Notes: generated by a model not told the origin, from the sequence alone. A stretch of 64,000 nt of DNA from an uncultured Bacilli bacterium (GCA_947591215.1 CANQCZ010000004.1:1770-65769), one strand, 5' to 3'. Positions 1-64,000 are shown, counted from the first letter of the stretch. Made by a program: numbers and translations.

Positions 1-378
1 TTAATTGGAATATCTTTTATATTTGATTTATTAATTCCTTTATTCATGCCTTATTCAGAAACAATCGGCAAAAAGATTATGCATTTGGGTCTTGTTTCTA
101 AAGACGGATATAGCTTAAAAAAATATTTATTGATCCCTCGTTGGTTAGCCTATATTTTCTTAGAATATTTATTAGGTATTGTCACTTTCGGCGGTCTTTT
201 CTTAATTTCTTACACGATGTTCTTATTCTGTAAGAAAAGACGTTGTATTCATGATTTTTTAAGCAACTCGGTCGTTGTTGATGCGGATAATTCCATTTTC
301 TTCAGCAACAAAAAAGAAGAAGCTTTTTATATCAATCGGCAAAAAGCCAGAGGTATAAATAATGAAACAATCGGTTAG
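1..378 (+). CDS. RDD-family-like integral membrane protein, 5' end cut by window edge
   Basis: Frame 1 is open from nt 1 (LIGISFIFDLLIPLF...). Two hydrophobic spans, then the tail CIHDFLSNSVVVD that is typical of RDD-domain proteins. Stop at 376-378. Confidence 0.5.
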   Translation, partial: LIGISFIFDLLIPLFMPYSETIGKKIMHLGLVSKDGYSLKKYLLIPRWLAYIFLEYLLGIVTFGGLFLISYTMFLFCKKRRCIHDFLSNSVVVDADNSIFFSNKKEEAFYINRQKARGINNETIG

Positions 379-1426
379 AGTTTCAAAAGCTCCGTTAAAT
401 ATACATTTAGGGGCTTACGTGCTTGACACAATAAGTTTATTTTTAATGACTTTTATTTTATATTTAACAACTTTATATGGTGTATTTGCCACATCTTTTA
501 ATTATCTTGGTAACGAAAATCAAATGCGAGAAATCGAAGATCGATACAATCTAAATTTGGATGCAAATCAAGATTATACAAAATATGAAGCTGTGATTCA
601 AAATTTTTATTTTGAAGAGTTTAGCGATGAACTTGAAACTTACTACAATGACTACTATCAAACGAATTATACAATTATCCATATTTATAACTGCAATGTT
701 TTAAGATTAGTAAGTGAACCAAATTATCAAGAATATAAAACCGACTATTATCAATATGTTCAAAATGAAGACGGCTCATTTGATGTCGATAGTCTTGCAA
801 TAAAGTTAGAGGGATCCGGAAAAGTATACGAACAAAATATGCACGATCTTTTTTACAATTCATATACCGATTTAAAAGACTACTTAAAAATATTTAACGA
901 TGATTATTTAACATTATCTATTACAAACGAAAATTATCGTCTGCTTTCGCGAATCATCGGCTTTTCTTTAAGTTTTATCACTTTATTTACGATAATTCCT
1001 CTATGCAATAAAAATAATGAAACTTTATTTCAAAGATTTTTTAAAGTTACCTACGTCAATCGTAAAAATGGGTATTTACCCGCTAAATACAAGATAATTA
1101 TTCGTCCTTTTATTTTATTTATCATCCCTTTCATCGGTGTTTGCTTAGGAACCGATAGTTCACTCATCATTCTTTCGATCGGTTTTATTTTCATTAACTT
1201 TTTATTGATTTTACTATCAAAGAATAATAAAGATCTCGCCGATCGAATGCTTTCGATTTATCCGGCTTCAAATGAAGAATCTTTGATTTTTAAAAACACA
1301 AAAGACGAAGAAGATTTTTTTAACTCTCCCGAAGGTAAAAAAATATTAGAACCCGATCTTTTAGAAAAGTTAAATAATATTAAAGATATAAGTATCATCG
1401 AAACTCCTGATAATAAAAAAATATAA
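362..1426 (+). CDS. multi-pass membrane protein with a large Y/N/E-rich loop (RDD-like ends)
   Basis: 354-aa ORF overlapping the upstream gene by 17 nt. N-terminal LGAYVLDTISLFLMTF and C-terminal TM segments flank a hydrophilic region of about 170 aa. No family recognised with certainty. Confidence 0.45.
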   Translation: MKQSVRVSKAPLNIHLGAYVLDTISLFLMTFILYLTTLYGVFATSFNYLGNENQMREIEDRYNLNLDANQDYTKYEAVIQNFYFEEFSDELETYYNDYYQTNYTIIHIYNCNVLRLVSEPNYQEYKTDYYQYVQNEDGSFDVDSLAIKLEGSGKVYEQNMHDLFYNSYTDLKDYLKIFNDDYLTLSITNENYRLLSRIIGFSLSFITLFTIIPLCNKNNETLFQRFFKVTYVNRKNGYLPAKYKIIIRPFILFIIPFIGVCLGTDSSLIILSIGFIFINFLLILLSKNNKDLADRMLSIYPASNEESLIFKNTKDEEDFFNSPEGKKILEPDLLEKLNNIKDISIIETPDNKKI

Positions 1427-1441
1427 CATCATTTAAAGCAT

Positions 1442-1483
1442 AAAAAAACTAAGAGTACTTGATGATTTCCTCTTAGTTTTTTT
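1442..1483. terminator. bidirectional rho-independent terminator between convergent genes
   Basis: A7-CTAAGAG-(14 nt loop)-CTCTTAG-T7. The A-run and T-run flank the stem, so it can work in both directions. Confidence 0.7.
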
Positions 1484-1492
1484 GTTTACCGA

Positions 1493-4150
1493 TTATAAAC
1501 TTTTATAAGCGATAATCGTTTGATACGCTCTACAATTAGTTGTCGCCGATAATGTCGTTTCTTGAACGCCTAAGTAAGTGTCAAGATAAAGCGTAAATCC
1601 GGCAAAATCGACTGTGCCTAAAGTACCAGTACCGTTATTGTGAACGATTCTATAAAGTCTATTGTTCGCGGTATCTTTGATATCATAGACAATCTGATTA
1701 TTGTTATTTACAGTAATTTGAATATTTTTGCAATCATCAGTATCTAATGATAAACCATCGACAGATGTCTTCAATTCAATTAATTTTTTGTAATTTTCAA
1801 ACATCTTTGCGTTTTTGATTTTTAATGAATAATCTAATTCGTTAACTTCATAAGACGATTCGTAAGAATTATCGTCGCCACCTTTAGTTCTTAAGAATTC
1901 TTCTCCGGCGAGCATGAATGTCGTTCCTTGTGAAGTAAAGACAATTGAGTTGGCAAGCATCGCTCCGCTCTTGGCGTTAAAGGCACTTGTAATACCTGCT
2001 GCTTCCATGCGGTCCACTAAAGTGTAATTATCGTGGCACGTGACATAGTTGACGGTTTTATTAGGATCAGCGATATTGCTATTAGTAAATCCTTTAATAC
2101 CACTTGTAATTTTCGTCATATCTGTAGCTGAGGTAGTTGAAGAAGTATTAACCCAACCTTTTTCGGTTTTGCCGCTCATACCACCTTTAATTAACGCATC
2201 TCTCATTTGATCGTTAAATTGACCATAGCCTTGATATTTGCCGCCATTGATTTGTTTGGCACTTTGAGCATCTGGCAAAGTGGAAGTTCCTCCAGTCCAA
2301 GGTTCACCATAAACACAGATGGCTGGATTGAATTCTTTAAGATTGGCAACTAATTGATCCATCGTAGTAAGATCGTGCAATCCCATCAAATCGAATCTGA
2401 AACCACCGAGTTTATATTCTTTAGCTAAGAATTCAGTGGAGTCTTTCATGAACTTTCTAAACATCGGCATTTCAGAAGCAGTTTCATTGCCGCAACCGGA
2501 ACCATTAGATAATGCATTATTTGAAGTATAGCGATAATAATAACCTGGCATTAAAACATCGAAGTTAGAACCACCAACGGCATTTACGTGATTGTAGACA
2601 ACATCCATAATGATATTGATTCCGGCTTTGTTATTTGCCATTACCAATTCTTTGAATTCTCTGATTCTTACATAGCCATCATATGGATCGGTTGAATAAC
2701 CACCTTCAAGAACATTGTAATTTAACGGATTGTATCCCCAGTTAAACTTCATGTTAGTTTCATCGTTATATTGGTCAAACACCGGTACTAATTGAACAGC
2801 ATTTACACCTAACTCTTTAATGTGATCAAAACCAGTTTTTACAGTCACATCGTCTTTAGTGTAAGTAGTACCTTCAATATAAGCGCCTTTGAAAAGTTTA
2901 GCATATTGAGCATCTTCTTCTCTTGAAGACCATGTCGTAGAAGAAGTAAGATCGCTGATGTGAGTTTCATAAACCGCTAATTGTTTACGATCATATTGAT
3001 GTGGTTCTACTTCTTCCCAACCAACTGGATTCGTATCTTTGAAATCGACGATCATGCCTCTTAAACCATTGACACCGGCTGATTTAGCGTATGGATCGAC
3101 AACTTCCTTATCTTTATATTTGCTGTTAGTAACAACGTAAGTGTAGTATTTTCCAGCTAAATCTCCGGAGACATCTATGCTAAATACACCTTTGTCTCCT
3201 TTAGTCATCTCACGTTCTTCGTAAGTATCGTCGCCCTTTTCAGTCGAGACTGAAGTCGGTGTTCCGTTATTATAAATTCTTACTTTAATTTCACTAGAAA
3301 CCGGTGACCAAACTTTGAATGTTGTCTTATCTTCGCTATAAGTAGCTCCAAGATCGTCGCCTTCATAAGTGAATTCTCGATCGAAAGTTTCAGTTTTAAA
3401 CAATTGATTAATCTCGACAGTTTTTGTAATCTTTGTATCATCGGCACTAAACGTCACTTCAACTTTATAAGTATTGGTTAATGACGCAGGATGATCTTCT
3501 GTGAATTCATAAGTAAATGTCTGCGTGTCAGTATCAACACTAACATCTGCTATTACATCTTCATTTTCGTATATTTTATAATTTTTAATTGGTCCACTTG
3601 TTTGAAAGGTAATCTTATTTTCACTAACAAATTTTGGGGAGATAATATCATTTCTTTCAACTTCACTTGCATCCGTATAAATGGTCGGATCGTTAGTTTT
3701 CAAGTACACATGATAGGTGTCAGACGCATCCTTATTTAATTGTGAAAAATAAATGGTTCTATCACTTTCAACATCTTTTTGTGCCCAGCTTCCTTTTGAC
3801 TTAACAATAATTCCTAAATTCTTAGTTAAAACATTTGCACTCCAATTCGTAAGTGAAATCTGCGCATAAGCTCCATAATCATCGGTACTAGTAAATTGAT
3901 ACTCCTTACCATCAGTACCTCCCATTTCCCAAAGCCACAAGGCCCAACCACTATAGTCATTATCAAATCGATAATAGTGAATACTAATCGATTGCCCTTC
4001 TAAAGGATGGGGTTCAGATGGTCCGGTTGAAGTTGGCACTGATGAAGGTGGGGTTGACGATGAAGACGGCGAATCGTTAGAATCGCCATTACAACCAGCA
4101 AGACCCAAGGTCATCAAAGCTACTAAACCGAAAATAAATTTTTTCTTCAT
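1493..4150 (-). CDS. pulA: type I pullulanase (GH13) lipoprotein
   Basis: Lipobox LGLAGC followed by an S/P-rich linker. GH13 conserved regions DVVYNHV, GGFRFDLMG, YGEPW and YVTCHDN. Pullulanase-type N-terminal carbohydrate-binding modules. AAGGAG RBS. Confidence 0.9.
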   Translation of the reverse strand: MKKKFIFGLVALMTLGLAGCNGDSNDSPSSSSTPPSSVPTSTGPSEPHPLEGQSISIHYYRFDNDYSGWALWLWEMGGTDGKEYQFTSTDDYGAYAQISLTNWSANVLTKNLGIIVKSKGSWAQKDVESDRTIYFSQLNKDASDTYHVYLKTNDPTIYTDASEVERNDIISPKFVSENKITFQTSGPIKNYKIYENEDVIADVSVDTDTQTFTYEFTEDHPASLTNTYKVEVTFSADDTKITKTVEINQLFKTETFDREFTYEGDDLGATYSEDKTTFKVWSPVSSEIKVRIYNNGTPTSVSTEKGDDTYEEREMTKGDKGVFSIDVSGDLAGKYYTYVVTNSKYKDKEVVDPYAKSAGVNGLRGMIVDFKDTNPVGWEEVEPHQYDRKQLAVYETHISDLTSSTTWSSREEDAQYAKLFKGAYIEGTTYTKDDVTVKTGFDHIKELGVNAVQLVPVFDQYNDETNMKFNWGYNPLNYNVLEGGYSTDPYDGYVRIREFKELVMANNKAGINIIMDVVYNHVNAVGGSNFDVLMPGYYYRYTSNNALSNGSGCGNETASEMPMFRKFMKDSTEFLAKEYKLGGFRFDLMGLHDLTTMDQLVANLKEFNPAICVYGEPWTGGTSTLPDAQSAKQINGGKYQGYGQFNDQMRDALIKGGMSGKTEKGWVNTSSTTSATDMTKITSGIKGFTNSNIADPNKTVNYVTCHDNYTLVDRMEAAGITSAFNAKSGAMLANSIVFTSQGTTFMLAGEEFLRTKGGDDNSYESSYEVNELDYSLKIKNAKMFENYKKLIELKTSVDGLSLDTDDCKNIQITVNNNNQIVYDIKDTANNRLYRIVHNNGTGTLGTVDFAGFTLYLDTYLGVQETTLSATTNCRAYQTIIAYKSL

Positions 4151-4264
4151 TTCTTTGTCTCCTTGATATAATTTTATTTTATCATTATTTGTATTTTAAA
4201 AAAAGGGGCATTTATAGCTTTTTATATTCTAAAAAATTTAAAGAAATGTTATAATACCTACGTT

Positions 4265-4759
4265 ATGAAATTAAAAGTTTATCGATATGCACTTTTATCT
4301 AGTTTAATCGTTATTTTAGGGTTTAATGTCCTTTTTTTAACATTGGACATCGTCAATTTGGTTCAAAACGGCGCAGATAATATTTTTGATGAAATAATGT
4401 ATATCTTGTGTCTTGTATTGGCTTTATGTTTCATTGGCTTACAAGTATATAACACCATTATTTCTTTTAAAAAAGGAAGCATGTTTATAAAAAATCTCGC
4501 CTATAACGATGATAATTCTTTAAATGATCGTTTTTTAAAACTTTTAGGAATCGCTGATGTGATTCTATTTGCTTTATTAATATATTCAATACTTCTTTAT
4601 TGTGGGGTTTCTCTTCCTTTAAAAGATCTTTCTCAACCGATAAAATCAATTATGGTTACTTTTATCTCAATACTATTTATCGATGCTTTATTTATTTTGC
4701 TTTTTCCATTATTAGGCAAAGATGATCCCGCTTTTTCTAAAGCAAAAAAGAGAAAATAA
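4265..4759 (+). CDS. hypothetical 4-TM membrane protein
   Basis: 164-aa ORF with four hydrophobic segments and TGTTATAAT (extended -10) about 15 nt upstream. No recognisable family. Confidence 0.5.
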   Translation: MKLKVYRYALLSSLIVILGFNVLFLTLDIVNLVQNGADNIFDEIMYILCLVLALCFIGLQVYNTIISFKKGSMFIKNLAYNDDNSLNDRFLKLLGIADVILFALLIYSILLYCGVSLPLKDLSQPIKSIMVTFISILFIDALFILLFPLLGKDDPAFSKAKKRK

Positions 4760-4818
4760 ATTCAAATTTCAATTTATTAACTATATAAAAATAATCTTTA
4801 TTTTACGGATACGCTATT

Positions 4819-4848
4819 AAAAAACCGCTAAATGAATTAGCGGTTTTT
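4819..4848. terminator. bidirectional rho-independent terminator
   Basis: A6-CCGCTAA-atgaa-TTAGCGG-T5 between convergent genes. Confidence 0.75.
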
Positions 4849-4853
4849 AGTTT

Positions 4854-6533
4854 TTATTTAAGAATAACTGTTGAAAGTCTTCCGATCTTCAATTTGCCTT
4901 GTGAAAGTTCCGGTGTCAATTGCGTACATGATACTTCATCAAGCATTTCAGTCGCAAAGTCAGAAACATCTATTTCAACGTTTTTAGTCTCAAAATTATG
5001 AATTACAATGATATAATCATCATTTAAACTTAATTTATAAGCGAGAACATGATCATAATCTTGATTTACCTTAGTTGTTAAATTAGTAAATATACTTTGC
5101 TTTAAGAATGGATATTTATTACGAATATTAATCACTTTCTTATAATGATTTAATAGTGAAAATCCTTCTTCTTGAGCATCTAAAACGCCTTCTTCGACTT
5201 GTTCCGTGTCATCAAGATCTAATCGATTCCGTTCGGGGAATTGGCATTCACCTGTTTTATCGGTCTTTGACCAAATCATCGGCAATCTTCTTTTAGCATC
5301 GCTTAAATCGTCAGGTGTCGTATTTCGTTTCCCCTTAAGCATAATTTCTTCGCCATAGTACATAAATGGAGTTCCCGGAAGCAAATATGTTAATGACGCT
5401 GCCATTTTTGCATAGTATCCTGTAAAGGAATTTGAAGCACGGTCCATATCGTGATTTGACAAAAAATACGATGAATATCCATTAGAATTTTTCTCTTTTA
5501 AAATTCGTTCTTGGCTTTCGATCGTTTCACCAAATTTATTTGAAGAAATCAATGCTTTAACTTGGCGCAAAATCGAATCATCTCCATTGCTTTCTAGAGA
5601 AGCGTTGAATTTAAAAAATGAATCGCATTTTGATGTGTAATAATTGTTAATAACATTAATAGGATCCCAACATTCTCCGACAAAATAAACCGATGGTTTG
5701 TATTCACATATTTTTTCTTTTAAATAAGTTAAGAATTGTGAATTATAAGAGGTATTTCCGTAATCGAAATATTTTACGGCATCAAATCTAAAACCATCAA
5801 CTCCACGATCGACCCAAAACTTTAAAATATTTACCATTTCTTGGCGAACTTCTTCATTCTCGGTGTTAAAATCCGGCATCGATGAATCGAATCTTGATTC
5901 ATAAAAAACATTGCCGTATCTTGAAAAACCGGTTTTAAACTCTTGAGACCACACATACCAATCAGCTTTAGAATCAGCGCTTTGATTATTATTAACATAA
6001 TCATTATGTGAGTCAATAAACCATTGATTGTAGGTGCTTGAATGATTAAACACAATATCGATCATGACATCAATATGGTATTTTTCCGCTTCTTCAGTAA
6101 GCGCAATAAAATCATCCATAGTTCCATAATCGGGATTTACATCATAATAATCCTTAACATCATAACCATGATATGACGGGGAAGGCATAATCGGCATTAA
6201 CCAAATGGTTTTAATACCTAAATCTGCAAGGTACGGAAGTTTTTCTTTTACTCCGTTAAAATCTCCGGTTTTATCTCCGTCTGAATCATAAAAACTTCTT
6301 ACAAAAATTTCATAACTTACAGAACCATTTTCATTGGTACTTTGTTCATCAAATTGGTAATTAGTTCCACTATATTTTTGTAAATCAATTCTCTTATTTT
6401 CACTACTACTATTCTCTCCTCCACAATCCTCGAACATGTCATCACAACCTTCATTAGGATTGCTATTATTACAAGAAACTAGTGCTGAAAGTGAAAAAAG
6501 AGATGTAAGTATAAATACAAATCTCTTTTTCAT
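4854..6533 (-). CDS. GH13 alpha-amylase-family lipoprotein (extracellular alpha-glucan hydrolase)
   Basis: Lipobox LSALVSC. GH13 regions DVMIDIVFNHSS, GVDGFRFDAVKY, FVGECWD and FLSNHDMDR. Confidence 0.85.
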   Translation of the reverse strand: MKKRFVFILTSLFSLSALVSCNNSNPNEGCDDMFEDCGGENSSSENKRIDLQKYSGTNYQFDEQSTNENGSVSYEIFVRSFYDSDGDKTGDFNGVKEKLPYLADLGIKTIWLMPIMPSPSYHGYDVKDYYDVNPDYGTMDDFIALTEEAEKYHIDVMIDIVFNHSSTYNQWFIDSHNDYVNNNQSADSKADWYVWSQEFKTGFSRYGNVFYESRFDSSMPDFNTENEEVRQEMVNILKFWVDRGVDGFRFDAVKYFDYGNTSYNSQFLTYLKEKICEYKPSVYFVGECWDPINVINNYYTSKCDSFFKFNASLESNGDDSILRQVKALISSNKFGETIESQERILKEKNSNGYSSYFLSNHDMDRASNSFTGYYAKMAASLTYLLPGTPFMYYGEEIMLKGKRNTTPDDLSDAKRRLPMIWSKTDKTGECQFPERNRLDLDDTEQVEEGVLDAQEEGFSLLNHYKKVINIRNKYPFLKQSIFTNLTTKVNQDYDHVLAYKLSLNDDYIIVIHNFETKNVEIDVSDFATEMLDEVSCTQLTPELSQGKLKIGRLSTVILK

Positions 6534-6541
6534 AATTAATC

Positions 6542-7435
6542 CTATCCTTTAACTGCGCCACCCGTAACGCCTGATACATAATATTTTTGCAGTGCGAAGA
6601 ACAACAATGTAATCGGTAATCCGACACACACAGCTCCAGCCGCGAATTGCGTATAGTAAGAGGCCGCGATATCTTGTCCTGTAGTGAATTGATATAAACC
6701 AATAGCCACAGTCCAGTTTTCAGTATTTTGAAGTCCGATGATGTAAGAGGATGTTACGTAATCTCCCCATGGTCCCATAAAACTTGTTAAAACTGTATAA
6801 ACGATAATCGGTTTAGCAAGTGGTAAGATAATTTGCCAGAAAATTTGACTTTTTGAAGCACCATCTATCATCGCCGCTTCATCGATATTCTTAGATATCG
6901 TGTCGAAGAAACCCTTAGCGATATAGTATCCTCCGCCGGCACCGGCCGAATAAATGATTACTAATGACATATAATTTCCTTGCAAATGGAATATATCACG
7001 CATTACCCAATACATAATAATCATACTCAAGAATCCGGGGAACATACCGATAACGAGATTTACTTTCATAAAAATCGTTCTAGCCTTAAATCTGAATCTT
7101 GAAAGCGCGTAAGCTGTACCTAAAACAAATAATGTTGAAATTAAGCAAGATAGAACAGCGACGATAAGCGTATTACAGAACCATCCAAAGAAGTATCCAT
7201 CTAAAGAATGGTTTGAACCACGAGGATTCGTTATTCCTGTAAAATTACTAAATAAGTAAAGATAATTATTGAAAGTAAATTCACTTGGAATCAATCTCGC
7301 TTTGTCACCAATGCTGCCCCCGAATGATTGGAGAATAATCCAAACAATCGGAAGAAGCCAAACGATCGACATGAGAGCTAAAATTATATAAATAATTGTG
7401 TTCGAAATAATTCGACCTGTTTTTAAACTTTTCAT
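6542..7435 (-). CDS. carbohydrate ABC transporter permease (MalG-like)
   Basis: Six TM segments and the EAA loop DEAAMIDGASKSQIFWQIILPLAKP. It directly follows the MalF-like gene. Confidence 0.85.
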   Translation of the reverse strand: MKSLKTGRIISNTIIYIILALMSIVWLLPIVWIILQSFGGSIGDKARLIPSEFTFNNYLYLFSNFTGITNPRGSNHSLDGYFFGWFCNTLIVAVLSCLISTLFVLGTAYALSRFRFKARTIFMKVNLVIGMFPGFLSMIIMYWVMRDIFHLQGNYMSLVIIYSAGAGGGYYIAKGFFDTISKNIDEAAMIDGASKSQIFWQIILPLAKPIIVYTVLTSFMGPWGDYVTSSYIIGLQNTENWTVAIGLYQFTTGQDIAASYYTQFAAGAVCVGLPITLLFFALQKYYVSGVTGGAVKG

Positions 7436-7436
7436 A

Positions 7437-10295
7437 TTATTGGAATTGATCCTCCTCTTTAATAGAATTACTCTTGTTGTACATTACAATCGAAATAAAT
7501 GAACAAATGATGAAGATTACAATACCGATAGTACTAGCAATACCATATTGCGGATTGTTTGTCGATGTAATGATTTTATATAAGAATGTAATCAATAAGT
7601 CGGTTTGTCCTAAACCTAATAATGCGGATCCGGTAATAGCCGGGCCACCACCAGTCAAGAAAAAGATGACGTTGAAGTTATTGATATTTCCAACAAATTG
7701 AGTAATCAAGTATGGACCAGTGACGAATAAGATGTACGGCATAGTAATTTTGGTAAATTGAGTTACTGCACCGGCGCCATCAACTCTCGCTGATTCGTAT
7801 AAATCTTTTGGAATATTCAATAAGATACCGGTTGTCGAAAGAATCGTATACGGAATACCAACCCAAATATTAACTAAGATAATAATAATCTTGGTGATTA
7901 ATACGCCTTGTGCCGTTGTAGAAGAGCCAAAACCCAATTTAGTTCCAAACGTTTGCACATATAAAGTTCCAACCGCTCCAGTATCCTTAAGTAATGTTGC
8001 AATTGAAAGTAACGAAATGAATTGAGGAATAGCTACTGTCATCATGAAGATGGTTCTCCATAATTTCTTTAATTTTATTCCTTCTTTATTGATTAATAAT
8101 GCGACAACAATACCTAAGATGTAGTTAGAGAAAGTAGCAACGATTGCCCAAATCAAGGTCCATTGAACCGTTCTCATCAATGCCGAAGGTAAATATAGAT
8201 AAGGAGAATTTTCAGGTGGATTGAATAAAGTAAAGAAATTCTCAAGTCCGGTCCAAGTAAATAATTGAGTCGGCGGAATATGACCTTGCGAATAGTTTGT
8301 AAAGGCGACAAGGATCGAGAATAATAACGGCATAATTGAAATAAACAACATGCCCACTACCGGGAAGAATAAAATCGTGACATGGAATTTATCATTGAAT
8401 AAACCTTTAACAGTTTCAATAAATGATTTAGACTTGCCGACATATTTATCAGGATGTGCGGTAAGATATTCATCTTTTTGATTCTTGAGTTCGTTGAGTT
8501 TTTGCGCTACTTCTTCTTCAGATAAGAATCTCTTTTCTTTTTTATCCTCAGTAATAAATAACGCCTTTGCGAATTTAACCGCTTCTTTATATTCTAATTT
8601 ATAATCAAGGATCATCATATCGACTACTTCTTGAAAAGCAAATTCTTCACTTGTATAATTAGTCTTTAAGAATTTCTTATCGCGAATATAGGCGTTTTTA
8701 GATTCCTTAATTTCTTCTTTTTCCAATAATTTAATGTTTTTATCGGTCGGCAAATCATTTAATCGCCTCATAATCAAGGTTGTTTCATCAACCAATTTGG
8801 CTTTGGCTTCTAACAAGAGTTCTTCCATATTCGGCTCTTGAGCAGCTTTAATGGCATTAACCGATTCTTTATATGTGGTTTTAACTTGATTCAATTCATC
8901 ATTGAGTGCTTTTTTCTTTTCACGAATCTCATCAAAATTAGCTCTGGTTTTATTGATTTTTTCATTCATTTCTTTTCCAAGATCAACAATTGCCTGAGCG
9001 TTTTCTTGATTCTTTTCCTTATTTTTATCTAATCGTGATAAATAACGTTCTTTGAACTCGTTATAATGGGTGTAAAAGAGAATGTTAGAATCAAGATTTG
9101 CAACATGTTTATAGTAATCATTAAATTTACCATATTTATCATTGTTTTTAGTATGTTGCATTTCGACATAAGTAGAATATCTCTTGTTGATTTCTTCTAA
9201 AACATGTAGCTGTTTGCTAATTTTTTTATCGCTATGAGCAACCTTTAGCATAGTTTTGTTGTCGTATTTTTCAAGAGAAGCTTCTAATTTTTCAAGATAT
9301 AATTCATCGTCCCCAGTATATGCGGCACGCTTTTGCTCATATTTAGCCTTTTGAATTTCATATCCTTTAGCACGCTGTGCAACTAAAACTTCCTTGCGTT
9401 TTTTAAGTCTTTCGATAACTTTTTCTTGTTTTTGTACTTTTTTAAAATGTTTAAATGAATGACGACAATTGTTAATTAAAAGATATCTCGTGTAATCACG
9501 TTCTTGAACGTCTTCAATTTTTGAAACATACTCTTCGATTTCAACTTTTTTCGATTTTAAGAAGTTAGCTGAACTTACGCCCTCATCAAAAGCAGTTTTA
9601 GCTTCTTCGTCAAAGCGTTTTGAAATTTCAATGTTCTTTTTATCGATTTCTTCAAATTTAATAAATTCATCGATACGATAGTTATAATAACCGCTATCGA
9701 TGCTTCTGTTCCAAATATAAAGGAATAATCCAATCGACAAAATCCATAGCAATCCGTAAATTAAGATCATGATCGAGTTATCACCAGCAACCCAATCGCA
9801 GAACATTTCGTCTTCACAACTTGGATCAGAACCAGGAGTCACAAGACCTAATCTTCCGGCTGTCAACATATAGATAGCATTGACCCCAAAGATTGCAAAC
9901 ATCAAGATGTAGACTACTTCGAATAAGGCAAATAAAACACCATTCGTGTATTGCTTATGAGAGAATGATGAATAACCGAATAAGAAGTAGGATAATCTTC
10001 CGGCTTTATCATTATATTTAAATTGGTGAACTTTTCTTTTAAAGAAATTCACTATTCCAATGGCGCCATTATAAATACCCACTCCGATAATTTTAATGAA
10101 ATGGAAAATGGAACTGAACATTGAGAAAATTAAGTCTAAAAGCCAGTAAACTCCCTTCCAAATTGCATTTAAAACTGAAGTGAAAAAGTAAACAGCAGGA
10201 CTAATAGGATGAACTTTTTTGGTAAAGACACCATTTAATTCGGTGCTTTCCTTTTCATTTGAGTCTTGAATTTCATCTTTAGTATCTTTATTCAT
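7437..10295 (-). CDS. carbohydrate ABC transporter permease (MalF-like) with a roughly 640-aa N-terminal extension
   Basis: The C-terminal ~320 aa form a standard permease core (EAA loop YESARVDGAGAVTQFTKITMPYILF). The N-terminus has 4 TM segments plus a K/E-rich stretch of about 430 aa that looks like coiled coil. Start chosen at the second Met (10295) because AAGGAGAG lies 7 nt upstream. The track ORF starts at 10325, inside a terminator hairpin. Confidence 0.8.
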   Translation of the reverse strand: MNKDTKDEIQDSNEKESTELNGVFTKKVHPISPAVYFFTSVLNAIWKGVYWLLDLIFSMFSSIFHFIKIIGVGIYNGAIGIVNFFKRKVHQFKYNDKAGRLSYFLFGYSSFSHKQYTNGVLFALFEVVYILMFAIFGVNAIYMLTAGRLGLVTPGSDPSCEDEMFCDWVAGDNSIMILIYGLLWILSIGLFLYIWNRSIDSGYYNYRIDEFIKFEEIDKKNIEISKRFDEEAKTAFDEGVSSANFLKSKKVEIEEYVSKIEDVQERDYTRYLLINNCRHSFKHFKKVQKQEKVIERLKKRKEVLVAQRAKGYEIQKAKYEQKRAAYTGDDELYLEKLEASLEKYDNKTMLKVAHSDKKISKQLHVLEEINKRYSTYVEMQHTKNNDKYGKFNDYYKHVANLDSNILFYTHYNEFKERYLSRLDKNKEKNQENAQAIVDLGKEMNEKINKTRANFDEIREKKKALNDELNQVKTTYKESVNAIKAAQEPNMEELLLEAKAKLVDETTLIMRRLNDLPTDKNIKLLEKEEIKESKNAYIRDKKFLKTNYTSEEFAFQEVVDMMILDYKLEYKEAVKFAKALFITEDKKEKRFLSEEEVAQKLNELKNQKDEYLTAHPDKYVGKSKSFIETVKGLFNDKFHVTILFFPVVGMLFISIMPLLFSILVAFTNYSQGHIPPTQLFTWTGLENFFTLFNPPENSPYLYLPSALMRTVQWTLIWAIVATFSNYILGIVVALLINKEGIKLKKLWRTIFMMTVAIPQFISLLSIATLLKDTGAVGTLYVQTFGTKLGFGSSTTAQGVLITKIIIILVNIWVGIPYTILSTTGILLNIPKDLYESARVDGAGAVTQFTKITMPYILFVTGPYLITQFVGNINNFNVIFFLTGGGPAITGSALLGLGQTDLLITFLYKIITSTNNPQYGIASTIGIVIFIICSFISIVMYNKSNSIKEEDQFQ

Positions 10296-10312
10296 ATCAT
10301 TACTCTCCTTCG

Positions 10313-10352
10313 AAAAAAAATTCATTTAGGAGGAGGATTGCTCCTCCTAAAT
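10313..10352 (-). terminator. intercistronic rho-independent terminator/attenuator between the binding-protein and permease genes
   Basis: On the minus strand: ATTTAGGAGGAG-caatc-CTCCTCCTAAAT, a perfect 12-bp stem, followed by GAATTTTTTTT. Confidence 0.65.
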
Positions 10353-10371
10353 GAATATATGGTTCAAAAAA

Positions 10372-11664
10372 CTAGACAGCGTTTCTTAAAGTGTCCATTT
10401 GAGCTTGTAAGAAAGCAGCCCAAGTAAGGGTATTACCGTCAGCGTCTTTGATTTGGCTATCGATGTAAGCTTGTCCGATTGCTTTACCGATATCCCAATA
10501 TCTGCTTTCAGCAACTTTTGCTTGAACACAAGCAAATTCATTTTGTTTTAATAAAGCAGCACCGCCAATAGTAACGTGTTCAGTGTATCTTGTATCACTT
10601 GCGGCTTCATTGTTACATGGTAAAGTAGCTCTCTTTTCAAATCTGATTAATTGAGCTTCTTTAGTGGTTAATAATTCTGCTAAAGCAGCCGCGGTCTTTT
10701 GTTCTTCAACTGGTCTAGTTTTATTTAAAGCATAAATCTTAGAGCCAGTGAATGAGGCCATTTGATAAGCAGTACCATTAATCGTATAAGTCGGTAATTT
10801 GTCAGCAGCTAAGTCGTCTCCGAGAATTGGACTTAATTCACTTTCCATCCAAGTTCCAGAAACAGCAGCAATCATATCACCGGATTCAAAACCGGCAACG
10901 ATTTGTTCGTTACTACCACCGACCAAAGTACCACTGTTGGTATATTCGGTTAAAACTCCTGCAATGTATTCAGAGACTTCAACGCCTTTTTCATTGTCCC
11001 AGTTGGTATCATAGACGACTTTGCCTTCATCATTTCTCTTCCATAAAAGAGATTCCGGACCATTAGCTTGAGGGGACATGATAAATGAGTTGGCATACCA
11101 ACCATTAGCAACATCCATTAAGACTTGTTTTCCATTATCTCTAGCAAATTTAAGCAAATCTTCTAAAGAACCGATTTTGCTTTCAAGTCCTTCAATGCCC
11201 TTATTATACCATAAGAAGTATCCGTTATCGGAAGTAACCGGATAGCCGTAAAGTTTACCATCAATAGTAGCACCGGCGACAGCAACTTCACTGTTTTCAG
11301 CGATAATTTTGTCTCTTCTTTCGCCTTTAATTTCAGAGACGATATTTAAAGACTGTAAATTTGGAATATGGTCATCAGCACATAAGAATAAAGCCGGAGC
11401 ACCTTCAACTGTTGGGTCTTTAGCTAAAGTTGTACCTGCATCACTTTCTGCAACAGCAGTAAATTTAACTTTGAATTTTTTTGACTCTTCGGTTTGTTGT
11501 TTATTGAAATCTTCGATAACAGCATCGATAACTTGTTGTTCGGCAGCGGTTGCCCAAATATTGATTTCGACTTTATCAATATTTTCTTGAGTACCACGGC
11601 CACCACATGCTACTAAAGCTAATGTTGATAACAAAGCAGTACCAAATGTTAATAATTTTTTCAT
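10372..11664 (-). CDS. carbohydrate (maltodextrin-type) ABC transporter substrate-binding lipoprotein
   Basis: Lipobox LALVACG. Family-1 solute-binding protein length and composition. Sits inside the malFG/msmK operon. Confidence 0.85.
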   Translation of the reverse strand: MKKLLTFGTALLSTLALVACGGRGTQENIDKVEINIWATAAEQQVIDAVIEDFNKQQTEESKKFKVKFTAVAESDAGTTLAKDPTVEGAPALFLCADDHIPNLQSLNIVSEIKGERRDKIIAENSEVAVAGATIDGKLYGYPVTSDNGYFLWYNKGIEGLESKIGSLEDLLKFARDNGKQVLMDVANGWYANSFIMSPQANGPESLLWKRNDEGKVVYDTNWDNEKGVEVSEYIAGVLTEYTNSGTLVGGSNEQIVAGFESGDMIAAVSGTWMESELSPILGDDLAADKLPTYTINGTAYQMASFTGSKIYALNKTRPVEEQKTAAALAELLTTKEAQLIRFEKRATLPCNNEAASDTRYTEHVTIGGAALLKQNEFACVQAKVAESRYWDIGKAIGQAYIDSQIKDADGNTLTWAAFLQAQMDTLRNAV

Positions 11665-11688
11665 TCTTTCTTTCCTTTCTATAAACTA

Positions 11689-12225
11689 TTAAGCGGCTGC
11701 GGTGAAATTAATGACGAATTTGAATCCTCTTCCTTCGTCATCAGATCTTAAATCATAAGGATTATAAGTAATATGATAAGATCCTGCACAATCACCGGTT
11801 AATTCAATGTTAGAACGATTGCCAGTTCCTTCCTTCCAATCCTCTTTAGTTTTACCTGGGAATAAAGCTTTAAACGCATCGTTGCAAGCATCGAAATCAA
11901 CATCTTCCATACCATATTGGACATCCCAACTTGGTCCGGCAATGAATTTAAACATCGGGCTTTCAGTAGCCATCGCATCAGTCACTTCAAGATCGTAATA
12001 ATAGATACTGGTTTCTCCTTGTCTAAGGAATTTACAAGACGGATCAGCTGCTTCTTCAATAGTATCTGGGGTCCAGCTGTTCCAATGAGAACCAATAACA
12101 TACATCGTTTCTTCAGGAGCGACATACTGACTATTGTTTTGTTCAAACTCATCTCCGCTTCCGCTGCAGCCGACTAACCCAACTAATGCGACCGCGCAAA
12201 GAAGCATCTTTGTTTTGCTAAACAT
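11689..12225 (-). CDS. small lipoprotein, possible alpha-glucan-binding (CBM-like) module
   Basis: Lipobox LVGCSG. The aromatic pattern IGSHWNSWTP...FKFIAGPSWDVQYG resembles starch/glycogen-binding modules. Located between msmK and the binding protein. The function is inferred. Confidence 0.55.
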   Translation of the reverse strand: MFSKTKMLLCAVALVGLVGCSGSGDEFEQNNSQYVAPEETMYVIGSHWNSWTPDTIEEAADPSCKFLRQGETSIYYYDLEVTDAMATESPMFKFIAGPSWDVQYGMEDVDFDACNDAFKALFPGKTKEDWKEGTGNRSNIELTGDCAGSYHITYNPYDLRSDDEGRGFKFVINFTAAA

Positions 12226-12318
12226 TGTTTTTCTCCTTCCTTTTTTGAGCGGTTTTATACAAATCCGCTCATTAATAAATGTTTATATATTAATTAGGCA
12301 TAGCCTATTAATACCGAA

Positions 12319-13416
12319 TTAAATTGCCATTTCTGTATCAATATCGAAGAAATGGACTTTTTCGACTTTGAAATCGATTCTTAATTTATCGTGAATTGAA
12401 ATGATTTTGGTCGCTGGGAATTTAGCGACTAAATCAACTCCGCCAAATTCACTGTGAACATAATATTCATTTCCTAATAATTCAGCGACATTAACCTCTA
12501 TTTCGTAACCATCTTTTTCAACAGGAACGATATCTTCAGGTCTAATACCGAGAATAACCTTTTCGGGAATATCTTTACCTTCATAAACTTCTTTAGGAAT
12601 GACAAGTTCTCTTCCATCCGAGCATTTTGCAACACCGGTTTTTGAATCAAACTCAACCTTCAAGAAGTTCATCGCCGGAGAACCGATAAATCCCGCCACA
12701 AATAAGTTTGCCGGATGATTATAAATTTCAATCGGGGTACCGATTTGTTGAATGCGGCCTAATTTCATAACGACAATTCGTGTTGCCATTGTCATGGCTT
12801 CGGTTTGGTCGTGAGTAACATAAATGGTAGTCGCACCTAACGCTTCATGCAATTTAATGATCTCACTTCTCATTTGGACTCTCAACTTAGCATCCAAATT
12901 TGATAAAGGTTCATCCATTAAGAACACTTTCGCATTTCTAACGATAGCTCTTCCTAACGCCACACGTTGTCTTTGACCACCGGACAAGGCCTTCGGTTTA
13001 CGATCAAGGTATTCTTTAATTTGCAAAATTCTTGCCGCCTCGTGAACGCGTTTATCAATTTCATATTTCGGCATTCTACGAATTTTTAACCCAAAAGCCA
13101 TATTATCATAAACTGACATATGTGGATAAAGGGCGTAGCTTTGGAAAACCATCGCAATATCTCTATCTTTCGGAGTTTTATCGTTGCATAGTTCGTTATC
13201 AATGTAAAGTTCACCTTTTGTGATATCTTCCAAACCAGCAATCATTCTTAAGGTAGTGGATTTACCACAACCAGATGGGCCGACAAATACAATGAATTCA
13301 TGCTTTTTTATGTCGAGGTTGAAATCAAAAACAGCCTGAACATTATTATCGTAAATTTTGTCGATGTGCCTTAACGAAACATATGCTTCATCATTAGCGG
13401 TTAAATTTTTGTCCAT
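12319..13416 (-). CDS. msmK: sugar ABC transporter ATP-binding protein (MsmK/MalK/UgpC type)
   Basis: Walker A GPSGCGKST, signature LSGGQRQRVALGRA, Walker B FLMDEPLSNLD, and a C-terminal TOBE-like regulatory domain. Start moved to MDKNL (13416) because GGAGGAC lies upstream. The track ORF has 45 extra residues. Confidence 0.9.
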   Translation of the reverse strand: MDKNLTANDEAYVSLRHIDKIYDNNVQAVFDFNLDIKKHEFIVFVGPSGCGKSTTLRMIAGLEDITKGELYIDNELCNDKTPKDRDIAMVFQSYALYPHMSVYDNMAFGLKIRRMPKYEIDKRVHEAARILQIKEYLDRKPKALSGGQRQRVALGRAIVRNAKVFLMDEPLSNLDAKLRVQMRSEIIKLHEALGATTIYVTHDQTEAMTMATRIVVMKLGRIQQIGTPIEIYNHPANLFVAGFIGSPAMNFLKVEFDSKTGVAKCSDGRELVIPKEVYEGKDIPEKVILGIRPEDIVPVEKDGYEIEVNVAELLGNEYYVHSEFGGVDLVAKFPATKIISIHDKLRIDFKVEKVHFFDIDTEMAI

Positions 13417-13634
13417 GTCTCTTGTCCTCCATAGTGCATTTTTTACACCACATTTGATCAACACAAAATCAAACGTCTTAATGAACGAAAGAATTATAGC
13501 ATATAATTTTAAATTTTGAAAGCCCTTTCTTAAAAAAACTATGGCTTTCATTAAGCTTTTTAATAATTTTTTGCCTAATTTTAAGTAAAATTCAGATTTT
13601 GGTGCTCCAAAATCTTAAAATTATTTTATTTTTT

Positions 13635-13682
13635 TCCAAATAAAAAGACTGTCGATTGATGTCGTAACCAATAAACAGTCTT
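13635..13682 (-). terminator. terminator after tpiA
   Basis: Minus strand: AAGACTGT-(22 nt)-ACAGTCTT followed by TTTTATTTGG, immediately downstream of the tpiA stop. Confidence 0.55.
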
Positions 13683-13689
13683 AAAACAA

Positions 13690-14442
13690 TTAAATCAAAG
13701 CTTTAACCATCGCTTCAAATGATTCGATTTTTAGCGAGGCACCGCCTACTAAAGCTCCGTCAACATCTGCTTGTGAAAGATATCCCGCGATGTTTTCAGG
13801 CTTAACCGAACCGCCGTAAAGCACTAAGAGCTCTTCACTCACTGCGCCATACATACTTTTAACTATGTTTCTAACAAAGGCACAGACATCTTCCGCTATT
13901 CCTTCAGAAGCATTCTTGCCGGTTCCAATTGACCACACCGGTTCATAAGCGACAACGACATTTCTAAGTTGTTCACTTTTTAAATCTTTTAAACCGACTC
14001 TCAATTGTCTTTCCACAACTTCTTTAGTTAAACCTTCTTCAAATTCTTTTAAAGTTTCACCGACGCAATAAACCACAATCATGTCATTTGCAAGCAATTT
14101 TTGAATTTTTTTATTACATTTTTCATCGGTTTCGTTATCATATTGACGTCTTTCGGAATGTCCGATAATAACCCAATCGATACCCAACTCTTTTAACATC
14201 GGGATTGAAACTTCACCGGTAAACGCACCATGATCTTCATAATGGCAGTTTTGAGCCGCGACAATTAATCCAGAACTATTGCTTTTAACTGCATCTAAGC
14301 TTAAATATGTAGGAGCTACTCCAACCAAAATACCGGCAGATGAAGCCATTTTAACAATCGGTGCTGTAAGTTTTGCAAAGCTTTTCGCTTCCAAAACTGT
14401 TTTATTCATTTTCCAGTTACCGAGTAACAATTTTTTTCTCAT
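13690..14442 (-). CDS. tpiA: triosephosphate isomerase
   Basis: Motifs GNWKMN, IIGHSERR and YEPVWSIGTG. Confidence 0.95.
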   Translation of the reverse strand: MRKKLLLGNWKMNKTVLEAKSFAKLTAPIVKMASSAGILVGVAPTYLSLDAVKSNSSGLIVAAQNCHYEDHGAFTGEVSIPMLKELGIDWVIIGHSERRQYDNETDEKCNKKIQKLLANDMIVVYCVGETLKEFEEGLTKEVVERQLRVGLKDLKSEQLRNVVVAYEPVWSIGTGKNASEGIAEDVCAFVRNIVKSMYGAVSEELLVLYGGSVKPENIAGYLSQADVDGALVGGASLKIESFEAMVKALI

Positions 14443-14446
14443 AATT

Positions 14447-15652
14447 TTAGCCTATTACATCAATGCCGGGTAAATGGCCGTCATTTTCAATCATTTCCAA
14501 GGAAGCGCCGCCACCGGTTGAAACGTGGGAGAAACGATCCTTATAACCGAACTTTTTAACTGCTGAAGCCGAATCACCACCGCCGATAACCGTAAAAGCA
14601 TCTTTTAATTCGGCACAGGCTTTACAAACAGCGATCGTGCCGTCGACGAATTGTTCTTTTTCAAACACACCCATTGGTCCATTCCAGAAAACAGTATGAG
14701 CTTTGGCGATTTCCGAGCAATATAATTCGATGGTTTTGTCTCCGATATCCATACCTTCATAACCTTCTGGAATCTCGTCAACTGAAACTACTTTAACATC
14801 GGTCGGATTATCGAAGTCATTAGCGATTTTAACATCTACCGGAAGTAAAATTTTGCCGGTGTCATACATTTCGCGAGCATAATCTAATTGGTCCAATTCG
14901 CAAGGAGAAGCTCCGATGTTTTTTCCTAAAGCTTTTAAGAATGTGTAAGCCATCGCACCACCGATGATGACCTTATCGCATTTTTTAACCAAAGAATTGA
15001 TAACTTTAATTTTATCTGAGACTTTAAATCCACCTAAAATTGCTACATATGGTCTTCCTTCACTCGGTACCTCGACCACTCTTTTCAAAGAAACAACCTC
15101 TTTTTCAACTAAATAACCGATAGCTGTTTGTTTTCCTTCTTTATTTAATATTTCAGGAACGCCATAAGTTGAAGCGTGAGCTCTATGAGCAGAACCGAAA
15201 GCATCCATTACAAAAGCATCGCATAAGCTCGCCCATTCTTTTGAAAGGTCTGGATCATTTTTAGATTCGCCTTTTTCATAACGAGTATTTTGAACTAATA
15301 AAACTTCGCCTTCTTTTAAACCTTTTACTGCCTTAGCTAATTCTTCACCACGGACAGCTGGGCAGAAGAAAACTTCTTGATTTAGCAATTCGCCAAGACG
15401 AACCGCGACCGGAGCTAAATTATTTTTCTTTTTAGCTTTTTCGATTTCTTCCGGTGTTTTCTTATAATCAATCTTACCTAAGTGAGACATCAAAACAACT
15501 TTGGCGCCTTTTTTAATTAATTCCTTAATTGTCGGTAACGCGGCAACAATACGATTATCATCGCTGATTTTGCCATCGATAAACGGAACATTAAAATCGC
15601 AGCGAACTAAAACTGTCAAACCTTTGACGTCAAGATCTTTTACATTTTTCAT
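14447..15652 (-). CDS. pgk: phosphoglycerate kinase
   Basis: Motifs RCDFNVP, MSHLGK and VIGGGDSASAV. Start at MKNVKDL (15652), preceded by AAGGAG. Confidence 0.95.
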   Translation of the reverse strand: MKNVKDLDVKGLTVLVRCDFNVPFIDGKISDDNRIVAALPTIKELIKKGAKVVLMSHLGKIDYKKTPEEIEKAKKKNNLAPVAVRLGELLNQEVFFCPAVRGEELAKAVKGLKEGEVLLVQNTRYEKGESKNDPDLSKEWASLCDAFVMDAFGSAHRAHASTYGVPEILNKEGKQTAIGYLVEKEVVSLKRVVEVPSEGRPYVAILGGFKVSDKIKVINSLVKKCDKVIIGGAMAYTFLKALGKNIGASPCELDQLDYAREMYDTGKILLPVDVKIANDFDNPTDVKVVSVDEIPEGYEGMDIGDKTIELYCSEIAKAHTVFWNGPMGVFEKEQFVDGTIAVCKACAELKDAFTVIGGGDSASAVKKFGYKDRFSHVSTGGGASLEMIENDGHLPGIDVIG

Positions 15653-15763
15653 TCTTTTTCTCCTTTTCATAAAAATAAAGCGCCCAAGAAGCGGGCGCTA
15701 ATCTTAGTGATTTTTTCACTGGGTACAAAGCTACCCTAATTTAACACTTTCAGAAATTAGAAA

Positions 15764-16798
15764 TTAGCAATTTTCTGAGAAATATTTAATTGTACGAACC
15801 ATTTGAGTGGTGTAGGAATTTTCATTATCATACCAAGCGACAACTTGGACTTGATATAAACCATCACCTAAAGAAATGACCATGGTTTGAGTAGCATCGA
15901 ACAAGGAACCTTCTCTGATTCCAATGATATCAGAAGAAACTAATGGTTCTTCAGTATAGCCATAAGATTCATTGGCAACTGATTTCATATAAGCGTTAAT
16001 GGTATCTTTAGTAACTTCTTTATCGCTTTTAATAACTGCGACTAGGATAGTCGATGAACCGGTTGGAACTGGGACACGTTGAGCGGAACCGATAAGTTTG
16101 CCATTTAATTCCGGAATTACTAATCCGATGGCTTTAGCGGCACCGGTTGAGTTTGGAACGATGCTACAAGCCGCGGCTCTAGCTCTTCTTAAATCGCCTT
16201 TTCTATGTGGACCATCTAAGACCATTTGGTCTCCGGTGTAAGCGTGAACTGTCGTCATAATACCACTTTGAATAGGAGCGAAATCATTTAAAGCTTTAGC
16301 CATTGGTGCTAAGCAATTCGTGGTACAAGAAGCCGCTGAAATGATTTGATCTTCTTTTGTTAAAGTTTTGTGGTTAACATTGTAGACAATAGTCTTTAAA
16401 TCTTTACCAGCCGGAGCGGAAATGATAACCTTTTTTGCACCAGCATTGATGTGTGCCATCGATTTTTCTTTGGAACAATAGAAACCGGTGCACTCTAACA
16501 CCACATCGACATCAAGAGCTTTCCATGGGCAGTTATTCGCATCTTTTTCGGCATAGATTCTGATCTTTTTACCGTCGACTGCGATCCAGCCTTCTTCTGC
16601 ACCATCTTCGGAACAAGTGACCTTATCGGCGAGCTCATATCTTCCTTGAGCCGAATCGTACTTCAACAAATGAGCGAGCATTTTTGGGCTCGTTAAATCG
16701 TTGATAGCGACGACTTCATAACCTTCGGCACCAAACATTTGGCGGAAAGCGAGACGTCCGATACGTCCAAATCCATTAATTGCAATTTTTACTGACAT
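15764..16798 (-). CDS. gap: glyceraldehyde-3-phosphate dehydrogenase
   Basis: [12 protein letters not shown]-binding motif and active site SCTTNCLAP. Confidence 0.95.
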
Positions 16799-16992
16799 TT
16801 ATTATGTCCTCCTTCTTTTGCACTGCAAGTGTATTATACCTCATCTAATAAAAATTTTAAAAGTATTTTGATAATGTTTTATTGCGATTTTTTATAATGA
16901 ATAAAAAAATTTCGCAGCTGCGATTAATTTTTAATGTATATTTTTCGAATTTTACTCTTACACTAAATTAGACAACTTGAGGAAAAAATCTT

Positions 16993-17586
16993 ATGCCAAT
17001 TATTCCCGCAATCAGTATTCAAAGTTATGACGGAGTAAAAAATTACGACTTGTTTTCTTTACTATTGAGCGAAAGAATCATTGTTTTGTCAGGCGAAATC
17101 AATGATGAAGTCGCTTCTTTGGTGATTTCTGAAATTCTTTATTTGAGCGCCGCTTCACCGAGTGAAAAAATAACGATTTACATAAATTCACCGGGTGGAT
17201 CGGTAAGCGCCGGTTTGGCGATTTACGATGCGATGAAAATTTCACCATGTACCATCGAAACAATCGGGGTTGGACTTTGTGCATCTATGGGAGCTTTTTT
17301 GCTTTCAAGCGGCACCAAAGGTTATCGTCGCGCCTATCCTAATTGTGAGATTATGATTCATCAACCATTAGGGGGCACCAACGGGCAAGTCAGCGACTTA
17401 GAAATCATGACTAAACGTTTTATTTTCTTAAAAAAGAAACTCAATCGCATCTTAAGCGAAAATACATCACAACCAATCGAAAAAATCGAAGCCGATTGTG
17501 ATAGGGATTATTTTTTAGAGCCTCAAGAAGCAAAGGATTATAACTTGATTGATGATATTTTAAGTCGATCTTCCAACAAAGAATAA
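16993..17586 (+). CDS. clpP: ATP-dependent Clp protease proteolytic subunit
   Basis: YINSPGGSV, catalytic Ser in GLCASMGAF, His in MIHQPLGG, Asp in DRDYF. Confidence 0.9.
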   Translation: MPIIPAISIQSYDGVKNYDLFSLLLSERIIVLSGEINDEVASLVISEILYLSAASPSEKITIYINSPGGSVSAGLAIYDAMKISPCTIETIGVGLCASMGAFLLSSGTKGYRRAYPNCEIMIHQPLGGTNGQVSDLEIMTKRFIFLKKKLNRILSENTSQPIEKIEADCDRDYFLEPQEAKDYNLIDDILSRSSNKE

Positions 17587-17807
17587 TCGCGAATTCCCTC
17601 AAACAAATCGCTTAAACTAATCTGTAGAGCGATTGCAATTTTACGCAGAATTTTTAAAGACGGATTTCGTCTTCCGTTTTCTAAATCGGAAAGATAGTTT
17701 TTGTTAATTTCAGCTTCAAGCGCTAAATCTAACGAAGACATATTTTTTTGTTTTCTAAGGTAAACGATGCGTTGTCCCAATTGCTTATATATATTCGGTG
17801 TTTCCAT
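17538..17807 (-). CDS. XRE-family helix-turn-helix transcriptional regulator
   Basis: The sequence LGQRIVYLRKQKNMSSLDLALEAEINKNYLSDLENGRRNPSLKILRKIAIAL is a typical Cro/C1 HTH. Its ATG overlaps the whiA stop (TAATG). Confidence 0.75.
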   Translation of the reverse strand: METPNIYKQLGQRIVYLRKQKNMSSLDLALEAEINKNYLSDLENGRRNPSLKILRKIAIALQISLSDLFEGIRDYSLLEDRLKISSIKL

Positions 17808-18769
17808 TATTCTTGTCCTTTAAGTTTAATCGCTAATTTTTCGATATTTTTAAATATATGATTTACGCCCGACTTCGATAATTTTATATTGTATTGTTCC
17901 AATAAAACGTCGGAGATATCTTGCAATGTATATTCTTCATTTTTTTCTCGGATTTCGATAACTGCTTTAGTTTTACTATCAAGTACATTAAATCCGGATT
18001 TAGATTTGATAAATTCGATGGTCTTAAGTTGTGCCTTTGACGATTTAATTGTTTTAAAAAGATTAGCATTTTCACAAATTTGGCACCGATTGTTACTATT
18101 GATAAAATCCCTTTCGATACGATAATTTTCAAATTTCAAGCGCGATTGCGTTGCCCCTAAGACCATTAAAAACACACAGATTTGTTCTGATTTTTTGAGA
18201 TATAAAACAAATTTAGTTTTGCGAGTAATTTTCTTAAATGACATTTTTCTCTGTTCTTTGAATCGACTGTTCAATAATTTTAAAATGTAATCACAAAAAA
18301 CTTCATCGCTGAAAGCTAACTGCAAATGATAATTTGAAGAACTCGGATCATTCACCGTTCCTAAAGCAAGGAAAAGACCTCTTAAAAAATACTCGAAAAG
18401 TTTTCCTTTAACGAGTTCGTTAGGTAAAATCGGAACTATGCCATCAGAAACTTCAAGGTCGGTTAAAATTTCTTCGACTTTCTGATCAATCTTAATAGTG
18501 TATATTTTTTTTCGATTCAAATTATTTTTTTGGGAACTGAAAAGTTGTATTCGAATCCCGTACATCGATTCTAAACCATTAATTATTTGTTTGGCAGAAT
18601 TCTTGTTTTCTGTTCTTAGCACGATAGATTCCGCTTTAAAAGAAGACGATGCTAAAATATTGCCATTCGATTTTATAAATCCCGAAAGTAATGCTCTTAA
18701 TTCATTTTCACTATAAGTTTTACTTAAGATTTCTTCCTTGATTTCTTGAGTATATGAAGTGTTTTTCAT
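17807..18769 (-). CDS. whiA: DNA-binding protein WhiA
   Basis: About 320 aa. The N-terminus YTQEIKEEILSK...ELRALLSGFIKSNG, LAGLIDADG-like middle domains and a C-terminal HTH match the Firmicute WhiA/YvcL layout. ATG at 18769 is preferred over the TTG at 18781. Confidence 0.85.
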   Translation of the reverse strand: MKNTSYTQEIKEEILSKTYSENELRALLSGFIKSNGNILASSSFKAESIVLRTENKNSAKQIINGLESMYGIRIQLFSSQKNNLNRKKIYTIKIDQKVEEILTDLEVSDGIVPILPNELVKGKLFEYFLRGLFLALGTVNDPSSSNYHLQLAFSDEVFCDYILKLLNSRFKEQRKMSFKKITRKTKFVLYLKKSEQICVFLMVLGATQSRLKFENYRIERDFINSNNRCQICENANLFKTIKSSKAQLKTIEFIKSKSGFNVLDSKTKAVIEIREKNEEYTLQDISDVLLEQYNIKLSKSGVNHIFKNIEKLAIKLKGQE

Positions 18770-18810
18770 TAAATCACCCAAATTGATTATATACTACTAT
18801 GAGTGTATTT

Positions 18811-19734
18811 TCATTGATTTTTTTGCAAGAAACGATTTATCGAAGATGCCGCTAAAGCCCCATGTCCGCAAGCAACCACAATTTGATGCAATTTATTAGA
18901 TACTACATCACCGGCAGCAAAAAGTCCTGCTATTTTAGATTCAAGTGTATCATTGACACAAATATAACCTTCACTATCCAAAATATCTTTTTCTTGAATG
19001 AATTCCGTATTAGCCTCTGAACCGATATAGGTAAATATCGCTTGGCAATTTAATTCACGAACTTTTTTGGTGTGAACATTTTCGATAAGTAATTTTTCAA
19101 CGTGATTTTCGCCTTGAATTTCTTTAATTATAAAATATTCCAAAATTTCAATTTTTTCATTGTTTCTTACTTTGTCAATTAAAAATTTATCGGCGCGGAA
19201 ATTATCCGAACGATGTATTAATAAAACTTTTGAAGCAATCATTGATAAATACAAAGCTTCTTCAAACGCGGAATTGCCACCCCCGACGACTGCGACTATT
19301 TGATTTTGATAAAAGTTTCCATCGCATACCGCACAAGAAGACACTCCTTTACCGAAAAATTCTTTTTCTCCTTTAACACCGAGTTTTTTCTCCCTCGTTC
19401 CACTAGCAATTAAAACTGTTTTGCTTAGATACTCTCCTTTTGTACTTTGAACTACAAAAAGATTGTTGTCCTTTACTACCGAAACGATTTTTTCGGCTTT
19501 TAAGGTAATCTTATTGAATGATAATTGTTGATAAAATTTAAAAGCTAAATCGCCCCCGCTAATATGGTCAAAGCCCGGGTAATTTTCTACTTGATAAGTA
19601 AAATTAACTTTTCCACCGGGAACATTATCTTCGAAAATTAAAAAATTCAAACCGGCTCTTTTTAAATATATACCGGCAGTAATACCACTTGGTCCAGCAC
19701 CGATTACCAATGCATCATAAATCTTTTCCATCAA
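18811..19734 (-). CDS. trxB: thioredoxin-disulfide reductase
   Basis: GAGPSG FAD motif, redox centre CAVCDG, and a second dinucleotide fold VVGGGNSAFEEA. Confidence 0.9.
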   Translation of the reverse strand: MMEKIYDALVIGAGPSGITAGIYLKRAGLNFLIFEDNVPGGKVNFTYQVENYPGFDHISGGDLAFKFYQQLSFNKITLKAEKIVSVVKDNNLFVVQSTKGEYLSKTVLIASGTREKKLGVKGEKEFFGKGVSSCAVCDGNFYQNQIVAVVGGGNSAFEEALYLSMIASKVLLIHRSDNFRADKFLIDKVRNNEKIEILEYFIIKEIQGENHVEKLLIENVHTKKVRELNCQAIFTYIGSEANTEFIQEKDILDSEGYICVNDTLESKIAGLFAAGDVVSNKLHQIVVACGHGALAASSINRFLQKNQ

Positions 19735-20362
19735 GGATAACCTCCTTCAATTCTTTATAAGAGGAAATATATAATTGTGCTTCAGTTTCGATTTTTTTAA
19801 TTGACCAAATAACCAAGCCAAAATCGACACCCGCGTTAACCGCGCTTTCTTTATCGCTCAAATTATCTCCTATATATAAAGTATCTTCTTTATGACCATT
19901 TAATACATCGATCGCCTTTAAAATTCCTTGAGGATTCGGTTTTGGATAGTCTACATCATCAAGAGTAATCACAACATCAAAATATTTATCGAGATTAAAG
20001 CAAGATAAAGTTACCTTGGTGCTTTCTTTCATTTTTGAAGTGATGATTGCCAATTTAATTCCATTGCTTTTAAAAGCTTCTAACGTTTGATAAACTCCAT
20101 CATAAAGGATCGCGTAATGTGCGATGTTTTTTTTAGAAAAAGATACAAAGTATTCTATTGCCTTTTGAACTTTATCTTGAGGTAAGTATTTTGAAAAAGT
20201 GTCTTTCAATGTTGGTCCTAAAAAAGAAACCAATTCTCTAAGAGACAATTTATAATGTGGCAAAAATGCTTGAAAAGTATGGACAAAGGCATCGATTACC
20301 AATAAATCAGTATCGATTAAAGTACCATCTAAATCAAACAAAAGATTTTTATATTTCTTCAT
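19715..20362 (-). CDS. ppaX: HAD-family hydrolase (PpaX-like pyrophosphatase/phosphoglycolate phosphatase)
   Basis: Motif I LFDLDGTLIDT, motif II ITSK, motif IV YIGDNLSDKESA. The hprK-lgt-ppaX order matches Bacillus. Start at MKKYKNLLFD. Confidence 0.75.
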   Translation of the reverse strand: MKKYKNLLFDLDGTLIDTDLLVIDAFVHTFQAFLPHYKLSLRELVSFLGPTLKDTFSKYLPQDKVQKAIEYFVSFSKKNIAHYAILYDGVYQTLEAFKSNGIKLAIITSKMKESTKVTLSCFNLDKYFDVVITLDDVDYPKPNPQGILKAIDVLNGHKEDTLYIGDNLSDKESAVNAGVDFGLVIWSIKKIETEAQLYISSYKELKEVILDGKDL

Positions 20363-21266
20363 CTCGCTCTTTGATATATTTATTAAAATTTTCTTCAACC
20401 ATCTTTTGCTTCGGTTTTGCCACAAATTTATCATAAAGGTGACATCCGATAATCCCTAATATTCCACCGATTAAGAAAACCCAAGCCATCACAATAGAAG
20501 CCATAATTTTTTGCTGCGTTTCAGCATTTACTACTCCCATAATAAATTGATCATTTCGCATCGGTTCCATAATTATTCGTGTTAGTCCATACCATATTAA
20601 ATATGAACAAGCCATATCACCTGGAGCTTTAATCTTCTTTAATCCATAACCGATACCGAAATAAATAACGGCAAATCCGACTAAATTCGAGATAGCTTCA
20701 ATAAGGAACAACGGGACTGCAATTTGCCCTTGAACACATCCGGAATTAGGAATATTTGACATTTGATCAAGAATAAAGGATGGTAAGAAGCTCCACTCAC
20801 TACGACTCACACATTGTCCATATACTTCCTGATTAAAGAAATTACCGATTCTTCCGATTGCTTGAGCAACTAAAACTCCAGGAATTACCCAATCAACCGC
20901 TAAAAGCACAGGGAGATTTTTTCTACGATAATAAACAAAAAGAATCCCGACTGCAGCTCCTAAAAGCACACCGCCTTGAATCGCTAAACCGCCATTCCAA
21001 ATTTCGAAAATATCGGGGAAAGGATGCGCTGCAAATTCTTTTTGCCACTCAGCGATAACATACCAAATCCTCGCTCCGACAATGCCGCTTGGAAATGCGA
21101 TATAAAAGACACTTTCAAGAATTCTAAAATTGTAACCTTTCTTTTTTAAAGAATAAGCCGCAATAAAATATGCCGTAATTGCTCCAAGCAAAATAAAAAC
21201 AGCATAATAAGTAATATGTAACGAACCGATACTAATAATATCTTTTGGTAATGCTAATGTTTTCAT
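20349..21266 (-). CDS. lgt: prolipoprotein diacylglyceryl transferase
   Basis: Polytopic membrane protein with the Lgt signature GRIGNFFNQEVYG. Confidence 0.9.
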   Translation of the reverse strand: MKTLALPKDIISIGSLHITYYAVFILLGAITAYFIAAYSLKKKGYNFRILESVFYIAFPSGIVGARIWYVIAEWQKEFAAHPFPDIFEIWNGGLAIQGGVLLGAAVGILFVYYRRKNLPVLLAVDWVIPGVLVAQAIGRIGNFFNQEVYGQCVSRSEWSFLPSFILDQMSNIPNSGCVQGQIAVPLFLIEAISNLVGFAVIYFGIGYGLKKIKAPGDMACSYLIWYGLTRIIMEPMRNDQFIMGVVNAETQQKIMASIVMAWVFLIGGILGIIGCHLYDKFVAKPKQKMVEENFNKYIKERDEEI

Positions 21267-22198
21267 TGTGATTTCTTCCTATCCATTAATTCTTTCAATC
21301 TATTTTCAAAAACATACCCTGAATCATATCCGAACTTTTTAAGTTTTAAATTAGTGATAGCCACTTCAATAATTTCCGCCATCGAACGAGCTCCGGAAAC
21401 CGGTAAGGTCAAAAGTGGAATTTTTTTACCTAAGATTTCATAGTATTGAGTTTCAATACCGAGTCGTTCCATCGGTTCTTCAGGATGAAAATGCACTAGT
21501 TTAATCGCAAATGAAATCGTTGTACGATCTAACAAGGAATTAATACCAAACATTCTCGGCACATCAATAATACCGATACCGCGCACTTCCATCATTCCAA
21601 CTAAAAGTTCCGGTGCTCTTCCGATTAATTCTCCTTTAAATAAAGAAATTTCGACGCGATCATCAGCGACAATTTGATGCCCTTTTTTTATTAATTCTAA
21701 AGTCGTCTCCGATTTACCGATTCCAGATTCACCTAAGATAATGACTCCTTCAGAAAATATTTCAACTAACGAAGCATGGATCGATGTGTTAGGTGCTAAC
21801 TTTTCACCTAAATACACAACTGATTCATATGTAAGCTCATTAGTATTACGCATCGTTCCAAATAACGGAAAATTCTTTTTCACGCAAATATCCAAAAGAT
21901 CTTTGGGACATTCATGATTTTGACATATGACAATACCCGGACATTCATCGTTAGTAATAAAATCAAAAGCTTCTAATAATTTTTTTCGATTCGTACATGA
22001 ATTGATATAAGAAATTTCTTTATTACCTAGAAAAATAATACGATTAGCACGGGGATATTTAAAATATCCCGTCAGTTCTAATCCCGGTCTAGACACTACA
22101 TGTTCCGTAACCGGTCTTAATAAGGCCTGTTGATCTCCGTTAATCCATTTTAAACCGAAATGATTGGCAAAATCTCTAATTGTCAGTTTTTCAGTCAC
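21263..22198 (-). CDS. hprK: HPr kinase/phosphorylase
   Basis: Walker A GESGIGKSE, ADDRVE, and EVRGIGIIDV. Confidence 0.9.
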   Translation of the reverse strand: MTEKLTIRDFANHFGLKWINGDQQALLRPVTEHVVSRPGLELTGYFKYPRANRIIFLGNKEISYINSCTNRKKLLEAFDFITNDECPGIVICQNHECPKDLLDICVKKNFPLFGTMRNTNELTYESVVYLGEKLAPNTSIHASLVEIFSEGVIILGESGIGKSETTLELIKKGHQIVADDRVEISLFKGELIGRAPELLVGMMEVRGIGIIDVPRMFGINSLLDRTTISFAIKLVHFHPEEPMERLGIETQYYEILGKKIPLLTLPVSGARSMAEIIEVAITNLKLKKFGYDSGYVFENRLKELMDRKKSQ

Positions 22199-22237
22199 GT
22201 CATATCACCTTTATTAAGTTTATCATTTAAAACAATT

Positions 22238-25108
22238 TTAATCAACAACGCGACGATTCATTCGTTCTTTATCACGTTTGAGAATCTTTTTTAAATATTG
22301 ACCCGTGTATGAATTTTCGCATTGTGCCACTTCTTCGGGAGTTCCTTTAGCGATTACCATTCCTCCGCGGTCTCCCCCTTCCGGTCCCATATCGATAATA
22401 TAATCGGCGCATTTGATAATATCTAAATTATGCTCGATTATTACAATGGTGTTTCCAGTTGAAACAATCGTTTGCAAGACGCTTAATAAATCTTTAATAT
22501 CATTAACATGCAATCCTGTAGTGGGTTCATCGAGAATATATAAAGTTTTTCCCGTAGAGCGTCTTTGTAATTCATAAGCCAATTTCACTCGTTGTGCTTC
22601 CCCACCTGAAAGAGTCGCGGAACTTTGACCTAATTTAATATATCCTAAGCCAACGTCATAAAGAGTTTGAATTTTTCTTGCAATTGAAGGAATATTTTTA
22701 AAAAACTCTTTTGCTTCTTCTACTGTCATTTCCAAAACATCATAAATATTTTTGCCTTTATATGTTATAGATAATGTTTCATTATTATATCGTCGTCCTT
22801 CGCACTCGTCGCAAACAACGTAAACGTCCGGCAAAAAATTCATTGCGATTCTTCTTACCCCATCGCCATAACATTTTTCACACCGTCCGCCAGGTACATT
22901 AAAAGAAAAACGTCCCTTTGAATATCCACGTGCCTTAGCATCTTTGGTTTGCGCAAACAATTCTCGTATATCATCAAAAACTCCAATATATGTAGCCGGA
23001 TTGCTTCGTGGCGTTTTCCCTATTGGATCTTGCGACACGTTGATTACTTTGTCGATATAATTTAAACCGACAATATCGTCGCATTCTCCAGCTTCAATTT
23101 TAGTCTGCGATAATTGTTGTGCGATTTTTTTATATAACGTTTCCGTGATTAAAGAACTTTTTCCCGATCCTGAAACACCCGTAACTACAACCATGCACCC
23201 CAAAGGTATATCGACTGAAATATTCTTCAAGTTATTGCATCGAGCTCCGCGGATTTTAATAAAATTACCATTGCCCTTGGAACGATATCGCGGATAAGGG
23301 ATAAATTTTTCCCCTTTTAAATATTGTCCCGTTAAAGATTCGGGAGTATTTTTAACTTCTTCCGGAGTACCGCGAGCCATAATTTTACCACCATGTACTC
23401 CGGCACCAGGACCAATATCCACCAAATAATCGGCAGCTAACATCGTATCTTCATCGTGTTCGACAACAATTAAAGTATTACCTAAATCTCTCATGGCTTT
23501 CATCGTTTGAATCAAGCGGTCGTTATCTCTTTGGTGAAGACCGATCGATGGTTCATCTAATACATATAGTACACCGGTTAAACGTGAACCAATTTGAGTC
23601 GCAAGACGAATTCTTTGTGCTTCTCCTCCGGACAAAGTCATTGCCATTCTTGCTAAAGTCAAATAATCAAGTCCGACATCGATCAAAAACGAGCACCGCG
23701 AATTAATCTCTTTTAATACCATTGAAGCAATCTCAAGATTTTCACGATCTAATGATTTTTCGACTTGTAAAACAAATTCTTTGAGCTTTATAAGTGGTAA
23801 ACAGCAGACTTCATAAATATTTAAACCATTTATTCTTACTGAAAGAACTGCATCATTCAATCTTGCCCCATGACATGTAGGACACTCGTGATCTCTCATA
23901 AATCCGGCATAGTATTCTCTAGAAGTTTCAGAATTGGTTGTATCGAAAAGACGTTGAATTCGATGTTTGATACCTTCGAAACCATTACGATAAATCGTAT
24001 TGCCCGAACTGCTTTTTATTTTTACCGAATATTCTTTTTCAGAAACACCATTCATTAAGATATCTTTTTGCTTAGGTGTCAATTTTCTATAAGGTACATC
24101 AAGTGGGATGTGATAATAATCGGCAACACAACGTAACTCTTCCATATCAATAGTCGATTTACCTTCCATTGATTGATATTTAAAATATTTTATAGCGCCT
24201 TGGTTAATTGAAAAATTGTCATTTGGAACCAGAAGCTCTTCGCTAACTTCTTGTTTGATTCCTAATCCTTTACAATCTGGGCAACATCCTAAAGGTGCAT
24301 TGAATGAAAAGAGACGCGGCTCTAGTTCCGGAACCGAAAAGCCACAATATTTGCATGAACGATGTTCACTGAATAACGTTTCTTTTCCGTCACAAGAGAT
24401 TAAAACGTATCCGTCTGCGGCATTCAAAGCATTTTCGATTGAATCAAAAACACGTGAATAACTATCTTCTTTCAGTTTCAATCGATCAACCACGATATCA
24501 ATAAAGTGTTTTTTATTTTTTTCTAAAGGTTCCACTTCACTGATTCGCATTGTTTCACCTTGATCAATTCTTACTCTTTCATAACCTAATGAAGAGAATT
24601 TTTTTAAAGTGTCAACATGAGTTCCTTTTTCATTTCTAACAATTGGAGCCATGATAACAATTCTTGAGTCAAGTGGATTTTTCATCACAAAATCCGTCAT
24701 CTGCTTGGTGGTTATTTTTACGATTGGTTCATTATGCGTGGGACAATAAGCCACACCGATTCGGGCAAAAAGAAGCCTTAAATAATCGTAAATTTCCGTA
24801 ACAGTTCCAACAGTCGAACGAGGATTATGAGAAGTGGTTTTCTGATCGATAGCAATCGCTGGAGATAGTCCCTCGATTGTATCGACATCCGGTTTTTCAA
24901 CACCACCCAAAAATTGTCGCACATAGCTTGAAAGGGATTCAACGTAACGTCTTTGTCCCTCATTAAAAATAGTGTCGAAAGCCAATGTTGATTTACCTGA
25001 TCCAGAAACCCCTGTAAATACAATTAATTTTTCTTTCGGTAACTCTAAATCAATGTTTTTTAAGTTATTTTCTCGAGCTCCTTTGATTACGATTTTTTTG
25101 TTATCCAT
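22238..25108 (-). CDS. uvrA: excinuclease ABC subunit A
   Basis: 956 aa. Two ABC modules (GVSGSGKSTLA and GVSGSGKSSL, two LSGGEAQR signatures) and Cys4 zinc modules. Confidence 0.97.
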   Translation of the reverse strand: MDNKKIVIKGARENNLKNIDLELPKEKLIVFTGVSGSGKSTLAFDTIFNEGQRRYVESLSSYVRQFLGGVEKPDVDTIEGLSPAIAIDQKTTSHNPRSTVGTVTEIYDYLRLLFARIGVAYCPTHNEPIVKITTKQMTDFVMKNPLDSRIVIMAPIVRNEKGTHVDTLKKFSSLGYERVRIDQGETMRISEVEPLEKNKKHFIDIVVDRLKLKEDSYSRVFDSIENALNAADGYVLISCDGKETLFSEHRSCKYCGFSVPELEPRLFSFNAPLGCCPDCKGLGIKQEVSEELLVPNDNFSINQGAIKYFKYQSMEGKSTIDMEELRCVADYYHIPLDVPYRKLTPKQKDILMNGVSEKEYSVKIKSSSGNTIYRNGFEGIKHRIQRLFDTTNSETSREYYAGFMRDHECPTCHGARLNDAVLSVRINGLNIYEVCCLPLIKLKEFVLQVEKSLDRENLEIASMVLKEINSRCSFLIDVGLDYLTLARMAMTLSGGEAQRIRLATQIGSRLTGVLYVLDEPSIGLHQRDNDRLIQTMKAMRDLGNTLIVVEHDEDTMLAADYLVDIGPGAGVHGGKIMARGTPEEVKNTPESLTGQYLKGEKFIPYPRYRSKGNGNFIKIRGARCNNLKNISVDIPLGCMVVVTGVSGSGKSSLITETLYKKIAQQLSQTKIEAGECDDIVGLNYIDKVINVSQDPIGKTPRSNPATYIGVFDDIRELFAQTKDAKARGYSKGRFSFNVPGGRCEKCYGDGVRRIAMNFLPDVYVVCDECEGRRYNNETLSITYKGKNIYDVLEMTVEEAKEFFKNIPSIARKIQTLYDVGLGYIKLGQSSATLSGGEAQRVKLAYELQRRSTGKTLYILDEPTTGLHVNDIKDLLSVLQTIVSTGNTIVIIEHNLDIIKCADYIIDMGPEGGDRGGMVIAKGTPEEVAQCENSYTGQYLKKILKRDKERMNRRVVD

Positions 25109-25318
25109 GGTTGCATCACCTCAAAATTTTATTATACAACAAAAGCGGCTAAATCTCGACATTTTTTTCACAATTCTATAAATGGCTTTCAACTAACTTA
25201 TTCACTTACTTTTTTATTATTCGTTTAGAAATAAATATTAATTCATTTTTTTAAAGAATTAAAAATACATAAAATTAAGTCCTCCCTAATTTAAAGCATT
25301 CAAAGCAAGCAGAAATTA

Positions 25319-25347
25319 TTGAAATAAAATCAATTTTAAGTTACTAT
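25319..25347 (+). promoter_or_regulatory. sigma-A-type promoter of the tRNA gene
   Basis: TTGAAA-17 nt-TACTAT. The -10 element ends 10 nt before the first tRNA nucleotide. Confidence 0.5.
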
Positions 25348-25357
25348 ATGATTACTT

Positions 25358-25434
25358 CGGGACGTAGCACAGCTTGGTAGTGCACTACCTTGGGGTGGTA
25401 GGGGTCGTGCGTTCAAATCGCATCGTTCCGACCA
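25358..25434 (+). tRNA. tRNA-Pro, anticodon read as GGG, CCA encoded
   Basis: Hand-folded cloverleaf: acceptor CGGGACG/CGTTCCG, D stem GCAC/GTGC, anticodon stem CTACC/GGTAG with loop TTGGGGT, T arm GTGCG-TTCAAAT-CGCAT, discriminator A plus CCA. Confidence 0.9.
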
Positions 25435-25444
25435 TTTGAAATTT

Positions 25445-25476
25445 AAGATATCAAGTTTTCACTTGATATCTTTTTT
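25445..25476 (+). terminator. rho-independent terminator after the tRNA
   Basis: Perfect 12-bp stem AAGATATCAAGT-tttc-ACTTGATATCTT running into a T6 tract. Confidence 0.8.
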
Positions 25477-25484
25477 AAAGATAG

Positions 25485-26324
25485 GTGATTATATTGAACT
25501 TTAAAAAAATTGATTTGGAAGACATTGATATATTAAATAAATATCTCTCCCAACAAGAGTTTCGCTCTTCTTTATTTACTCTTGGTGTCCTTTATTATTA
25601 TGAGGATTATTTTTCGCCAGAATACACAATAATTGATGATACTTTACTAATTCGTTGCAAAGATCAAAATGGTGAAAGCAACTACCTTTATCCACTTGGC
25701 AAAAATTCTAAAGAATTGGCATTGTCTTTAAATAAAATCACATACGTTCCCGAAAGTGTTAAAGAAGAATTAAAAGAAAATTATAAAAGCGAGTTGATTC
25801 CTGATTGGTTTGATTATGTATATAAATATGAAGATTTAGTCAATCTTTCAGGCAAAAAATATCAAAAAATCCGCAATCACATTAATCGATTTTTAAATAC
25901 TTATCACGATTATCATTATGAAACAATTTCAAAAAACAATTTTAAAGATGTTTTAAAAATCATTTACGCTGTAAATCCAATTACCGAAGGCGGGAAACAA
26001 GAATTAAATCGCGTAAAAAGATGGATTGATTCTTATTTTTTATTTCCCTTTATAGGTGGAATTTTATATGTCAAAAACGAACCCGTCGCCTTTTCGTTTG
26101 GCGAAGTTATCAAAGATACCTTGCACGTCCAAATCGAAAAAACCATCAAGACATTTGATGGCGCCGGAGATATGCAAAGAAATTTATTCTTAAAATTATT
26201 TAAAGATCAAAATATTGTTTTTGTGAATCGGCAAGAAGATCTTGGAGATCCCGGATTAAGATTTCAAAAACGTTCGTTAAATCCTTGCGCACTACTAAAT
26301 AAATACGATTTAAAAAAGTTTTAA
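25485..26324 (+). CDS. DUF2156 / lysyl-phosphatidylglycerol-synthase-C-like acyltransferase-fold protein
   Basis: The N-terminal pattern (KKIDLEDIDILNKYL...SLFTLGVLYYYEDYF), GKKYQKIRNHINRF and a length of about 280 aa match this family as I remember it. The start is GTG 25485 or TTG 25494. Confidence 0.65.
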   Translation: MIILNFKKIDLEDIDILNKYLSQQEFRSSLFTLGVLYYYEDYFSPEYTIIDDTLLIRCKDQNGESNYLYPLGKNSKELALSLNKITYVPESVKEELKENYKSELIPDWFDYVYKYEDLVNLSGKKYQKIRNHINRFLNTYHDYHYETISKNNFKDVLKIIYAVNPITEGGKQELNRVKRWIDSYFLFPFIGGILYVKNEPVAFSFGEVIKDTLHVQIEKTIKTFDGAGDMQRNLFLKLFKDQNIVFVNRQEDLGDPGLRFQKRSLNPCALLNKYDLKKF

Positions 26325-26333
26325 ATCTCTAAT

Positions 26334-26362
26334 AAAAAACGATCCGAAACGGACCGTTTTTT
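26334..26362. terminator. bidirectional terminator between convergent genes
   Basis: A6-CGATCCG-aaa-CGGACCG-T6, with one mismatch in the stem. Confidence 0.6.
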
Positions 26363-26364
26363 AT

Positions 26365-27078
26365 TTACATTTTTGCGTTATGATAGACTTCCTGAACGTC
26401 TTCTAATTCATCTAACATCGCAAGTAATTCTTCAAACTTTTCCTTATCTTCACCCTCTAGTGTCACAGTGTCCAAGGGAAGCATTGTAATTTCACAAGTC
26501 GAGAATTCTTGAATCCCGATTCCCATCAAACATTTTTTAGCTTGCATTAAGGCTGTTTTTTCAACCGTCACGACGATTAAGTCGTCATCAAGTTTTACTT
26601 CATCTAAATCGATATCCGCCAAAATCAAAGCTTCTTCAACTTCATCAAGGTTAGAACCGACAAATTCAATTAGCCCAACTTCTTTAAAATTAAAGGAAAC
26701 CGAACCTTGAGAACCTAAATGTCCTCCTTTTTTATTAAACACATTTCTAATTGAGTCAAAAGCTCTTCTGACATTAGAAGTAAGCGAATCGACAATGATT
26801 GAAACATTACCCGGACCATATCCTTCATAACGACCGCTGATATAGTTCTCTTCTTCGCCACCGGCAGCTTTTTTAATCGCTCTTTCTATTACATCTTTTG
26901 TGACATTTTGTCCTTTGTATTTATCGATGACACTACGAAGAGCCAAATTGCTATTAGGATCAGGTACTCCTGATTTTGCCGCCATATAGATTTCTTTAGA
27001 AGCTCTCATAAAAAGCGCGGAACGTGCTGCCGCAGTTTGAGCCATTGATTTTGCACGAACTTCATGTGCTCTACCCAT
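26365..27078 (-). CDS. YebC/PmpR-family DNA-binding transcriptional regulator
   Basis: 237 aa with family-typical regions (NLALRSVIDKYKGQNVTKDVIERAIKKA; YEGYGPGNVSIIV). Confidence 0.9.
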   Translation of the reverse strand: MGRAHEVRAKSMAQTAAARSALFMRASKEIYMAAKSGVPDPNSNLALRSVIDKYKGQNVTKDVIERAIKKAAGGEEENYISGRYEGYGPGNVSIIVDSLTSNVRRAFDSIRNVFNKKGGHLGSQGSVSFNFKEVGLIEFVGSNLDEVEEALILADIDLDEVKLDDDLIVVTVEKTALMQAKKCLMGIGIQEFSTCEITMLPLDTVTLEGEDKEKFEELLAMLDELEDVQEVYHNAKM

Positions 27079-27131
27079 ATTTTTAACACCTCTGTTTCGT
27101 TTAATAGTATACTATAACTCAAAAATTTTTA

Positions 27132-28586
27132 CTACATGAGCGAAGCAAAAATTCTAAATAATCGCTCTTGAAATCTTTCCCATAAATTACGATTATTGTA
27201 ATCCTCGATAGTATATTCATTGGAATTATTGATATCTTCTTTAAAAATATTCACTTGCTGTTTAGCAAAATCTCGATCATAAATAATCGCATTGACTTCA
27301 AAGTTTAAAGCAAAACTTCTTATATCCATATTTGCTGTACCAATAGAAGCAACTTTCTCATCATAAACGAGACTTTTAGAATGAATAAATCCTTTGTATT
27401 TATAAACTTTTACTCCGCAATCGATAAGATCTTTTAAATATGAGCATGTAACTCTGTAAGGAATTTTATAGTCATATACACCAGGTACCATCAAATATAC
27501 TTGGACACCTGATAATTGTGCCAAAATTAATGCATTGATAATTGAATCATCCGGGATAAAGTAAGGTGTCTGGATATAAATACTTTCGTTAGCACTTGAA
27601 ATCATTTTCTCATAACAGTACTTGATGCCTTCATCTTCACTATCAGGACCTGAAGAAATAATTTGAATCGGACAAACTTTATTTACTTTAGTTATTTGAA
27701 AATACTCTTCTTTATTTTGATATTCTTGAACATCATTTTTATTTCGAGTAGTGCAATAATAAAAATCTTGCAAAAACCTCTTTTGTAAAAAAATAACCGA
27801 TTCCCCGATGATTCTTAAATGCGTATCACGCCATGGTTTAATGCGCTTATGCATGGAACGATATTCATCGCCGATGTTCATTCCGCCAACATAACCGATC
27901 TTGCCATCAATCACATAGATCTTTCGATGATTACGATAATTGAAATTTAAATTGAATCCCCTTATTTTGCTAGGGAAAAAGCGATATATTTCAGCGCCCG
28001 CTGCTTTTAATTTTTTGAAAAAATAATTCGGTGTTTTAATATTGCCGCTATCATCGTAAAGTAACTTTACTTTAACACCTTCTTTAGCTTTCTCAATTAA
28101 AATATCGCGAATCTCCGTTCCGATAAGATCAGGTCTATAAATATAAGATTCAATATGAATGGTTGATTTGGCATTTCTTAAATCTTCTTTTAAAGCATTA
28201 TACATTTCTTCTGCAGAAATAAATACTTTCGTATCATTATGTATGGTACATGGATTTTCGCTTATTCTAGTATTAAGTTTGATAATTTTTTCTAAAGAAG
28301 CATCTTCAATTCCATCATTATCCTCAAATTTCATTTTTGTTATTTTATCTTCGATCATCTTATCTGTTAATTTCTTCTTAGAACTCCATTTTTTCTTAGA
28401 AAAACGCGGGCCTTTTCCCCAAATAATATAAAAAAACCACGCAAAATAGGGAAAAGCAATGGTTCCAAGAATCCACAAAACCATTGAGCGCTGATTTTTT
28501 CTTTCAAGAAAAATAACTGAAATTATCGTCAGAAAATCAAAAACCAAAGAAACGATAAAGGCAATCTCAATTGGTGATAATGACAT
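27132..28586 (-). CDS. cls: cardiolipin synthase
   Basis: Two N-terminal TM segments and two HKD motifs (NHRKIYVIDGKIGYVGGMNIGDEY and IHSKSLVYDEKVASIGTANMDIRS). Confidence 0.9.
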   Translation of the reverse strand: MSLSPIEIAFIVSLVFDFLTIISVIFLERKNQRSMVLWILGTIAFPYFAWFFYIIWGKGPRFSKKKWSSKKKLTDKMIEDKITKMKFEDNDGIEDASLEKIIKLNTRISENPCTIHNDTKVFISAEEMYNALKEDLRNAKSTIHIESYIYRPDLIGTEIRDILIEKAKEGVKVKLLYDDSGNIKTPNYFFKKLKAAGAEIYRFFPSKIRGFNLNFNYRNHRKIYVIDGKIGYVGGMNIGDEYRSMHKRIKPWRDTHLRIIGESVIFLQKRFLQDFYYCTTRNKNDVQEYQNKEEYFQITKVNKVCPIQIISSGPDSEDEGIKYCYEKMISSANESIYIQTPYFIPDDSIINALILAQLSGVQVYLMVPGVYDYKIPYRVTCSYLKDLIDCGVKVYKYKGFIHSKSLVYDEKVASIGTANMDIRSFALNFEVNAIIYDRDFAKQQVNIFKEDINNSNEYTIEDYNNRNLWERFQERLFRIFASLM

Positions 28587-29384
28587 TTAAATTTCCACCT
28601 CATCAATTACATTTAAATCCCATTCTTTTATAAGGCGATATCCCGCATCATTTTTATCTGTCGAAATATCTCTAGGCGAATGGGCATCCAACCCTAAAAC
28701 TACTTTCACTTTATACTTTTTGGCGATATCCCAAAATCTTTTATATGGATAAGCATATCGATATTCTTCACCGATTTGTCTCTTGCCGCGCCGTAAAGCA
28801 CCAAAATTGAATTCTAATGGCATATTCATCTTTCGAGCGGTTTTACATATATTTTTAGCCACTTTTTCACAAGCACTATCCCATTTTAAATAACTTCCCA
28901 TAAAATAATCAGGGTGAGCGACATATTTAAATAAACCGGTTTTCATTCCTTTTACACAATAACGTCCATAATCGATGACGTCTTGTTTACTTGTAATATG
29001 AGAAAAAAAGAATTTTACTTGATTGTTTTCATTGAGGTAGCAATGATTTCCTAAAATCAAATATTCGACTTTTTTGGAATCTAAAAGTTCTCGATAATGC
29101 GGATAATATTTTTCAAATGCTTCTGCTTCATAACCGATTCTGATTTTAATTCGATTTGCATATTTCTTTTTTAAAGAATTTAAAGAATTTAAATATCCTT
29201 CTTCTAATTCATAATCTCCTCTTATCGATTTTTGAGAGAAGTTCGGAAGCATAATATGATCGGAGAACCCGAGTTCTACAATGCCTTGAGCAATTGCTTC
29301 AACAACATAATCTTCATCGCTTCCTTCAGCGTGTCCGCAACGATAAGTATGAGTATGATAATTGTGTCTCAGCATTGAAATCAC
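28587..29384 (-). CDS. PHP-domain histidinol-phosphatase-family (HisJ-like) hydrolase
   Basis: HTHTYRCGHA, FSDH, AHPDY and LDAH metal-ligand motifs. Confidence 0.8.
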   Translation of the reverse strand: MISMLRHNYHTHTYRCGHAEGSDEDYVVEAIAQGIVELGFSDHIMLPNFSQKSIRGDYELEEGYLNSLNSLKKKYANRIKIRIGYEAEAFEKYYPHYRELLDSKKVEYLILGNHCYLNENNQVKFFFSHITSKQDVIDYGRYCVKGMKTGLFKYVAHPDYFMGSYLKWDSACEKVAKNICKTARKMNMPLEFNFGALRRGKRQIGEEYRYAYPYKRFWDIAKKYKVKVVLGLDAHSPRDISTDKNDAGYRLIKEWDLNVIDEVEI

Positions 29385-29390
29385 TCCTTT

Positions 29391-30119
29391 CTAATAAATA
29401 ATATCATATAAATATAATCCCTGAGGAGGGGCTTTAAATGAAATTCGTTTTAAATAAGATGGTTCTAATAATTTTGGAATCTGATTTAAATCAAAACGAT
29501 TCAATCCTATTTCAATGAGCGTTCCTATTATCATTCTAACCATGTAGCGTCTAAAACCATTACCGATTAAGTCAAAATAAATCAATTCCTTTTCATTTTT
29601 AATCGAAAAATCATAAATAGTTCTTATAAAATCTTCATCATTTGTGCAAAAATTATGAAAACTATGTTCTCCGATAAAATAATTTGCTGCCTTTTGCATC
29701 TTTTCTAGATCTAAAGGTTGATTAACTTGATAAGTATACTTCCGCATAAATGGGTCATTCTTTTTTAAACTGACAATATAGCGATAATGTTTCTTTTTTA
29801 CTGAAAAGCGTGCATGAAAAGTCTCGTCGACAAATTCAAAATCGATTACTCTTATATCATCATTTAAAAGGCAGTTACAACTGTAAGCAAGTCGATCTAA
29901 AGTGACATTTAATTTAGAAACATCGAAATGCGCTATTTGTTTAATTGCATGTACCCCTCGATCAGTCCTTCCGGAAGCGACAACTTTTATCGGCTCATTC
30001 AAGATTTTTGAAAGTGTTTTTTCTATTTCATCTTGAATGCTTCTTTCAAATTCATGAGCTTGAATTTGATATCCGTAAAAGTCACTGCCATCATAACAAA
30101 ACGTCATCTTAATTCTCAT
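29391..30119 (-). CDS. truA: tRNA pseudouridine(38-40) synthase
   Basis: Catalytic motif SGRTDRGVHA. Conserved position after ecfT. Confidence 0.9.
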   Translation of the reverse strand: MRIKMTFCYDGSDFYGYQIQAHEFERSIQDEIEKTLSKILNEPIKVVASGRTDRGVHAIKQIAHFDVSKLNVTLDRLAYSCNCLLNDDIRVIDFEFVDETFHARFSVKKKHYRYIVSLKKNDPFMRKYTYQVNQPLDLEKMQKAANYFIGEHSFHNFCTNDEDFIRTIYDFSIKNEKELIYFDLIGNGFRRYMVRMIIGTLIEIGLNRFDLNQIPKLLEPSYLKRISFKAPPQGLYLYDIIY

Positions 30120-30961
30120 AGCACGAATCCCATCATTAAAAAGAAATCAAAAGAAGTAACTAATAACGTTATCATCCCACCGAAAAGCAACACTATAAAT
30201 ACCAAAGAAAGTGCATCTTTCATTTGCCATTGCATTTTCCGATACCGCGTTCTCTGCCCTGAAGGATCATAGCCTCTAGCTTCCATGGCATTTGCCAGTT
30301 CTTCACTTCTTTGAATCGCCGAAATAAATAAAGGAATAATCAAAGAGACGATTGCCCGGATTTTATCCTTAAGTTTTCCTTGTTCAAAATCAACTCCACG
30401 CGAAGACTGTGCTTTCATGATTCTTTCAGTTTCTTCTAAAAGCGTAGGAATAAATCGTAAAGCCAAAGAAATTATCATTGAAATCTCATGCACCGGCACT
30501 TTGATATATTTTAACGGATGCAATAACCACTCTAAAGCGTAGGTTAAATCCAATGGCTTTGTAGACGTCGTTAGAATCATCGTTAATGCAATCATCATCA
30601 CTAATCTAATTACAATATACAAAGTGTTATAAATCGCATTATGGTAAAGTTTAAATCCGAATATATCAAAATAAGGACCGGTCGAAGGCATAAGAACATT
30701 GATTATCAACAAGAATAAAATCATTACCCACATCGCTTTTAAAGATTTAAAGAGCGTCTTTAACTTAATATGAGATATTCTCATCAAAACGTAAATAAAA
30801 ATTAATAAGAGCGCATAGATAAAAAAGTTCATGGCCGTACTACTGAATTTAAAGAAAATCATTATCATCAGAGCGATTAAAGATAGTAATTTGGTACGAG
30901 GATCAAGACGGTGCAAAAACGAATCATATGGCACATAACGACCTAAAGCGATATTTTTCAT
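30116..30961 (-). CDS. ecfT: ECF transporter transmembrane (T) component
   Basis: Polytopic protein with ARG-type coupling helices (MEARGY). Follows ecfA1 and ecfA2. Confidence 0.9.
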   Translation of the reverse strand: MKNIALGRYVPYDSFLHRLDPRTKLLSLIALMIMIFFKFSSTAMNFFIYALLLIFIYVLMRISHIKLKTLFKSLKAMWVMILFLLIINVLMPSTGPYFDIFGFKLYHNAIYNTLYIVIRLVMMIALTMILTTSTKPLDLTYALEWLLHPLKYIKVPVHEISMIISLALRFIPTLLEETERIMKAQSSRGVDFEQGKLKDKIRAIVSLIIPLFISAIQRSEELANAMEARGYDPSGQRTRYRKMQWQMKDALSLVFIVLLFGGMITLLVTSFDFFLMMGFVL

Positions 30962-31818
30962 TTTACAGATCTCGCTTTCTCAATTTGTGCTATCAAGGAA
31001 TCAAAATCTTTTATTTCACTCAATTCCAGATTCATTCCATTAGCGATCAGTTTTTTGGCAAAAGAAATAATATGCGGTTCTTCTAAAGAAATTTCTTTTA
31101 GTAACTCTTCATCTTTAAATAATTCGCTCGGTTGTTCAATTTTAACAATCTTTGCATCTTTCATGACCACCGCACGATCGCAGTATTTTAAAACATTGTC
31201 CATATCATGTGTGATCATAATAACTGTGGTTCCACGTTCATTGATGGTCTTAAAAAGACTCATCATCTCTTTGGCACCTTGAGGATCAAGACCGGCAGTC
31301 GGTTCATCTAGCACCAAAATCTGCGGTTCCAATGCGATGATTCCCGCAATCGCGACACGTCGTTTTTGTCCTCCGCTTAACTCAAAAGGCGATTTATTGA
31401 ATAATGATTCTTCTATTCCGACTAACGATAGAGCTTTTTTAGCCTTTTCTAAAGCAACTTGTTCGCTGTCTTTAAAATTTTTAGGTCCGAAAGCAACGTC
31501 TTTTAAAACCGTTTCTTCAAATAGTTGATATTCTGGAAATTGGAAGACCAATCCGGCATACTTTCGTAATTCTTGTAATTTATTAACCTTTTTATCGGCA
31601 GCATCTATTACATAGTCGCCTACTAAAACTTTTCCTTTGCTTGGACGCAATAACGCGTTTATATGTTGAACTAAAGTCGACTTTCCACTACCGGTGTGAC
31701 CGATAATCGCGGTAAACGTTCCGTCTTTAATTTCTAAATCAATTCCATCTAAAGCCAAGTGCTCAAATGGAGTTTTCGGCAAATAAAGAAATGAGACATT
31801 TTCAAATTTTACTGACAT
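30958..31818 (-). CDS. ecfA2: ECF transporter ATPase A2
   Basis: Walker A GHTGSGKST, signature LSGGQKRRVAIAG, Walker B LVLDEPTAGLD. Confidence 0.9.
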   Translation of the reverse strand: MSVKFENVSFLYLPKTPFEHLALDGIDLEIKDGTFTAIIGHTGSGKSTLVQHINALLRPSKGKVLVGDYVIDAADKKVNKLQELRKYAGLVFQFPEYQLFEETVLKDVAFGPKNFKDSEQVALEKAKKALSLVGIEESLFNKSPFELSGGQKRRVAIAGIIALEPQILVLDEPTAGLDPQGAKEMMSLFKTINERGTTVIMITHDMDNVLKYCDRAVVMKDAKIVKIEQPSELFKDEELLKEISLEEPHIISFAKKLIANGMNLELSEIKDFDSLIAQIEKARSVK

Positions 31819-32624
31819 AAACGTCTCACCACCTCTTCTTCGTTTAAAGCATCATCGAGATCAATTCCTTTATTTTTTAGTTCTCTTTTTAAACGAACTA
31901 AAAAAGGAATATCAAGATCAATGTTTAAAAGTTCTTCATAATGAGAAAATACCTCATTAGGAATTCCATCAAACATAATTTTACCATCAGATAAAACCAC
32001 AACACGACTGGCGAGATAAGCTTCTTCAATATCGTGAGTGATTGAAATAATCGTCAAATTCGGATTATCGCCTTTCATTTTAGAAACCAACGTTAAAATT
32101 TCTTTACGACCTTTAGGATCTAACATCGCAGTCGCTTCATCAAGAATTAAAATATCCGGATTCATCGCTAAAACACCGGCTAGTGCTACCCGTTGTTTTT
32201 GGCCACCCGATAAATTGCTTGGTTCTTGATCAAGAAAGTCGAACATCCCCACTTTTTTTGAAAATTCATCGATCACATCATCCATTTTTTCTTGCGGGAT
32301 TCTCCGATTTTCTAACCCAAAAGCGATATCATCGCGAACCGTCGAACCGATAAATTGATTATCCGGATTTTGAAACACGATACCGACTTTTTCTCTTATG
32401 GTATGAATATTCTTTTCATTGACCTCGTTTTCCATCACTTTAATCGACCCGGATTTAGCTTCTAATAATCCGATGATCAATTTTGCCAAAGTCGATTTAC
32501 CGCTTCCGTTGTGACCGATAATACAAACGTGACTACCTAACTCAATTTCTAAATTAAGCTGTTTTAAAACCTCTTGATCTTTGGTATATGAAAAAGATAA
32601 ATTCTCAATTTCAATAGCTTTCAT
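31809..32624 (-). CDS. ecfA1: ECF transporter ATPase A1
   Basis: Walker A GHNGSGKST, signature LSGGQKQRVALAG, Walker B LILDEATAMLD. Confidence 0.9.
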   Translation of the reverse strand: MKAIEIENLSFSYTKDQEVLKQLNLEIELGSHVCIIGHNGSGKSTLAKLIIGLLEAKSGSIKVMENEVNEKNIHTIREKVGIVFQNPDNQFIGSTVRDDIAFGLENRRIPQEKMDDVIDEFSKKVGMFDFLDQEPSNLSGGQKQRVALAGVLAMNPDILILDEATAMLDPKGRKEILTLVSKMKGDNPNLTIISITHDIEEAYLASRVVVLSDGKIMFDGIPNEVFSHYEELLNIDLDIPFLVRLKRELKNKGIDLDDALNEEEVVRRLCQ

Positions 32625-32827
32625 CTTTTAACACCACCTTTTGGTTTGGAAAGAAAATATGCCACCACCGCATAAATGATAGTAAGTACAGCGATAACAG
32701 CGATAAAAATTAATCTTTGCCAATCTTCACTTAAATATAGATAATGATAAACCACCGAAAAAAGCGGAATGAAAATCATCAAATAAATAATGAACCATAT
32801 TACGATTTTTTTAGTCTTATCGGACAT
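32621..32827 (-). CDS. small two-TM membrane protein
   Basis: An ORF of about 68 aa (start MSDKTKK) with two hydrophobic helices. Its ends overlap the flanking genes, which suggests translational coupling. No family recognised. Confidence 0.4.
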   Translation of the reverse strand: MSDKTKKIVIWFIIYLMIFIPLFSVVYHYLYLSEDWQRLIFIAVIAVLTIIYAVVAYFLSKPKGGVKR

Positions 32828-33314
32828 GATTGAACTCCTTAACCATAATTTCAATACGACGTCCTTCATATTTTCGATATGTGATATGTGCTAGGTCAAA
32901 AAGGCGTTTTGCAGCCTTACTAGCCATACCATCAGCATATTTATCTTCGATATATATAACTTCTTTGATTCCGGATTGAATGATTGCTTTTGCGCATTCA
33001 TTGCACGGAAAAAGGGTGACGTAGATGCGACATCCTTCTAATGAACATAGCGAATTCAAAATAGCGTTGAATTCAGCGTGACACACATAAGGATATTTGG
33101 TATCTAATTCATCATCGGCTTCGCGTTCCCATGGCAAATCTTCATCATTGCAACCAATCGGCATTCCGTTATATCCCATAGTAACGACTTTATTTTGCTT
33201 TGAAGCTACGCAAGCTCCAACCTGAGTCGAAGGATCTTTGCTTCGAAGAGAAGACAAAATCGCCACTCCCATAAAATATTCATCCCACGAAATATAATCT
33301 TCACGCTTTGACAT
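32817..33314 (-). CDS. comEB: dCMP deaminase (ComEB-type)
   Basis: Zinc motifs CHAEFNAI and PCNECAKAI. Confidence 0.9.
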   Translation of the reverse strand: MSKREDYISWDEYFMGVAILSSLRSKDPSTQVGACVASKQNKVVTMGYNGMPIGCNDEDLPWEREADDELDTKYPYVCHAEFNAILNSLCSLEGCRIYVTLFPCNECAKAIIQSGIKEVIYIEDKYADGMASKAAKRLFDLAHITYRKYEGRRIEIMVKEFNHVR

Positions 33315-33433
33315 ATTATCACCGCTTTCTAATTGTCTATTTTATCATTTAATAAAAGGTTTTTAAATGATTTTACTATACAATAGCGGGATTTTACCCT
33401 TTCATAAAAATAAATATTACAGCGCATTTTTAA

Positions 33434-33472
33434 GCAACAAAAAACTGCTAAATCCTACGATTCAACAGTTTT
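33434..33472 (-). terminator. rho-independent terminator after rplQ
   Basis: Minus strand: AAAACTGTTGAATC-gtag-GATTTAGCAGTTTT (14 bp including 2 G:U pairs), running into TTTTTTGTTG. Confidence 0.65.
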
Positions 33473-33481
33473 AAATTTCTT

Positions 33482-33883
33482 TTAAGCTACAAAACTAACT
33501 AATGCCATTTGAGCATTATCACCGCGGCGACATTCGGTCTTTAACACTCTCGTGTAACCGCCATTACGATTTTCGTATCTTTTAGCGATATCATCGAAAA
33601 GTTTCTTAAGAGCGGTCGTTCCGTTTTTATCAACGACGACATTGCGAAGTTTTTGAGCCGCAAGACGGCGAGCATGCAAATCACCTTTTTTACCGAAAGT
33701 GACCATTTTATCTGCTAAAGCAGATAAGTCCTTAGCTACCGGCAAAGTAACCTCAACTTTTTCATTGGCAATCAATTCGGTAACAAGATTTCTTAACATT
33801 GCCTTGTATTTGCTAGGAGTAAATGCCGCCTTAAAACGGACACCACCCTTACCATGAACATTTTTACGTCCTTGTGTACGCAT
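33482..33883 (-). CDS. rplQ: 50S ribosomal protein L17
   Basis: KAMLRNLVTELIANEKVEVT...GGYTRVLK. Last gene of the alpha operon. Confidence 0.9.
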   Translation of the reverse strand: MRTQGRKNVHGKGGVRFKAAFTPSKYKAMLRNLVTELIANEKVEVTLPVAKDLSALADKMVTFGKKGDLHARRLAAQKLRNVVVDKNGTTALKKLFDDIAKRYENRNGGYTRVLKTECRRGDNAQMALVSFVA

Positions 33884-33896
33884 TTAACTTGTCCTC

Positions 33897-34847
33897 CTAT
33901 TCATATTCTCTGAAGCCAAGTCCGATCGCTGCAAGCTTTTCTTTGACTTCTTTTAAAGATTTCTTACCAAGATTCCTGACTTTCATCATGTCTTCTTCGG
34001 TCTTTTGAGTAAGCTCCATCACCGTAGCGATTGCTGCTCTTTTAAGACAGTTGTAAGAACGAACTGAAAGATCGAGTTCTTCAATAGTCATATCTTGATA
34101 TTTGTTCTTTGGTTCTTCAACCATTTCAGCGAGTACATCAGTAGATTTAGCCGTCTCACTCAATTCTTCAAACAACTCAAAGTGAGTAACTAAAATTTTA
34201 GCGGCTAACGCGACTGCGTCATGCGGCAACATTGACCCATTGGTCCAAACTTCTAAATCAAGTTTGTCATAATTAGAATTGTGTCCGATTCTTGTCGGGT
34301 CGACCGTATATTTTACTTTAGTAATCGGTGAATAATTTGAATCTGTCGGAATCACTCCAAGCGGTAACGATTTAGACTTATTACCTTCGGCAGTTACATA
34401 ACCTCTTCCATTACGAGCATAAATGTTCATAATCAATTTTCCAGATTCGTTGACATGAGCCAAAACCAAATCTTTGTTGACAACTTCAATACCGGCAGGG
34501 CATATAATATCCGCCGCTGTAACCACTTTTGCTTCTTGGACATTGACCATTAATTTAAAATTATTGTCGATGTCTTCATCGATTTTAAGAACTAAATCTT
34601 TTAGATTCAAAACAATATTTGTCACATCTTCTTCAATTCCGTCTAAGGCTGAGAATTCATGACGTGCTCCTTCCACTTCGATGGCATAGACACTTGCACC
34701 CGGAAGTGAAGAGAGCAATACTCTTCTTAAGGCATTTCCAATCGTCATTCCAAAACCACGTTCTAATGGTTCAATGACGAAATGACCGTAATTAGACGTT
34801 GTATCGTAACTAGCGATCTTAAATTCTGGCTTTTCAAATTTTTTCAT
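33897..34847 (-). CDS. rpoA: DNA-directed RNA polymerase alpha subunit
   Basis: GNALRRVLLSSLPG and the C-terminal domain LSVRSYNCLKRA. Confidence 0.95.
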   Translation of the reverse strand: MKKFEKPEFKIASYDTTSNYGHFVIEPLERGFGMTIGNALRRVLLSSLPGASVYAIEVEGARHEFSALDGIEEDVTNIVLNLKDLVLKIDEDIDNNFKLMVNVQEAKVVTAADIICPAGIEVVNKDLVLAHVNESGKLIMNIYARNGRGYVTAEGNKSKSLPLGVIPTDSNYSPITKVKYTVDPTRIGHNSNYDKLDLEVWTNGSMLPHDAVALAAKILVTHFELFEELSETAKSTDVLAEMVEEPKNKYQDMTIEELDLSVRSYNCLKRAAIATVMELTQKTEEDMMKVRNLGKKSLKEVKEKLAAIGLGFREYE

Positions 34848-34885
34848 AGTCTTTCCTCCCTAGTTTGATTTGTCCGTCCTAATGA

Positions 34886-35284
34886 TTAACCACGTGGACG
34901 TTTAGGTGGACGACATCCGTTATGCGGTATCGGTGTCGTATCGGTAATAACTTGAATTGTAAGCCCAGCCGCCTGTAAACTTCTAAGCGCTGATTCACGA
35001 CCTTGTCCAGGTCCTTTCACGTTAACATCGACGGTTTTTAATCCTTGATCAATCGCAGCTTTAGCACATTTTTCTGCCGCTAATTGAGCAGCGAATGGTG
35101 TTGCTTTTTTCGATCCTTTATAACCTATCGCCCCAGCAGAGCTCCAAGCGATAGCATTTCCGGCTTCATCGGTAATTGTCACAATCGTATTATTAAAGGT
35201 TGAATGAATGTGAGCAATTCCTTTAGTATAACTTCTTTTGATTTTCTTCTTACGAGTCGTAGAAGTTTTTTTTGCGTTTGCCAT
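34886..35284 (-). CDS. rpsK: 30S ribosomal protein S11
   Basis: [17 protein letters not shown]...[12 protein letters not shown]-like tail. Confidence 0.95.
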
Positions 35285-35303
35285 ATACTATTTACCTCAC
35301 TTT

Positions 35304-35681
35304 CTAACCTTGAGTTGCTTTCTTCTTGTTCGCAATGGTCTTTTTTGGTCCTTTACGGGTTCTCGCATTGGTTTTTGTTCTTTGACCTCGAACCGGTAAA
35401 CCTCTGCGATGTCTAATTCCGCGATAGCAGCCGATTTCGCTTAAACGTTTGATGTTTAAAGCGACATCTCTGCGAAGGTCACCTTCAGTCTTTATTTTAC
35501 TTACTTCTTTTCTAATTGCGGTAAGTTGTTCTTCTGTCAAATCTTTGACTCTTACATCTTCGCTTACTCCGGCAGCACTTAACACTTTTTTCGCAGTGGT
35601 AAGTCCGATACCATAGATGTAAGTCAACGAAACAACTACGCGTTTGTCATTGGGTATATCTACTCCAACAATACGTGCCAT
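35304..35681 (-). CDS. rpsM: 30S ribosomal protein S13
   Basis: [26 protein letters not shown]. Confidence 0.95.
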
Positions 35682-35701
35682 GTTACTTTTTCCTCCTAAA
35701 A

Positions 35702-35815
35702 TTAGCCTTGTCTTTGCTTATGCTTTGGGTTTTGGCAGATGACCATAACGCGGCCTTTTCTGCGAATAACCTTGCACTTGTCGCAAATCGGTTTTACTGA
35801 GGGTCTCACTTTCAT
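35702..35815 (-). CDS. rpmJ: 50S ribosomal protein L36
   Basis: Absent from the ORF track because it is under 60 aa. My translation is [37 protein letters not shown]. It sits between infA and rpsM. Confidence 0.95.
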
Positions 35816-35838
35816 AAAATTTTCCTCCTCGTTAATTT

Positions 35839-36060
35839 TTAATCCTTATGTCGATAAGTGATTCTTCCACGTGTTAAATCATACGGCGATATTTGAACTG
35901 TAACTCTATCACCTGGTAAAATGCGAATGTAGTTCATACGGATTTTACCAGAAACGTGGGCGAGAATTACAACGTCGTTTTGTAACTTTACATTGAACAT
36001 CGCGTTCGGTAAAGTTTCAACCACTACCGCCTCAACTTCAATGACATCTTCTTTAGCCAT
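35839..36060 (-). CDS. infA: translation initiation factor IF-1
   Basis: [22 protein letters not shown]...GRITYRHK. Start at the fourth codon of the track ORF. Confidence 0.95.
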
Positions 36061-36829
36061 TCTTGACATTGTCCTCCTTGTTAGTAAGCATCGTCAGAAT
36101 TTCACAACCATCCTTAGTGATAACTATCGTATTTTCATAGTGACTTGCTAATTTTCCGTCAATTGTCTTTGCCGTCCAATTATCTTTCATAAGACGAGTT
36201 TCCTTTCGTCCTTCATGAATAATCGGTTCAATCGCAAGACACATACCTTCTTTGAGTAAAACACCATGACCTTTTTCTCCGTAATTAGGAATCGACGGAT
36301 CTTCGTGAAGACTTCTTCCGATTCCATGTCCGGTGTAATCTCTTGGAACTGAATAGCCATGCTTTTCGGCATGTTCTTGAATTGCATTTGAGATATCACC
36401 AAGGTGATTGCCGGGTTTAGCAAATTTGATTCCCTCGAAGAAACATTCCTCAGTCACTCTTACAAGATCCGCTGCTTCTTTAGAAACTTTTCCAACGAGA
36501 TAAGTTCTACAAGCATCGCCGTTATAACCATTGAGTGTCGCTCCGACATCTAAAGAAACGATATCTCCTTCTTTTAATTTTTGACTCGATGGTATCCCAT
36601 GGACCAAGACATCGTTAACCGACGTGCAAATGGCCCCTGGGAATCCATTGTAATTTTTAAAAGTTGGATAAGCACCAAAACTTCGAATAACTTCTTCTGC
36701 TTTTTTAGCGAGTTCTTTAGTTGTAATACCCGGGACAACCAATGGTTCTAAAGCTTTAAACACTTCAGCTACCACTTGGCCTGCTTCTCTCATCAATTCG
36801 ATTTCACGAGCTGATTTGATTATGATCAT
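36053..36829 (-). CDS. map: type I methionine aminopeptidase
   Basis: Metal ligands in VLVHGIP, DVGA, GYNGD, GHGIG and IEP. Confidence 0.95.
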
Positions 36830-37483
36830 TTACTTAGCTACCTCAGATATAACTTTTTGAATGTCTTTGAAGACATCGCTTATGTCTTTCAAACCATCGA
36901 CTTCTTTGAGCAAGCCTTTTTTGTCATAGAATTCTATCAAAGGCTTAGTTTGATTTTCATAAGCATTTAATCTCACTTGCAATGATTCAATCGTATCGTC
37001 TTTGCGTTGCACAAGTTCGCTCTTACAATTGTCGCAAATTCCGTCTACCATCGGCTTTTTAAATTCGACGTGGTATGAATTGCCACATTTTGGGCAAACA
37101 CGACGTCCGGAGATGCGTTTAATTAAAGCGTCTTTTTCGCAAGTAATATTGATTACCAATTGAATCGGGCGTGAGATTTCTTGAGTTAATTTCTCTAAAG
37201 CTTCCGCTTGCGCTAAGGTGCGCGGGAAACCATCGAGAAGATAACCCTTTTGACAATCGGGTTTTGCTAATCTTTCTTTAACAAGTCCAATCGTCACTTC
37301 ATCAGGAACCAATAGTCCCTGATTAATATAAGAACTGGCGAGTTTACCGAGTTCGGTACCCTCTTTTATCGCTTCCCTAAACATATCTCCGGTAGAGATA
37401 TGCGGGATTTTGCAATATGCCAAGATCTTTTCAGATTGAGTTCCTTTGCCGGCACCGGGAGGACCCATAATAATGATATTCAT
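36830..37483 (-). CDS. adk: adenylate kinase (zinc-lid type)
   Basis: GPPGAGKGTQ and the lid CPKCGNSYH...CDNC. Confidence 0.95.
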   Translation of the reverse strand: MNIIIMGPPGAGKGTQSEKILAYCKIPHISTGDMFREAIKEGTELGKLASSYINQGLLVPDEVTIGLVKERLAKPDCQKGYLLDGFPRTLAQAEALEKLTQEISRPIQLVINITCEKDALIKRISGRRVCPKCGNSYHVEFKKPMVDGICDNCKSELVQRKDDTIESLQVRLNAYENQTKPLIEFYDKKGLLKEVDGLKDISDVFKDIQKVISEVAK

Positions 37484-37495
37484 GTTACTTACCTC

Positions 37496-38839
37496 CTAGT
37501 TAACCGAAGCATTGGATGATGCTGCCGCAAGAAGACCATTGATTTGATTCATGGTTTCAAGGGAAACACCGACGACGATGATCATTCCGGTTCCACCGAG
37601 AGCTAACGATTGAGGAACAACCTTCAATAAAGTTAAAACTACCGGTAAAGCTGCAATCAACGTCAAGGCTGTAGCACCGATGAAAGTTACTCTGTTTAAA
37701 ACTTTCTTTACGTAACGATAAGTTTCGTTACCCGGTCTTACACCCGGAATGTATGTTCCGTTCTTTTTAAAATCTTCTGCAAGACGTTCAGGATTGATCG
37801 TCAAATTAGAATAGAAGAAACTAAATAAGAAGGTTAATACGATATAGATGATAAGGCCCCATGGCATATACCAAACAGTGCCATTGATGCCAGGCATTTC
37901 AACAAGAGCCGAAGAGACGAAAATATTTAAAATATTTTGTAAGGTCGCATCAGTAGAACTTGTTGCAAAGCTAACGATTACCGCCGGAGCCATCATAATC
38001 GAACTAGCGAAGATGACAGGAATAACACCGGCAGAATTAATTTTAATCGGTAAGAAAGACGTGTTGTTAAGCTTTTGATTTAAAGCTCCACCTGTTCCGG
38101 AATGTTGTACCGGAATCTTTCTAATCGACAATTCAACAAAGGTTACAAAGACGATAATTAGAATATAAGTAATAATGTAAACACCTAACGATAAGGCACC
38201 TCTGATAATTAATTCCGAATCACCTGTAATCAATTGTTGACCGAAGAAATAAATAAAGGCGTTATATATTTGTGTCGGTAATGATGAGACAATACCGGCA
38301 AAGATGATCATCGAAATACCATTGCCGATACCCTTTGTGGTAATTTGGTCTGCCATCCACATCACGAGCATTGAACCGGCAAGAAGGATGATGACGATTT
38401 TCATATAGCCAAATAACGAGGGATCCAAAACTTCAAGCCCACTCGTATTTTCCATCGTGACCGTAATACCATACGCTTGAACAGAACCGAGCAATAATGT
38501 CAAATAACGCGTTGCCATTTCAATTTTCTTTCGACCTGTTTGCCCTTGTCGCGATAACTCGGTTAAAGCAGGAAGAACATCCATTGATAATAGCTGAATA
38601 ATAATCGATGAAGTGATATACGGCGATACTCCTAAGGCAAAGACCGAGAAGCTTTGTAAAGCTCCACCGCCTAAAAGGTTCATTAAGCCTAGAACATCAC
38701 TGTCGGTAAAACCTCCGGTGACGTTTACTCCTGGAACCGTAATCGCGGAGCCGATTCTAAAGATCAAGAAGATTCCCAAAGTAAAGAGAATTCTTCCTCT
38801 GATGTCTTTATTTTTAAGGATGGCTGCGAGTTTCTTCAT
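37496..38839 (-). CDS. secY: preprotein translocase subunit SecY
   Basis: 10-TM protein with FALGVSPYITSSIIIQLL. Confidence 0.95.
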   Translation of the reverse strand: MKKLAAILKNKDIRGRILFTLGIFLIFRIGSAITVPGVNVTGGFTDSDVLGLMNLLGGGALQSFSVFALGVSPYITSSIIIQLLSMDVLPALTELSRQGQTGRKKIEMATRYLTLLLGSVQAYGITVTMENTSGLEVLDPSLFGYMKIVIILLAGSMLVMWMADQITTKGIGNGISMIIFAGIVSSLPTQIYNAFIYFFGQQLITGDSELIIRGALSLGVYIITYILIIVFVTFVELSIRKIPVQHSGTGGALNQKLNNTSFLPIKINSAGVIPVIFASSIMMAPAVIVSFATSSTDATLQNILNIFVSSALVEMPGINGTVWYMPWGLIIYIVLTFLFSFFYSNLTINPERLAEDFKKNGTYIPGVRPGNETYRYVKKVLNRVTFIGATALTLIAALPVVLTLLKVVPQSLALGGTGMIIVVGVSLETMNQINGLLAAASSNASVN

Positions 38840-38840
38840 C

Positions 38841-39281
38841 TTAGATCACCTCGATTTTTCCACCGGCATCGACGATCGCCTTTTCGGCTGACTTCGAGAA
38901 CTTATTAGCAGAAACGGTGAGTTTCTTTTCCAAAGTTCCGTTACCTAAGATTTTCACTCCTTCGTATTCTTTGTTAACTAAACCAGCTTCTTTTAATAAA
39001 GTCGGAGTGACATTTACTCCTTCATCAAATTTATTTAAGTCGCTGACATTAACAATCGCGTAACGCACTTGACCGAAATTGGTAAATCCTCTTTTTGGTA
39101 AGCGACGATATATCGGGTTTTGTCCACCTTCAAAGCCGAGACGAACTCCGCCCCCGCTTCTAGATTTTTGACCCTTATTTCCGCTTCCACAATTCTTACC
39201 TTTTCCGCTTCCAAGGCCGCGTCCAACGCGCATTTTTTCTTTTCGTGCGCCTGGTTCGAATTTTAATTCATTAAGTTTCAT
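38841..39281 (-). CDS. rplO: 50S ribosomal protein L15
   Basis: [29 protein letters not shown]. Confidence 0.95.
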
Positions 39282-39292
39282 GTTGCGACCTC

Positions 39293-39886
39293 CTATTTAC
39301 GTAGCGCATTAATCTGCGCGGTAGTTTTAAGGTTATTTAAGCCGTCAACTGTTGCTCTAATGCAGTTGATTGCGGTTCTTGAGCCATAAACTTTAGAGTA
39401 GATGTTTTTAACACCGGCAAGTTCCAAAATTGCACGAACCGGGCCACCGGCGATGATTCCGGTACCATCCGGTGCCGGTTTTAAGAAAACTTTGCAAGCT
39501 CCGTATTTTCCGATAATTTCATGAGAAATTGTGCCACCTTTAACGATTGTGACGCGGCTCATGTTTCTCTTTGCCGCTTCAACCGCTTTCTTAATAGCAT
39601 CCGGTACTTCACTAGCTTTACCGGTTCCAAAACCATAGTTGCCTTTTCCGTCTCCGACAACCACTAAAGCGGCGAAACGTTGATGACGGCCACCTTTAAC
39701 CGTTTTTGAAACTCTATTAATAGCGACAACTCGTTCTTCATATTGCTTTTCAAAACGATTAGCACCCGGTTTATTTCCCGGTCTACGGCCTTGGCGTTCT
39801 GGACGATCAGAGCGGTGATTTTTTTCTTGCTTTGCAGCTGGCTTACTTTCAACTTCGGCTTCTGCAACAACTTTTTCTTCTGCCAT
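39293..39886 (-). CDS. rpsE: 30S ribosomal protein S5 with a roughly 45-aa charged N-terminal extension
   Basis: Core sequence [15 protein letters not shown]...[18 protein letters not shown], preceded by [22 protein letters not shown]... Confidence 0.93.
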
Positions 39887-39897
39887 TCTCGTTCCTC

Positions 39898-40254
39898 CTA
39901 GAATTCTAAGCCGTTAGCGCGAGCCGCTTCGGCTAAAGCTTTGATACGTCCATGATATAAATATCCCGAACGATCGAAAACAACCTTTTTGATTCCTTTA
40001 GCAACCGCTAATTTGGCGATTTCTTCACCAACTTTTGATGCAGCAGCGACATTTGAACCATTTTCTAATTTTAACGCTACTGAAGAGCATGCGACAAGAG
40101 TGACACCCTTATCATCATCGATCAGCTGCGCATGAATGTGAGCGTTCGAACGATAGACACTCAAGCGTGGACATTCATTAGTACCGCTTATTTTACGTCT
40201 GACACGAAGATGACGTCTCATGCGGCTAACATTTTTTGATTCTTTGTTAATCAT
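39898..40254 (-). CDS. rplR: 50S ribosomal protein L18
   Basis: [12 protein letters not shown]...[19 protein letters not shown]. Confidence 0.95.
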
Positions 40255-40277
40255 AAGCTATATCCCCTTTCTTGAGC

Positions 40278-40820
40278 CTACTTCTTACCGGCACGTTTAC
40301 CTTCCTTGCGGAGGATAAATTCGCCTTTATACTTAATTCCTTTACCCTTATATGGTTCTGGTTCACGAACTGCTCTGATTAACGCAGCAGTTTGGCCGAC
40401 CGCTTGGGCATCGTATCCTTCGACAGTAATGTTTACATTGTCTGCCACAGAGATCTTTACACCGGGTTCAGGTTTTAAAACGACTTCATGAGAATAACCC
40501 ATATTGAGAACGATATCTTCACCTCTCATCGCGGCACGATAACCGATACCGACAATTTCGAGTTCTTTTTTGAACCCTTGGCTAACTCCGACAACCATAT
40601 TGTTGAGATTAGCTCTGCAGGTTCCGTGAAGTTCCTTCATTCTAATCGAATCATCGGGACGAGTAACAGTTAATACATTGCCTTCTAATTCGATTTTAAG
40701 TTCTTTCGGAAATTCTCTTTTTAAAGTACCTTTCGGTCCTTTGACTTCGACCACGTGGCCATCGATAGTAATGCTAACTCCTTCCGGGAGTACAATCGGT
40801 TTTTTACCAACTCTTGACAT
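40278..40820 (-). CDS. rplF: 50S ribosomal protein L6
   Basis: MSRVGKKPIVLPEGV...EPYKGKGIKY. Confidence 0.95.
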   Translation of the reverse strand: MSRVGKKPIVLPEGVSITIDGHVVEVKGPKGTLKREFPKELKIELEGNVLTVTRPDDSIRMKELHGTCRANLNNMVVGVSQGFKKELEIVGIGYRAAMRGEDIVLNMGYSHEVVLKPEPGVKISVADNVNITVEGYDAQAVGQTAALIRAVREPEPYKGKGIKYKGEFILRKEGKRAGKK

Positions 40821-40830
40821 ACGCTACCTC

Positions 40831-41223
40831 CTACCACACATAAGCGATAACTTCACCGCCAACGCCATTTTTGCGGGCTTGTTTATCTGTCATCACACCT
40901 TTTGAAGTTGAAACAACGGCGATGCCTAAGCCATTTAGGACGCGTGGAAGTTTATCGGCTGGAACATTGACACGAAGACCTGGTTTAGAGATTTTCTTTA
41001 AACCGGAAATCGCTCTTGCTCCTTTATAACCATATTTAAGGTTAATGGTTAAAACCTTTTTTGTTTCGCCTTCGACTTTATAGTCGACAATGAAACCTTC
41101 TTCTTTCAAAATTTCAGCAATCCGAACTTTCATGGTAGAAGAAGGCATCGAGACGTTTTCATCGCGATTTTGATTTGCATTACGAATTCTTGTAAGCATA
41201 TCGGCGATTGGATCTGTCATCAT
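40831..41223 (-). CDS. rpsH: 30S ribosomal protein S8
   Basis: [16 protein letters not shown]...GGEVIAYVW. Confidence 0.95.
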
Positions 41224-41241
41224 TTTTTCATTCCTCCTATT

Positions 41242-41427
41242 CTACCAACTGGATTTTTTCATACCCGGAATCTCACCCTTATAAGCGAGTTCTCTAAGGC
41301 AGATACGGCATAAGCCGAATTTTCTAATGACTGAATGCGGACGTCCACAACGTTCACAGCGAGTGTATTCTCTGACTTTGAATTTCTGAGGACGATTGCA
41401 GCGAACAACAATTGATTTCTTTGCCAT
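41242..41427 (-). CDS. rpsN: 30S ribosomal protein S14, type Z (zinc-binding, 61 aa)
   Basis: [23 protein letters not shown], containing two CxxC pairs. Confidence 0.95.
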
Positions 41428-41441
41428 TTTCTCTATCCTCC

Positions 41442-42116
41442 TTATTTATGGAACGGCATTCCTAACATTTCGAGAAGTGTGTAAGCTTCTTCATCGGTGT
41501 TAGCGGTCGTAACGATGACGATATCCATTCCTCTAGTCTTTGAAACTTTGTCAAAGTCAATTTCTGGGAAAATCAATTGTTCTTTGACACCTAAGGTATA
41601 ATTTCCTCGTCCGTCGAAAGCATTTTTGCTGACACCACGGAAATCTCTTACACGTGGAAGGGAAATCGTAACAAGCTTATCAAGGAATTCATACATTCTC
41701 GTTCCTCTTAAAGTAACTTTACATCCGATTGGCATTCCTTCTCTTAATTTAAAAGATGCAATTGATTTTTTAGATTTAGTAACTATCGGTTTTTGACCGG
41801 TAATTTCACTTAATTCTCGAACCGAATCATCGAGCAATTTAGAATTAGAAGTTGCATCTCCGACTCCGACATTAACAACGATTTTTTCAATGTGAGGTAC
41901 TTGCATCACTGATTTATATTGATATTTTTCAATCAAAGCTTTGACAATTTCCTCGTCATATTTTTTCTTTAAGCGAGCGACATATTTATCGCTTGATACT
42001 TTGCTAGCTTTCGGAGTTTCTTTTTTAACTTCAGCTTTTGCCTTAGGAGCCGCTTTCTTGGCTGCCGGCTTTTTCACTTCTTCAGTGGTTGCTGGTTCTT
42101 TTTTTGCTGTTGCCAT
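41442..42116 (-). CDS. rplE: 50S ribosomal protein L5 with a roughly 45-aa K/A-rich N-terminal extension
   Basis: The core starts at [14 protein letters not shown].... It is preceded by [36 protein letters not shown]. Confidence 0.93.
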
Positions 42117-42130
42117 TACTCACTACCTCC

Positions 42131-42439
42131 TTAATCTAATTTCGTGTTGCTCTTTTTAGTAACACGAACTTTTTTACCATCGACAAATTGATATGAAACT
42201 CGAGTCGCTTTTTTAGCCTTGGCATCGTAAATAGCGACATTAGAAACATCGATTGGAGCATACATTTCAACACGTGAACCTTCAGCGTTGTTTTGTTTGG
42301 GTTTGCGATGTTTGATGACGGTGTTAACTCCATCGACAACGACTCTGTTTAATTTTGGGAAAGCTCTTTGAACAACTCCGACCTTTCCTTTATCCGCACC
42401 TGCGATAACGATAACTTTATCACCTTTTTTAATCTTCAT
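42131..42439 (-). CDS. rplX: 50S ribosomal protein L24
   Basis: MKIKKGDKVIVIAGADKGKVG. Confidence 0.95.
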   Translation of the reverse strand: MKIKKGDKVIVIAGADKGKVGVVQRAFPKLNRVVVDGVNTVIKHRKPKQNNAEGSRVEMYAPIDVSNVAIYDAKAKKATRVSYQFVDGKKVRVTKKSNTKLD

Positions 42440-42450
42440 GATAAACCTCC

Positions 42451-42825
42451 TTATAAGACCTCAGGTGCTAAGGAAATAATTTTCATAAATCCTTCACCTT
42501 TGTCACGAAGTTCACGGGCGATGGGCCCAAAAACTCTCGTACCGCGAGGAGATCCGTCATCGTTAATTAAAACGATCGCATTATCATCAAAGCGGACATA
42601 GGAACCATCTGGTCTGTTGATACCTTTTTTTGTTCTGACAATGACGCCTTTTACGACATCACCCTTCTTGATCTTACCGTTTGGAATGGCAGATTTAACT
42701 GCACATAGAACGATATCGCCGATCGAAGAAGATTTGCGGTGACTTCCGCCATACAAACGGAAGATACGAACCGATTTGGCACCCGAATTGTCGGCTACCA
42801 CTAAATTTGTTTCAGTTTGAACCAT
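42451..42825 (-). CDS. rplN: 50S ribosomal protein L14
   Basis: [14 protein letters not shown]...GPIARELR. Confidence 0.95.
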
Positions 42826-42843
42826 ATTCGTAAATCCTCCCCC

Positions 42844-43110
42844 TTATTTAACTTCTTCAGCTTTAGCGACTACTTTCAATAAACGGAAGCGTTTAGTTGC
42901 GGAAAGCGGACGGGTTTCCATAATGGTAACAACATCTCCCATCTTCGCTTCGTTTTGTTCATCGTGAGCTTTGTATTTCTTTGAATATTTAACACGTTTA
43001 CCATACATCGGATGGCGTTTATGAGTTTCGACCAAAACCGTGATGGTTTTATCCATTTTATCGGAGACAACTACACCTTGTAGGACTCTTCTTGAATTTC
43101 TTTCTTCCAT
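42844..43110 (-). CDS. rpsQ: 30S ribosomal protein S17
   Basis: [22 protein letters not shown]...HDE. Confidence 0.95.
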
Positions 43111-43124
43111 GATTTAGTTCCTCC

Positions 43125-43322
43125 TTAATTTAATCCTAATTCCCGCTCTTTAAGCACCGTGTAAATGCGAGCGATTGTTTTACGCATTTCAGTAATTTTC
43201 TTGCCTTTATCGAGTTGCCCTGTCGCGTGTTGGAAACGAAGTGTGAGCAACTCTTGTTTTAATTCATAAGCTTTTTCGTTGAGTTCTTCAGTTGAAAGTT
43301 CTCTGATTTCACTTAATTTCAT
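43125..43322 (-). CDS. rpmC: 50S ribosomal protein L29
   Basis: [23 protein letters not shown]. Confidence 0.93.
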
Positions 43323-43324
43323 AA

Positions 43325-43741
43325 CTACTCACCCTTTCCTTTCGCGATAATGCGAGTTTTAATCGGAAGTTTGTAACTTGCTAAGCGTAAAGCTTCACGA
43401 GCAACTTCTTCTGGAACACCGCCGATTTCAAACATCACACGACCAGTTTTAACGATTGCAACCCAAGAATCTGGGCTACCTTTACCAGAACCCATACGAA
43501 CTTCTGCAGGTTTCTTGGTTTTTGCTAAATGTGGGAAGATTCTAATCCAAATCTGCCCGGTTCTTTTAGTGTAACGAGATAACACAATACGCGCCGCTTC
43601 AATTTGACGGGAGTTAATCTCGTTACCGGAGATAGCTTGGAGACCGAATTCACCGAATGATACTTCATTACCGGCTTTTGACAAGCCTTCGTATTTGATT
43701 CCATGAGGTCTTCTGTATTTAACTCTCTTTGGTTGTAACAT
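43325..43741 (-). CDS. rplP: 50S ribosomal protein L16
   Basis: [11 protein letters not shown]...RMGSGKGSP. Confidence 0.95.
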
Positions 43742-43747
43742 TTGGAA

Positions 43748-44437
43748 TTACTCTCCTTTCTTTTCTTCTTTCTTTTCTTCGGGTTTAGCTTTCAAATTGA
43801 CAACCCCGCGGGAGATCCAAACTTTACAGCCTAATCTTCCGTATGTGGTATGAGCTTCAGCCAAAGCATAATCGACATCTTGACGTAAGGTATGCAAAGA
43901 AACGACTCCTTCTTTGTAACCTTCACTACGTGCGATATCAGCACCGGCCAAACGTCCCGAAACCATCGTCTTACATCCGACAGCACCCGCTTTAAGAACT
44001 CTTTGAATCGCTTTCTTTTGAACATTTCTGAACGAAGCACGATCTTCGAGTTGTTTAGCGATATCTTGAGCGATAATATTAGCGTCTAAAGAAGGATTTT
44101 TCACTTCGACAACGACTAATTTAACATCTTTCTTAACTTTTTTGTCTTTATTGACTAATTTATTAACCGCTTTATTTAACTCTTTAATTCTTGCTCCATC
44201 TTGACCAAGAACCATTCCAGGACGTGCTGTGAAAATCATCGCATTGATGGTTTCTTTAATTCTTTCAATCTCAATGTGAGAAAGCAATGAATCTTTCAAT
44301 TGTGCAGTCAAATACTTTCTGATTTGGATATCTTCTTTTAAGAAAGCAGCATAATCTTTTTTGTTAGCATACCATCTAGAATTCCAATCACGGCTAATGC
44401 CGATTCTCATTCCTACTGGATTAACTTTTTGTCCCAT
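43748..44437 (-). CDS. rpsC: 30S ribosomal protein S3
   Basis: MGQKVNPVGMRIGISRDWNSRWYA. Confidence 0.95.
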   Translation of the reverse strand: MGQKVNPVGMRIGISRDWNSRWYANKKDYAAFLKEDIQIRKYLTAQLKDSLLSHIEIERIKETINAMIFTARPGMVLGQDGARIKELNKAVNKLVNKDKKVKKDVKLVVVEVKNPSLDANIIAQDIAKQLEDRASFRNVQKKAIQRVLKAGAVGCKTMVSGRLAGADIARSEGYKEGVVSLHTLRQDVDYALAEAHTTYGRLGCKVWISRGVVNLKAKPEEKKEEKKGE

Positions 44438-44445
44438 ATGCTCTC

Positions 44446-44778
44446 CTACCTTTCTTTAACCACACAAGTGATGTGGCAAGTTCTTTTAACAAGTGATGAA
44501 GCAGATCCCTTCGCGCGAGGAAGAAATCTTTTAAGACGTGGTCCATCACCAGCGTAAATTTCGGCGATGTAGAGCTTTGATTCATCCATCTTATTGTTAT
44601 TAACTGCGTTTGCAGCAGCGCTTTTTATTAATTTGACAACAGGTGTAGTTGCCGACTTATTGACATTGGCTAAAATTCCAAGAGCTTCAGCAACATCCTT
44701 GCCTCTTACAAGGTCAATTACCAAGCGAGCTTTTCTTGGAGTAACGCGAACTCCAGTAACTTTTGCGATAGCTTGCAT
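44446..44778 (-). CDS. rplV: 50S ribosomal protein L22
   Basis: RVTPRKARLVIDLVRGK...PRAKGSA. Confidence 0.95.
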   Translation of the reverse strand: MQAIAKVTGVRVTPRKARLVIDLVRGKDVAEALGILANVNKSATTPVVKLIKSAAANAVNNNKMDESKLYIAEIYAGDGPRLKRFLPRAKGSASSLVKRTCHITCVVKER

Positions 44779-44783
44779 TCTAA

Positions 44784-45080
44784 TTACCTCCGAGCGGCCG
44801 CGGCTGCTTTATCTTCAGCAGTGTGACCGGTATGTCCTTTGTAGGTACGAGTAGGAGCAAATTCTCCTAACTTATGTCCTACCATATCTTCCGTCACATA
44901 AACGGTGATAAATTCATGACCATTATAAACAGCGAAAGAGTGTTCGATGAATTGTGGGAAGATAGTTGATCTACGTGACCAAGTTTTGATCAACTCTTTT
45001 TTGTTAGCTGCATTAAGGGCTTCCACTTTCTTCATTAAATGTTCATCAACGAAGGGACCCTTTTTTAAACTACGTGCCAT
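44784..45080 (-). CDS. rpsS: 30S ribosomal protein S19
   Basis: [15 protein letters not shown]...[11 protein letters not shown]. Confidence 0.95.
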
Positions 45081-45100
45081 ATTTCCTTTCCTCTCTTTCT

Positions 45101-45934
45101 CTATTTACCATTACGTCTTCTGACGATTAATTTATTGCTGGCTTTCTTAGTGTCGCGAGTCTTAACACCAAGAGCTTTCTTACCCCACGGAGTACGTGGC
45201 GCGCTGCGTCCGACAGGTGACTTACCTTCTCCACCACCGTGCGGGTGATCATTCGGATTCATGACAGAACCACGAACAGTCGGGCGAACACCTAACCATC
45301 TTGATTTACCAGCCTTGCCGAAATTAATCAAATTGTAATCTTCATTTCCGACAACGCCGATAGTCGCACGACATTTGGCTAAAATTTTTCTTACTTCCCC
45401 AGAAGCAAGACGAACCAAAACGTATTTTCCTTCTTTACCAAGAACTTGTGCAGAAGTTCCAGCAGCGCGGCAAAGTTGTCCGCCTTTACCTGGTGAAAGT
45501 TCCACATTGTGAACCGTAGTACCTTCTGGAATATTTCCTAATTCTAATGCGTTACCTACTTTGATGTCGACTTCTTCGCCAGAAACGATAGTATCTCCAA
45601 CCTCCAATCCTTTTGGAGCTAAAATATATCTTTTTTCGCCATCTACATAATCAATTAAGCAGATGTTAGCATTTCTATTCGGATCGTATTCGACCGTTTT
45701 AACTTTGCCTGGAATACCATCTTTATTTCTTTTGAAATCGATGATTCGATATTTTCTTTTATGACCACCGCCGATATGGCGAGTCGTAATCATTCCAGTA
45801 TTATTACGACCTCCAGTTTTTGAAAGTGAAACTAATAAGCTTTTCTCAGGAGTACTAGTAGTAATTTCGCTAAACGTAGAGTTAGTCATATGACGACGTG
45901 ATGGTGTCGTCGGCTTATAACTTCTAATTGGCAT
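45101..45934 (-). CDS. rplB: 50S ribosomal protein L2
   Basis: GGGHKRKYR...HPHGGGEG. Confidence 0.96.
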
Positions 45935-45977
45935 ATTTTTTTCTCCTATATTTTATTCTTAATTCGCCTCATTTGGG

Positions 45978-46325
45978 CTATGCACTGAGGACATCGAGGT
46001 TTTCGCTTGGATCAAGAGTTACAATCGCTTTCTTATATCCGCTGACATTACCTTCATAACGTCCGACTCTCTTGGCTTTCGGAGCCACATTCATGACTTT
46101 TACATCAATGACTTTAACATTGAAGATCGCTTCAAACGCAATTTTGATTTGCGCCTTATTAGCATCTTTTTTGACAACAACAGTAATTTTCTTTTGTTCT
46201 TTTTGAAGATTCATCGTCTTTTCGGTGACAATCGGTTTGATAATCACATCGAAGTCTTCGGCTTTAGGTGCCGCAAATTTTCTTTCTTCAACGACTTCTT
46301 CAACAGCTTTCTTTGCTCTTGCCAT
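45978..46325 (-). CDS. rplW: 50S ribosomal protein L23 with a roughly 20-aa charged N-terminal extension
   Basis: Core sequence DVIIKPIVTEKTMNL...KKAIVTL, preceded by MARAKKAVEEVVEERKFAAPKAE. Confidence 0.92.
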   Translation of the reverse strand: MARAKKAVEEVVEERKFAAPKAEDFDVIIKPIVTEKTMNLQKEQKKITVVVKKDANKAQIKIAFEAIFNVKVIDVKVMNVAPKAKRVGRYEGNVSGYKKAIVTLDPSENLDVLSA

Positions 46326-46969
46326 TATTTGAGCACCTCCTCAACTGCTTTAATCGCTTCTAAAGTCATCACTAAACTTTGTGTATTTAGGATATCGTAA
46401 ACACTTAAATTGTCGATTCCGGTTACGATAACACCTGGAATATTGCGGCTAGAAGCAACGAGGTTATCGTTATCTTCCGCGATTACAATCAAAGATTTAG
46501 TTTTCATATTGACTTTTTGCATTACTTCAACCATCGATTTTGTCTTTGGGGTTTCAAAATTGAAGGCATCGACTACGATTAAATCTTTTTCTGCTACTTT
46601 CATCGACAAAGCTGATCTCAATGCAACATCATGAGCTTTTTTATTCATCGATAATTTAAAATTTTGATTACCTTTAGGACCAAATACGATTCCACCATGT
46701 CTCCATAATGGGGAACGAGTTGAACCCGCTCTTGCACGTCCGGTTCCTTTTTGCCGGAATGGTTTTTTACCGCCGCCAGAAACTTCAGCTCTGGTTTTTG
46801 TTTTTGCTGTCGCTTGACGCATATTGGCTTGATAAACCTGAACGGCGTCGAACATTACTTGGTTGTTAACTTCGCAAGCGAACACTTCACCGCTTAAGCT
46901 AACTTTGTTAACTTCTTCACCGGTTTGATTAACGACCGGCAAAGTAACTTTATTTGCCTTTTCTGCCAT
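46325..46969 (-). CDS. rplD: 50S ribosomal protein L4
   Basis: SGGGKKPFRQKGTGRARAGSTRSPLWRHGG. Confidence 0.95.
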   Translation of the reverse strand: MAEKANKVTLPVVNQTGEEVNKVSLSGEVFACEVNNQVMFDAVQVYQANMRQATAKTKTRAEVSGGGKKPFRQKGTGRARAGSTRSPLWRHGGIVFGPKGNQNFKLSMNKKAHDVALRSALSMKVAEKDLIVVDAFNFETPKTKSMVEVMQKVNMKTKSLIVIAEDNDNLVASSRNIPGVIVTGIDNLSVYDILNTQSLVMTLEAIKAVEEVLK

Positions 46970-46997
46970 TGTTATTTCTCCTTTCCGTTACAGGCTA

Positions 46998-47687
46998 TTA
47001 ATTATTTTCACTGCCGGAAGCAGCATAATTGACAAGTTCGTGAACTTTTTCGACATTTTTTTGTGTCTTAACGGCGCTTCTTAAAGTCACGATTGATTTC
47101 TTAGCTCCAGGGACTGCACCTTTCACTAAAATGGCGTTCTTTTCAGCATCGACTGCAACAACGAGCAAATTAAGAATCGTCGCGCTTTGATTGCCGTGAT
47201 GACCGGCCATTTTCTTACCCGGATGTACGCGGTTATTACATCTACCGTTGGTAGCAAAGGAACCGGGACCTCTATGATATCCTGAACCATGACCTTTTGG
47301 ACCTATCGTGTAGTGATAACGTTTAATCGCGCCAGTAAATCCTTTACCTTTGCTGATGCCGATTACATCGATGATGTCACCCGCTTTAAAAATATCAGCT
47401 TTGATTTCTTCACCGACCCCATATTTCATCTCATCACCGGTTAATTCTTTAAGTTCATACTTCGGGGTAACGCCGGCTTTTTTAAAAATTCCTAACTCTG
47501 CTTTATTGCAACGTTGTTCTTTTTTATCTTCATAGCCAACTTGAATCGCATCATATCCATCTTTTTCTTTGGTTTTTACTTGTGTTACCACATTTGGTAA
47601 CACTTCAATAACGGTAACAGGATACATTTTACCATCTTTACCGAACACTTGGGTCATCCCCATTTTACGTCCTACGATTGATTTCAT
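46998..47687 (-). CDS. rplC: 50S ribosomal protein L3
   Basis: MKSIVGRKMGMTQVF.... Start at 47687, preceded by AAGGAGG. The track ORF extends 14 codons further upstream. Confidence 0.95.
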   Translation of the reverse strand: MKSIVGRKMGMTQVFGKDGKMYPVTVIEVLPNVVTQVKTKEKDGYDAIQVGYEDKKEQRCNKAELGIFKKAGVTPKYELKELTGDEMKYGVGEEIKADIFKAGDIIDVIGISKGKGFTGAIKRYHYTIGPKGHGSGYHRGPGSFATNGRCNNRVHPGKKMAGHHGNQSATILNLLVVAVDAEKNAILVKGAVPGAKKSIVTLRSAVKTQKNVEKVHELVNYAASGSENN

Positions 47688-47700
47688 CGTTCCTGCCTCC

Positions 47701-48012
47701 TTATAACTTAATTTCGATATCGACACCACTTGGCAAATCCAAACGAGTTAAAGTATCGATGGTTTGCTTTGTTGGATTGATGATATCGATTAATCTCTTA
47801 TGTGTTCTAATTTCGAACTGTTCTCTTGCATCCTTGTATTTGTGGACTGCTCTTAAAATTGTGTATACTTGCTTTTCCGTTGGAAGCGGTACAGGTCCGA
47901 CAACAGATGCTCCGGTATTTTTCGCTGCTTGAACGATCTTCGAAACGGAAAGATCGAGAATGTTGTGATCGTAAGCTTTTAAGCGAATTCTAATCTTTTT
48001 ACTTTTTGCCAT
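47701..48012 (-). CDS. rpsJ: 30S ribosomal protein S10
   Basis: [16 protein letters not shown]...[11 protein letters not shown]. Start at 48012, preceded by AAGGAGG. Confidence 0.95.
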
Positions 48013-48143
48013 AATTTCCTCCTTGTCTAAATCTTGGCTAGACATTACGCTCGGTGGAAGTTACCTATTTCAACGACAACGATTGTCGGTGTTTAGCAAT
48101 CTTTCACTTCAACGCGTGCAGTATAAAAAGCGTCGACTTTGGC

Positions 48144-48173
48144 ATTATACAAAACTTTATACGCTATAGTCAA
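48144..48173 (-). promoter_or_regulatory. sigma-A-type promoter of the S10 operon
   Basis: Minus strand: TTGACT-18 nt-TATAAT, with TG immediately 5' of the -10 element. This gives a leader of about 125 nt that contains a CGACAA-tcg-TTGTCG hairpin. Confidence 0.6.
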
Positions 48174-48328
48174 CAAGATTTTTGATTTTTGTAATAAAGT
48201 TGTAAATTTTAATTAAGCTTTTTAATAGGCGTTTCTAAATAGGCATAAAAATGCACATAATTTTTTTAATTACTATATCCTTATTAAAAAGAACCGCCAG
48301 TTAAATTCACCACACATTTTAATATTTT

Positions 48329-48357
48329 TTGATTTTTCATTGAATAGTAAGTATAAT
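48329..48357 (+). promoter_or_regulatory. candidate promoter of the apbE cluster
   Basis: TTGATT-17 nt-TATAAT, 15 nt upstream of the first ATG. Confidence 0.5.
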
Positions 48358-48371
48358 CTAGTCGAGGTGAC

Positions 48372-49724
48372 ATGACAAAGATGAAAAGAATTTTAACTAT
48401 TATATGTTCCCTTATCATGACTTGCGTTTTAGGAGCATGCCAAAAAGATTATGATCCTCACCCAGATTATACTCCAAGTTCTTTTTGCTCAAGTGAAAGT
48501 TCTTCTCTTCATTCTTCTAAAGCGAAGGTTATTAATGTGTGTGCCACAAGTCAAACAAAAATTTTGAATCATAATAAGTCCCATTCATCCAATCCATTTG
48601 ATACTTTGATTTATTTAAGATACGATGCATCAATCACGACACAAGAGCTTATGCAAATAGAAAATATTATTGGAAACACTTTAATACGTTTGCATAAAAT
48701 TGCCGATAGAAATTATTATTATACTGCTGATAATAGCGAAACTTTAATTAATAATATCAAAGTCATAAATGATTCTTATGGAACAAACAAGATTATTGAA
48801 AATGTTGACGATGATCTTTTAAATATGCTTGAAATGGCACTAGATGCAACTAAGAAAGGCAACAATAAATTTAATCCTTTTGTTGGCGAACTTTCTGATT
48901 ATTGGGATTCAATTATTGATGATAGCGATCATTTTAATGATCCTCTTAACACCGATAATCCTAATCGAGAAGATTCTTTAAAAAAGATTAATGAATTAGT
49001 CGCCAGTATTCCTACTTATGAAGAAATTATCGAAAATAAAATATTAGAAATCGATCACGTTCATAAAACCGTAAAATTCAATAAATTTAAAAATGTCGAC
49101 AAATTATCTTTGACTTTAGGCGGAATTGCTAAAGGATATGCAATTGATGTTTTAGCTAAGAATTTAATTGCTGAAGGATTTAACAAAGGTCTTATCAATG
49201 GTGGCACTAGTTCTTTAGAATCTTTAGGAGATGCAACTTTTACCGACGCTTGGTATATCGCACCGCAAAATCCAAATACTTTTAACAATTACTACAGTTT
49301 TGATGCCGATAAAAACTATATTGGTAACGTTAAATTGAACGGAGTTTTTAATGTTTCTACTTCCGGAGATGTAGAACGTGGTTATTATTTTATTAATCCT
49401 AATGATTCGACTGTCATTAGACGTAGACATCACATTGTAAATACTGATACCGGAATCCCAAGCAACTATTATCGCACTGTCACCCTTTTTTCAAGCGACA
49501 TTGATGCCGGTTATTTAGATGCGTATTCAACTATAGTTTTCAATATGCCTTTTGATGAAGCAAAAGCTTTTATCAAAAAAATTCGTGAAACGAATGATTT
49601 ACATGCAATCTTCATTCAAGAAAACGTTCAAGATATTAATAGTGTTTTGATTGATCAAGAACTATATCAACATTATAGTAATAATCAAAATTTAAATCTT
49701 CAGGTAGAAACTTATGAAGTTTAA
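48372..49724 (+). CDS. apbE: FAD:protein FMN transferase (ApbE family) lipoprotein with a long N-terminal linker
   Basis: Lipobox VLGAC. ApbE signature LSLTLGGIAKGYAIDV. About 130 residues after the lipobox are not recognisably ApbE-like. The start may instead be the second ATG at 48381, which has better spacing from GAGGTG. Confidence 0.8.
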   Translation: MTKMKRILTIICSLIMTCVLGACQKDYDPHPDYTPSSFCSSESSSLHSSKAKVINVCATSQTKILNHNKSHSSNPFDTLIYLRYDASITTQELMQIENIIGNTLIRLHKIADRNYYYTADNSETLINNIKVINDSYGTNKIIENVDDDLLNMLEMALDATKKGNNKFNPFVGELSDYWDSIIDDSDHFNDPLNTDNPNREDSLKKINELVASIPTYEEIIENKILEIDHVHKTVKFNKFKNVDKLSLTLGGIAKGYAIDVLAKNLIAEGFNKGLINGGTSSLESLGDATFTDAWYIAPQNPNTFNNYYSFDADKNYIGNVKLNGVFNVSTSGDVERGYYFINPNDSTVIRRRHHIVNTDTGIPSNYYRTVTLFSSDIDAGYLDAYSTIVFNMPFDEAKAFIKKIRETNDLHAIFIQENVQDINSVLIDQELYQHYSNNQNLNLQVETYEV

Positions 49725-50160
49725 AACTAAATTCAGCAAAGTTGATATCTTTTTTATTCCTATAGTCTTAATCGCATCTTTAATTCTTTCACTAGTGGTT
49801 TTTTTTGGCAATAGCGATACTCCAAGTGCCGTTTGTGTTTATGTTCAAGGCAAATTAGAATATAGTGAAAAACTTCCCGTCACAAAAAAAATTTATTTAT
49901 ATAAGACTGAAGAATCTGCAAAACAACATGGAGAAAACAAATGGTTTGACTGTTTGCAAGCGGATATGACGATTGAAATCGACGGACGTTCTGTGCGAGT
50001 TGAAAAAGAACAATCCCCACGTCATATTTGTTCACAACGCGGTTGGTTTACGACTCCTAACCTTCCGGTTTTGTGTGAACCTAATTCAGTATTAGTAATC
50101 ATTGAAAGTAGAGAAGATAATGATTTTATCGTACCGATTGGGGTGAAATTCAATGGGTAG
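49714..50160 (+). CDS. NusG domain II (DUF1312)-containing membrane-anchored protein
   Basis: N-terminal TM segment. The SPRHICSQRGWFTTPNLPVLCEPNSVLVII region matches the conserved Cys pattern of the NusG_II family. Overlaps both neighbours. Confidence 0.7.
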   Translation: MKFKTKFSKVDIFFIPIVLIASLILSLVVFFGNSDTPSAVCVYVQGKLEYSEKLPVTKKIYLYKTEESAKQHGENKWFDCLQADMTIEIDGRSVRVEKEQSPRHICSQRGWFTTPNLPVLCEPNSVLVIIESREDNDFIVPIGVKFNG

Positions 50161-50674
50161 TTCAAAACAAATCAGACGAATCACCACCCTAGCGATGTTT
50201 CTGGCTTTATCGGTTCTTCTCCATTATTTAGAATCATTACTCCCGGTCATCGTACCTATACCTGGTGTTAAACTTGGTTTAGCCAATACCATGGGATTAA
50301 TTGTCTTATACTTTTTTAATCGAAGAGATTTTGTCGCTATCGGTTTTTTAAGAGTGATGCTTGTCGGTCTTTTAACTACCGGTATTTTCACAAGCGGATT
50401 TTTTATTTCCTTTTCGGGATGGCTTTTATCTACTTTAATAGTATTGTTACTTTCTAATTTTAAATTTTTCAGTATTTATAGCCTATCTGCATGTTCTGCA
50501 ATTTTTCATGGTATTGGTCAAGTTGCTTGTTCCGCAATCCTATATTCTTCAATTTACATGATGGCATACACACCTATTATCGTTTTAAGCGGACTTATAA
50601 CCGGAATTTTAGTCGCTTTTTTATCTTCTCTCTTGATAAATCAATTGGAAAAAACAAAATTATTTATTAATTAA
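50153..50674 (+). CDS. Gx transporter family protein (heptaprenyl-diphosphate-synthase-component-I-like, PF07456-like)
   Basis: Five TM segments and the GVKLGLANTMGLIVLYFF motif. This family usually partners with NusG_II proteins. Confidence 0.7.
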   Translation: MGSSKQIRRITTLAMFLALSVLLHYLESLLPVIVPIPGVKLGLANTMGLIVLYFFNRRDFVAIGFLRVMLVGLLTTGIFTSGFFISFSGWLLSTLIVLLLSNFKFFSIYSLSACSAIFHGIGQVACSAILYSSIYMMAYTPIIVLSGLITGILVAFLSSLLINQLEKTKLFIN

Positions 50675-50701
50675 AAATTTTTGATTTTAATTTTAAATTT
50701 G

Positions 50702-50730
50702 TTTACAAACTAATATTATCTATATAAAAT
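50702..50730 (+). promoter_or_regulatory. candidate promoter of the two-domain lipoprotein gene
   Basis: TTTACA-17 nt-TAAAAT, followed by a strong AAGGAGG RBS. Confidence 0.5.
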
Positions 50731-50762
50731 ATAGACGCATTCATTAAGGAGGAAATATTTTA

Positions 50763-51839
50763 ATGAAGAAGAATGTATTATGTGCTTTAGCACTCTTAGG
50801 AGTCGTCGGAACTCTTGCTTCATGTGGTGGAAATGAAGGCGAACCCTCATCAAATGGTGGAGCATCTTCTAATTCTACTAACGGAGGTACTAGTACTGCT
50901 TACAAATTAGGTTTAGGACAAGCGATTAGTCTTACAAAAGGAGACGATGATATCATAACTCAAATTGATATCACCTTTGCTTCTGTGGTTTACCAAGGCG
51001 AAAAAGTTGTTAGCACCTACATCGATGTAGTACAACTCCCAATCGTCTACACTGCTGCGGACGGTGATACTGAAGAAAGTTACGCTTACAAAGACACTGC
51101 AAATCAAGTCAAAAACGCTGGAGATAAAAACGTTGAGACTAAAAAGGAACTTAAAGAGCGTTATGGTATGTCAGTTATCCCAGGTGTTACAGAATGGTAT
51201 GTCCAAGCTGGTAAATTTGAAGATTGGGCTACCGGTAAAAATTTCAACGATTTAACTGTTACCAAAGGCGAAGTAGACGATAACCATAGTGAAGAATGGA
51301 CTAATAACGTCACTGGTTGTACTATTTTAGTTGACGATTTCGTCACCGCGATGAAAAACGCCAAAAATCACAGCGTTGATTTTACTTCAGATGAAGCTCC
51401 AAAAGCTGGTGTCGGTGTTCTTGTCGGTGCTGCCGGTAGTCAAATTGATGTCAACTTTGCTTCAGTTGCTAACGTTGGAAACAAGGCTGCCGCAAGTGTT
51501 GTCGATGTTTATCAAATTCCTTTAAAAGAAGGAGTTTTAGATGCTGATAACAAGGCCGTTAAAAACAAATTAGACGGTACCGAATTTGCTTCTAAGTTTG
51601 AACTTAAGGAAAACTATGGTATGTCAGTTATCCCAGGTGTTACAGAATGGTATGTCCAAGCTGAAAAATTCCAAGAATGGGCTATGGGAAAAACTTCCGA
51701 AGAATTAAATGGCTTTACCGTCGGTCAACCAGACGATAGTCATAGTGAAGAATGGACTAACAATATCACTGGTTGTACTATGTCAGTCGGAGATTTTGTT
51801 GCTGCTATTCAAGAAGGCATGACCAACAAAAGAGCTTAA
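50763..51839 (+). CDS. lipoprotein with two tandem FMN_bind-like domains (PplA-like candidate flavoprotein)
   Basis: Lipobox TLASCGG. An internal duplication of about 150 aa, with each copy ending in ...YGMSVIPGVTEWYVQA...HSEEWTNN(V/I)TGCT.... The TGCT aligns with the SGAT flavinylation motif of FMN_bind domains. Confidence 0.7.
   Translation: MKKNVLCALALLGVVGTLASCGGNEGEPSSNGGASSNSTNGGTSTAYKLGLGQAISLTKGDDDIITQIDITFASVVYQGEKVVSTYIDVVQLPIVYTAADGDTEESYAYKDTANQVKNAGDKNVETKKELKERYGMSVIPGVTEWYVQAGKFEDWATGKNFNDLTVTKGEVDDNHSEEWTNNVTGCTILVDDFVTAMKNAKNHSVDFTSDEAPKAGVGVLVGAAGSQIDVNFASVANVGNKAAASVVDVYQIPLKEGVLDADNKAVKNKLDGTEFASKFELKENYGMSVIPGVTEWYVQAEKFQEWAMGKTSEELNGFTVGQPDDSHSEEWTNNITGCTMSVGDFVAAIQEGMTNKRA
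51162..51210 (+). repeat. 49-nt exact direct repeat, copy 1 (inside the lipoprotein gene)
   Basis: tatggtatgtcagttatcccaggtgttacagaatggtatgtccaagctg is identical to 51615-51663. Confidence 0.9.
51615..51663 (+). repeat. 49-nt exact direct repeat, copy 2
   Basis: Identical to 51162-51210. The flanking codons have diverged. Confidence 0.9.
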
Positions 51840-51869
51840 TTAAAATTAATTAATTTGCTTAAAAAAATT

Positions 51870-51899
51870 AGGTGTGGCTTTATCGCTACACCTTTTTTG
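51870..51899 (+). terminator. rho-independent terminator after the lipoprotein gene
   Basis: AGGTGTGG-ctttatcg-CTACACCT followed by TTTTTTG. Confidence 0.7.
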
Positions 51900-52007
51900 T
51901 TGAATAATGGCAAAAATTTATCACATTTTCATTAGATAATAACATGTTGATAATTAACTACTTTCAAGGATTTTCAAATTTAACTATAATATGGTTAAGG
52001 TAAAGAT

Positions 52008-52415
52008 ATGCAAAGAAAATTATTATATTTTATACTTCCGATTATTACTCTTGTTTTAGAAATATTACCCTATGGAGCAGTATGTATTTTTGCTGATGGC
52101 TTAAATCATATTCGCCGAGTGACATATTCTTACTTTGATTTAATTCCATTTGGAAATGCTAATTTTGCACCATTACTGACAGCGATAATAAGTTGTATTG
52201 TTATTATTATACTTATAATCTATTTATTTATAGATAAGTATCGAATAATATCGCTAGTAAAAACATTACTTTTAGTCGCTTTGATATTATCATTATGTCC
52301 TTTACTCTATGGTTTCGATTATTATTCACTTATCGACCTACTGATTACCTTATCTATATTTTCGGAATTACTATTGTTATCTTTAACTACAAAAAACACA
52401 AATGTTGAAAAATAA
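52008..52415 (+). CDS. hypothetical 4-TM membrane protein
   Basis: A very AT-rich 135-aa ORF consisting of hydrophobic helices. No family recognised. Confidence 0.45.
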   Translation: MQRKLLYFILPIITLVLEILPYGAVCIFADGLNHIRRVTYSYFDLIPFGNANFAPLLTAIISCIVIIILIIYLFIDKYRIISLVKTLLLVALILSLCPLLYGFDYYSLIDLLITLSIFSELLLLSLTTKNTNVEK

Positions 52416-52723
52416 TTTCTCATTTAATCTATAATTATTTAAATCTTAAATAATATCAACGTGAAATCACCTTGTACTGACTAATCCGATAAGAGCTAAT
52501 ACTCCACTGACCCATAAAGATCATGGAGGATCTAGCAACTAAGCATATTATCTTTCTTAATTTTGATATATTCTTTTTGTATCAAGTTCCATGTCAACAC
52601 AAAGTATTTCTCGCCTAGAATACCTTGTTTTCAAATTTATATTTTAAGTTTACAAATCTTTCAAATATCATCAAACTCAAACTGCTTTTTCCATTTTAAA
52701 CTTCATAGAAATTTGAAATAGGT

Positions 52724-52766
52724 GCCAAAGCAAGACAAAGAAGTTGGTCACAAGTGTCACAACTTC
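52724..52766 (-). terminator. candidate terminator of the long minus-strand operon
   Basis: Minus strand: GAAGTTG-(13 nt)-CAACTTC followed by TTTGTCTTGCTTT, about 45 nt after the stop at 52811. A second imperfect hairpin (CGGG-ttt-CCCG core) lies at about 52775-52800. Confidence 0.4.
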
Positions 52767-52810
52767 GCCCCTCAACAAACGGGAAACCCGCTTTTGGAGG
52801 TAGAATCAAA

Positions 52811-54832
52811 TTAATCTTTCACTGAGATTTGGCTTTTAAAAGCGTTCCAAAGACGACTGCGTTTATATTGTTCCACTAAGCTTGAAGGAACTGTAAATTC
52901 AGCTTTTTCATCTATTGAATAAAATGCATTTGCACCAAATGGTATGACTCTATCGCAGTGAATCAAAATCTTTTTAAGCCAATGGCAATAGCGAAAAGCA
53001 TTCATTCCTATCTCGACAGTTTCTGCCGGCAATTCAATCGTCTCTAATTCGTCACAATATGCAAATGCCCAGTCGCCTATTCGGTTAACATTATTGAAAA
53101 TAATTGTTTTCAATGCGCTGTTGTTATAAAAACTCCACCTACCGAAATTTTTCACATCATTTAACTCAAGCATTTCCAAATACGGATTGTTCCGGCAAAA
53201 ATCATCGCATATATCGCCGTGCACAATTAACGTTTTTATTTGAGGACACTCACCTGAAAAATAATACGAGAGTTTACGGTTACCGGGAATATCCATCTGT
53301 TTCAATTTGATACAATTATAAAAGATTCCTTTACCTATGCTTGTGGACTTTGCAATAGAAACAGACCGCAAATCCGTCGCGTAAAACGCATAATCTCCGA
53401 TAGAATGTCCTATGAATTCAAAATCTTTAACAGCTGTTTTTCCAAAAGCCACAATTCCGATTTTTTGAAGATCATTCGGCACGACACATAGACTATGGCA
53501 ATTCCATAACGCTCCCTTTTCTGCATAAACCAATCCTTTCACATTTATAAGCTGCGCACAATTTGTCATGGCGCAAGGAGCAAAATTTTTTACAGCAATC
53601 TGCTTTAAGGAAGAACATCCGAACATGCCAAACTTGCCTATCGAATCTATGTCGAGATTTTCATCCAGCATTTTGCAATTGTAAAATGCAAACGGTGGGA
53701 CTGATTTGGGGATAAAATCGACATGTTTTAAGCTTGTACAATTGTAAAATATGCCCTCTGGAAAATCTATCTTCTTTCCAAATATCACTGATTCAACCTT
53801 TGTATTGGCAAAACAATATCCCGAAAGCATCTCTATACCATGCGGCAAGGTAACTTCCCGTTCGATACCTAAATATTTATATAATGTCTTGCCTAGAATG
53901 GCAAATGAGCCTTGATCTTTAAACCACTTTGTGTCGTACAAAGCACTGTTTCCAATATGCTCTACGCTTTCACCACCATGGATTAACTTAAGGTTTTTTG
54001 CCCCAAGGAAAGCGTGTTCGCCGATGAATTTCAAAGTATGTGGAAGATTTATTTCAACTAAACCACTACACTTTGAGAATGCGTAATCTCCGATCATCTC
54101 AATGCCATCGGGAATTAGTATTTCCGTCATTTCACTGCGATCATGAAATGCGCCACTTGCAATAACCTTTACCGGTACACCGTCGATCTTTGCCGGTATA
54201 ATATGCTTTTTTAAACTTTTCCCTTCTTTCGTCAATCCTTTGATCTCAATAATATCGCCTTTACGGTTATACTTAAACTCATGATAGATCCCAAAGGACT
54301 TAGTTTCATATTTAATGTTTGAAGCGTTTTTGGTCGACAGCACTACAATCTTACAAAATTCACATCTCTCGTCGTATATCTTTTCAAATATATACGGCGG
54401 AGTAGAAGATGAGCAAAGCAATTTGATATTAGGATACATTTTTCTCAACCGATTGGCAAATAAAAACCAATCGCCACACTCCTGAATCTCATTAACAACA
54501 AGATATGTAATTTCATGCCGTTCCATAATTGCCTTTTGAAAAACATCTAAAATATTCGCTTCTTGCAGAAACGGCAATTCGTAATCAAGATATAATATTT
54601 GTTCTTTTTCTATACCTCGCTGCAAAAGATCGCGGCAAATACGACCAAGCATATCTGTCTTACGCAGCCCCGTTTCCCCCACCAAAAAAACATAATTATT
54701 CTGTGCGTTATCAAAATATAGTTCTTGCACTTCATTGTAATCATACGCAAATGCTGGATCGGAAAAATCTGTGTCAGGTGCGTCTTCGAAAACGTCATGA
54801 TTTATAATATAATTGATAAATTTTTCTTTCAT
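52811..54832 (-). CDS. AAA_14-like P-loop NTPase domain (degenerate Walker motifs) fused to BspA-type leucine-rich repeats (LRR_5)
   Basis: Residues ~45-165, YVFLVGETGLRKTDM...ILYLDYE...YLVVNEIQECGDW...KLLCSSS, follow the AAA_14 layout. From residue ~210 to the end there are about 10 repeats of the form IP.gv..IG..AF..C..L. No signal peptide and no TM segment. Confidence 0.75.
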   Translation of the reverse strand: MKEKFINYIINHDVFEDAPDTDFSDPAFAYDYNEVQELYFDNAQNNYVFLVGETGLRKTDMLGRICRDLLQRGIEKEQILYLDYELPFLQEANILDVFQKAIMERHEITYLVVNEIQECGDWFLFANRLRKMYPNIKLLCSSSTPPYIFEKIYDERCEFCKIVVLSTKNASNIKYETKSFGIYHEFKYNRKGDIIEIKGLTKEGKSLKKHIIPAKIDGVPVKVIASGAFHDRSEMTEILIPDGIEMIGDYAFSKCSGLVEINLPHTLKFIGEHAFLGAKNLKLIHGGESVEHIGNSALYDTKWFKDQGSFAILGKTLYKYLGIEREVTLPHGIEMLSGYCFANTKVESVIFGKKIDFPEGIFYNCTSLKHVDFIPKSVPPFAFYNCKMLDENLDIDSIGKFGMFGCSSLKQIAVKNFAPCAMTNCAQLINVKGLVYAEKGALWNCHSLCVVPNDLQKIGIVAFGKTAVKDFEFIGHSIGDYAFYATDLRSVSIAKSTSIGKGIFYNCIKLKQMDIPGNRKLSYYFSGECPQIKTLIVHGDICDDFCRNNPYLEMLELNDVKNFGRWSFYNNSALKTIIFNNVNRIGDWAFAYCDELETIELPAETVEIGMNAFRYCHWLKKILIHCDRVIPFGANAFYSIDEKAEFTVPSSLVEQYKRSRLWNAFKSQISVKD

Positions 54833-55512
54833 TTTTGATTCTCTCCCAAGGTTAAAAGTCTATTGTATACGGTCGAAAATTTTCCAACATCTTTGTCCAC
54901 GTGATAATGTCCGAAATACCATTTACGATACTCAACCGTATCTTTGATTGTCTCTAAATAATCGTTCAAAATTCGTTCTTGCGGCACAAGATTGGCTCCT
55001 ATTCGTTCGGCGACTGAAGTCGGTGCAACATGGGTAAGAACATAATCTACACGATTGCCGCACTGTTTCAAATTGGTTATTCCTCTTTCATATTCCTGTT
55101 CATTTGGCATTTCTTGATCCCATACGGAAATCGGCGAGGTTCCGTCAAGTTTTTTTACCGAAAAGCCACCCCCGAAAACGAATATCTTTGTATTATCGAA
55201 TGAAAATATGCATCCTCTCATCAGTCGATAGATTTTATCGCTAATTTTTTGCGCTTTGCCACCAAAAAAATTCTGTTCCTCATATTGTTCCAGCAGGTCG
55301 AAATTCTCATGATTGCCATCCAAAAACAAAGTTATATTCGGCAAAGAGTTATAAAACTCCCTTACCTCCTTATGTTCGGTTTTACTCCAAACGATTCCAG
55401 CATCTCCGAGAATAATGAGATAATCATCTTTTTGCAAGGGTATATTTTGCAAGAGTCCTTTAAGATAAGGAAGTCTTATATGCCCATGAATATCCGAAGT
55501 TAAATAGATCAT
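54829..55512 (-). CDS. calcineurin-like metallophosphoesterase
   Basis: Motifs SDIHGH, LGDAGIVW, DGNHEN and THVAP. Confidence 0.8.
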   Translation of the reverse strand: MIYLTSDIHGHIRLPYLKGLLQNIPLQKDDYLIILGDAGIVWSKTEHKEVREFYNSLPNITLFLDGNHENFDLLEQYEEQNFFGGKAQKISDKIYRLMRGCIFSFDNTKIFVFGGGFSVKKLDGTSPISVWDQEMPNEQEYERGITNLKQCGNRVDYVLTHVAPTSVAERIGANLVPQERILNDYLETIKDTVEYRKWYFGHYHVDKDVGKFSTVYNRLLTLGENQK

Positions 55513-58145
55513 TTAACGACCTCCTTTATAAGAGATGTAGATGTGTGAGCAAAAGCATTTTCTCCAAATGTAACTCCTCGTTTATAAGTAATCCGGGCAA
55601 GAGCTTTATCATAAGCAAAGGCCTTTTCATCTACATTCTTCACGTTGCGCAAATCTATTTCACGTAAATAATACGCATCCGATAAAGCTCGAAAAGCAAT
55701 TTTCTCCGTTACGTCAGGCGCTGTATATTTTTCATTCTTCTTCCCGATTGCATATTGAAGTAATGTTTTTTTATCAGCAGTATAAAGGTTGCCGTCTTGT
55801 GATGCAAATGCCGCATTGTTATCCGATACCGATATCCACTTTAGGCGTTCACAAGAACCGAATGCATAAGTACCGATTTCAATGACATTCGACGGGATTG
55901 ATATTTCACTCAACAAATCGCAACCATGGAATGCCCACGCACCGATAAAGACGAGCGAATCGGGAAGTTCAATTACAAGCAGATTTTTGCAATCGTCAAA
56001 TGCGCTAGTCTCAATTTTCTTAACGGTGCACGGCAATATGACTTTTTCGATGTTCCTTGCATTTTGAAATGCGTTACGTCCGATTGTTTCAACTCCCTCA
56101 GGAACAGTATATACTTTTTCGGGGGAAGCAAGCGGATACCTTACAAGCGTTTTCTTGTCCTTAGAGAACAGCACCCCAGATTCCGTACAATAAAATTTGT
56201 TATCTTTCTCAACGAAGATTTTTTTAATGCTGCTCGAATAGAAACAAGTTGGATCGACAACTTTGACAGAAGCATTTACATATAACTTTCCGGCATAAGA
56301 ATTATTTGTGCCGATTTCTTTCAATTCATCATAATGAACGAATCTCAATTCATGGCTTTGCGTCAAAGCTTCCACGTCGATTCCATAAGCAAATAAATCA
56401 CGCATGGTACGTTCAGCATCTTGCTCTAAGGCTTTCAGCAGATATTCCTTTGCTTTTTCCAAATCTTTTTCCACGCCTACTCCGTTCAAAAAACAATATG
56501 CTATGTCTCCGGTTCCGTGCGAATAGTGGTTCTTTGACGCCATTTCAAAATATTCCATAGCCTTTTGCGCATCAGCTTTTACGCCGTATCCGTGCAAATA
56601 ATTTTGTCCAACATCGCGCATCGAATGAACATATCCAAGATCGGCGGATTTCTTATACCAATAAAAAGATTTCTCTTCATTCTTCTCTACGCCCTGTCCC
56701 ACAAGATACATATAACCAAGGTCACACATTGCTTCGAGATTTCCCAAATTGGCCGCTTCTAAATAATATCCGAAAGCTATGTCAAAATTTCGCACTTTGC
56801 CGAGCCCAAACGAATACATATCGCCGAGAAGTACTAAAAAATCCGCTTTTTTATTTTTCGCCTTGCGTTCTATCTCGTCTTTTATTTCTGCTACGATTGA
56901 TTGTGCTTTGGAAATATCTTGAGAAGCACCATTCCCTTCAAAGTAACCTAATGCATAGTAAAATGCGCCTTTAGGATTTCCAAGCTTGGCCGCTCTAAAG
57001 AAACAGATTTGCGATAATTCTTTGTGCCGATAAAATCTTTTGCTTCCGATAGAATATTCTTTTCCTCTTTTAATCCATTCCTCAGAATCGATATTCGAGT
57101 AAATCCCATCGAAAACTCCAACTAAATAGTGGTCATCAAACCAAGCACATTTACAAGGCTGCACACTACGTTCCAGTCTGGACAAAGTGTCGATTTTTTC
57201 TATCCAAAGTTCCTCCTTGAGCGGCAAATATTCAAGCAAGCCAAGTTGTGCTTCTTGCGTAATCATCTCAGACACTAGACATTTGATACCGACCGCCTGT
57301 GCCTCAATCGAAACTATCGATAAACCCTCATATAAAGACGGCAATAGCAATCCATATGATAACGACATGAGTTCTGTAATGTTGCTGTCAGGTGGTAAAA
57401 TCTTAATATTATTAAGTCCGTTACGCGAAATAAAACTCTCGATTTCTTGCTGTAAATGACCATGACCTACAAAAACAAACCCAATATCCGTTCTATCCCG
57501 CATATTCAAACACAGATTTAATAAAAATTCGATATTCTTTTGCTTCGCAAATCTTCCCACGAATAAAAAATATTTTTTGTTTGCATCTAATCCGTACTTT
57601 GCAAATTCTTTATTGTCCATGTCGAAGAATCGGGAATAATCTATTGCATTGTATATTGTTTCGCCATCACGTCCATATAGGAACTCTCTTGCCGCATCGG
57701 AGCAAGCGAGGCAATGCGTCGCATATTTTTTTACCATCCGTGCAGAAATTGCTTTTGCTATTCTCTTTCCTAAAGTCAAGCCACGTGGATTGGCTTGATG
57801 ACAGTGGGATATCCGAACCGGCACGTTTTCTTTATATGATTGCTTCAAGTACAATCCATTATTTGAAAAATAGTGCGAATGAACGGCAATCGGCTTCTCT
57901 TTTCTTATGATTTCTCTTATTTGTTTTGACTGCCGCAATGAGCGTATAAGTCCCCGTCCCTTAACGCATACATCATACACTTTCCCACCTAGTGATAAAA
58001 TCTCTTCTCGATAATGGTCGTTTCTCTTTGCCGTATTAATAAAAATAAATTGATACTCGGTATGCATTTTGCGATACAATGTCATAATAAAGGACGAAAT
58101 CCCGTTTATTCTCAAATTGCCACCTATTTGAATGACTTTTTTCAT
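55509..58145 (-). CDS. GT4-family glycosyltransferase fused to Sel1 repeats and BspA-type LRRs
   Basis: Residues 1-~340 form a GT-B fold with FLFVGRFAKQKN and YEGLSIVSIEAQAVG. Residues ~385-600 hold about 5 Sel1-like repeats (LGYMYLVGQGVEKNEEKSFYWYKKSADLG and similar). Residues ~640-878 hold LRR_5 repeats (VPEGVETIGRNAFQNARNIEKVILP...). No signal peptide. Confidence 0.75.
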   Translation of the reverse strand: MKKVIQIGGNLRINGISSFIMTLYRKMHTEYQFIFINTAKRNDHYREEILSLGGKVYDVCVKGRGLIRSLRQSKQIREIIRKEKPIAVHSHYFSNNGLYLKQSYKENVPVRISHCHQANPRGLTLGKRIAKAISARMVKKYATHCLACSDAAREFLYGRDGETIYNAIDYSRFFDMDNKEFAKYGLDANKKYFLFVGRFAKQKNIEFLLNLCLNMRDRTDIGFVFVGHGHLQQEIESFISRNGLNNIKILPPDSNITELMSLSYGLLLPSLYEGLSIVSIEAQAVGIKCLVSEMITQEAQLGLLEYLPLKEELWIEKIDTLSRLERSVQPCKCAWFDDHYLVGVFDGIYSNIDSEEWIKRGKEYSIGSKRFYRHKELSQICFFRAAKLGNPKGAFYYALGYFEGNGASQDISKAQSIVAEIKDEIERKAKNKKADFLVLLGDMYSFGLGKVRNFDIAFGYYLEAANLGNLEAMCDLGYMYLVGQGVEKNEEKSFYWYKKSADLGYVHSMRDVGQNYLHGYGVKADAQKAMEYFEMASKNHYSHGTGDIAYCFLNGVGVEKDLEKAKEYLLKALEQDAERTMRDLFAYGIDVEALTQSHELRFVHYDELKEIGTNNSYAGKLYVNASVKVVDPTCFYSSSIKKIFVEKDNKFYCTESGVLFSKDKKTLVRYPLASPEKVYTVPEGVETIGRNAFQNARNIEKVILPCTVKKIETSAFDDCKNLLVIELPDSLVFIGAWAFHGCDLLSEISIPSNVIEIGTYAFGSCERLKWISVSDNNAAFASQDGNLYTADKKTLLQYAIGKKNEKYTAPDVTEKIAFRALSDAYYLREIDLRNVKNVDEKAFAYDKALARITYKRGVTFGENAFAHTSTSLIKEVVK

Positions 58146-59806
58146 TTTCGAATTATCTCCGCTTTACAATTATTGAAGGTATTCGGAAGAATCTTTATAT
58201 GTTTCGGTACAATAACTCTTTTCAAGCCATGACATCCATCAAAACACCAATCGGCAATTTCTTCCACGCTTTCGGGAATCTCTATTTCTTCAAGCTCGAC
58301 GCATTCCGAAAATGCACTCCTGCCAAGAAAGCGGAGCCCCTTCGGCAGTACGATTTTTTTAAGTGTGTAGCAACCTGTAAAAGCACTTCTACCGATATTG
58401 ACTACGCCTTCCGGCAAAACAATATTTCCTTCTTTTACCGCCGTCGAGGGACAAAAAACCACCTCTTTCCCTGTGGCATCATATAAGATGCCGTACCGCT
58501 CCATATAATATGGGCTATGATTTTCGAGAACTACGTTTCTACAATTCGCAAACGGATTATAACCAATCTGTCTGACAGAGGCTGGAATTATAATTTTTTC
58601 TATCATATCGCAATTCCAAAAACAATTTCTCCCAATGGTCCTTACTGTTTCGGGGAGTTTTACAATTTTTACTCCCAATCCCATCGAATAATGCATACAA
58701 GTAGTAATATTTTTGTCATACAATACGCCATCGATATAATGAAAATATTCACTTTCATTTTTGAGTTTGATGTTACGACAATCCGAAAAAGCATTGTTTC
58801 CCATAAATGTCACATTCTTGGTTATGACAACAAGGCGGAGATTTACGCATTTGTAAAAGCTGTGCTTACCTATCCACGTTACGCTTTCTGGAATTCGGTA
58901 TTCCCAAGAAGGATTGCTTGCCGTATAATGAATCAAAAACTTCATTTCACGATCAAACAGAACTCCATCTTTCAGGACAAAATACACACTGTTGTTTTCT
59001 ATTTCAATATCTAGGCAACCCGCAAACGGATCATCTCCCATTTCATCGACACTAGCAGGAATATTTATTTTTTTCAGGTTTTTACAGTAAACAAAAGCAT
59101 CACCGCAAATACAAGTCACACTATCTGGCAAAATTACTTCCTTAATAGCAAGATTTTTCCAAAAAGCCCCCGTGCCTATGCTTGTAATTCCGTTCGGTAT
59201 CTTCACAACAGGAGCACTGCCGAGATATTTTATCAATTCACCATTTTTGACATAAAACTCTTTCTCGTATTCTTGTTCATCGTAATCAATAGAAAAAGTA
59301 TCAGGATACAATGGAGCTTTTTTTTCAAACAACCCTTTGGTAAATTTCTTATCCAACACATGGATTTCTGACTTAAAATCCACAAGGCCACCGGAAAGTT
59401 GTGAAGTGTAGAGACATTCATTCTTCCCGCTCGATCGATAGCCACTTATGAGTTTCTCATAATCTTTTCCCCACCCGGAAACATAAATTCCAATATATAA
59501 AATTTTTGTCTGCGGATAAGTAATAGCAATATCATAGCCATCTGAATTGACAAGCACGCAAGAAGAATCATATCCCTTCTTCAACAATCTATCTATCACT
59601 TCTAAAATTGAGAAATCTTTGTACGCACGCAACTCGTAACTCTCACCACGATATTCAAACCTCTGCTCCTCGGAATATATTGTAATCGCGCAATCCTTAT
59701 AACGATATTTAAAGATATCGGGCGCCACTTCAAGGTAACCCAATTTCCGATAGAGAATAATGTATTTCATGTCAATAAACAATGTGTCTTTATGTTTTTC
59801 AATCAT
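58142..59806 (-). CDS. unknown ~190-aa N-terminal domain fused to BspA-type LRRs
   Basis: The C-terminal ~360 aa are LRR_5 repeats (IPNGITSIGTGAFWKNLAIKEVILP, LPEGVVNIGRSAFTGCYTLKKIVLP). I do not recognise the N-domain. No signal peptide. Confidence 0.7.
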   Translation of the reverse strand: MIEKHKDTLFIDMKYIILYRKLGYLEVAPDIFKYRYKDCAITIYSEEQRFEYRGESYELRAYKDFSILEVIDRLLKKGYDSSCVLVNSDGYDIAITYPQTKILYIGIYVSGWGKDYEKLISGYRSSGKNECLYTSQLSGGLVDFKSEIHVLDKKFTKGLFEKKAPLYPDTFSIDYDEQEYEKEFYVKNGELIKYLGSAPVVKIPNGITSIGTGAFWKNLAIKEVILPDSVTCICGDAFVYCKNLKKINIPASVDEMGDDPFAGCLDIEIENNSVYFVLKDGVLFDREMKFLIHYTASNPSWEYRIPESVTWIGKHSFYKCVNLRLVVITKNVTFMGNNAFSDCRNIKLKNESEYFHYIDGVLYDKNITTCMHYSMGLGVKIVKLPETVRTIGRNCFWNCDMIEKIIIPASVRQIGYNPFANCRNVVLENHSPYYMERYGILYDATGKEVVFCPSTAVKEGNIVLPEGVVNIGRSAFTGCYTLKKIVLPKGLRFLGRSAFSECVELEEIEIPESVEEIADWCFDGCHGLKRVIVPKHIKILPNTFNNCKAEIIRK

Positions 59807-60383
59807 GGATAAATCCTCTCTTTATTAGTTCGCTTTTCATTTTGGTAACAACTTCTTGTTCAGTCAAATCGGTCGTATCTAAAACGATACCCGGCATCTT
59901 GTATTTGTTCATGGCATATTGCATTTTTTTATATGCAGAAGGAATCAATGCCACCTTTTTAAGGTCGGGATCGTGAAGATTACGAGAACGCAATCTTCGT
60001 TCCACAACGATCGGATCGGCATAAACCAAAAAGGTAAAATCCGGTGCCCCAATCGTTTGGAAAATAGCATCGAAAATATAATCAGTATTTTGATCCCCGC
60101 TCCAACAGTAATTGGATAAGATATGCCTGTCCGTAATGATGTTTTGGTTTGCAAATCTTTCATAAAGATAAATATTGCCAAGCCCGTAAAACCAAGCAGT
60201 AAAGGCTTTATTTGGGTTTTTATTGACCTCATCACGGATACGGATGTACTCATCGTTCTTGCCATCCTCGTTAAATAAAAAATGTAAAGGCTTCTCAATC
60301 AACTTGAATCCAAGCATTTCGGAAAGGTTCCTAGCAGCCGTACTCTTTCCGACACCATCTATTCCTTCTATTGCAATATGCAT
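59799..60383 (-). CDS. thymidylate-kinase-like / deoxynucleoside(-monophosphate) kinase family P-loop protein
   Basis: N-terminal IAIEGIDGVGKST P-loop, a DRH-like motif (ITDRHILS), and a size of about 190 aa. Confidence 0.7.
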   Translation of the reverse strand: MHIAIEGIDGVGKSTAARNLSEMLGFKLIEKPLHFLFNEDGKNDEYIRIRDEVNKNPNKAFTAWFYGLGNIYLYERFANQNIITDRHILSNYCWSGDQNTDYIFDAIFQTIGAPDFTFLVYADPIVVERRLRSRNLHDPDLKKVALIPSAYKKMQYAMNKYKMPGIVLDTTDLTEQEVVTKMKSELIKRGFIHD

Positions 60384-60392
60384 ATGTTCCTC

Positions 60393-62087
60393 CTAATTAC
60401 TCGTTCTGGCACGAACTTCATTTTTCTTGCCCGATGTAAAACCGTCTAAAATTTCAAGATAACCGCTAACCCGTCTGATATGCGTTACATTTTCACACCC
60501 GCAAATCGGGCACAGATCAAACACCCCGGTGGCATGACAATTGTTGCAACTGTCAAGCGGAAAATTGATGCCGAGATATCTTACCCCCGCTGCAACTGCA
60601 ATTTCAACAAGCTCTTTAAGTCCCTCGTCGTTGCCTATCGGTGCCTCATTTAATTCGATATATGAGATGCTCCCACCATTTGCATAGAGGTGGAACGGTC
60701 CTTCTTTTGTCAGCTTTTCTCTTGCGGAAAGCCCGCTATCTACATTAACATGAAACGAATTTGTATAAAAACCCTTATCAAAGATATCGATATTTGGAGA
60801 AAACATCTTCTTATCCATTTCCGAAAATCTACCGCTTATCAACTCTCCACTTGTAGCAAGCAAAGAAAAGTTCAAATTTAATTTATTTCTTTGTTCGTCG
60901 CAATAGTTTCTCATAAACTTTACAAAATCAATGGCAATACGATAGGATTCATCGTTGGCATAATACCTGCTGCCTGTTATAATCTCGACCATCTCCGAAA
61001 GTCCGATAAATCCGATTGAAAGAGTACCATGTATAAACACATTCTTCGGATCATCGAATGGCACACACCACAATTGTCTTGATCTGTTTACGGGAAACTC
61101 ATCTGCATCGGAAATACATACCTTATGATAGCGATCCACCAAAATTTCGGTAACCATATCCGCTATTTCGGACCACCTCTCTTTTACCTTTGCAATTTTA
61201 TGAACCCACTCAAGATTTGGAAAGTCCCGATCCACTTCAAGAGCAAGTCGAGGAAGATTGATGCTGATATTAGCGATGTTTCCTCTTCCAATTGCCGTTT
61301 TCTCTCCAAATAGATCGTCAACCACACGCGTGCGGCAACCCATTACAGAAAGCTTTTCGGGAGCGACTCCTTCATCGGACGCACAATCGCAAAGAAGATA
61401 TGTCGGAATCATCTTCTTAGCCGAACATAGTAGTGCTTTTTGGAATAAATCAAAGTTGCCGTCTCCCGGATACCTATTGATTCCTTTTACGACCTTAAAC
61501 ACGATATTTGGCTTAAAAGTTGTCGCTCCTACCTTTTCGAATTCATTGATAAGTGCATATGCGATGAACCTCGCGAATTTATTTTTTGCAAGTCCTATAT
61601 TAAGCGTTATGTAATAACTTGTCTGTCCCATTCTTGTATGGGTGTTGCTGCACCAAATAATAAAGTCCCCTATGCATTCGGAGATAATGGCTTCCGTATG
61701 TTTTGAGTGCTTAACGCCGAGTTTAAAAAAAATTGTTGAAAGGTCATTATCGAAATTTGCGAATGCCATCCCACCGGACTGCTCATTTCCCATATCGGCA
61801 AACAACGTTTTAAAATAGCCGAATACCCGTATGATTTTTCCCGTTTCCGATAATCCATCAAACAATTGATATGGAAAATTTTGTAATAGGTTAAATGTCA
61901 AACAATTATAAGTTTTTCCGTAAGCATCTAGGTCATGAATGTGAATGTACCCTTCCGTGTGAAGTTTGGACCATTCTACGGGCAAAGAATCCAAAATTTC
62001 TTTTTTAAACTCTTTTTCGCCTTTATGATACACATAACCTACATAACTTGAGCGATTCGCCGCATTATCATTTGAAACTTGTTTCAT
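60393..62087 (-). CDS. nrdD: anaerobic ribonucleoside-triphosphate reductase (class III, short form without ATP-cone)
   Basis: C-terminal Zn ribbon CNNCHATGVFDLCPICGC followed by the glycyl-radical motif RRVSGYL. Adjacent to the activase. Confidence 0.85.
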   Translation of the reverse strand: MKQVSNDNAANRSSYVGYVYHKGEKEFKKEILDSLPVEWSKLHTEGYIHIHDLDAYGKTYNCLTFNLLQNFPYQLFDGLSETGKIIRVFGYFKTLFADMGNEQSGGMAFANFDNDLSTIFFKLGVKHSKHTEAIISECIGDFIIWCSNTHTRMGQTSYYITLNIGLAKNKFARFIAYALINEFEKVGATTFKPNIVFKVVKGINRYPGDGNFDLFQKALLCSAKKMIPTYLLCDCASDEGVAPEKLSVMGCRTRVVDDLFGEKTAIGRGNIANISINLPRLALEVDRDFPNLEWVHKIAKVKERWSEIADMVTEILVDRYHKVCISDADEFPVNRSRQLWCVPFDDPKNVFIHGTLSIGFIGLSEMVEIITGSRYYANDESYRIAIDFVKFMRNYCDEQRNKLNLNFSLLATSGELISGRFSEMDKKMFSPNIDIFDKGFYTNSFHVNVDSGLSAREKLTKEGPFHLYANGGSISYIELNEAPIGNDEGLKELVEIAVAAGVRYLGINFPLDSCNNCHATGVFDLCPICGCENVTHIRRVSGYLEILDGFTSGKKNEVRARTSN

Positions 62088-63202
62088 TTTTTCTCCCTCA
62101 GATTAATAAATTTTTGATTCGAAGATCCCAAATATGGTCTTGTCGTTGTTTTGTACCTTTCGTCAAATGCACCGATTTTAACGTAATGCAATTTTGACAA
62201 TATTGCTTGTGGTATGTCGGGCATATCATAACCCGTGTACATACAAAAATCAAATTCAGGCAACGCTTCAATTAGATTTTCGATTGCCTTTGCTTGCAAA
62301 AGCGGTTCGCCTCCCGAAAGAGTGATTTTTTTATTGAACGCCGTTTTGCGTATAATCTCTTTCAATTCTCCGACCGAGTATCGCGTGCCGCTTTCAAGCG
62401 GCCAAGTAGATGGGTTGTGACAATTTTTACAATGCCGTTTGCATCCTTGCAAATATATCACTGTTCGTAGCCCCGGTCCATCCACAAGCGACTCATGCTT
62501 CGAAATGGCATTGACATACAGCATCGAACTTTCAAATACTTCTTTCAGACATTTTAAGTTCGGAAGAGCAAGCATCGCTTTACTCGACGGGTGTTCCGTT
62601 ATCAAAATCGGCGTCAGCCCCACTGCTTCCGCTCCCTCGCAATCCTTGTCGATCTTATTCCCTACAAAATAAATTTCCCGACTTGCTCCCATCCCGATCA
62701 ATTCAAGGACTGCAGCAAAAGCTCGTTCCGACGGCTTTCTGTATCCAATATCTGCGCTGGAAATTAATCCTACAAAAAACTTAGATAAATAAAAGGTATC
62801 TAGATATTTTTTCAGTGTTACTGCAGAGAAAATGCTATTGCTAAGTACCGCCATCTTGTAACCACGCTCTTTCAAATAAGAAAGCGTATCAACTGCACCC
62901 TCTGACACTCTTTCCTTTCGGCAACAGATAAATGCCTCCCATTCAATATCTGCATACGATTTGGCAAAATGCTTACCAGTTTTCGTTTCATAAAACTTTA
63001 ACTGATGGACAAAACTTGTCTCACGATTGGTTTTATCTCTATCGCTCATATATTGCGAACGATATTCGGAAGCCAAATCATATATCCGTTTCTTTGCTTC
63101 GCCGAGACGTTCGGCTATGAGATCTAAAACCATATTATAATCGAACTGCTCCGTTTGAAGTAACGTTCCGAATAAGTCAAATAAAATAACTTTATCACTC
63201 AT
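62084..63202 (-). CDS. nrdG: fusion protein: HAD-superfamily hydrolase domain plus anaerobic RNR activating radical-SAM protein
   Basis: Residues 1-~215 are HAD (ILFDLFGTLL, VLSNS, YRKPS, FVGNKIDKD). Residues ~227-372 are NrdG (DGPGLRTVIYLQGCKRHCKNCHNP, ITLSGGEPL, GSSNQKFINL). One uninterrupted frame. No SD precedes the internal Met at 62524. Confidence 0.8.
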   Translation of the reverse strand: MSDKVILFDLFGTLLQTEQFDYNMVLDLIAERLGEAKKRIYDLASEYRSQYMSDRDKTNRETSFVHQLKFYETKTGKHFAKSYADIEWEAFICCRKERVSEGAVDTLSYLKERGYKMAVLSNSIFSAVTLKKYLDTFYLSKFFVGLISSADIGYRKPSERAFAAVLELIGMGASREIYFVGNKIDKDCEGAEAVGLTPILITEHPSSKAMLALPNLKCLKEVFESSMLYVNAISKHESLVDGPGLRTVIYLQGCKRHCKNCHNPSTWPLESGTRYSVGELKEIIRKTAFNKKITLSGGEPLLQAKAIENLIEALPEFDFCMYTGYDMPDIPQAILSKLHYVKIGAFDERYKTTTRPYLGSSNQKFINLREKK

Positions 63203-63221
63203 ATTTGCTCCTTTTTCATGC

Positions 63222-63791
63222 TTATAAGTTCATCATCGTATCCTTTTGGTAATTTCGCATATTCCAATTTTTCACGATCGCTTCATTCATTTTTAAAACG
63301 GACGAAAACGGTATTCTTGTAAGTCTCTTCACTCTCTCGTCACTAAAATGAGTATCGCCTATATAATAGATTATACCTACACCAGATTCTTTTATCTCTT
63401 CAATTTGGCGCATGAAATCTCTTTCCAAAATCTTTGCTCTCTTTTGACGATATCGCAGATTTTTTTTGTCTTTTTCTTTCTCGGATGAAAGCAGATATTG
63501 ATCATCCTGTATCCGTTCGTCAAAGTTTGGGATTCTTCGCTGATCTTGTATATTGTGACAATGCAAATATTGATCTTTTTTGTTTTGTTCTTTTAACAGT
63601 CTGTACTCCGAATACGAAATGCAATTAACTTCCGCAATTGCGTCTTTGTGGTCATGCTTTACACGTCCAAATTTACGAACACGTGTAGCGGCTTCGCTTC
63701 CGTTTTCAGCCATGACAGGAAAAACTATATAAATACACTTGCTTCTTCCAACATGCCCACATTTAGCTTTTACAGAATAATATTTTTTCAT
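63222..63791 (-). CDS. hypothetical KCGHVG-motif protein ending in a truncated metallophosphoesterase N-terminus
   Basis: Residues 1-~90 (KAKCGHVGRSK...RVKHDHKDAI) resemble small uncharacterised proteins I associate with Firmicute mobile DNA. Residues ~140-189, IIYYIGDTHFSDERVKRLTRIPFSSVLKMNEAIVKNWN, form motif I of a phosphoesterase. The ORF stops before motif II. Confidence 0.55.
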   Translation of the reverse strand: MKKYYSVKAKCGHVGRSKCIYIVFPVMAENGSEAATRVRKFGRVKHDHKDAIAEVNCISYSEYRLLKEQNKKDQYLHCHNIQDQRRIPNFDERIQDDQYLLSSEKEKDKKNLRYRQKRAKILERDFMRQIEEIKESGVGIIYYIGDTHFSDERVKRLTRIPFSSVLKMNEAIVKNWNMRNYQKDTMMNL

Positions 63792-63817
63792 TTCTTTTAT
63801 TCTCCTTTTCTACATTA

Positions 63818-63826
63818 ACTATAGCA
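63818..63826 (-). promoter_or_regulatory. extended -10 element (TGCTATAGT) upstream of the operon
   Basis: Minus strand TGcTATAGT, 27 nt upstream of the ATG at 63791, with AAAGGAGA as RBS. No good -35 element. Confidence 0.35.
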
Positions 63827-63909
63827 TCGCCCACATAAATAAAAAATTGCAATTCGAAAAAATTTTTGTTACCAAATATGCATTTTTTATTGATTTTTGC
63901 CGTATAAAT

Positions 63910-63928
63910 TGTTACCATATAGGTAACA
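63910..63928. promoter_or_regulatory. perfect 7-5-7 palindrome TGTTACC-ATATA-GGTAACA (candidate operator)
   Basis: Perfect inverted repeat 13 nt upstream of a plus-strand ATG (63941). A TGTTACCA half-site recurs at 63867-63874. Confidence 0.45.
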
Positions 63929-63940
63929 CAGAGGAAATAT

Positions 63941-64000
63941 ATGAAAGAATTTTGGGTCGAAAATGAACATATTAATTTGAATCTCACTTCTTTAGCGCAA
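63941..64000 (+). CDS. start of a divergent gene (MKEFWVENEHINLNLTSLAQ...), cut by the window edge
   Basis: The ATG is preceded by AGAGGAAA at 6-nt spacing. Only 20 codons are visible. LNLTSLAQ could be the start of an HTH, but this is unproven. Confidence 0.3.
   Translation, partial: MKEFWVENEHINLNLTSLAQ

Follow-up and report, generated by a model that had tools for sequence, protein, structure and literature searches.

Several described systems resemble parts of the protein examined here. BshA, MshA and SPS are soluble, retaining GT4s of GT-B fold with HxH, GRxxxxK and EX7E motifs; MshA and SPS act in tandem with a dedicated phosphatase, which is fused to the transferase in SPS-SPP. EPS and capsule GT4s (EpsF-like standalone, tandem and triple GT4 enzymes) belong to Wzx/Wzy polysaccharide loci and have no repeat scaffold. 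Repeat scaffolds are unusual on purely metabolic enzymes. The closest precedent for a cytoplasmic GT-B domain joined to an alpha-helical interaction solenoid is OGT/SPINDLY (GT41), in which N-terminal TPRs select protein substrates. BspA-type LRR_5 proteins (BspA, T. denticola LrrA, HupY/LrrG) are secreted or surface adhesins. Finally, glycosyltransferase effectors have been proposed in NTP-dependent conflict systems, where GT and repeat modules occur in mobile multi-gene prokaryotic systems (Kaur et al. 2020, PMC7159879).

The window, a 64,000-nucleotide stretch of DNA from an uncultured Bacilli bacterium, contains a gene that an earlier note had read as a three-module fusion of a GT4 glycosyltransferase, Sel1 repeats and BspA-type LRRs in one protein. 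The open reading frame, Pfam and an AF2 model bear out this architecture:

55509..58145, (-) strand: GT4-Sel1-LRR_5 fusion ORF, 878 aa, ATG start (Pfam, AF2, homologue clusters)
57630..58145, (-) strand: aa 1-172, GT-B N-terminal (acceptor-side) Rossmann domain (Pfam Glyco_transf_4, invariant residues)
57096..57629, (-) strand: aa 173-350, GT-B C-terminal (donor-side) Rossmann domain (Pfam Glycos_transf_1, BshA 5d00 alignment, Foldseek)
57303..57329, (-) strand: EX7E motif E273...E281, within YEGLSIVSIEAQAVG (conservation in homologues and standalone relatives)
56355..57086, (-) strand: aa 354-597, Sel1-like repeat solenoid (Pfam Sel1, AF2 helices)
55512..56288, (-) strand: aa 620-878, BspA-type LRR_5 solenoid (Pfam LRR_5, PDB relatives, invariant residues)

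In Pfam, Glyco_transf_4 (PF13439) matches aa 13-172 at 42.2 bits (gathering score 28.5), Glycos_transf_1 (PF00534) matches aa 178-293 at 60.6 bits (26.4), and PF13692 matches the protein at 51.1 bits against 27. Four Sel1 repeats (PF08238) are matched at 117.8 bits (30.7), and LRR_5 (PF13306) covers aa 681-777 at 104.8 bits (27.7). PDB relatives of the Sel1 region are the SLR proteins 6ok3, 8sxq and 6deh (E=1e-39 to 1e-44), and those of the LRR_5 region are 4fs7, 4gt6 and 4h09. The AF2 model (pLDDT 94.7, pTM 0.85) has a two-Rossmann GT-B fold up to about aa 350. Sel1 repeats were rightly recognized in the earlier note, although the 14 helices over aa 354-597 amount to about six Sel1-like helix pairs rather than about five repeats; similarly, the LRR_5 array is present, with the beta-solenoid (aa 620-878) spanning about 258 aa rather than about 240. 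Domain junctions placed at about 57100 and 56250 match the boundaries at 57096 and 56288. Both of the proposed ATGA stop/start overlaps are present, at 55509-55512 (AAATGATC) with the phosphoesterase gene downstream and at 58142-58145 (AAATGAAA) with the LRR gene upstream. The cytoplasmic location also holds up: no TM segment was found in the 878-aa protein (maximum Kyte-Doolittle 19-residue mean 1.47), and its N-terminus is the GT beta1/Gly loop, with no signal peptide. Judged by these sequence features, this is a single, predicted cytoplasmic protein combining an intact sugar-transferring enzyme with two protein-binding repeat domains.

Some relatives do have separate GT and Sel1-LRR genes, as would be expected if an assembly or frameshift artefact had joined two genes here. 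A search for homologous fusions and their neighbourhoods, as proposed earlier, nonetheless returned full-length homologues in about 80 clusters, drawn from separate assemblies and sharing the architecture (37-88% identity; 869-923 aa, or about 1,100 aa when a phosphoesterase is included), and 19 reference-genome loci carry the fusion. Logan contigs (16.6 and 12.9 kb), assembled run by run, cross the gene with even coverage; they show 12 SNPs and contain no joints. The whole-gene dN/dS is 0.12 and the AF2 model is confident across both junctions. Together these data refute the artefact, to which we assign a negligible probability.

The GT N-terminal domain carries the G8-G9 loop, H89/H91 and R111-I-S-H114-C-H116, while the C-terminal domain contains G197-R198...K203-N204 and the EX7E motif (residues 272-286 are those given above). 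In an alignment of 75 homologues, R198, K203 and E273 are invariant, E281 is at least 90% conserved, and G8-G9 and H89/H91 are invariant or at least 90% conserved. In 60 standalone GT4 relatives, both E273 and E281 are 100% conserved, and the EX7E glutamates and R198/K203 together range from 92 to 100%. Alignment could have exposed a loss of catalytic residues; instead they are intact, and the EX7E-like GT-B/GT4 domain of the earlier note is corroborated by Pfam, the AF2 fold and the two conserved glutamates. By its profiles, predicted GT-B fold, EX7E motif and Arg/Lys donor-phosphate pair, the protein falls within GT4 as defined in CAZy, and its GT domain is most likely a catalytically competent, retaining enzyme. 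The motifs align with those of BshA (PDB 5d00, E=4.5e-22, the best PDB sequence match). Best Foldseek matches of the model are BshA, MshA, SPS, GlgM and PglA, with target-normalised TM-scores of 0.65-0.78 (E~1e-12) against BshA, MshA, HepE and PglA. BshA, MshA and SPS are nevertheless only 13-20% identical to this GT and have neither Sel1 or LRR extensions nor linkage to RNR genes, and all NCBIfam matches lie far under equivalog cut-offs (BshA 42 bits vs 274).

The fusion gene lies within a cassette ordered NrdG(+HAD), NrdD, Tmk-like kinase, LRR protein, GT-Sel1-LRR, metallophosphoesterase and AAA_14-LRR. In the window its neighbours are as follows:

63222..63791, (-) strand: first ORF, 189 aa (tblastn; phrog_547 match at aa 128-189)
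62084..63202, (-) strand: HAD phosphatase::NrdG activase fusion, 372 aa (Pfam)
60393..62087, (-) strand: short class III ribonucleotide reductase NrdD, 564 aa, without ATP cone (Pfam NRDD 341.6 bits, NCBIfam NrdD models)
59799..60383, (-) strand: thymidylate-kinase-like P-loop kinase, 194 aa (Pfam Thymidylate_kin 48.4 bits, phrog_761, PADLOC VakA-like matches)
58142..59806, (-) strand: LRR_5 protein, 554 aa, ATGA-coupled, upstream of the fusion (Pfam)
54829..55512, (-) strand: metallophosphoesterase, 227 aa, ATGA-coupled, downstream of the fusion (Pfam Metallophos)
52811..54832, (-) strand: AAA_14-like + LRR_5 protein, 673 aa, final cassette gene (Pfam)

In the first ORF, a homologue of one cassette protein (142 aa) is joined to a truncated N-terminal piece of another small phosphoesterase; in loci L002 and L018, the counterparts of its two halves are separate, complete genes (Pfam on ORFs). 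A HAD or NUDIX hydrolase is the hydrolase member of the cassette, and AAA_14-LRR is present in every complete locus. All five metal motifs of the metallophosphoesterase are invariant, including a GNHE motif, and no characterised close relative of it was found. The 554-aa LRR_5 protein has a highly conserved 190-aa N-terminal head (alignment A6), for which PDB and Pfam gave no match. The fusion protein belongs to the same repeat family as the BspA-type proteins, with a match to the HupY model. Unlike those adhesins, it and its two LRR_5 neighbours lack signal peptide, TM segment and anchor and bear enzymatic or NTPase-like heads. A BspA-like surface adhesin can be dismissed for the fusion protein, which has no hydrophobic segment, begins with its GT domain and scores 46.5 bits against the HupY equivalog cut-off of 1250.

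At all 27 loci examined (the 19 reference-genome contig loci with a full-length homologue, plus L040-L045, L048 and L049) the gene sits inside this single collinear cassette, and across the 19 reference-genome loci the collinear genes co-vary in identity. According to their record titles, the hosts include Clostridia, wall-less Acholeplasmataceae and Anaeroplasmataceae (Mollicutes-like), Treponema and Methanomassiliicoccales archaea. Four independent domain rearrangements centre on Sel1-LRR. In about 20 clusters (P0049-P0077) the metallophosphoesterase is fused C-terminally to GT-Sel1-LRR with almost no linker, and this natural fusion has a confident predicted fold (pLDDT 91, pTM 0.72). A second form is HAD-GT-Sel1-LRR (P0041, at L048), built with the same HAD that NrdG carries here (35% identity by BLASTP, E=2e-46); in most cassettes the HAD is joined to NrdG rather than GT. 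In the third, GT and Sel1-LRR are split into two overlapping ORFs, and in the fourth, Sel1-LRR is joined to Metallophos with the GT detached two genes downstream. At L019, RNR/kinase genes are interleaved with LRR/GT genes; this interleaving, together with the movement of the HAD between NrdG and GT, argues for one functional unit and against hitch-hiking.

We give somewhat better than even credence to a soluble cytoplasmic GT4 mounted on a conserved Sel1+LRR_5 docking scaffold, acting within a self-contained complex encoded by a mobile cassette. The solenoid would keep the GT4 next to the metallophosphoesterase encoded downstream and, probably, next to the other two LRR_5 proteins, in a physical complex. 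The donor would be a universal NDP-sugar, and, by analogy with SPS and its phosphatase and with MshA/MshA2, the acceptor would be a phosphorylated small molecule, with the phosphoesterase dephosphorylating the glycosylated product. Self-containment is supported by the hosts, as neither a lipid-linked glycan acceptor nor a secretion system is common to the wall-less Mollicutes-like bacteria and the archaea.

Outside the cassette, the closest sequence relatives are the EPS and capsule GT4s (220-400 bits with the GT profile), which have nearly all invariant active-site residues in common with the cassette GT and differ from it in the absence of its own loop residues G8, N10, N14, N37-T38-A39 and Y92. 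The best plasmid matches are EPS-cluster GTs, and in the Methanomassiliicoccales lineage the gene after the cassette encodes an NTP_transferase. With a median pI of 9.0, the GT domain is basic, as in peripheral-membrane GT4s, which counts against our preferred explanation. Such features would suit a peripheral-membrane GT4 that extends a lipid-linked or envelope glycan, with the Sel1/LRR tail recruiting it to envelope-biogenesis proteins and the RNR linkage reflecting hitch-hiking. We find this improbable: at none of the 27 loci is the gene accompanied by one for a flippase, a polymerase, a priming transferase or any other envelope function, the archaeal hosts have different lipid carriers and the Mollicutes-like hosts are wall-less, the NTP_transferase neighbour is limited to that one lineage, and the L019 gene order and mobile HAD speak against hitch-hiking.

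The earlier note had also suggested an effector-like design. Neither a secretion nor a translocation signal is present, the gene always sits in the same nucleotide-metabolism/LRR cassette, the repeats of the protein are conserved, and the hosts have unrelated envelopes and secretion machinery, which argues against such a design. The missing signal and TM segment, along with a host range that takes in Clostridia, spirochaetes, Mollicutes-like bacteria and archaea, also speak against a secreted glycosylating effector or toxin. Known secreted enzymes of that kind use GT-A folds. The protein looks like a fixed cassette subunit rather than an exported effector.

An anti-phage or anti-mobile-element system was also considered, in which LRR, Sel1 and AAA_14 proteins would sense infection and nucleotide pools would be altered, or a glycosylated nucleotide or DNA made, with the GT as modifying effector. 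The cassette is horizontally mobile and patchily distributed; RloB/AAA_21 pairs, Vsr and a DNA methyltransferase adjoin it in some loci, and integrase or recombinase genes are among its neighbours. In PADLOC, its kinase is similar to VakA, the kinase associated with viperin, and to PDC-M51B (E~1e-12), and its NrdD/NrdG, dNMP-kinase-like, phosphohydrolase and GT-B components recall phage nucleotide- and DNA-modification modules (PHROG matches). The glycosyltransferase effectors proposed for conflict systems offer a further parallel. We nonetheless hold a defence role to be quite unlikely. PADLOC-DB 2.0 contained no family matching the GT fusion, NrdD or the 554-aa LRR protein, and gave weak generic matches only for the kinase, phosphoesterase and AAA_14 protein. 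Only a few lineages account for the neighbouring defence genes (L018 and L040 share 80% identity), no base-modifying enzyme is encoded in the cassette, and the Sel1 and LRR domains, being acidic to neutral, are not DNA-binding by charge. Glycosyltransferase effectors proposed for conflict systems (PMC7159879) also differ in that the sensor-like repeats here are strongly conserved, not diversifying. Membership of GT4-conflict (PF20706) was rejected, as the 878-aa protein is unmatched at E<=0.01, its relatives reach 22-24 bits where the cut-off is 26, and STAND, vWA or MoxR partners were not found in cassette loci.

Sel1 is the most conserved segment of the protein, with a mean pairwise identity of 0.55 vs 0.38 for GT-C and a dN/dS of 0.088. 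The LRR_5 solenoid has conserved repeat cores (FDDC / FHGCD / FGSCE), and individual domains range in dN/dS from 0.07 to 0.17; all are under purifying selection. This conservation points to a fixed internal partner and not to a host-directed or diversifying recognition module. The proposal that the repeats select the target of the enzyme therefore survives in part: they very probably determine its associations, but as a docking scaffold that stays conserved rather than a target selector that varies.

High repeat conservation would also suit a conserved protein partner, as in an OGT/SPY-like O-glycosyltransferase in which a protein substrate docks on the Sel1/LRR solenoid and is thereby offered to the GT-B active site. 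That substrate would be another product of the cassette (such as NrdD or an LRR protein) or some cytoplasmic protein that is conserved universally, and the adjacent phosphoesterase would serve as its protein phosphatase, forming a phospho/glyco switch. It was too strong to assume that GT4s do not act on proteins, since GtfA and SdgA/SdgB are protein-directed GT4s; NCBIfam includes a model named glyco_SdgA. The union of repeat scaffold and GT-B domain in one cytoplasmic polypeptide parallels OGT, a cassette-borne partner would account for function after inter-domain transfer, and the GNHE-bearing phosphoesterase weakly matches a NinI-like Ser/Thr phosphatase (phrog_246, E=2.7e-4). Against this, the protein falls outside GT41, with a GT4 catalytic domain and C-terminal Sel1 and LRR_5 repeats, whereas OGT/SPINDLY have neither a second scaffold type nor a cassette context. 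The active-site residues match EPS-type GT4s, and none of the cassette proteins is evidently a Ser/Thr-rich or repeat substrate. Moreover, the GT can detach and be replaced on the scaffold by the phosphoesterase, an arrangement more in keeping with a docking platform than with an arm that presents substrates. Overall, we judge OGT/SPY-like action unlikely.

For the scaffolded cytoplasmic GT4 that we prefer, a nucleotide-derived or phosphorylated acceptor is the weakest part of the explanation, weakly suggested by analogy. Cassette content makes a nucleotide-derived compound the most plausible. ATGA coupling, the roughly 20 fusion clusters and the HAD-GT form show that this GT4 has a genetically or physically linked dedicated phosphatase, a parallel to MshA and SPS, although the cassette partner is a calcineurin-like metallophosphoesterase. 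Fusion of the GT to two unrelated phosphatase folds and the closeness of the MshA, BshA and SPS structures support a phospho-acceptor. Conversely, the Wzx/Wzy relatives share almost all cassette-invariant active-site residues, which implies that the ancestral acceptor was a (lipid-PP-linked) glycan and not a small phospho-metabolite, and the HAD, being usually on NrdG, may serve the RNR/nucleotide branch. The presence of a repeat scaffold, uncommon on enzymes of metabolism alone, also counts against this reading. We tentatively favour a phospho-metabolite or nucleotide, at a little short of even chances; a cassette protein is a lesser possibility, a lipid-linked or envelope glycan is doubtful, and a nucleic acid or some other acceptor each has a small chance.

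Our literature search found no published description. The locus looks like a seven-gene cassette, with an anaerobic ribonucleotide reductase at its core, whose spread takes in gut bacteria as well as archaea.

GT-Sel1-LRR is encoded by an unbroken 878-codon ORF with an ATG start (55509-58145, minus strand), and the three-module fusion proposed in the earlier note held in every detail. Four Pfam families matched over their gathering thresholds, and an AlphaFold2 model that took 75 homologues as input was very confident (mean pLDDT 94.7, pTM 0.85).

Layout of GT-Sel1-LRR from Pfam matches and the AlphaFold2 model
aa 13-172, Glyco_transf_4 (Pfam)
aa 178-293, Glycos_transf_1 (Pfam)
four repeats, Sel1 (Pfam, 117.8 bits)
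aa 681-777, LRR_5 (Pfam, 104.8 bits)
to ~aa 350, GT-B fold with two Rossmann domains (model)
aa 354-597, 14 helices forming about six Sel1-like pairs (model)
aa 620-878, beta-solenoid (model)

The catalytic domain is a GT4 member by every tested feature, and the repeats truly belong to Sel1 and LRR_5. No transmembrane helix was found in the protein (hydrophobicity maximum of 1.47 over a 19-residue window) and its N-terminus is taken up by strand one and the Gly loop of the GT fold; it is therefore cytoplasmic, as the earlier note had supposed. By median pI the GT domain is basic (9.0), the Sel1 and LRR segments being acidic to neutral (~6.0 and ~6.7). Nucleic-acid binding by the repeats was rejected on these values, the GT head being the only basic part.

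An artefactual fusion, through misassembly or frameshift, can be ruled out. A word-indexed protein search returned ~80 clusters (90% identity) of the same architecture from NCBI, ENA, JGI and Logan assemblies; their lengths are 869-923 aa and their identities to the query 37-88%. Full-length relatives are encoded at 19 loci in a scan that took one genome per GTDB species. Two Logan contigs (16.6 kb and 12.9 kb), assembled run by run, cover the entire gene; their depth is even, with 12 SNPs and neither a gap nor a joint, which answers the doubt raised in the earlier note about reads across the domain junctions. Since the runs are probably those of the window's own source sample, a rabbit gut metagenome, the independent support comes from the homologues in other assemblies. 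Against the closest orthologue (locus L001, 87% amino acid identity), dN/dS is low over the whole gene (0.12) and in each segment (GT N-domain, 0.07; GT C-domain, 0.17; Sel1, 0.09; LRR, 0.13).

Proper alignment retained the catalytic residues. The motif quoted in the earlier note spans residues 272-286, with E273 and E281 as the EX7E pair, and in an alignment of 75 sequences conservation is complete or at least 90% at G8-G9, H89, H91, R111, G197-R198, K203-N204, E273 and E281. Searched by itself as a profile, the GT domain has BshA (5d00) as its best solved relative (E=4.5e-22), with which the HxHY, GRFxxQK and EX7E blocks line up, and the Foldseek neighbours are retaining GT4 enzymes (BshA, MshA, sucrose-phosphate synthase, GlgM, PglA and HepE). 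On sequence and predicted fold, the catalytic equipment thus appears intact.

The window covers bacterial chromosome of low GC content, with a ribosomal protein operon, SecY, UvrA, PGK and GAPDH. Elsewhere in it, an unusually long ABC permease-type protein (7437-10325, minus strand, 962 aa) lies within a maltodextrin/amylase utilisation cluster; BPD_transp_1 is confined to its C-terminal ~215 residues, and no Pfam family matches the long stretch before them. The GT-Sel1-LRR gene belongs to a run of mostly overlapping minus-strand genes, and the ATGA stop/start overlaps noted earlier were confirmed on both of its sides, with the LRR gene upstream and the phosphoesterase gene downstream.

Gene order of the cassette in the window
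gene 1, minus strand, HAD::NrdG
gene 2, minus strand, short NrdD
gene 3, minus strand, thymidylate-kinase-like kinase
gene 4, minus strand, 554-aa LRR_5 protein, LRR(554)
gene 5, minus strand, GT-Sel1-LRR
gene 6, minus strand, 227-aa metallophosphoesterase
gene 7, minus strand, AAA_14-like and LRR_5 protein

When the neighbours were searched by tblastn, the same collinear gene set was present without exception at the 19 loci bearing a full-length relative, and the arrangement agrees in eight further loci retrieved by exact-protein match. The identities of all cassette genes co-vary from locus to locus.

Identity to the window of NrdD, LRR(554), GT-Sel1-LRR and the phosphoesterase, in that order
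locus L001, ~90/88/87/84%
locus L002, ~71/70/62/60%
Treponema bin, ~50/50/43/45%
Acholeplasmataceae bin, ~48/46/38/38%

The bacterial hosts carry the labels uncultured Clostridia, 'Ca. Coproplasma', Eubacteriales, Anaeroplasmataceae, Acholeplasmataceae, Treponema and Fibrobacteraceae, and the archaeal ones Methanomassiliicoccales archaeon RumEn M2 (a 202-kb contig) and 'Promethearchaeota'; these names are metagenome bin labels, some of which (Fibrobacteraceae, 'Promethearchaeota') may be mis-binned. Every host comes from the gut of an animal, among them rabbit, ruminants and human. GT-Sel1-LRR belongs to a cassette that is conserved and has been transferred horizontally, because the collinear neighbours recur across loci and hosts and mobile genes adjoin the set in some of them. 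These include an rve integrase fragment in the Treponema bin (L016, 5150-5764) and a large serine recombinase with Rep (REP_ORF2-G2P) and UDG at L049 (15529-18437). The GC content is 0.37-0.40 in the cassette (52000-64000) and 0.31-0.36 in the core genes (48000-52000), a slight rise that is consistent with horizontal acquisition. Carriage by a known phage or plasmid was considered and rejected: no phage or plasmid record covers at least 80% of GT-Sel1-LRR, and these records, like the viral predicted structures of BFVD, gave single-domain matches only.

Some parts of the cassette vary. Between NrdD and the kinase, most lineages have a HAD and L041 has a NUDIX hydrolase; extra Metallophos_2 or PHP genes are variably present around the set. 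Locus L041 (7304-7708 and 15465-17513), of the clade of homologue cluster P0048, has this replacement, and its cassette is followed by a gene for a PHP phosphoesterase and one for an N6_N4 DNA methyltransferase; an Arf/Roc-family GTPase and an archaeal-type S19 on the same contig suggest an Asgard-like archaeal host. In the window, the first ORF of the block (63222-63791, minus strand, 189 aa) resembles a fusion of a 142-aa cassette protein with an N-terminal remnant of a second small phosphoesterase, which appears truncated because the 142-aa unknown and the ~175-aa Metallophos_2 are two separate, complete genes at L002 (5126-5554 and 5557-6087), L018 and L040. On the RumEn M2 contig (L018, 13704-14370 and 14373-16052), the match to the cassette phosphoesterase is broken into two overlapping parts that lie in different frames, suggesting a frameshift, and the AAA_14-LRR gene is shorter (559 aa, coverage 0.81); GT-Sel1-LRR is still an intact ORF of 878 aa. 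The copy may be partly decaying, or the differences may be sequencing errors. The N-terminal head of LRR(554) (59222-59806, minus strand, aa 1-195) is extremely conserved in all hosts, with a pattern such as DTLFIDMKYIILYRKLGY...PD...SExQRF...LExIDRLLKKGY...YTSQLSGGL. No Pfam family or solved structure matches this ~190-aa head, in which PD...ExQ could conceivably be a BglII-like variant of the PD-(D/E)xK nuclease motif.

What the repeats contribute can be approached through their conservation and their fusions. Among 44 non-redundant homologues, mean pairwise identity is highest in Sel1 (0.55), followed by the LRR (0.48), GT N-domain (0.47) and GT C-domain (0.38). Within one genome the three cassette proteins have LRR arrays that share only ~20-28% identity, so each array is specialised and then kept constant. 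The enzymes on the Sel1-LRR scaffold vary by lineage while the cassette is unchanged. In ~20 clusters the metallophosphoesterase is joined to the LRR C-terminus with almost no linker (1,085-1,110 aa); in cluster P0041 (locus L048) the GT N-terminus bears a HAD, the same one usually fused to NrdG (35% identity, E=2e-46). At L019 the GT (371 aa) and Sel1-LRR (564 aa) are separate overlapping ORFs, and at L044 and L045 a Sel1-LRR-Metallophos protein (754 aa) is followed two genes downstream by a 365-aa GT. These Rosetta-stone events link GT, phosphoesterase, HAD and scaffold. A natural four-module fusion was predicted with confidence over the whole protein (pLDDT 91, pTM 0.72); its best 50 structure matches are to GT, Sel1 and LRR, covering over the neighbours of the phosphoesterase domain. 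The conservation of Sel1, the reshuffling of attached enzymes and the confident folding of the four-module fusion argue that Sel1 and LRR_5 are a fixed docking scaffold rather than a variable target selector. The simplest reading is that its binding partners would be encoded by the cassette itself, because all genes are retained on transfer between Bacteria and Archaea.

The effector-like design proposed in the earlier note did not hold up. An exported effector or adhesin was rejected on the missing signal and transmembrane segment, a host range with unrelated envelopes and the conservation of the repeats; GT-Sel1-LRR is not a BspA-type adhesin, because export signal and anchor are both absent. 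The design is closest to OGT (a repeat solenoid with GT-B) or to GT4/phosphatase bifunctional enzymes, although unlike OGT and SPY the protein is not GT41. By analogy with OGT, a protein acceptor is possible. A lipid-linked envelope glycan is unlikely, because no envelope-biogenesis gene ever lies beside the GT-Sel1-LRR gene and because wall-less bacteria and archaea are among the hosts.

Our guess is that the acceptor may be a phosphorylated small molecule. The GT is fused to two unrelated phosphatase folds, recalling sucrose-phosphate synthase (SPS)/phosphatase and MshA/MshA2, and its closest solved structures are enzymes of the SPS/MshA type. A nucleotide-derived acceptor would be most economical because the rest of the cassette is nucleotide-centred (HAD/NUDIX slot, Metallophos_2, PHP). 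Neither solved structures nor Pfam gave an informative relative for the substrate class of the phosphoesterase and kinase. Against a phosphorylated acceptor, an exhaustive profile search placed the catalytic head within a very large, ordinary GT4 subfamily (7,707 representatives, E<=1e-30), the nearest non-cassette relatives are encoded in Wzx/Wzy polysaccharide loci, and the GT domain is basic. Nearly all cassette-invariant active-site residues are common to these relatives (R111, H114, H116, R198, K203, E273, E281, Q283, W314, Y349); only a few positions, in N-domain loops, are cassette-specific (G8, N10, N14, N37-T38-A39, Y92, Y99, C115, Y192, F195). Directly after the cassette in the Methanomassiliicoccales lineage (L040, 15395-17052; L018, 16369-18122) stand a radical-SAM/SPASM gene and an NTP_transferase of the sugar-1-phosphate nucleotidyltransferase family. 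The pair could supply the donor; it was set aside as weak evidence, being present only in these two loci, which are 80% identical and represent one lineage.

A defence role for the cassette is also possible. Its kinase is VakA-like, and RloB, AAA_21, Vsr, methyltransferase and recombinase genes occur as neighbours. Just upstream of the cassette, L018 (3050-4825), L040 (1973-4298) and L048 (1116-2384) have RloB-like and/or AAA_21 (OLD/Abi-type) genes, and L018 also has a Vsr endonuclease nearby. However, such neighbours are found in few lineages, and the island-like setting amounts to at most two independent observations, since L018 and L040 are one lineage. The repeats do not diversify as sensors, no PADLOC model matches the GT or LRR proteins, and the GT4-conflict family scores under threshold, so that a known defence system and membership among the GT4-conflict effectors were both rejected.

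In a more speculative picture, which we consider rather improbable, the cassette would encode a mobile, self-contained cytoplasmic machine not described before. Three LRR_5 scaffolds would hold a class III RNR, an enzyme resembling a dNMP kinase, the GT4 as modifying enzyme, and phosphohydrolases that can replace one another (HAD, NUDIX, metallophosphoesterase or PHP). Its product would be a glycosylated (deoxy)nucleotide or nucleoside, or glycosylated DNA. If true, this would amount to a novel route to a nucleotide-derived product or to an anti-phage/anti-MGE system of a new kind, common to gut bacteria and archaea.

We rate GT-Sel1-LRR as a repeat-scaffolded GT-B enzyme in a gene cassette for which no published description was found; our full-text literature search returned none for the architecture either. 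Database names for the relatives are only 'leucine-rich repeat protein' or 'TPR repeat protein/glycosyltransferase', and papers on the genomes of host-associated Methanomassiliicoccales go no further than counting Sel1 and LRR proteins among the putative adhesion factors.

The cassette joins a class III RNR and nucleotide-handling enzymes to one glycosyltransferase and three repeat proteins. Its passage through Clostridia, Mollicutes-like bacteria, spirochaetes and methanogenic archaea with all genes kept points to a portable function that needs no host-specific partners. To our knowledge, the function of cytoplasmic BspA-type LRR proteins, of which gut anaerobes have many, is almost entirely unexplained. 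Here the scaffold of LRR and Sel1 repeats is attached to an enzyme that can be recognised and looks active, with defined partner genes, which makes the problem experimentally tractable. The identity of the GT acceptor would lead to an unknown glycosylated nucleotide or metabolite, to RNR regulation by glycosylation or to a new defence module, and would give the first functional handle for intracellular LRR_5 proteins.
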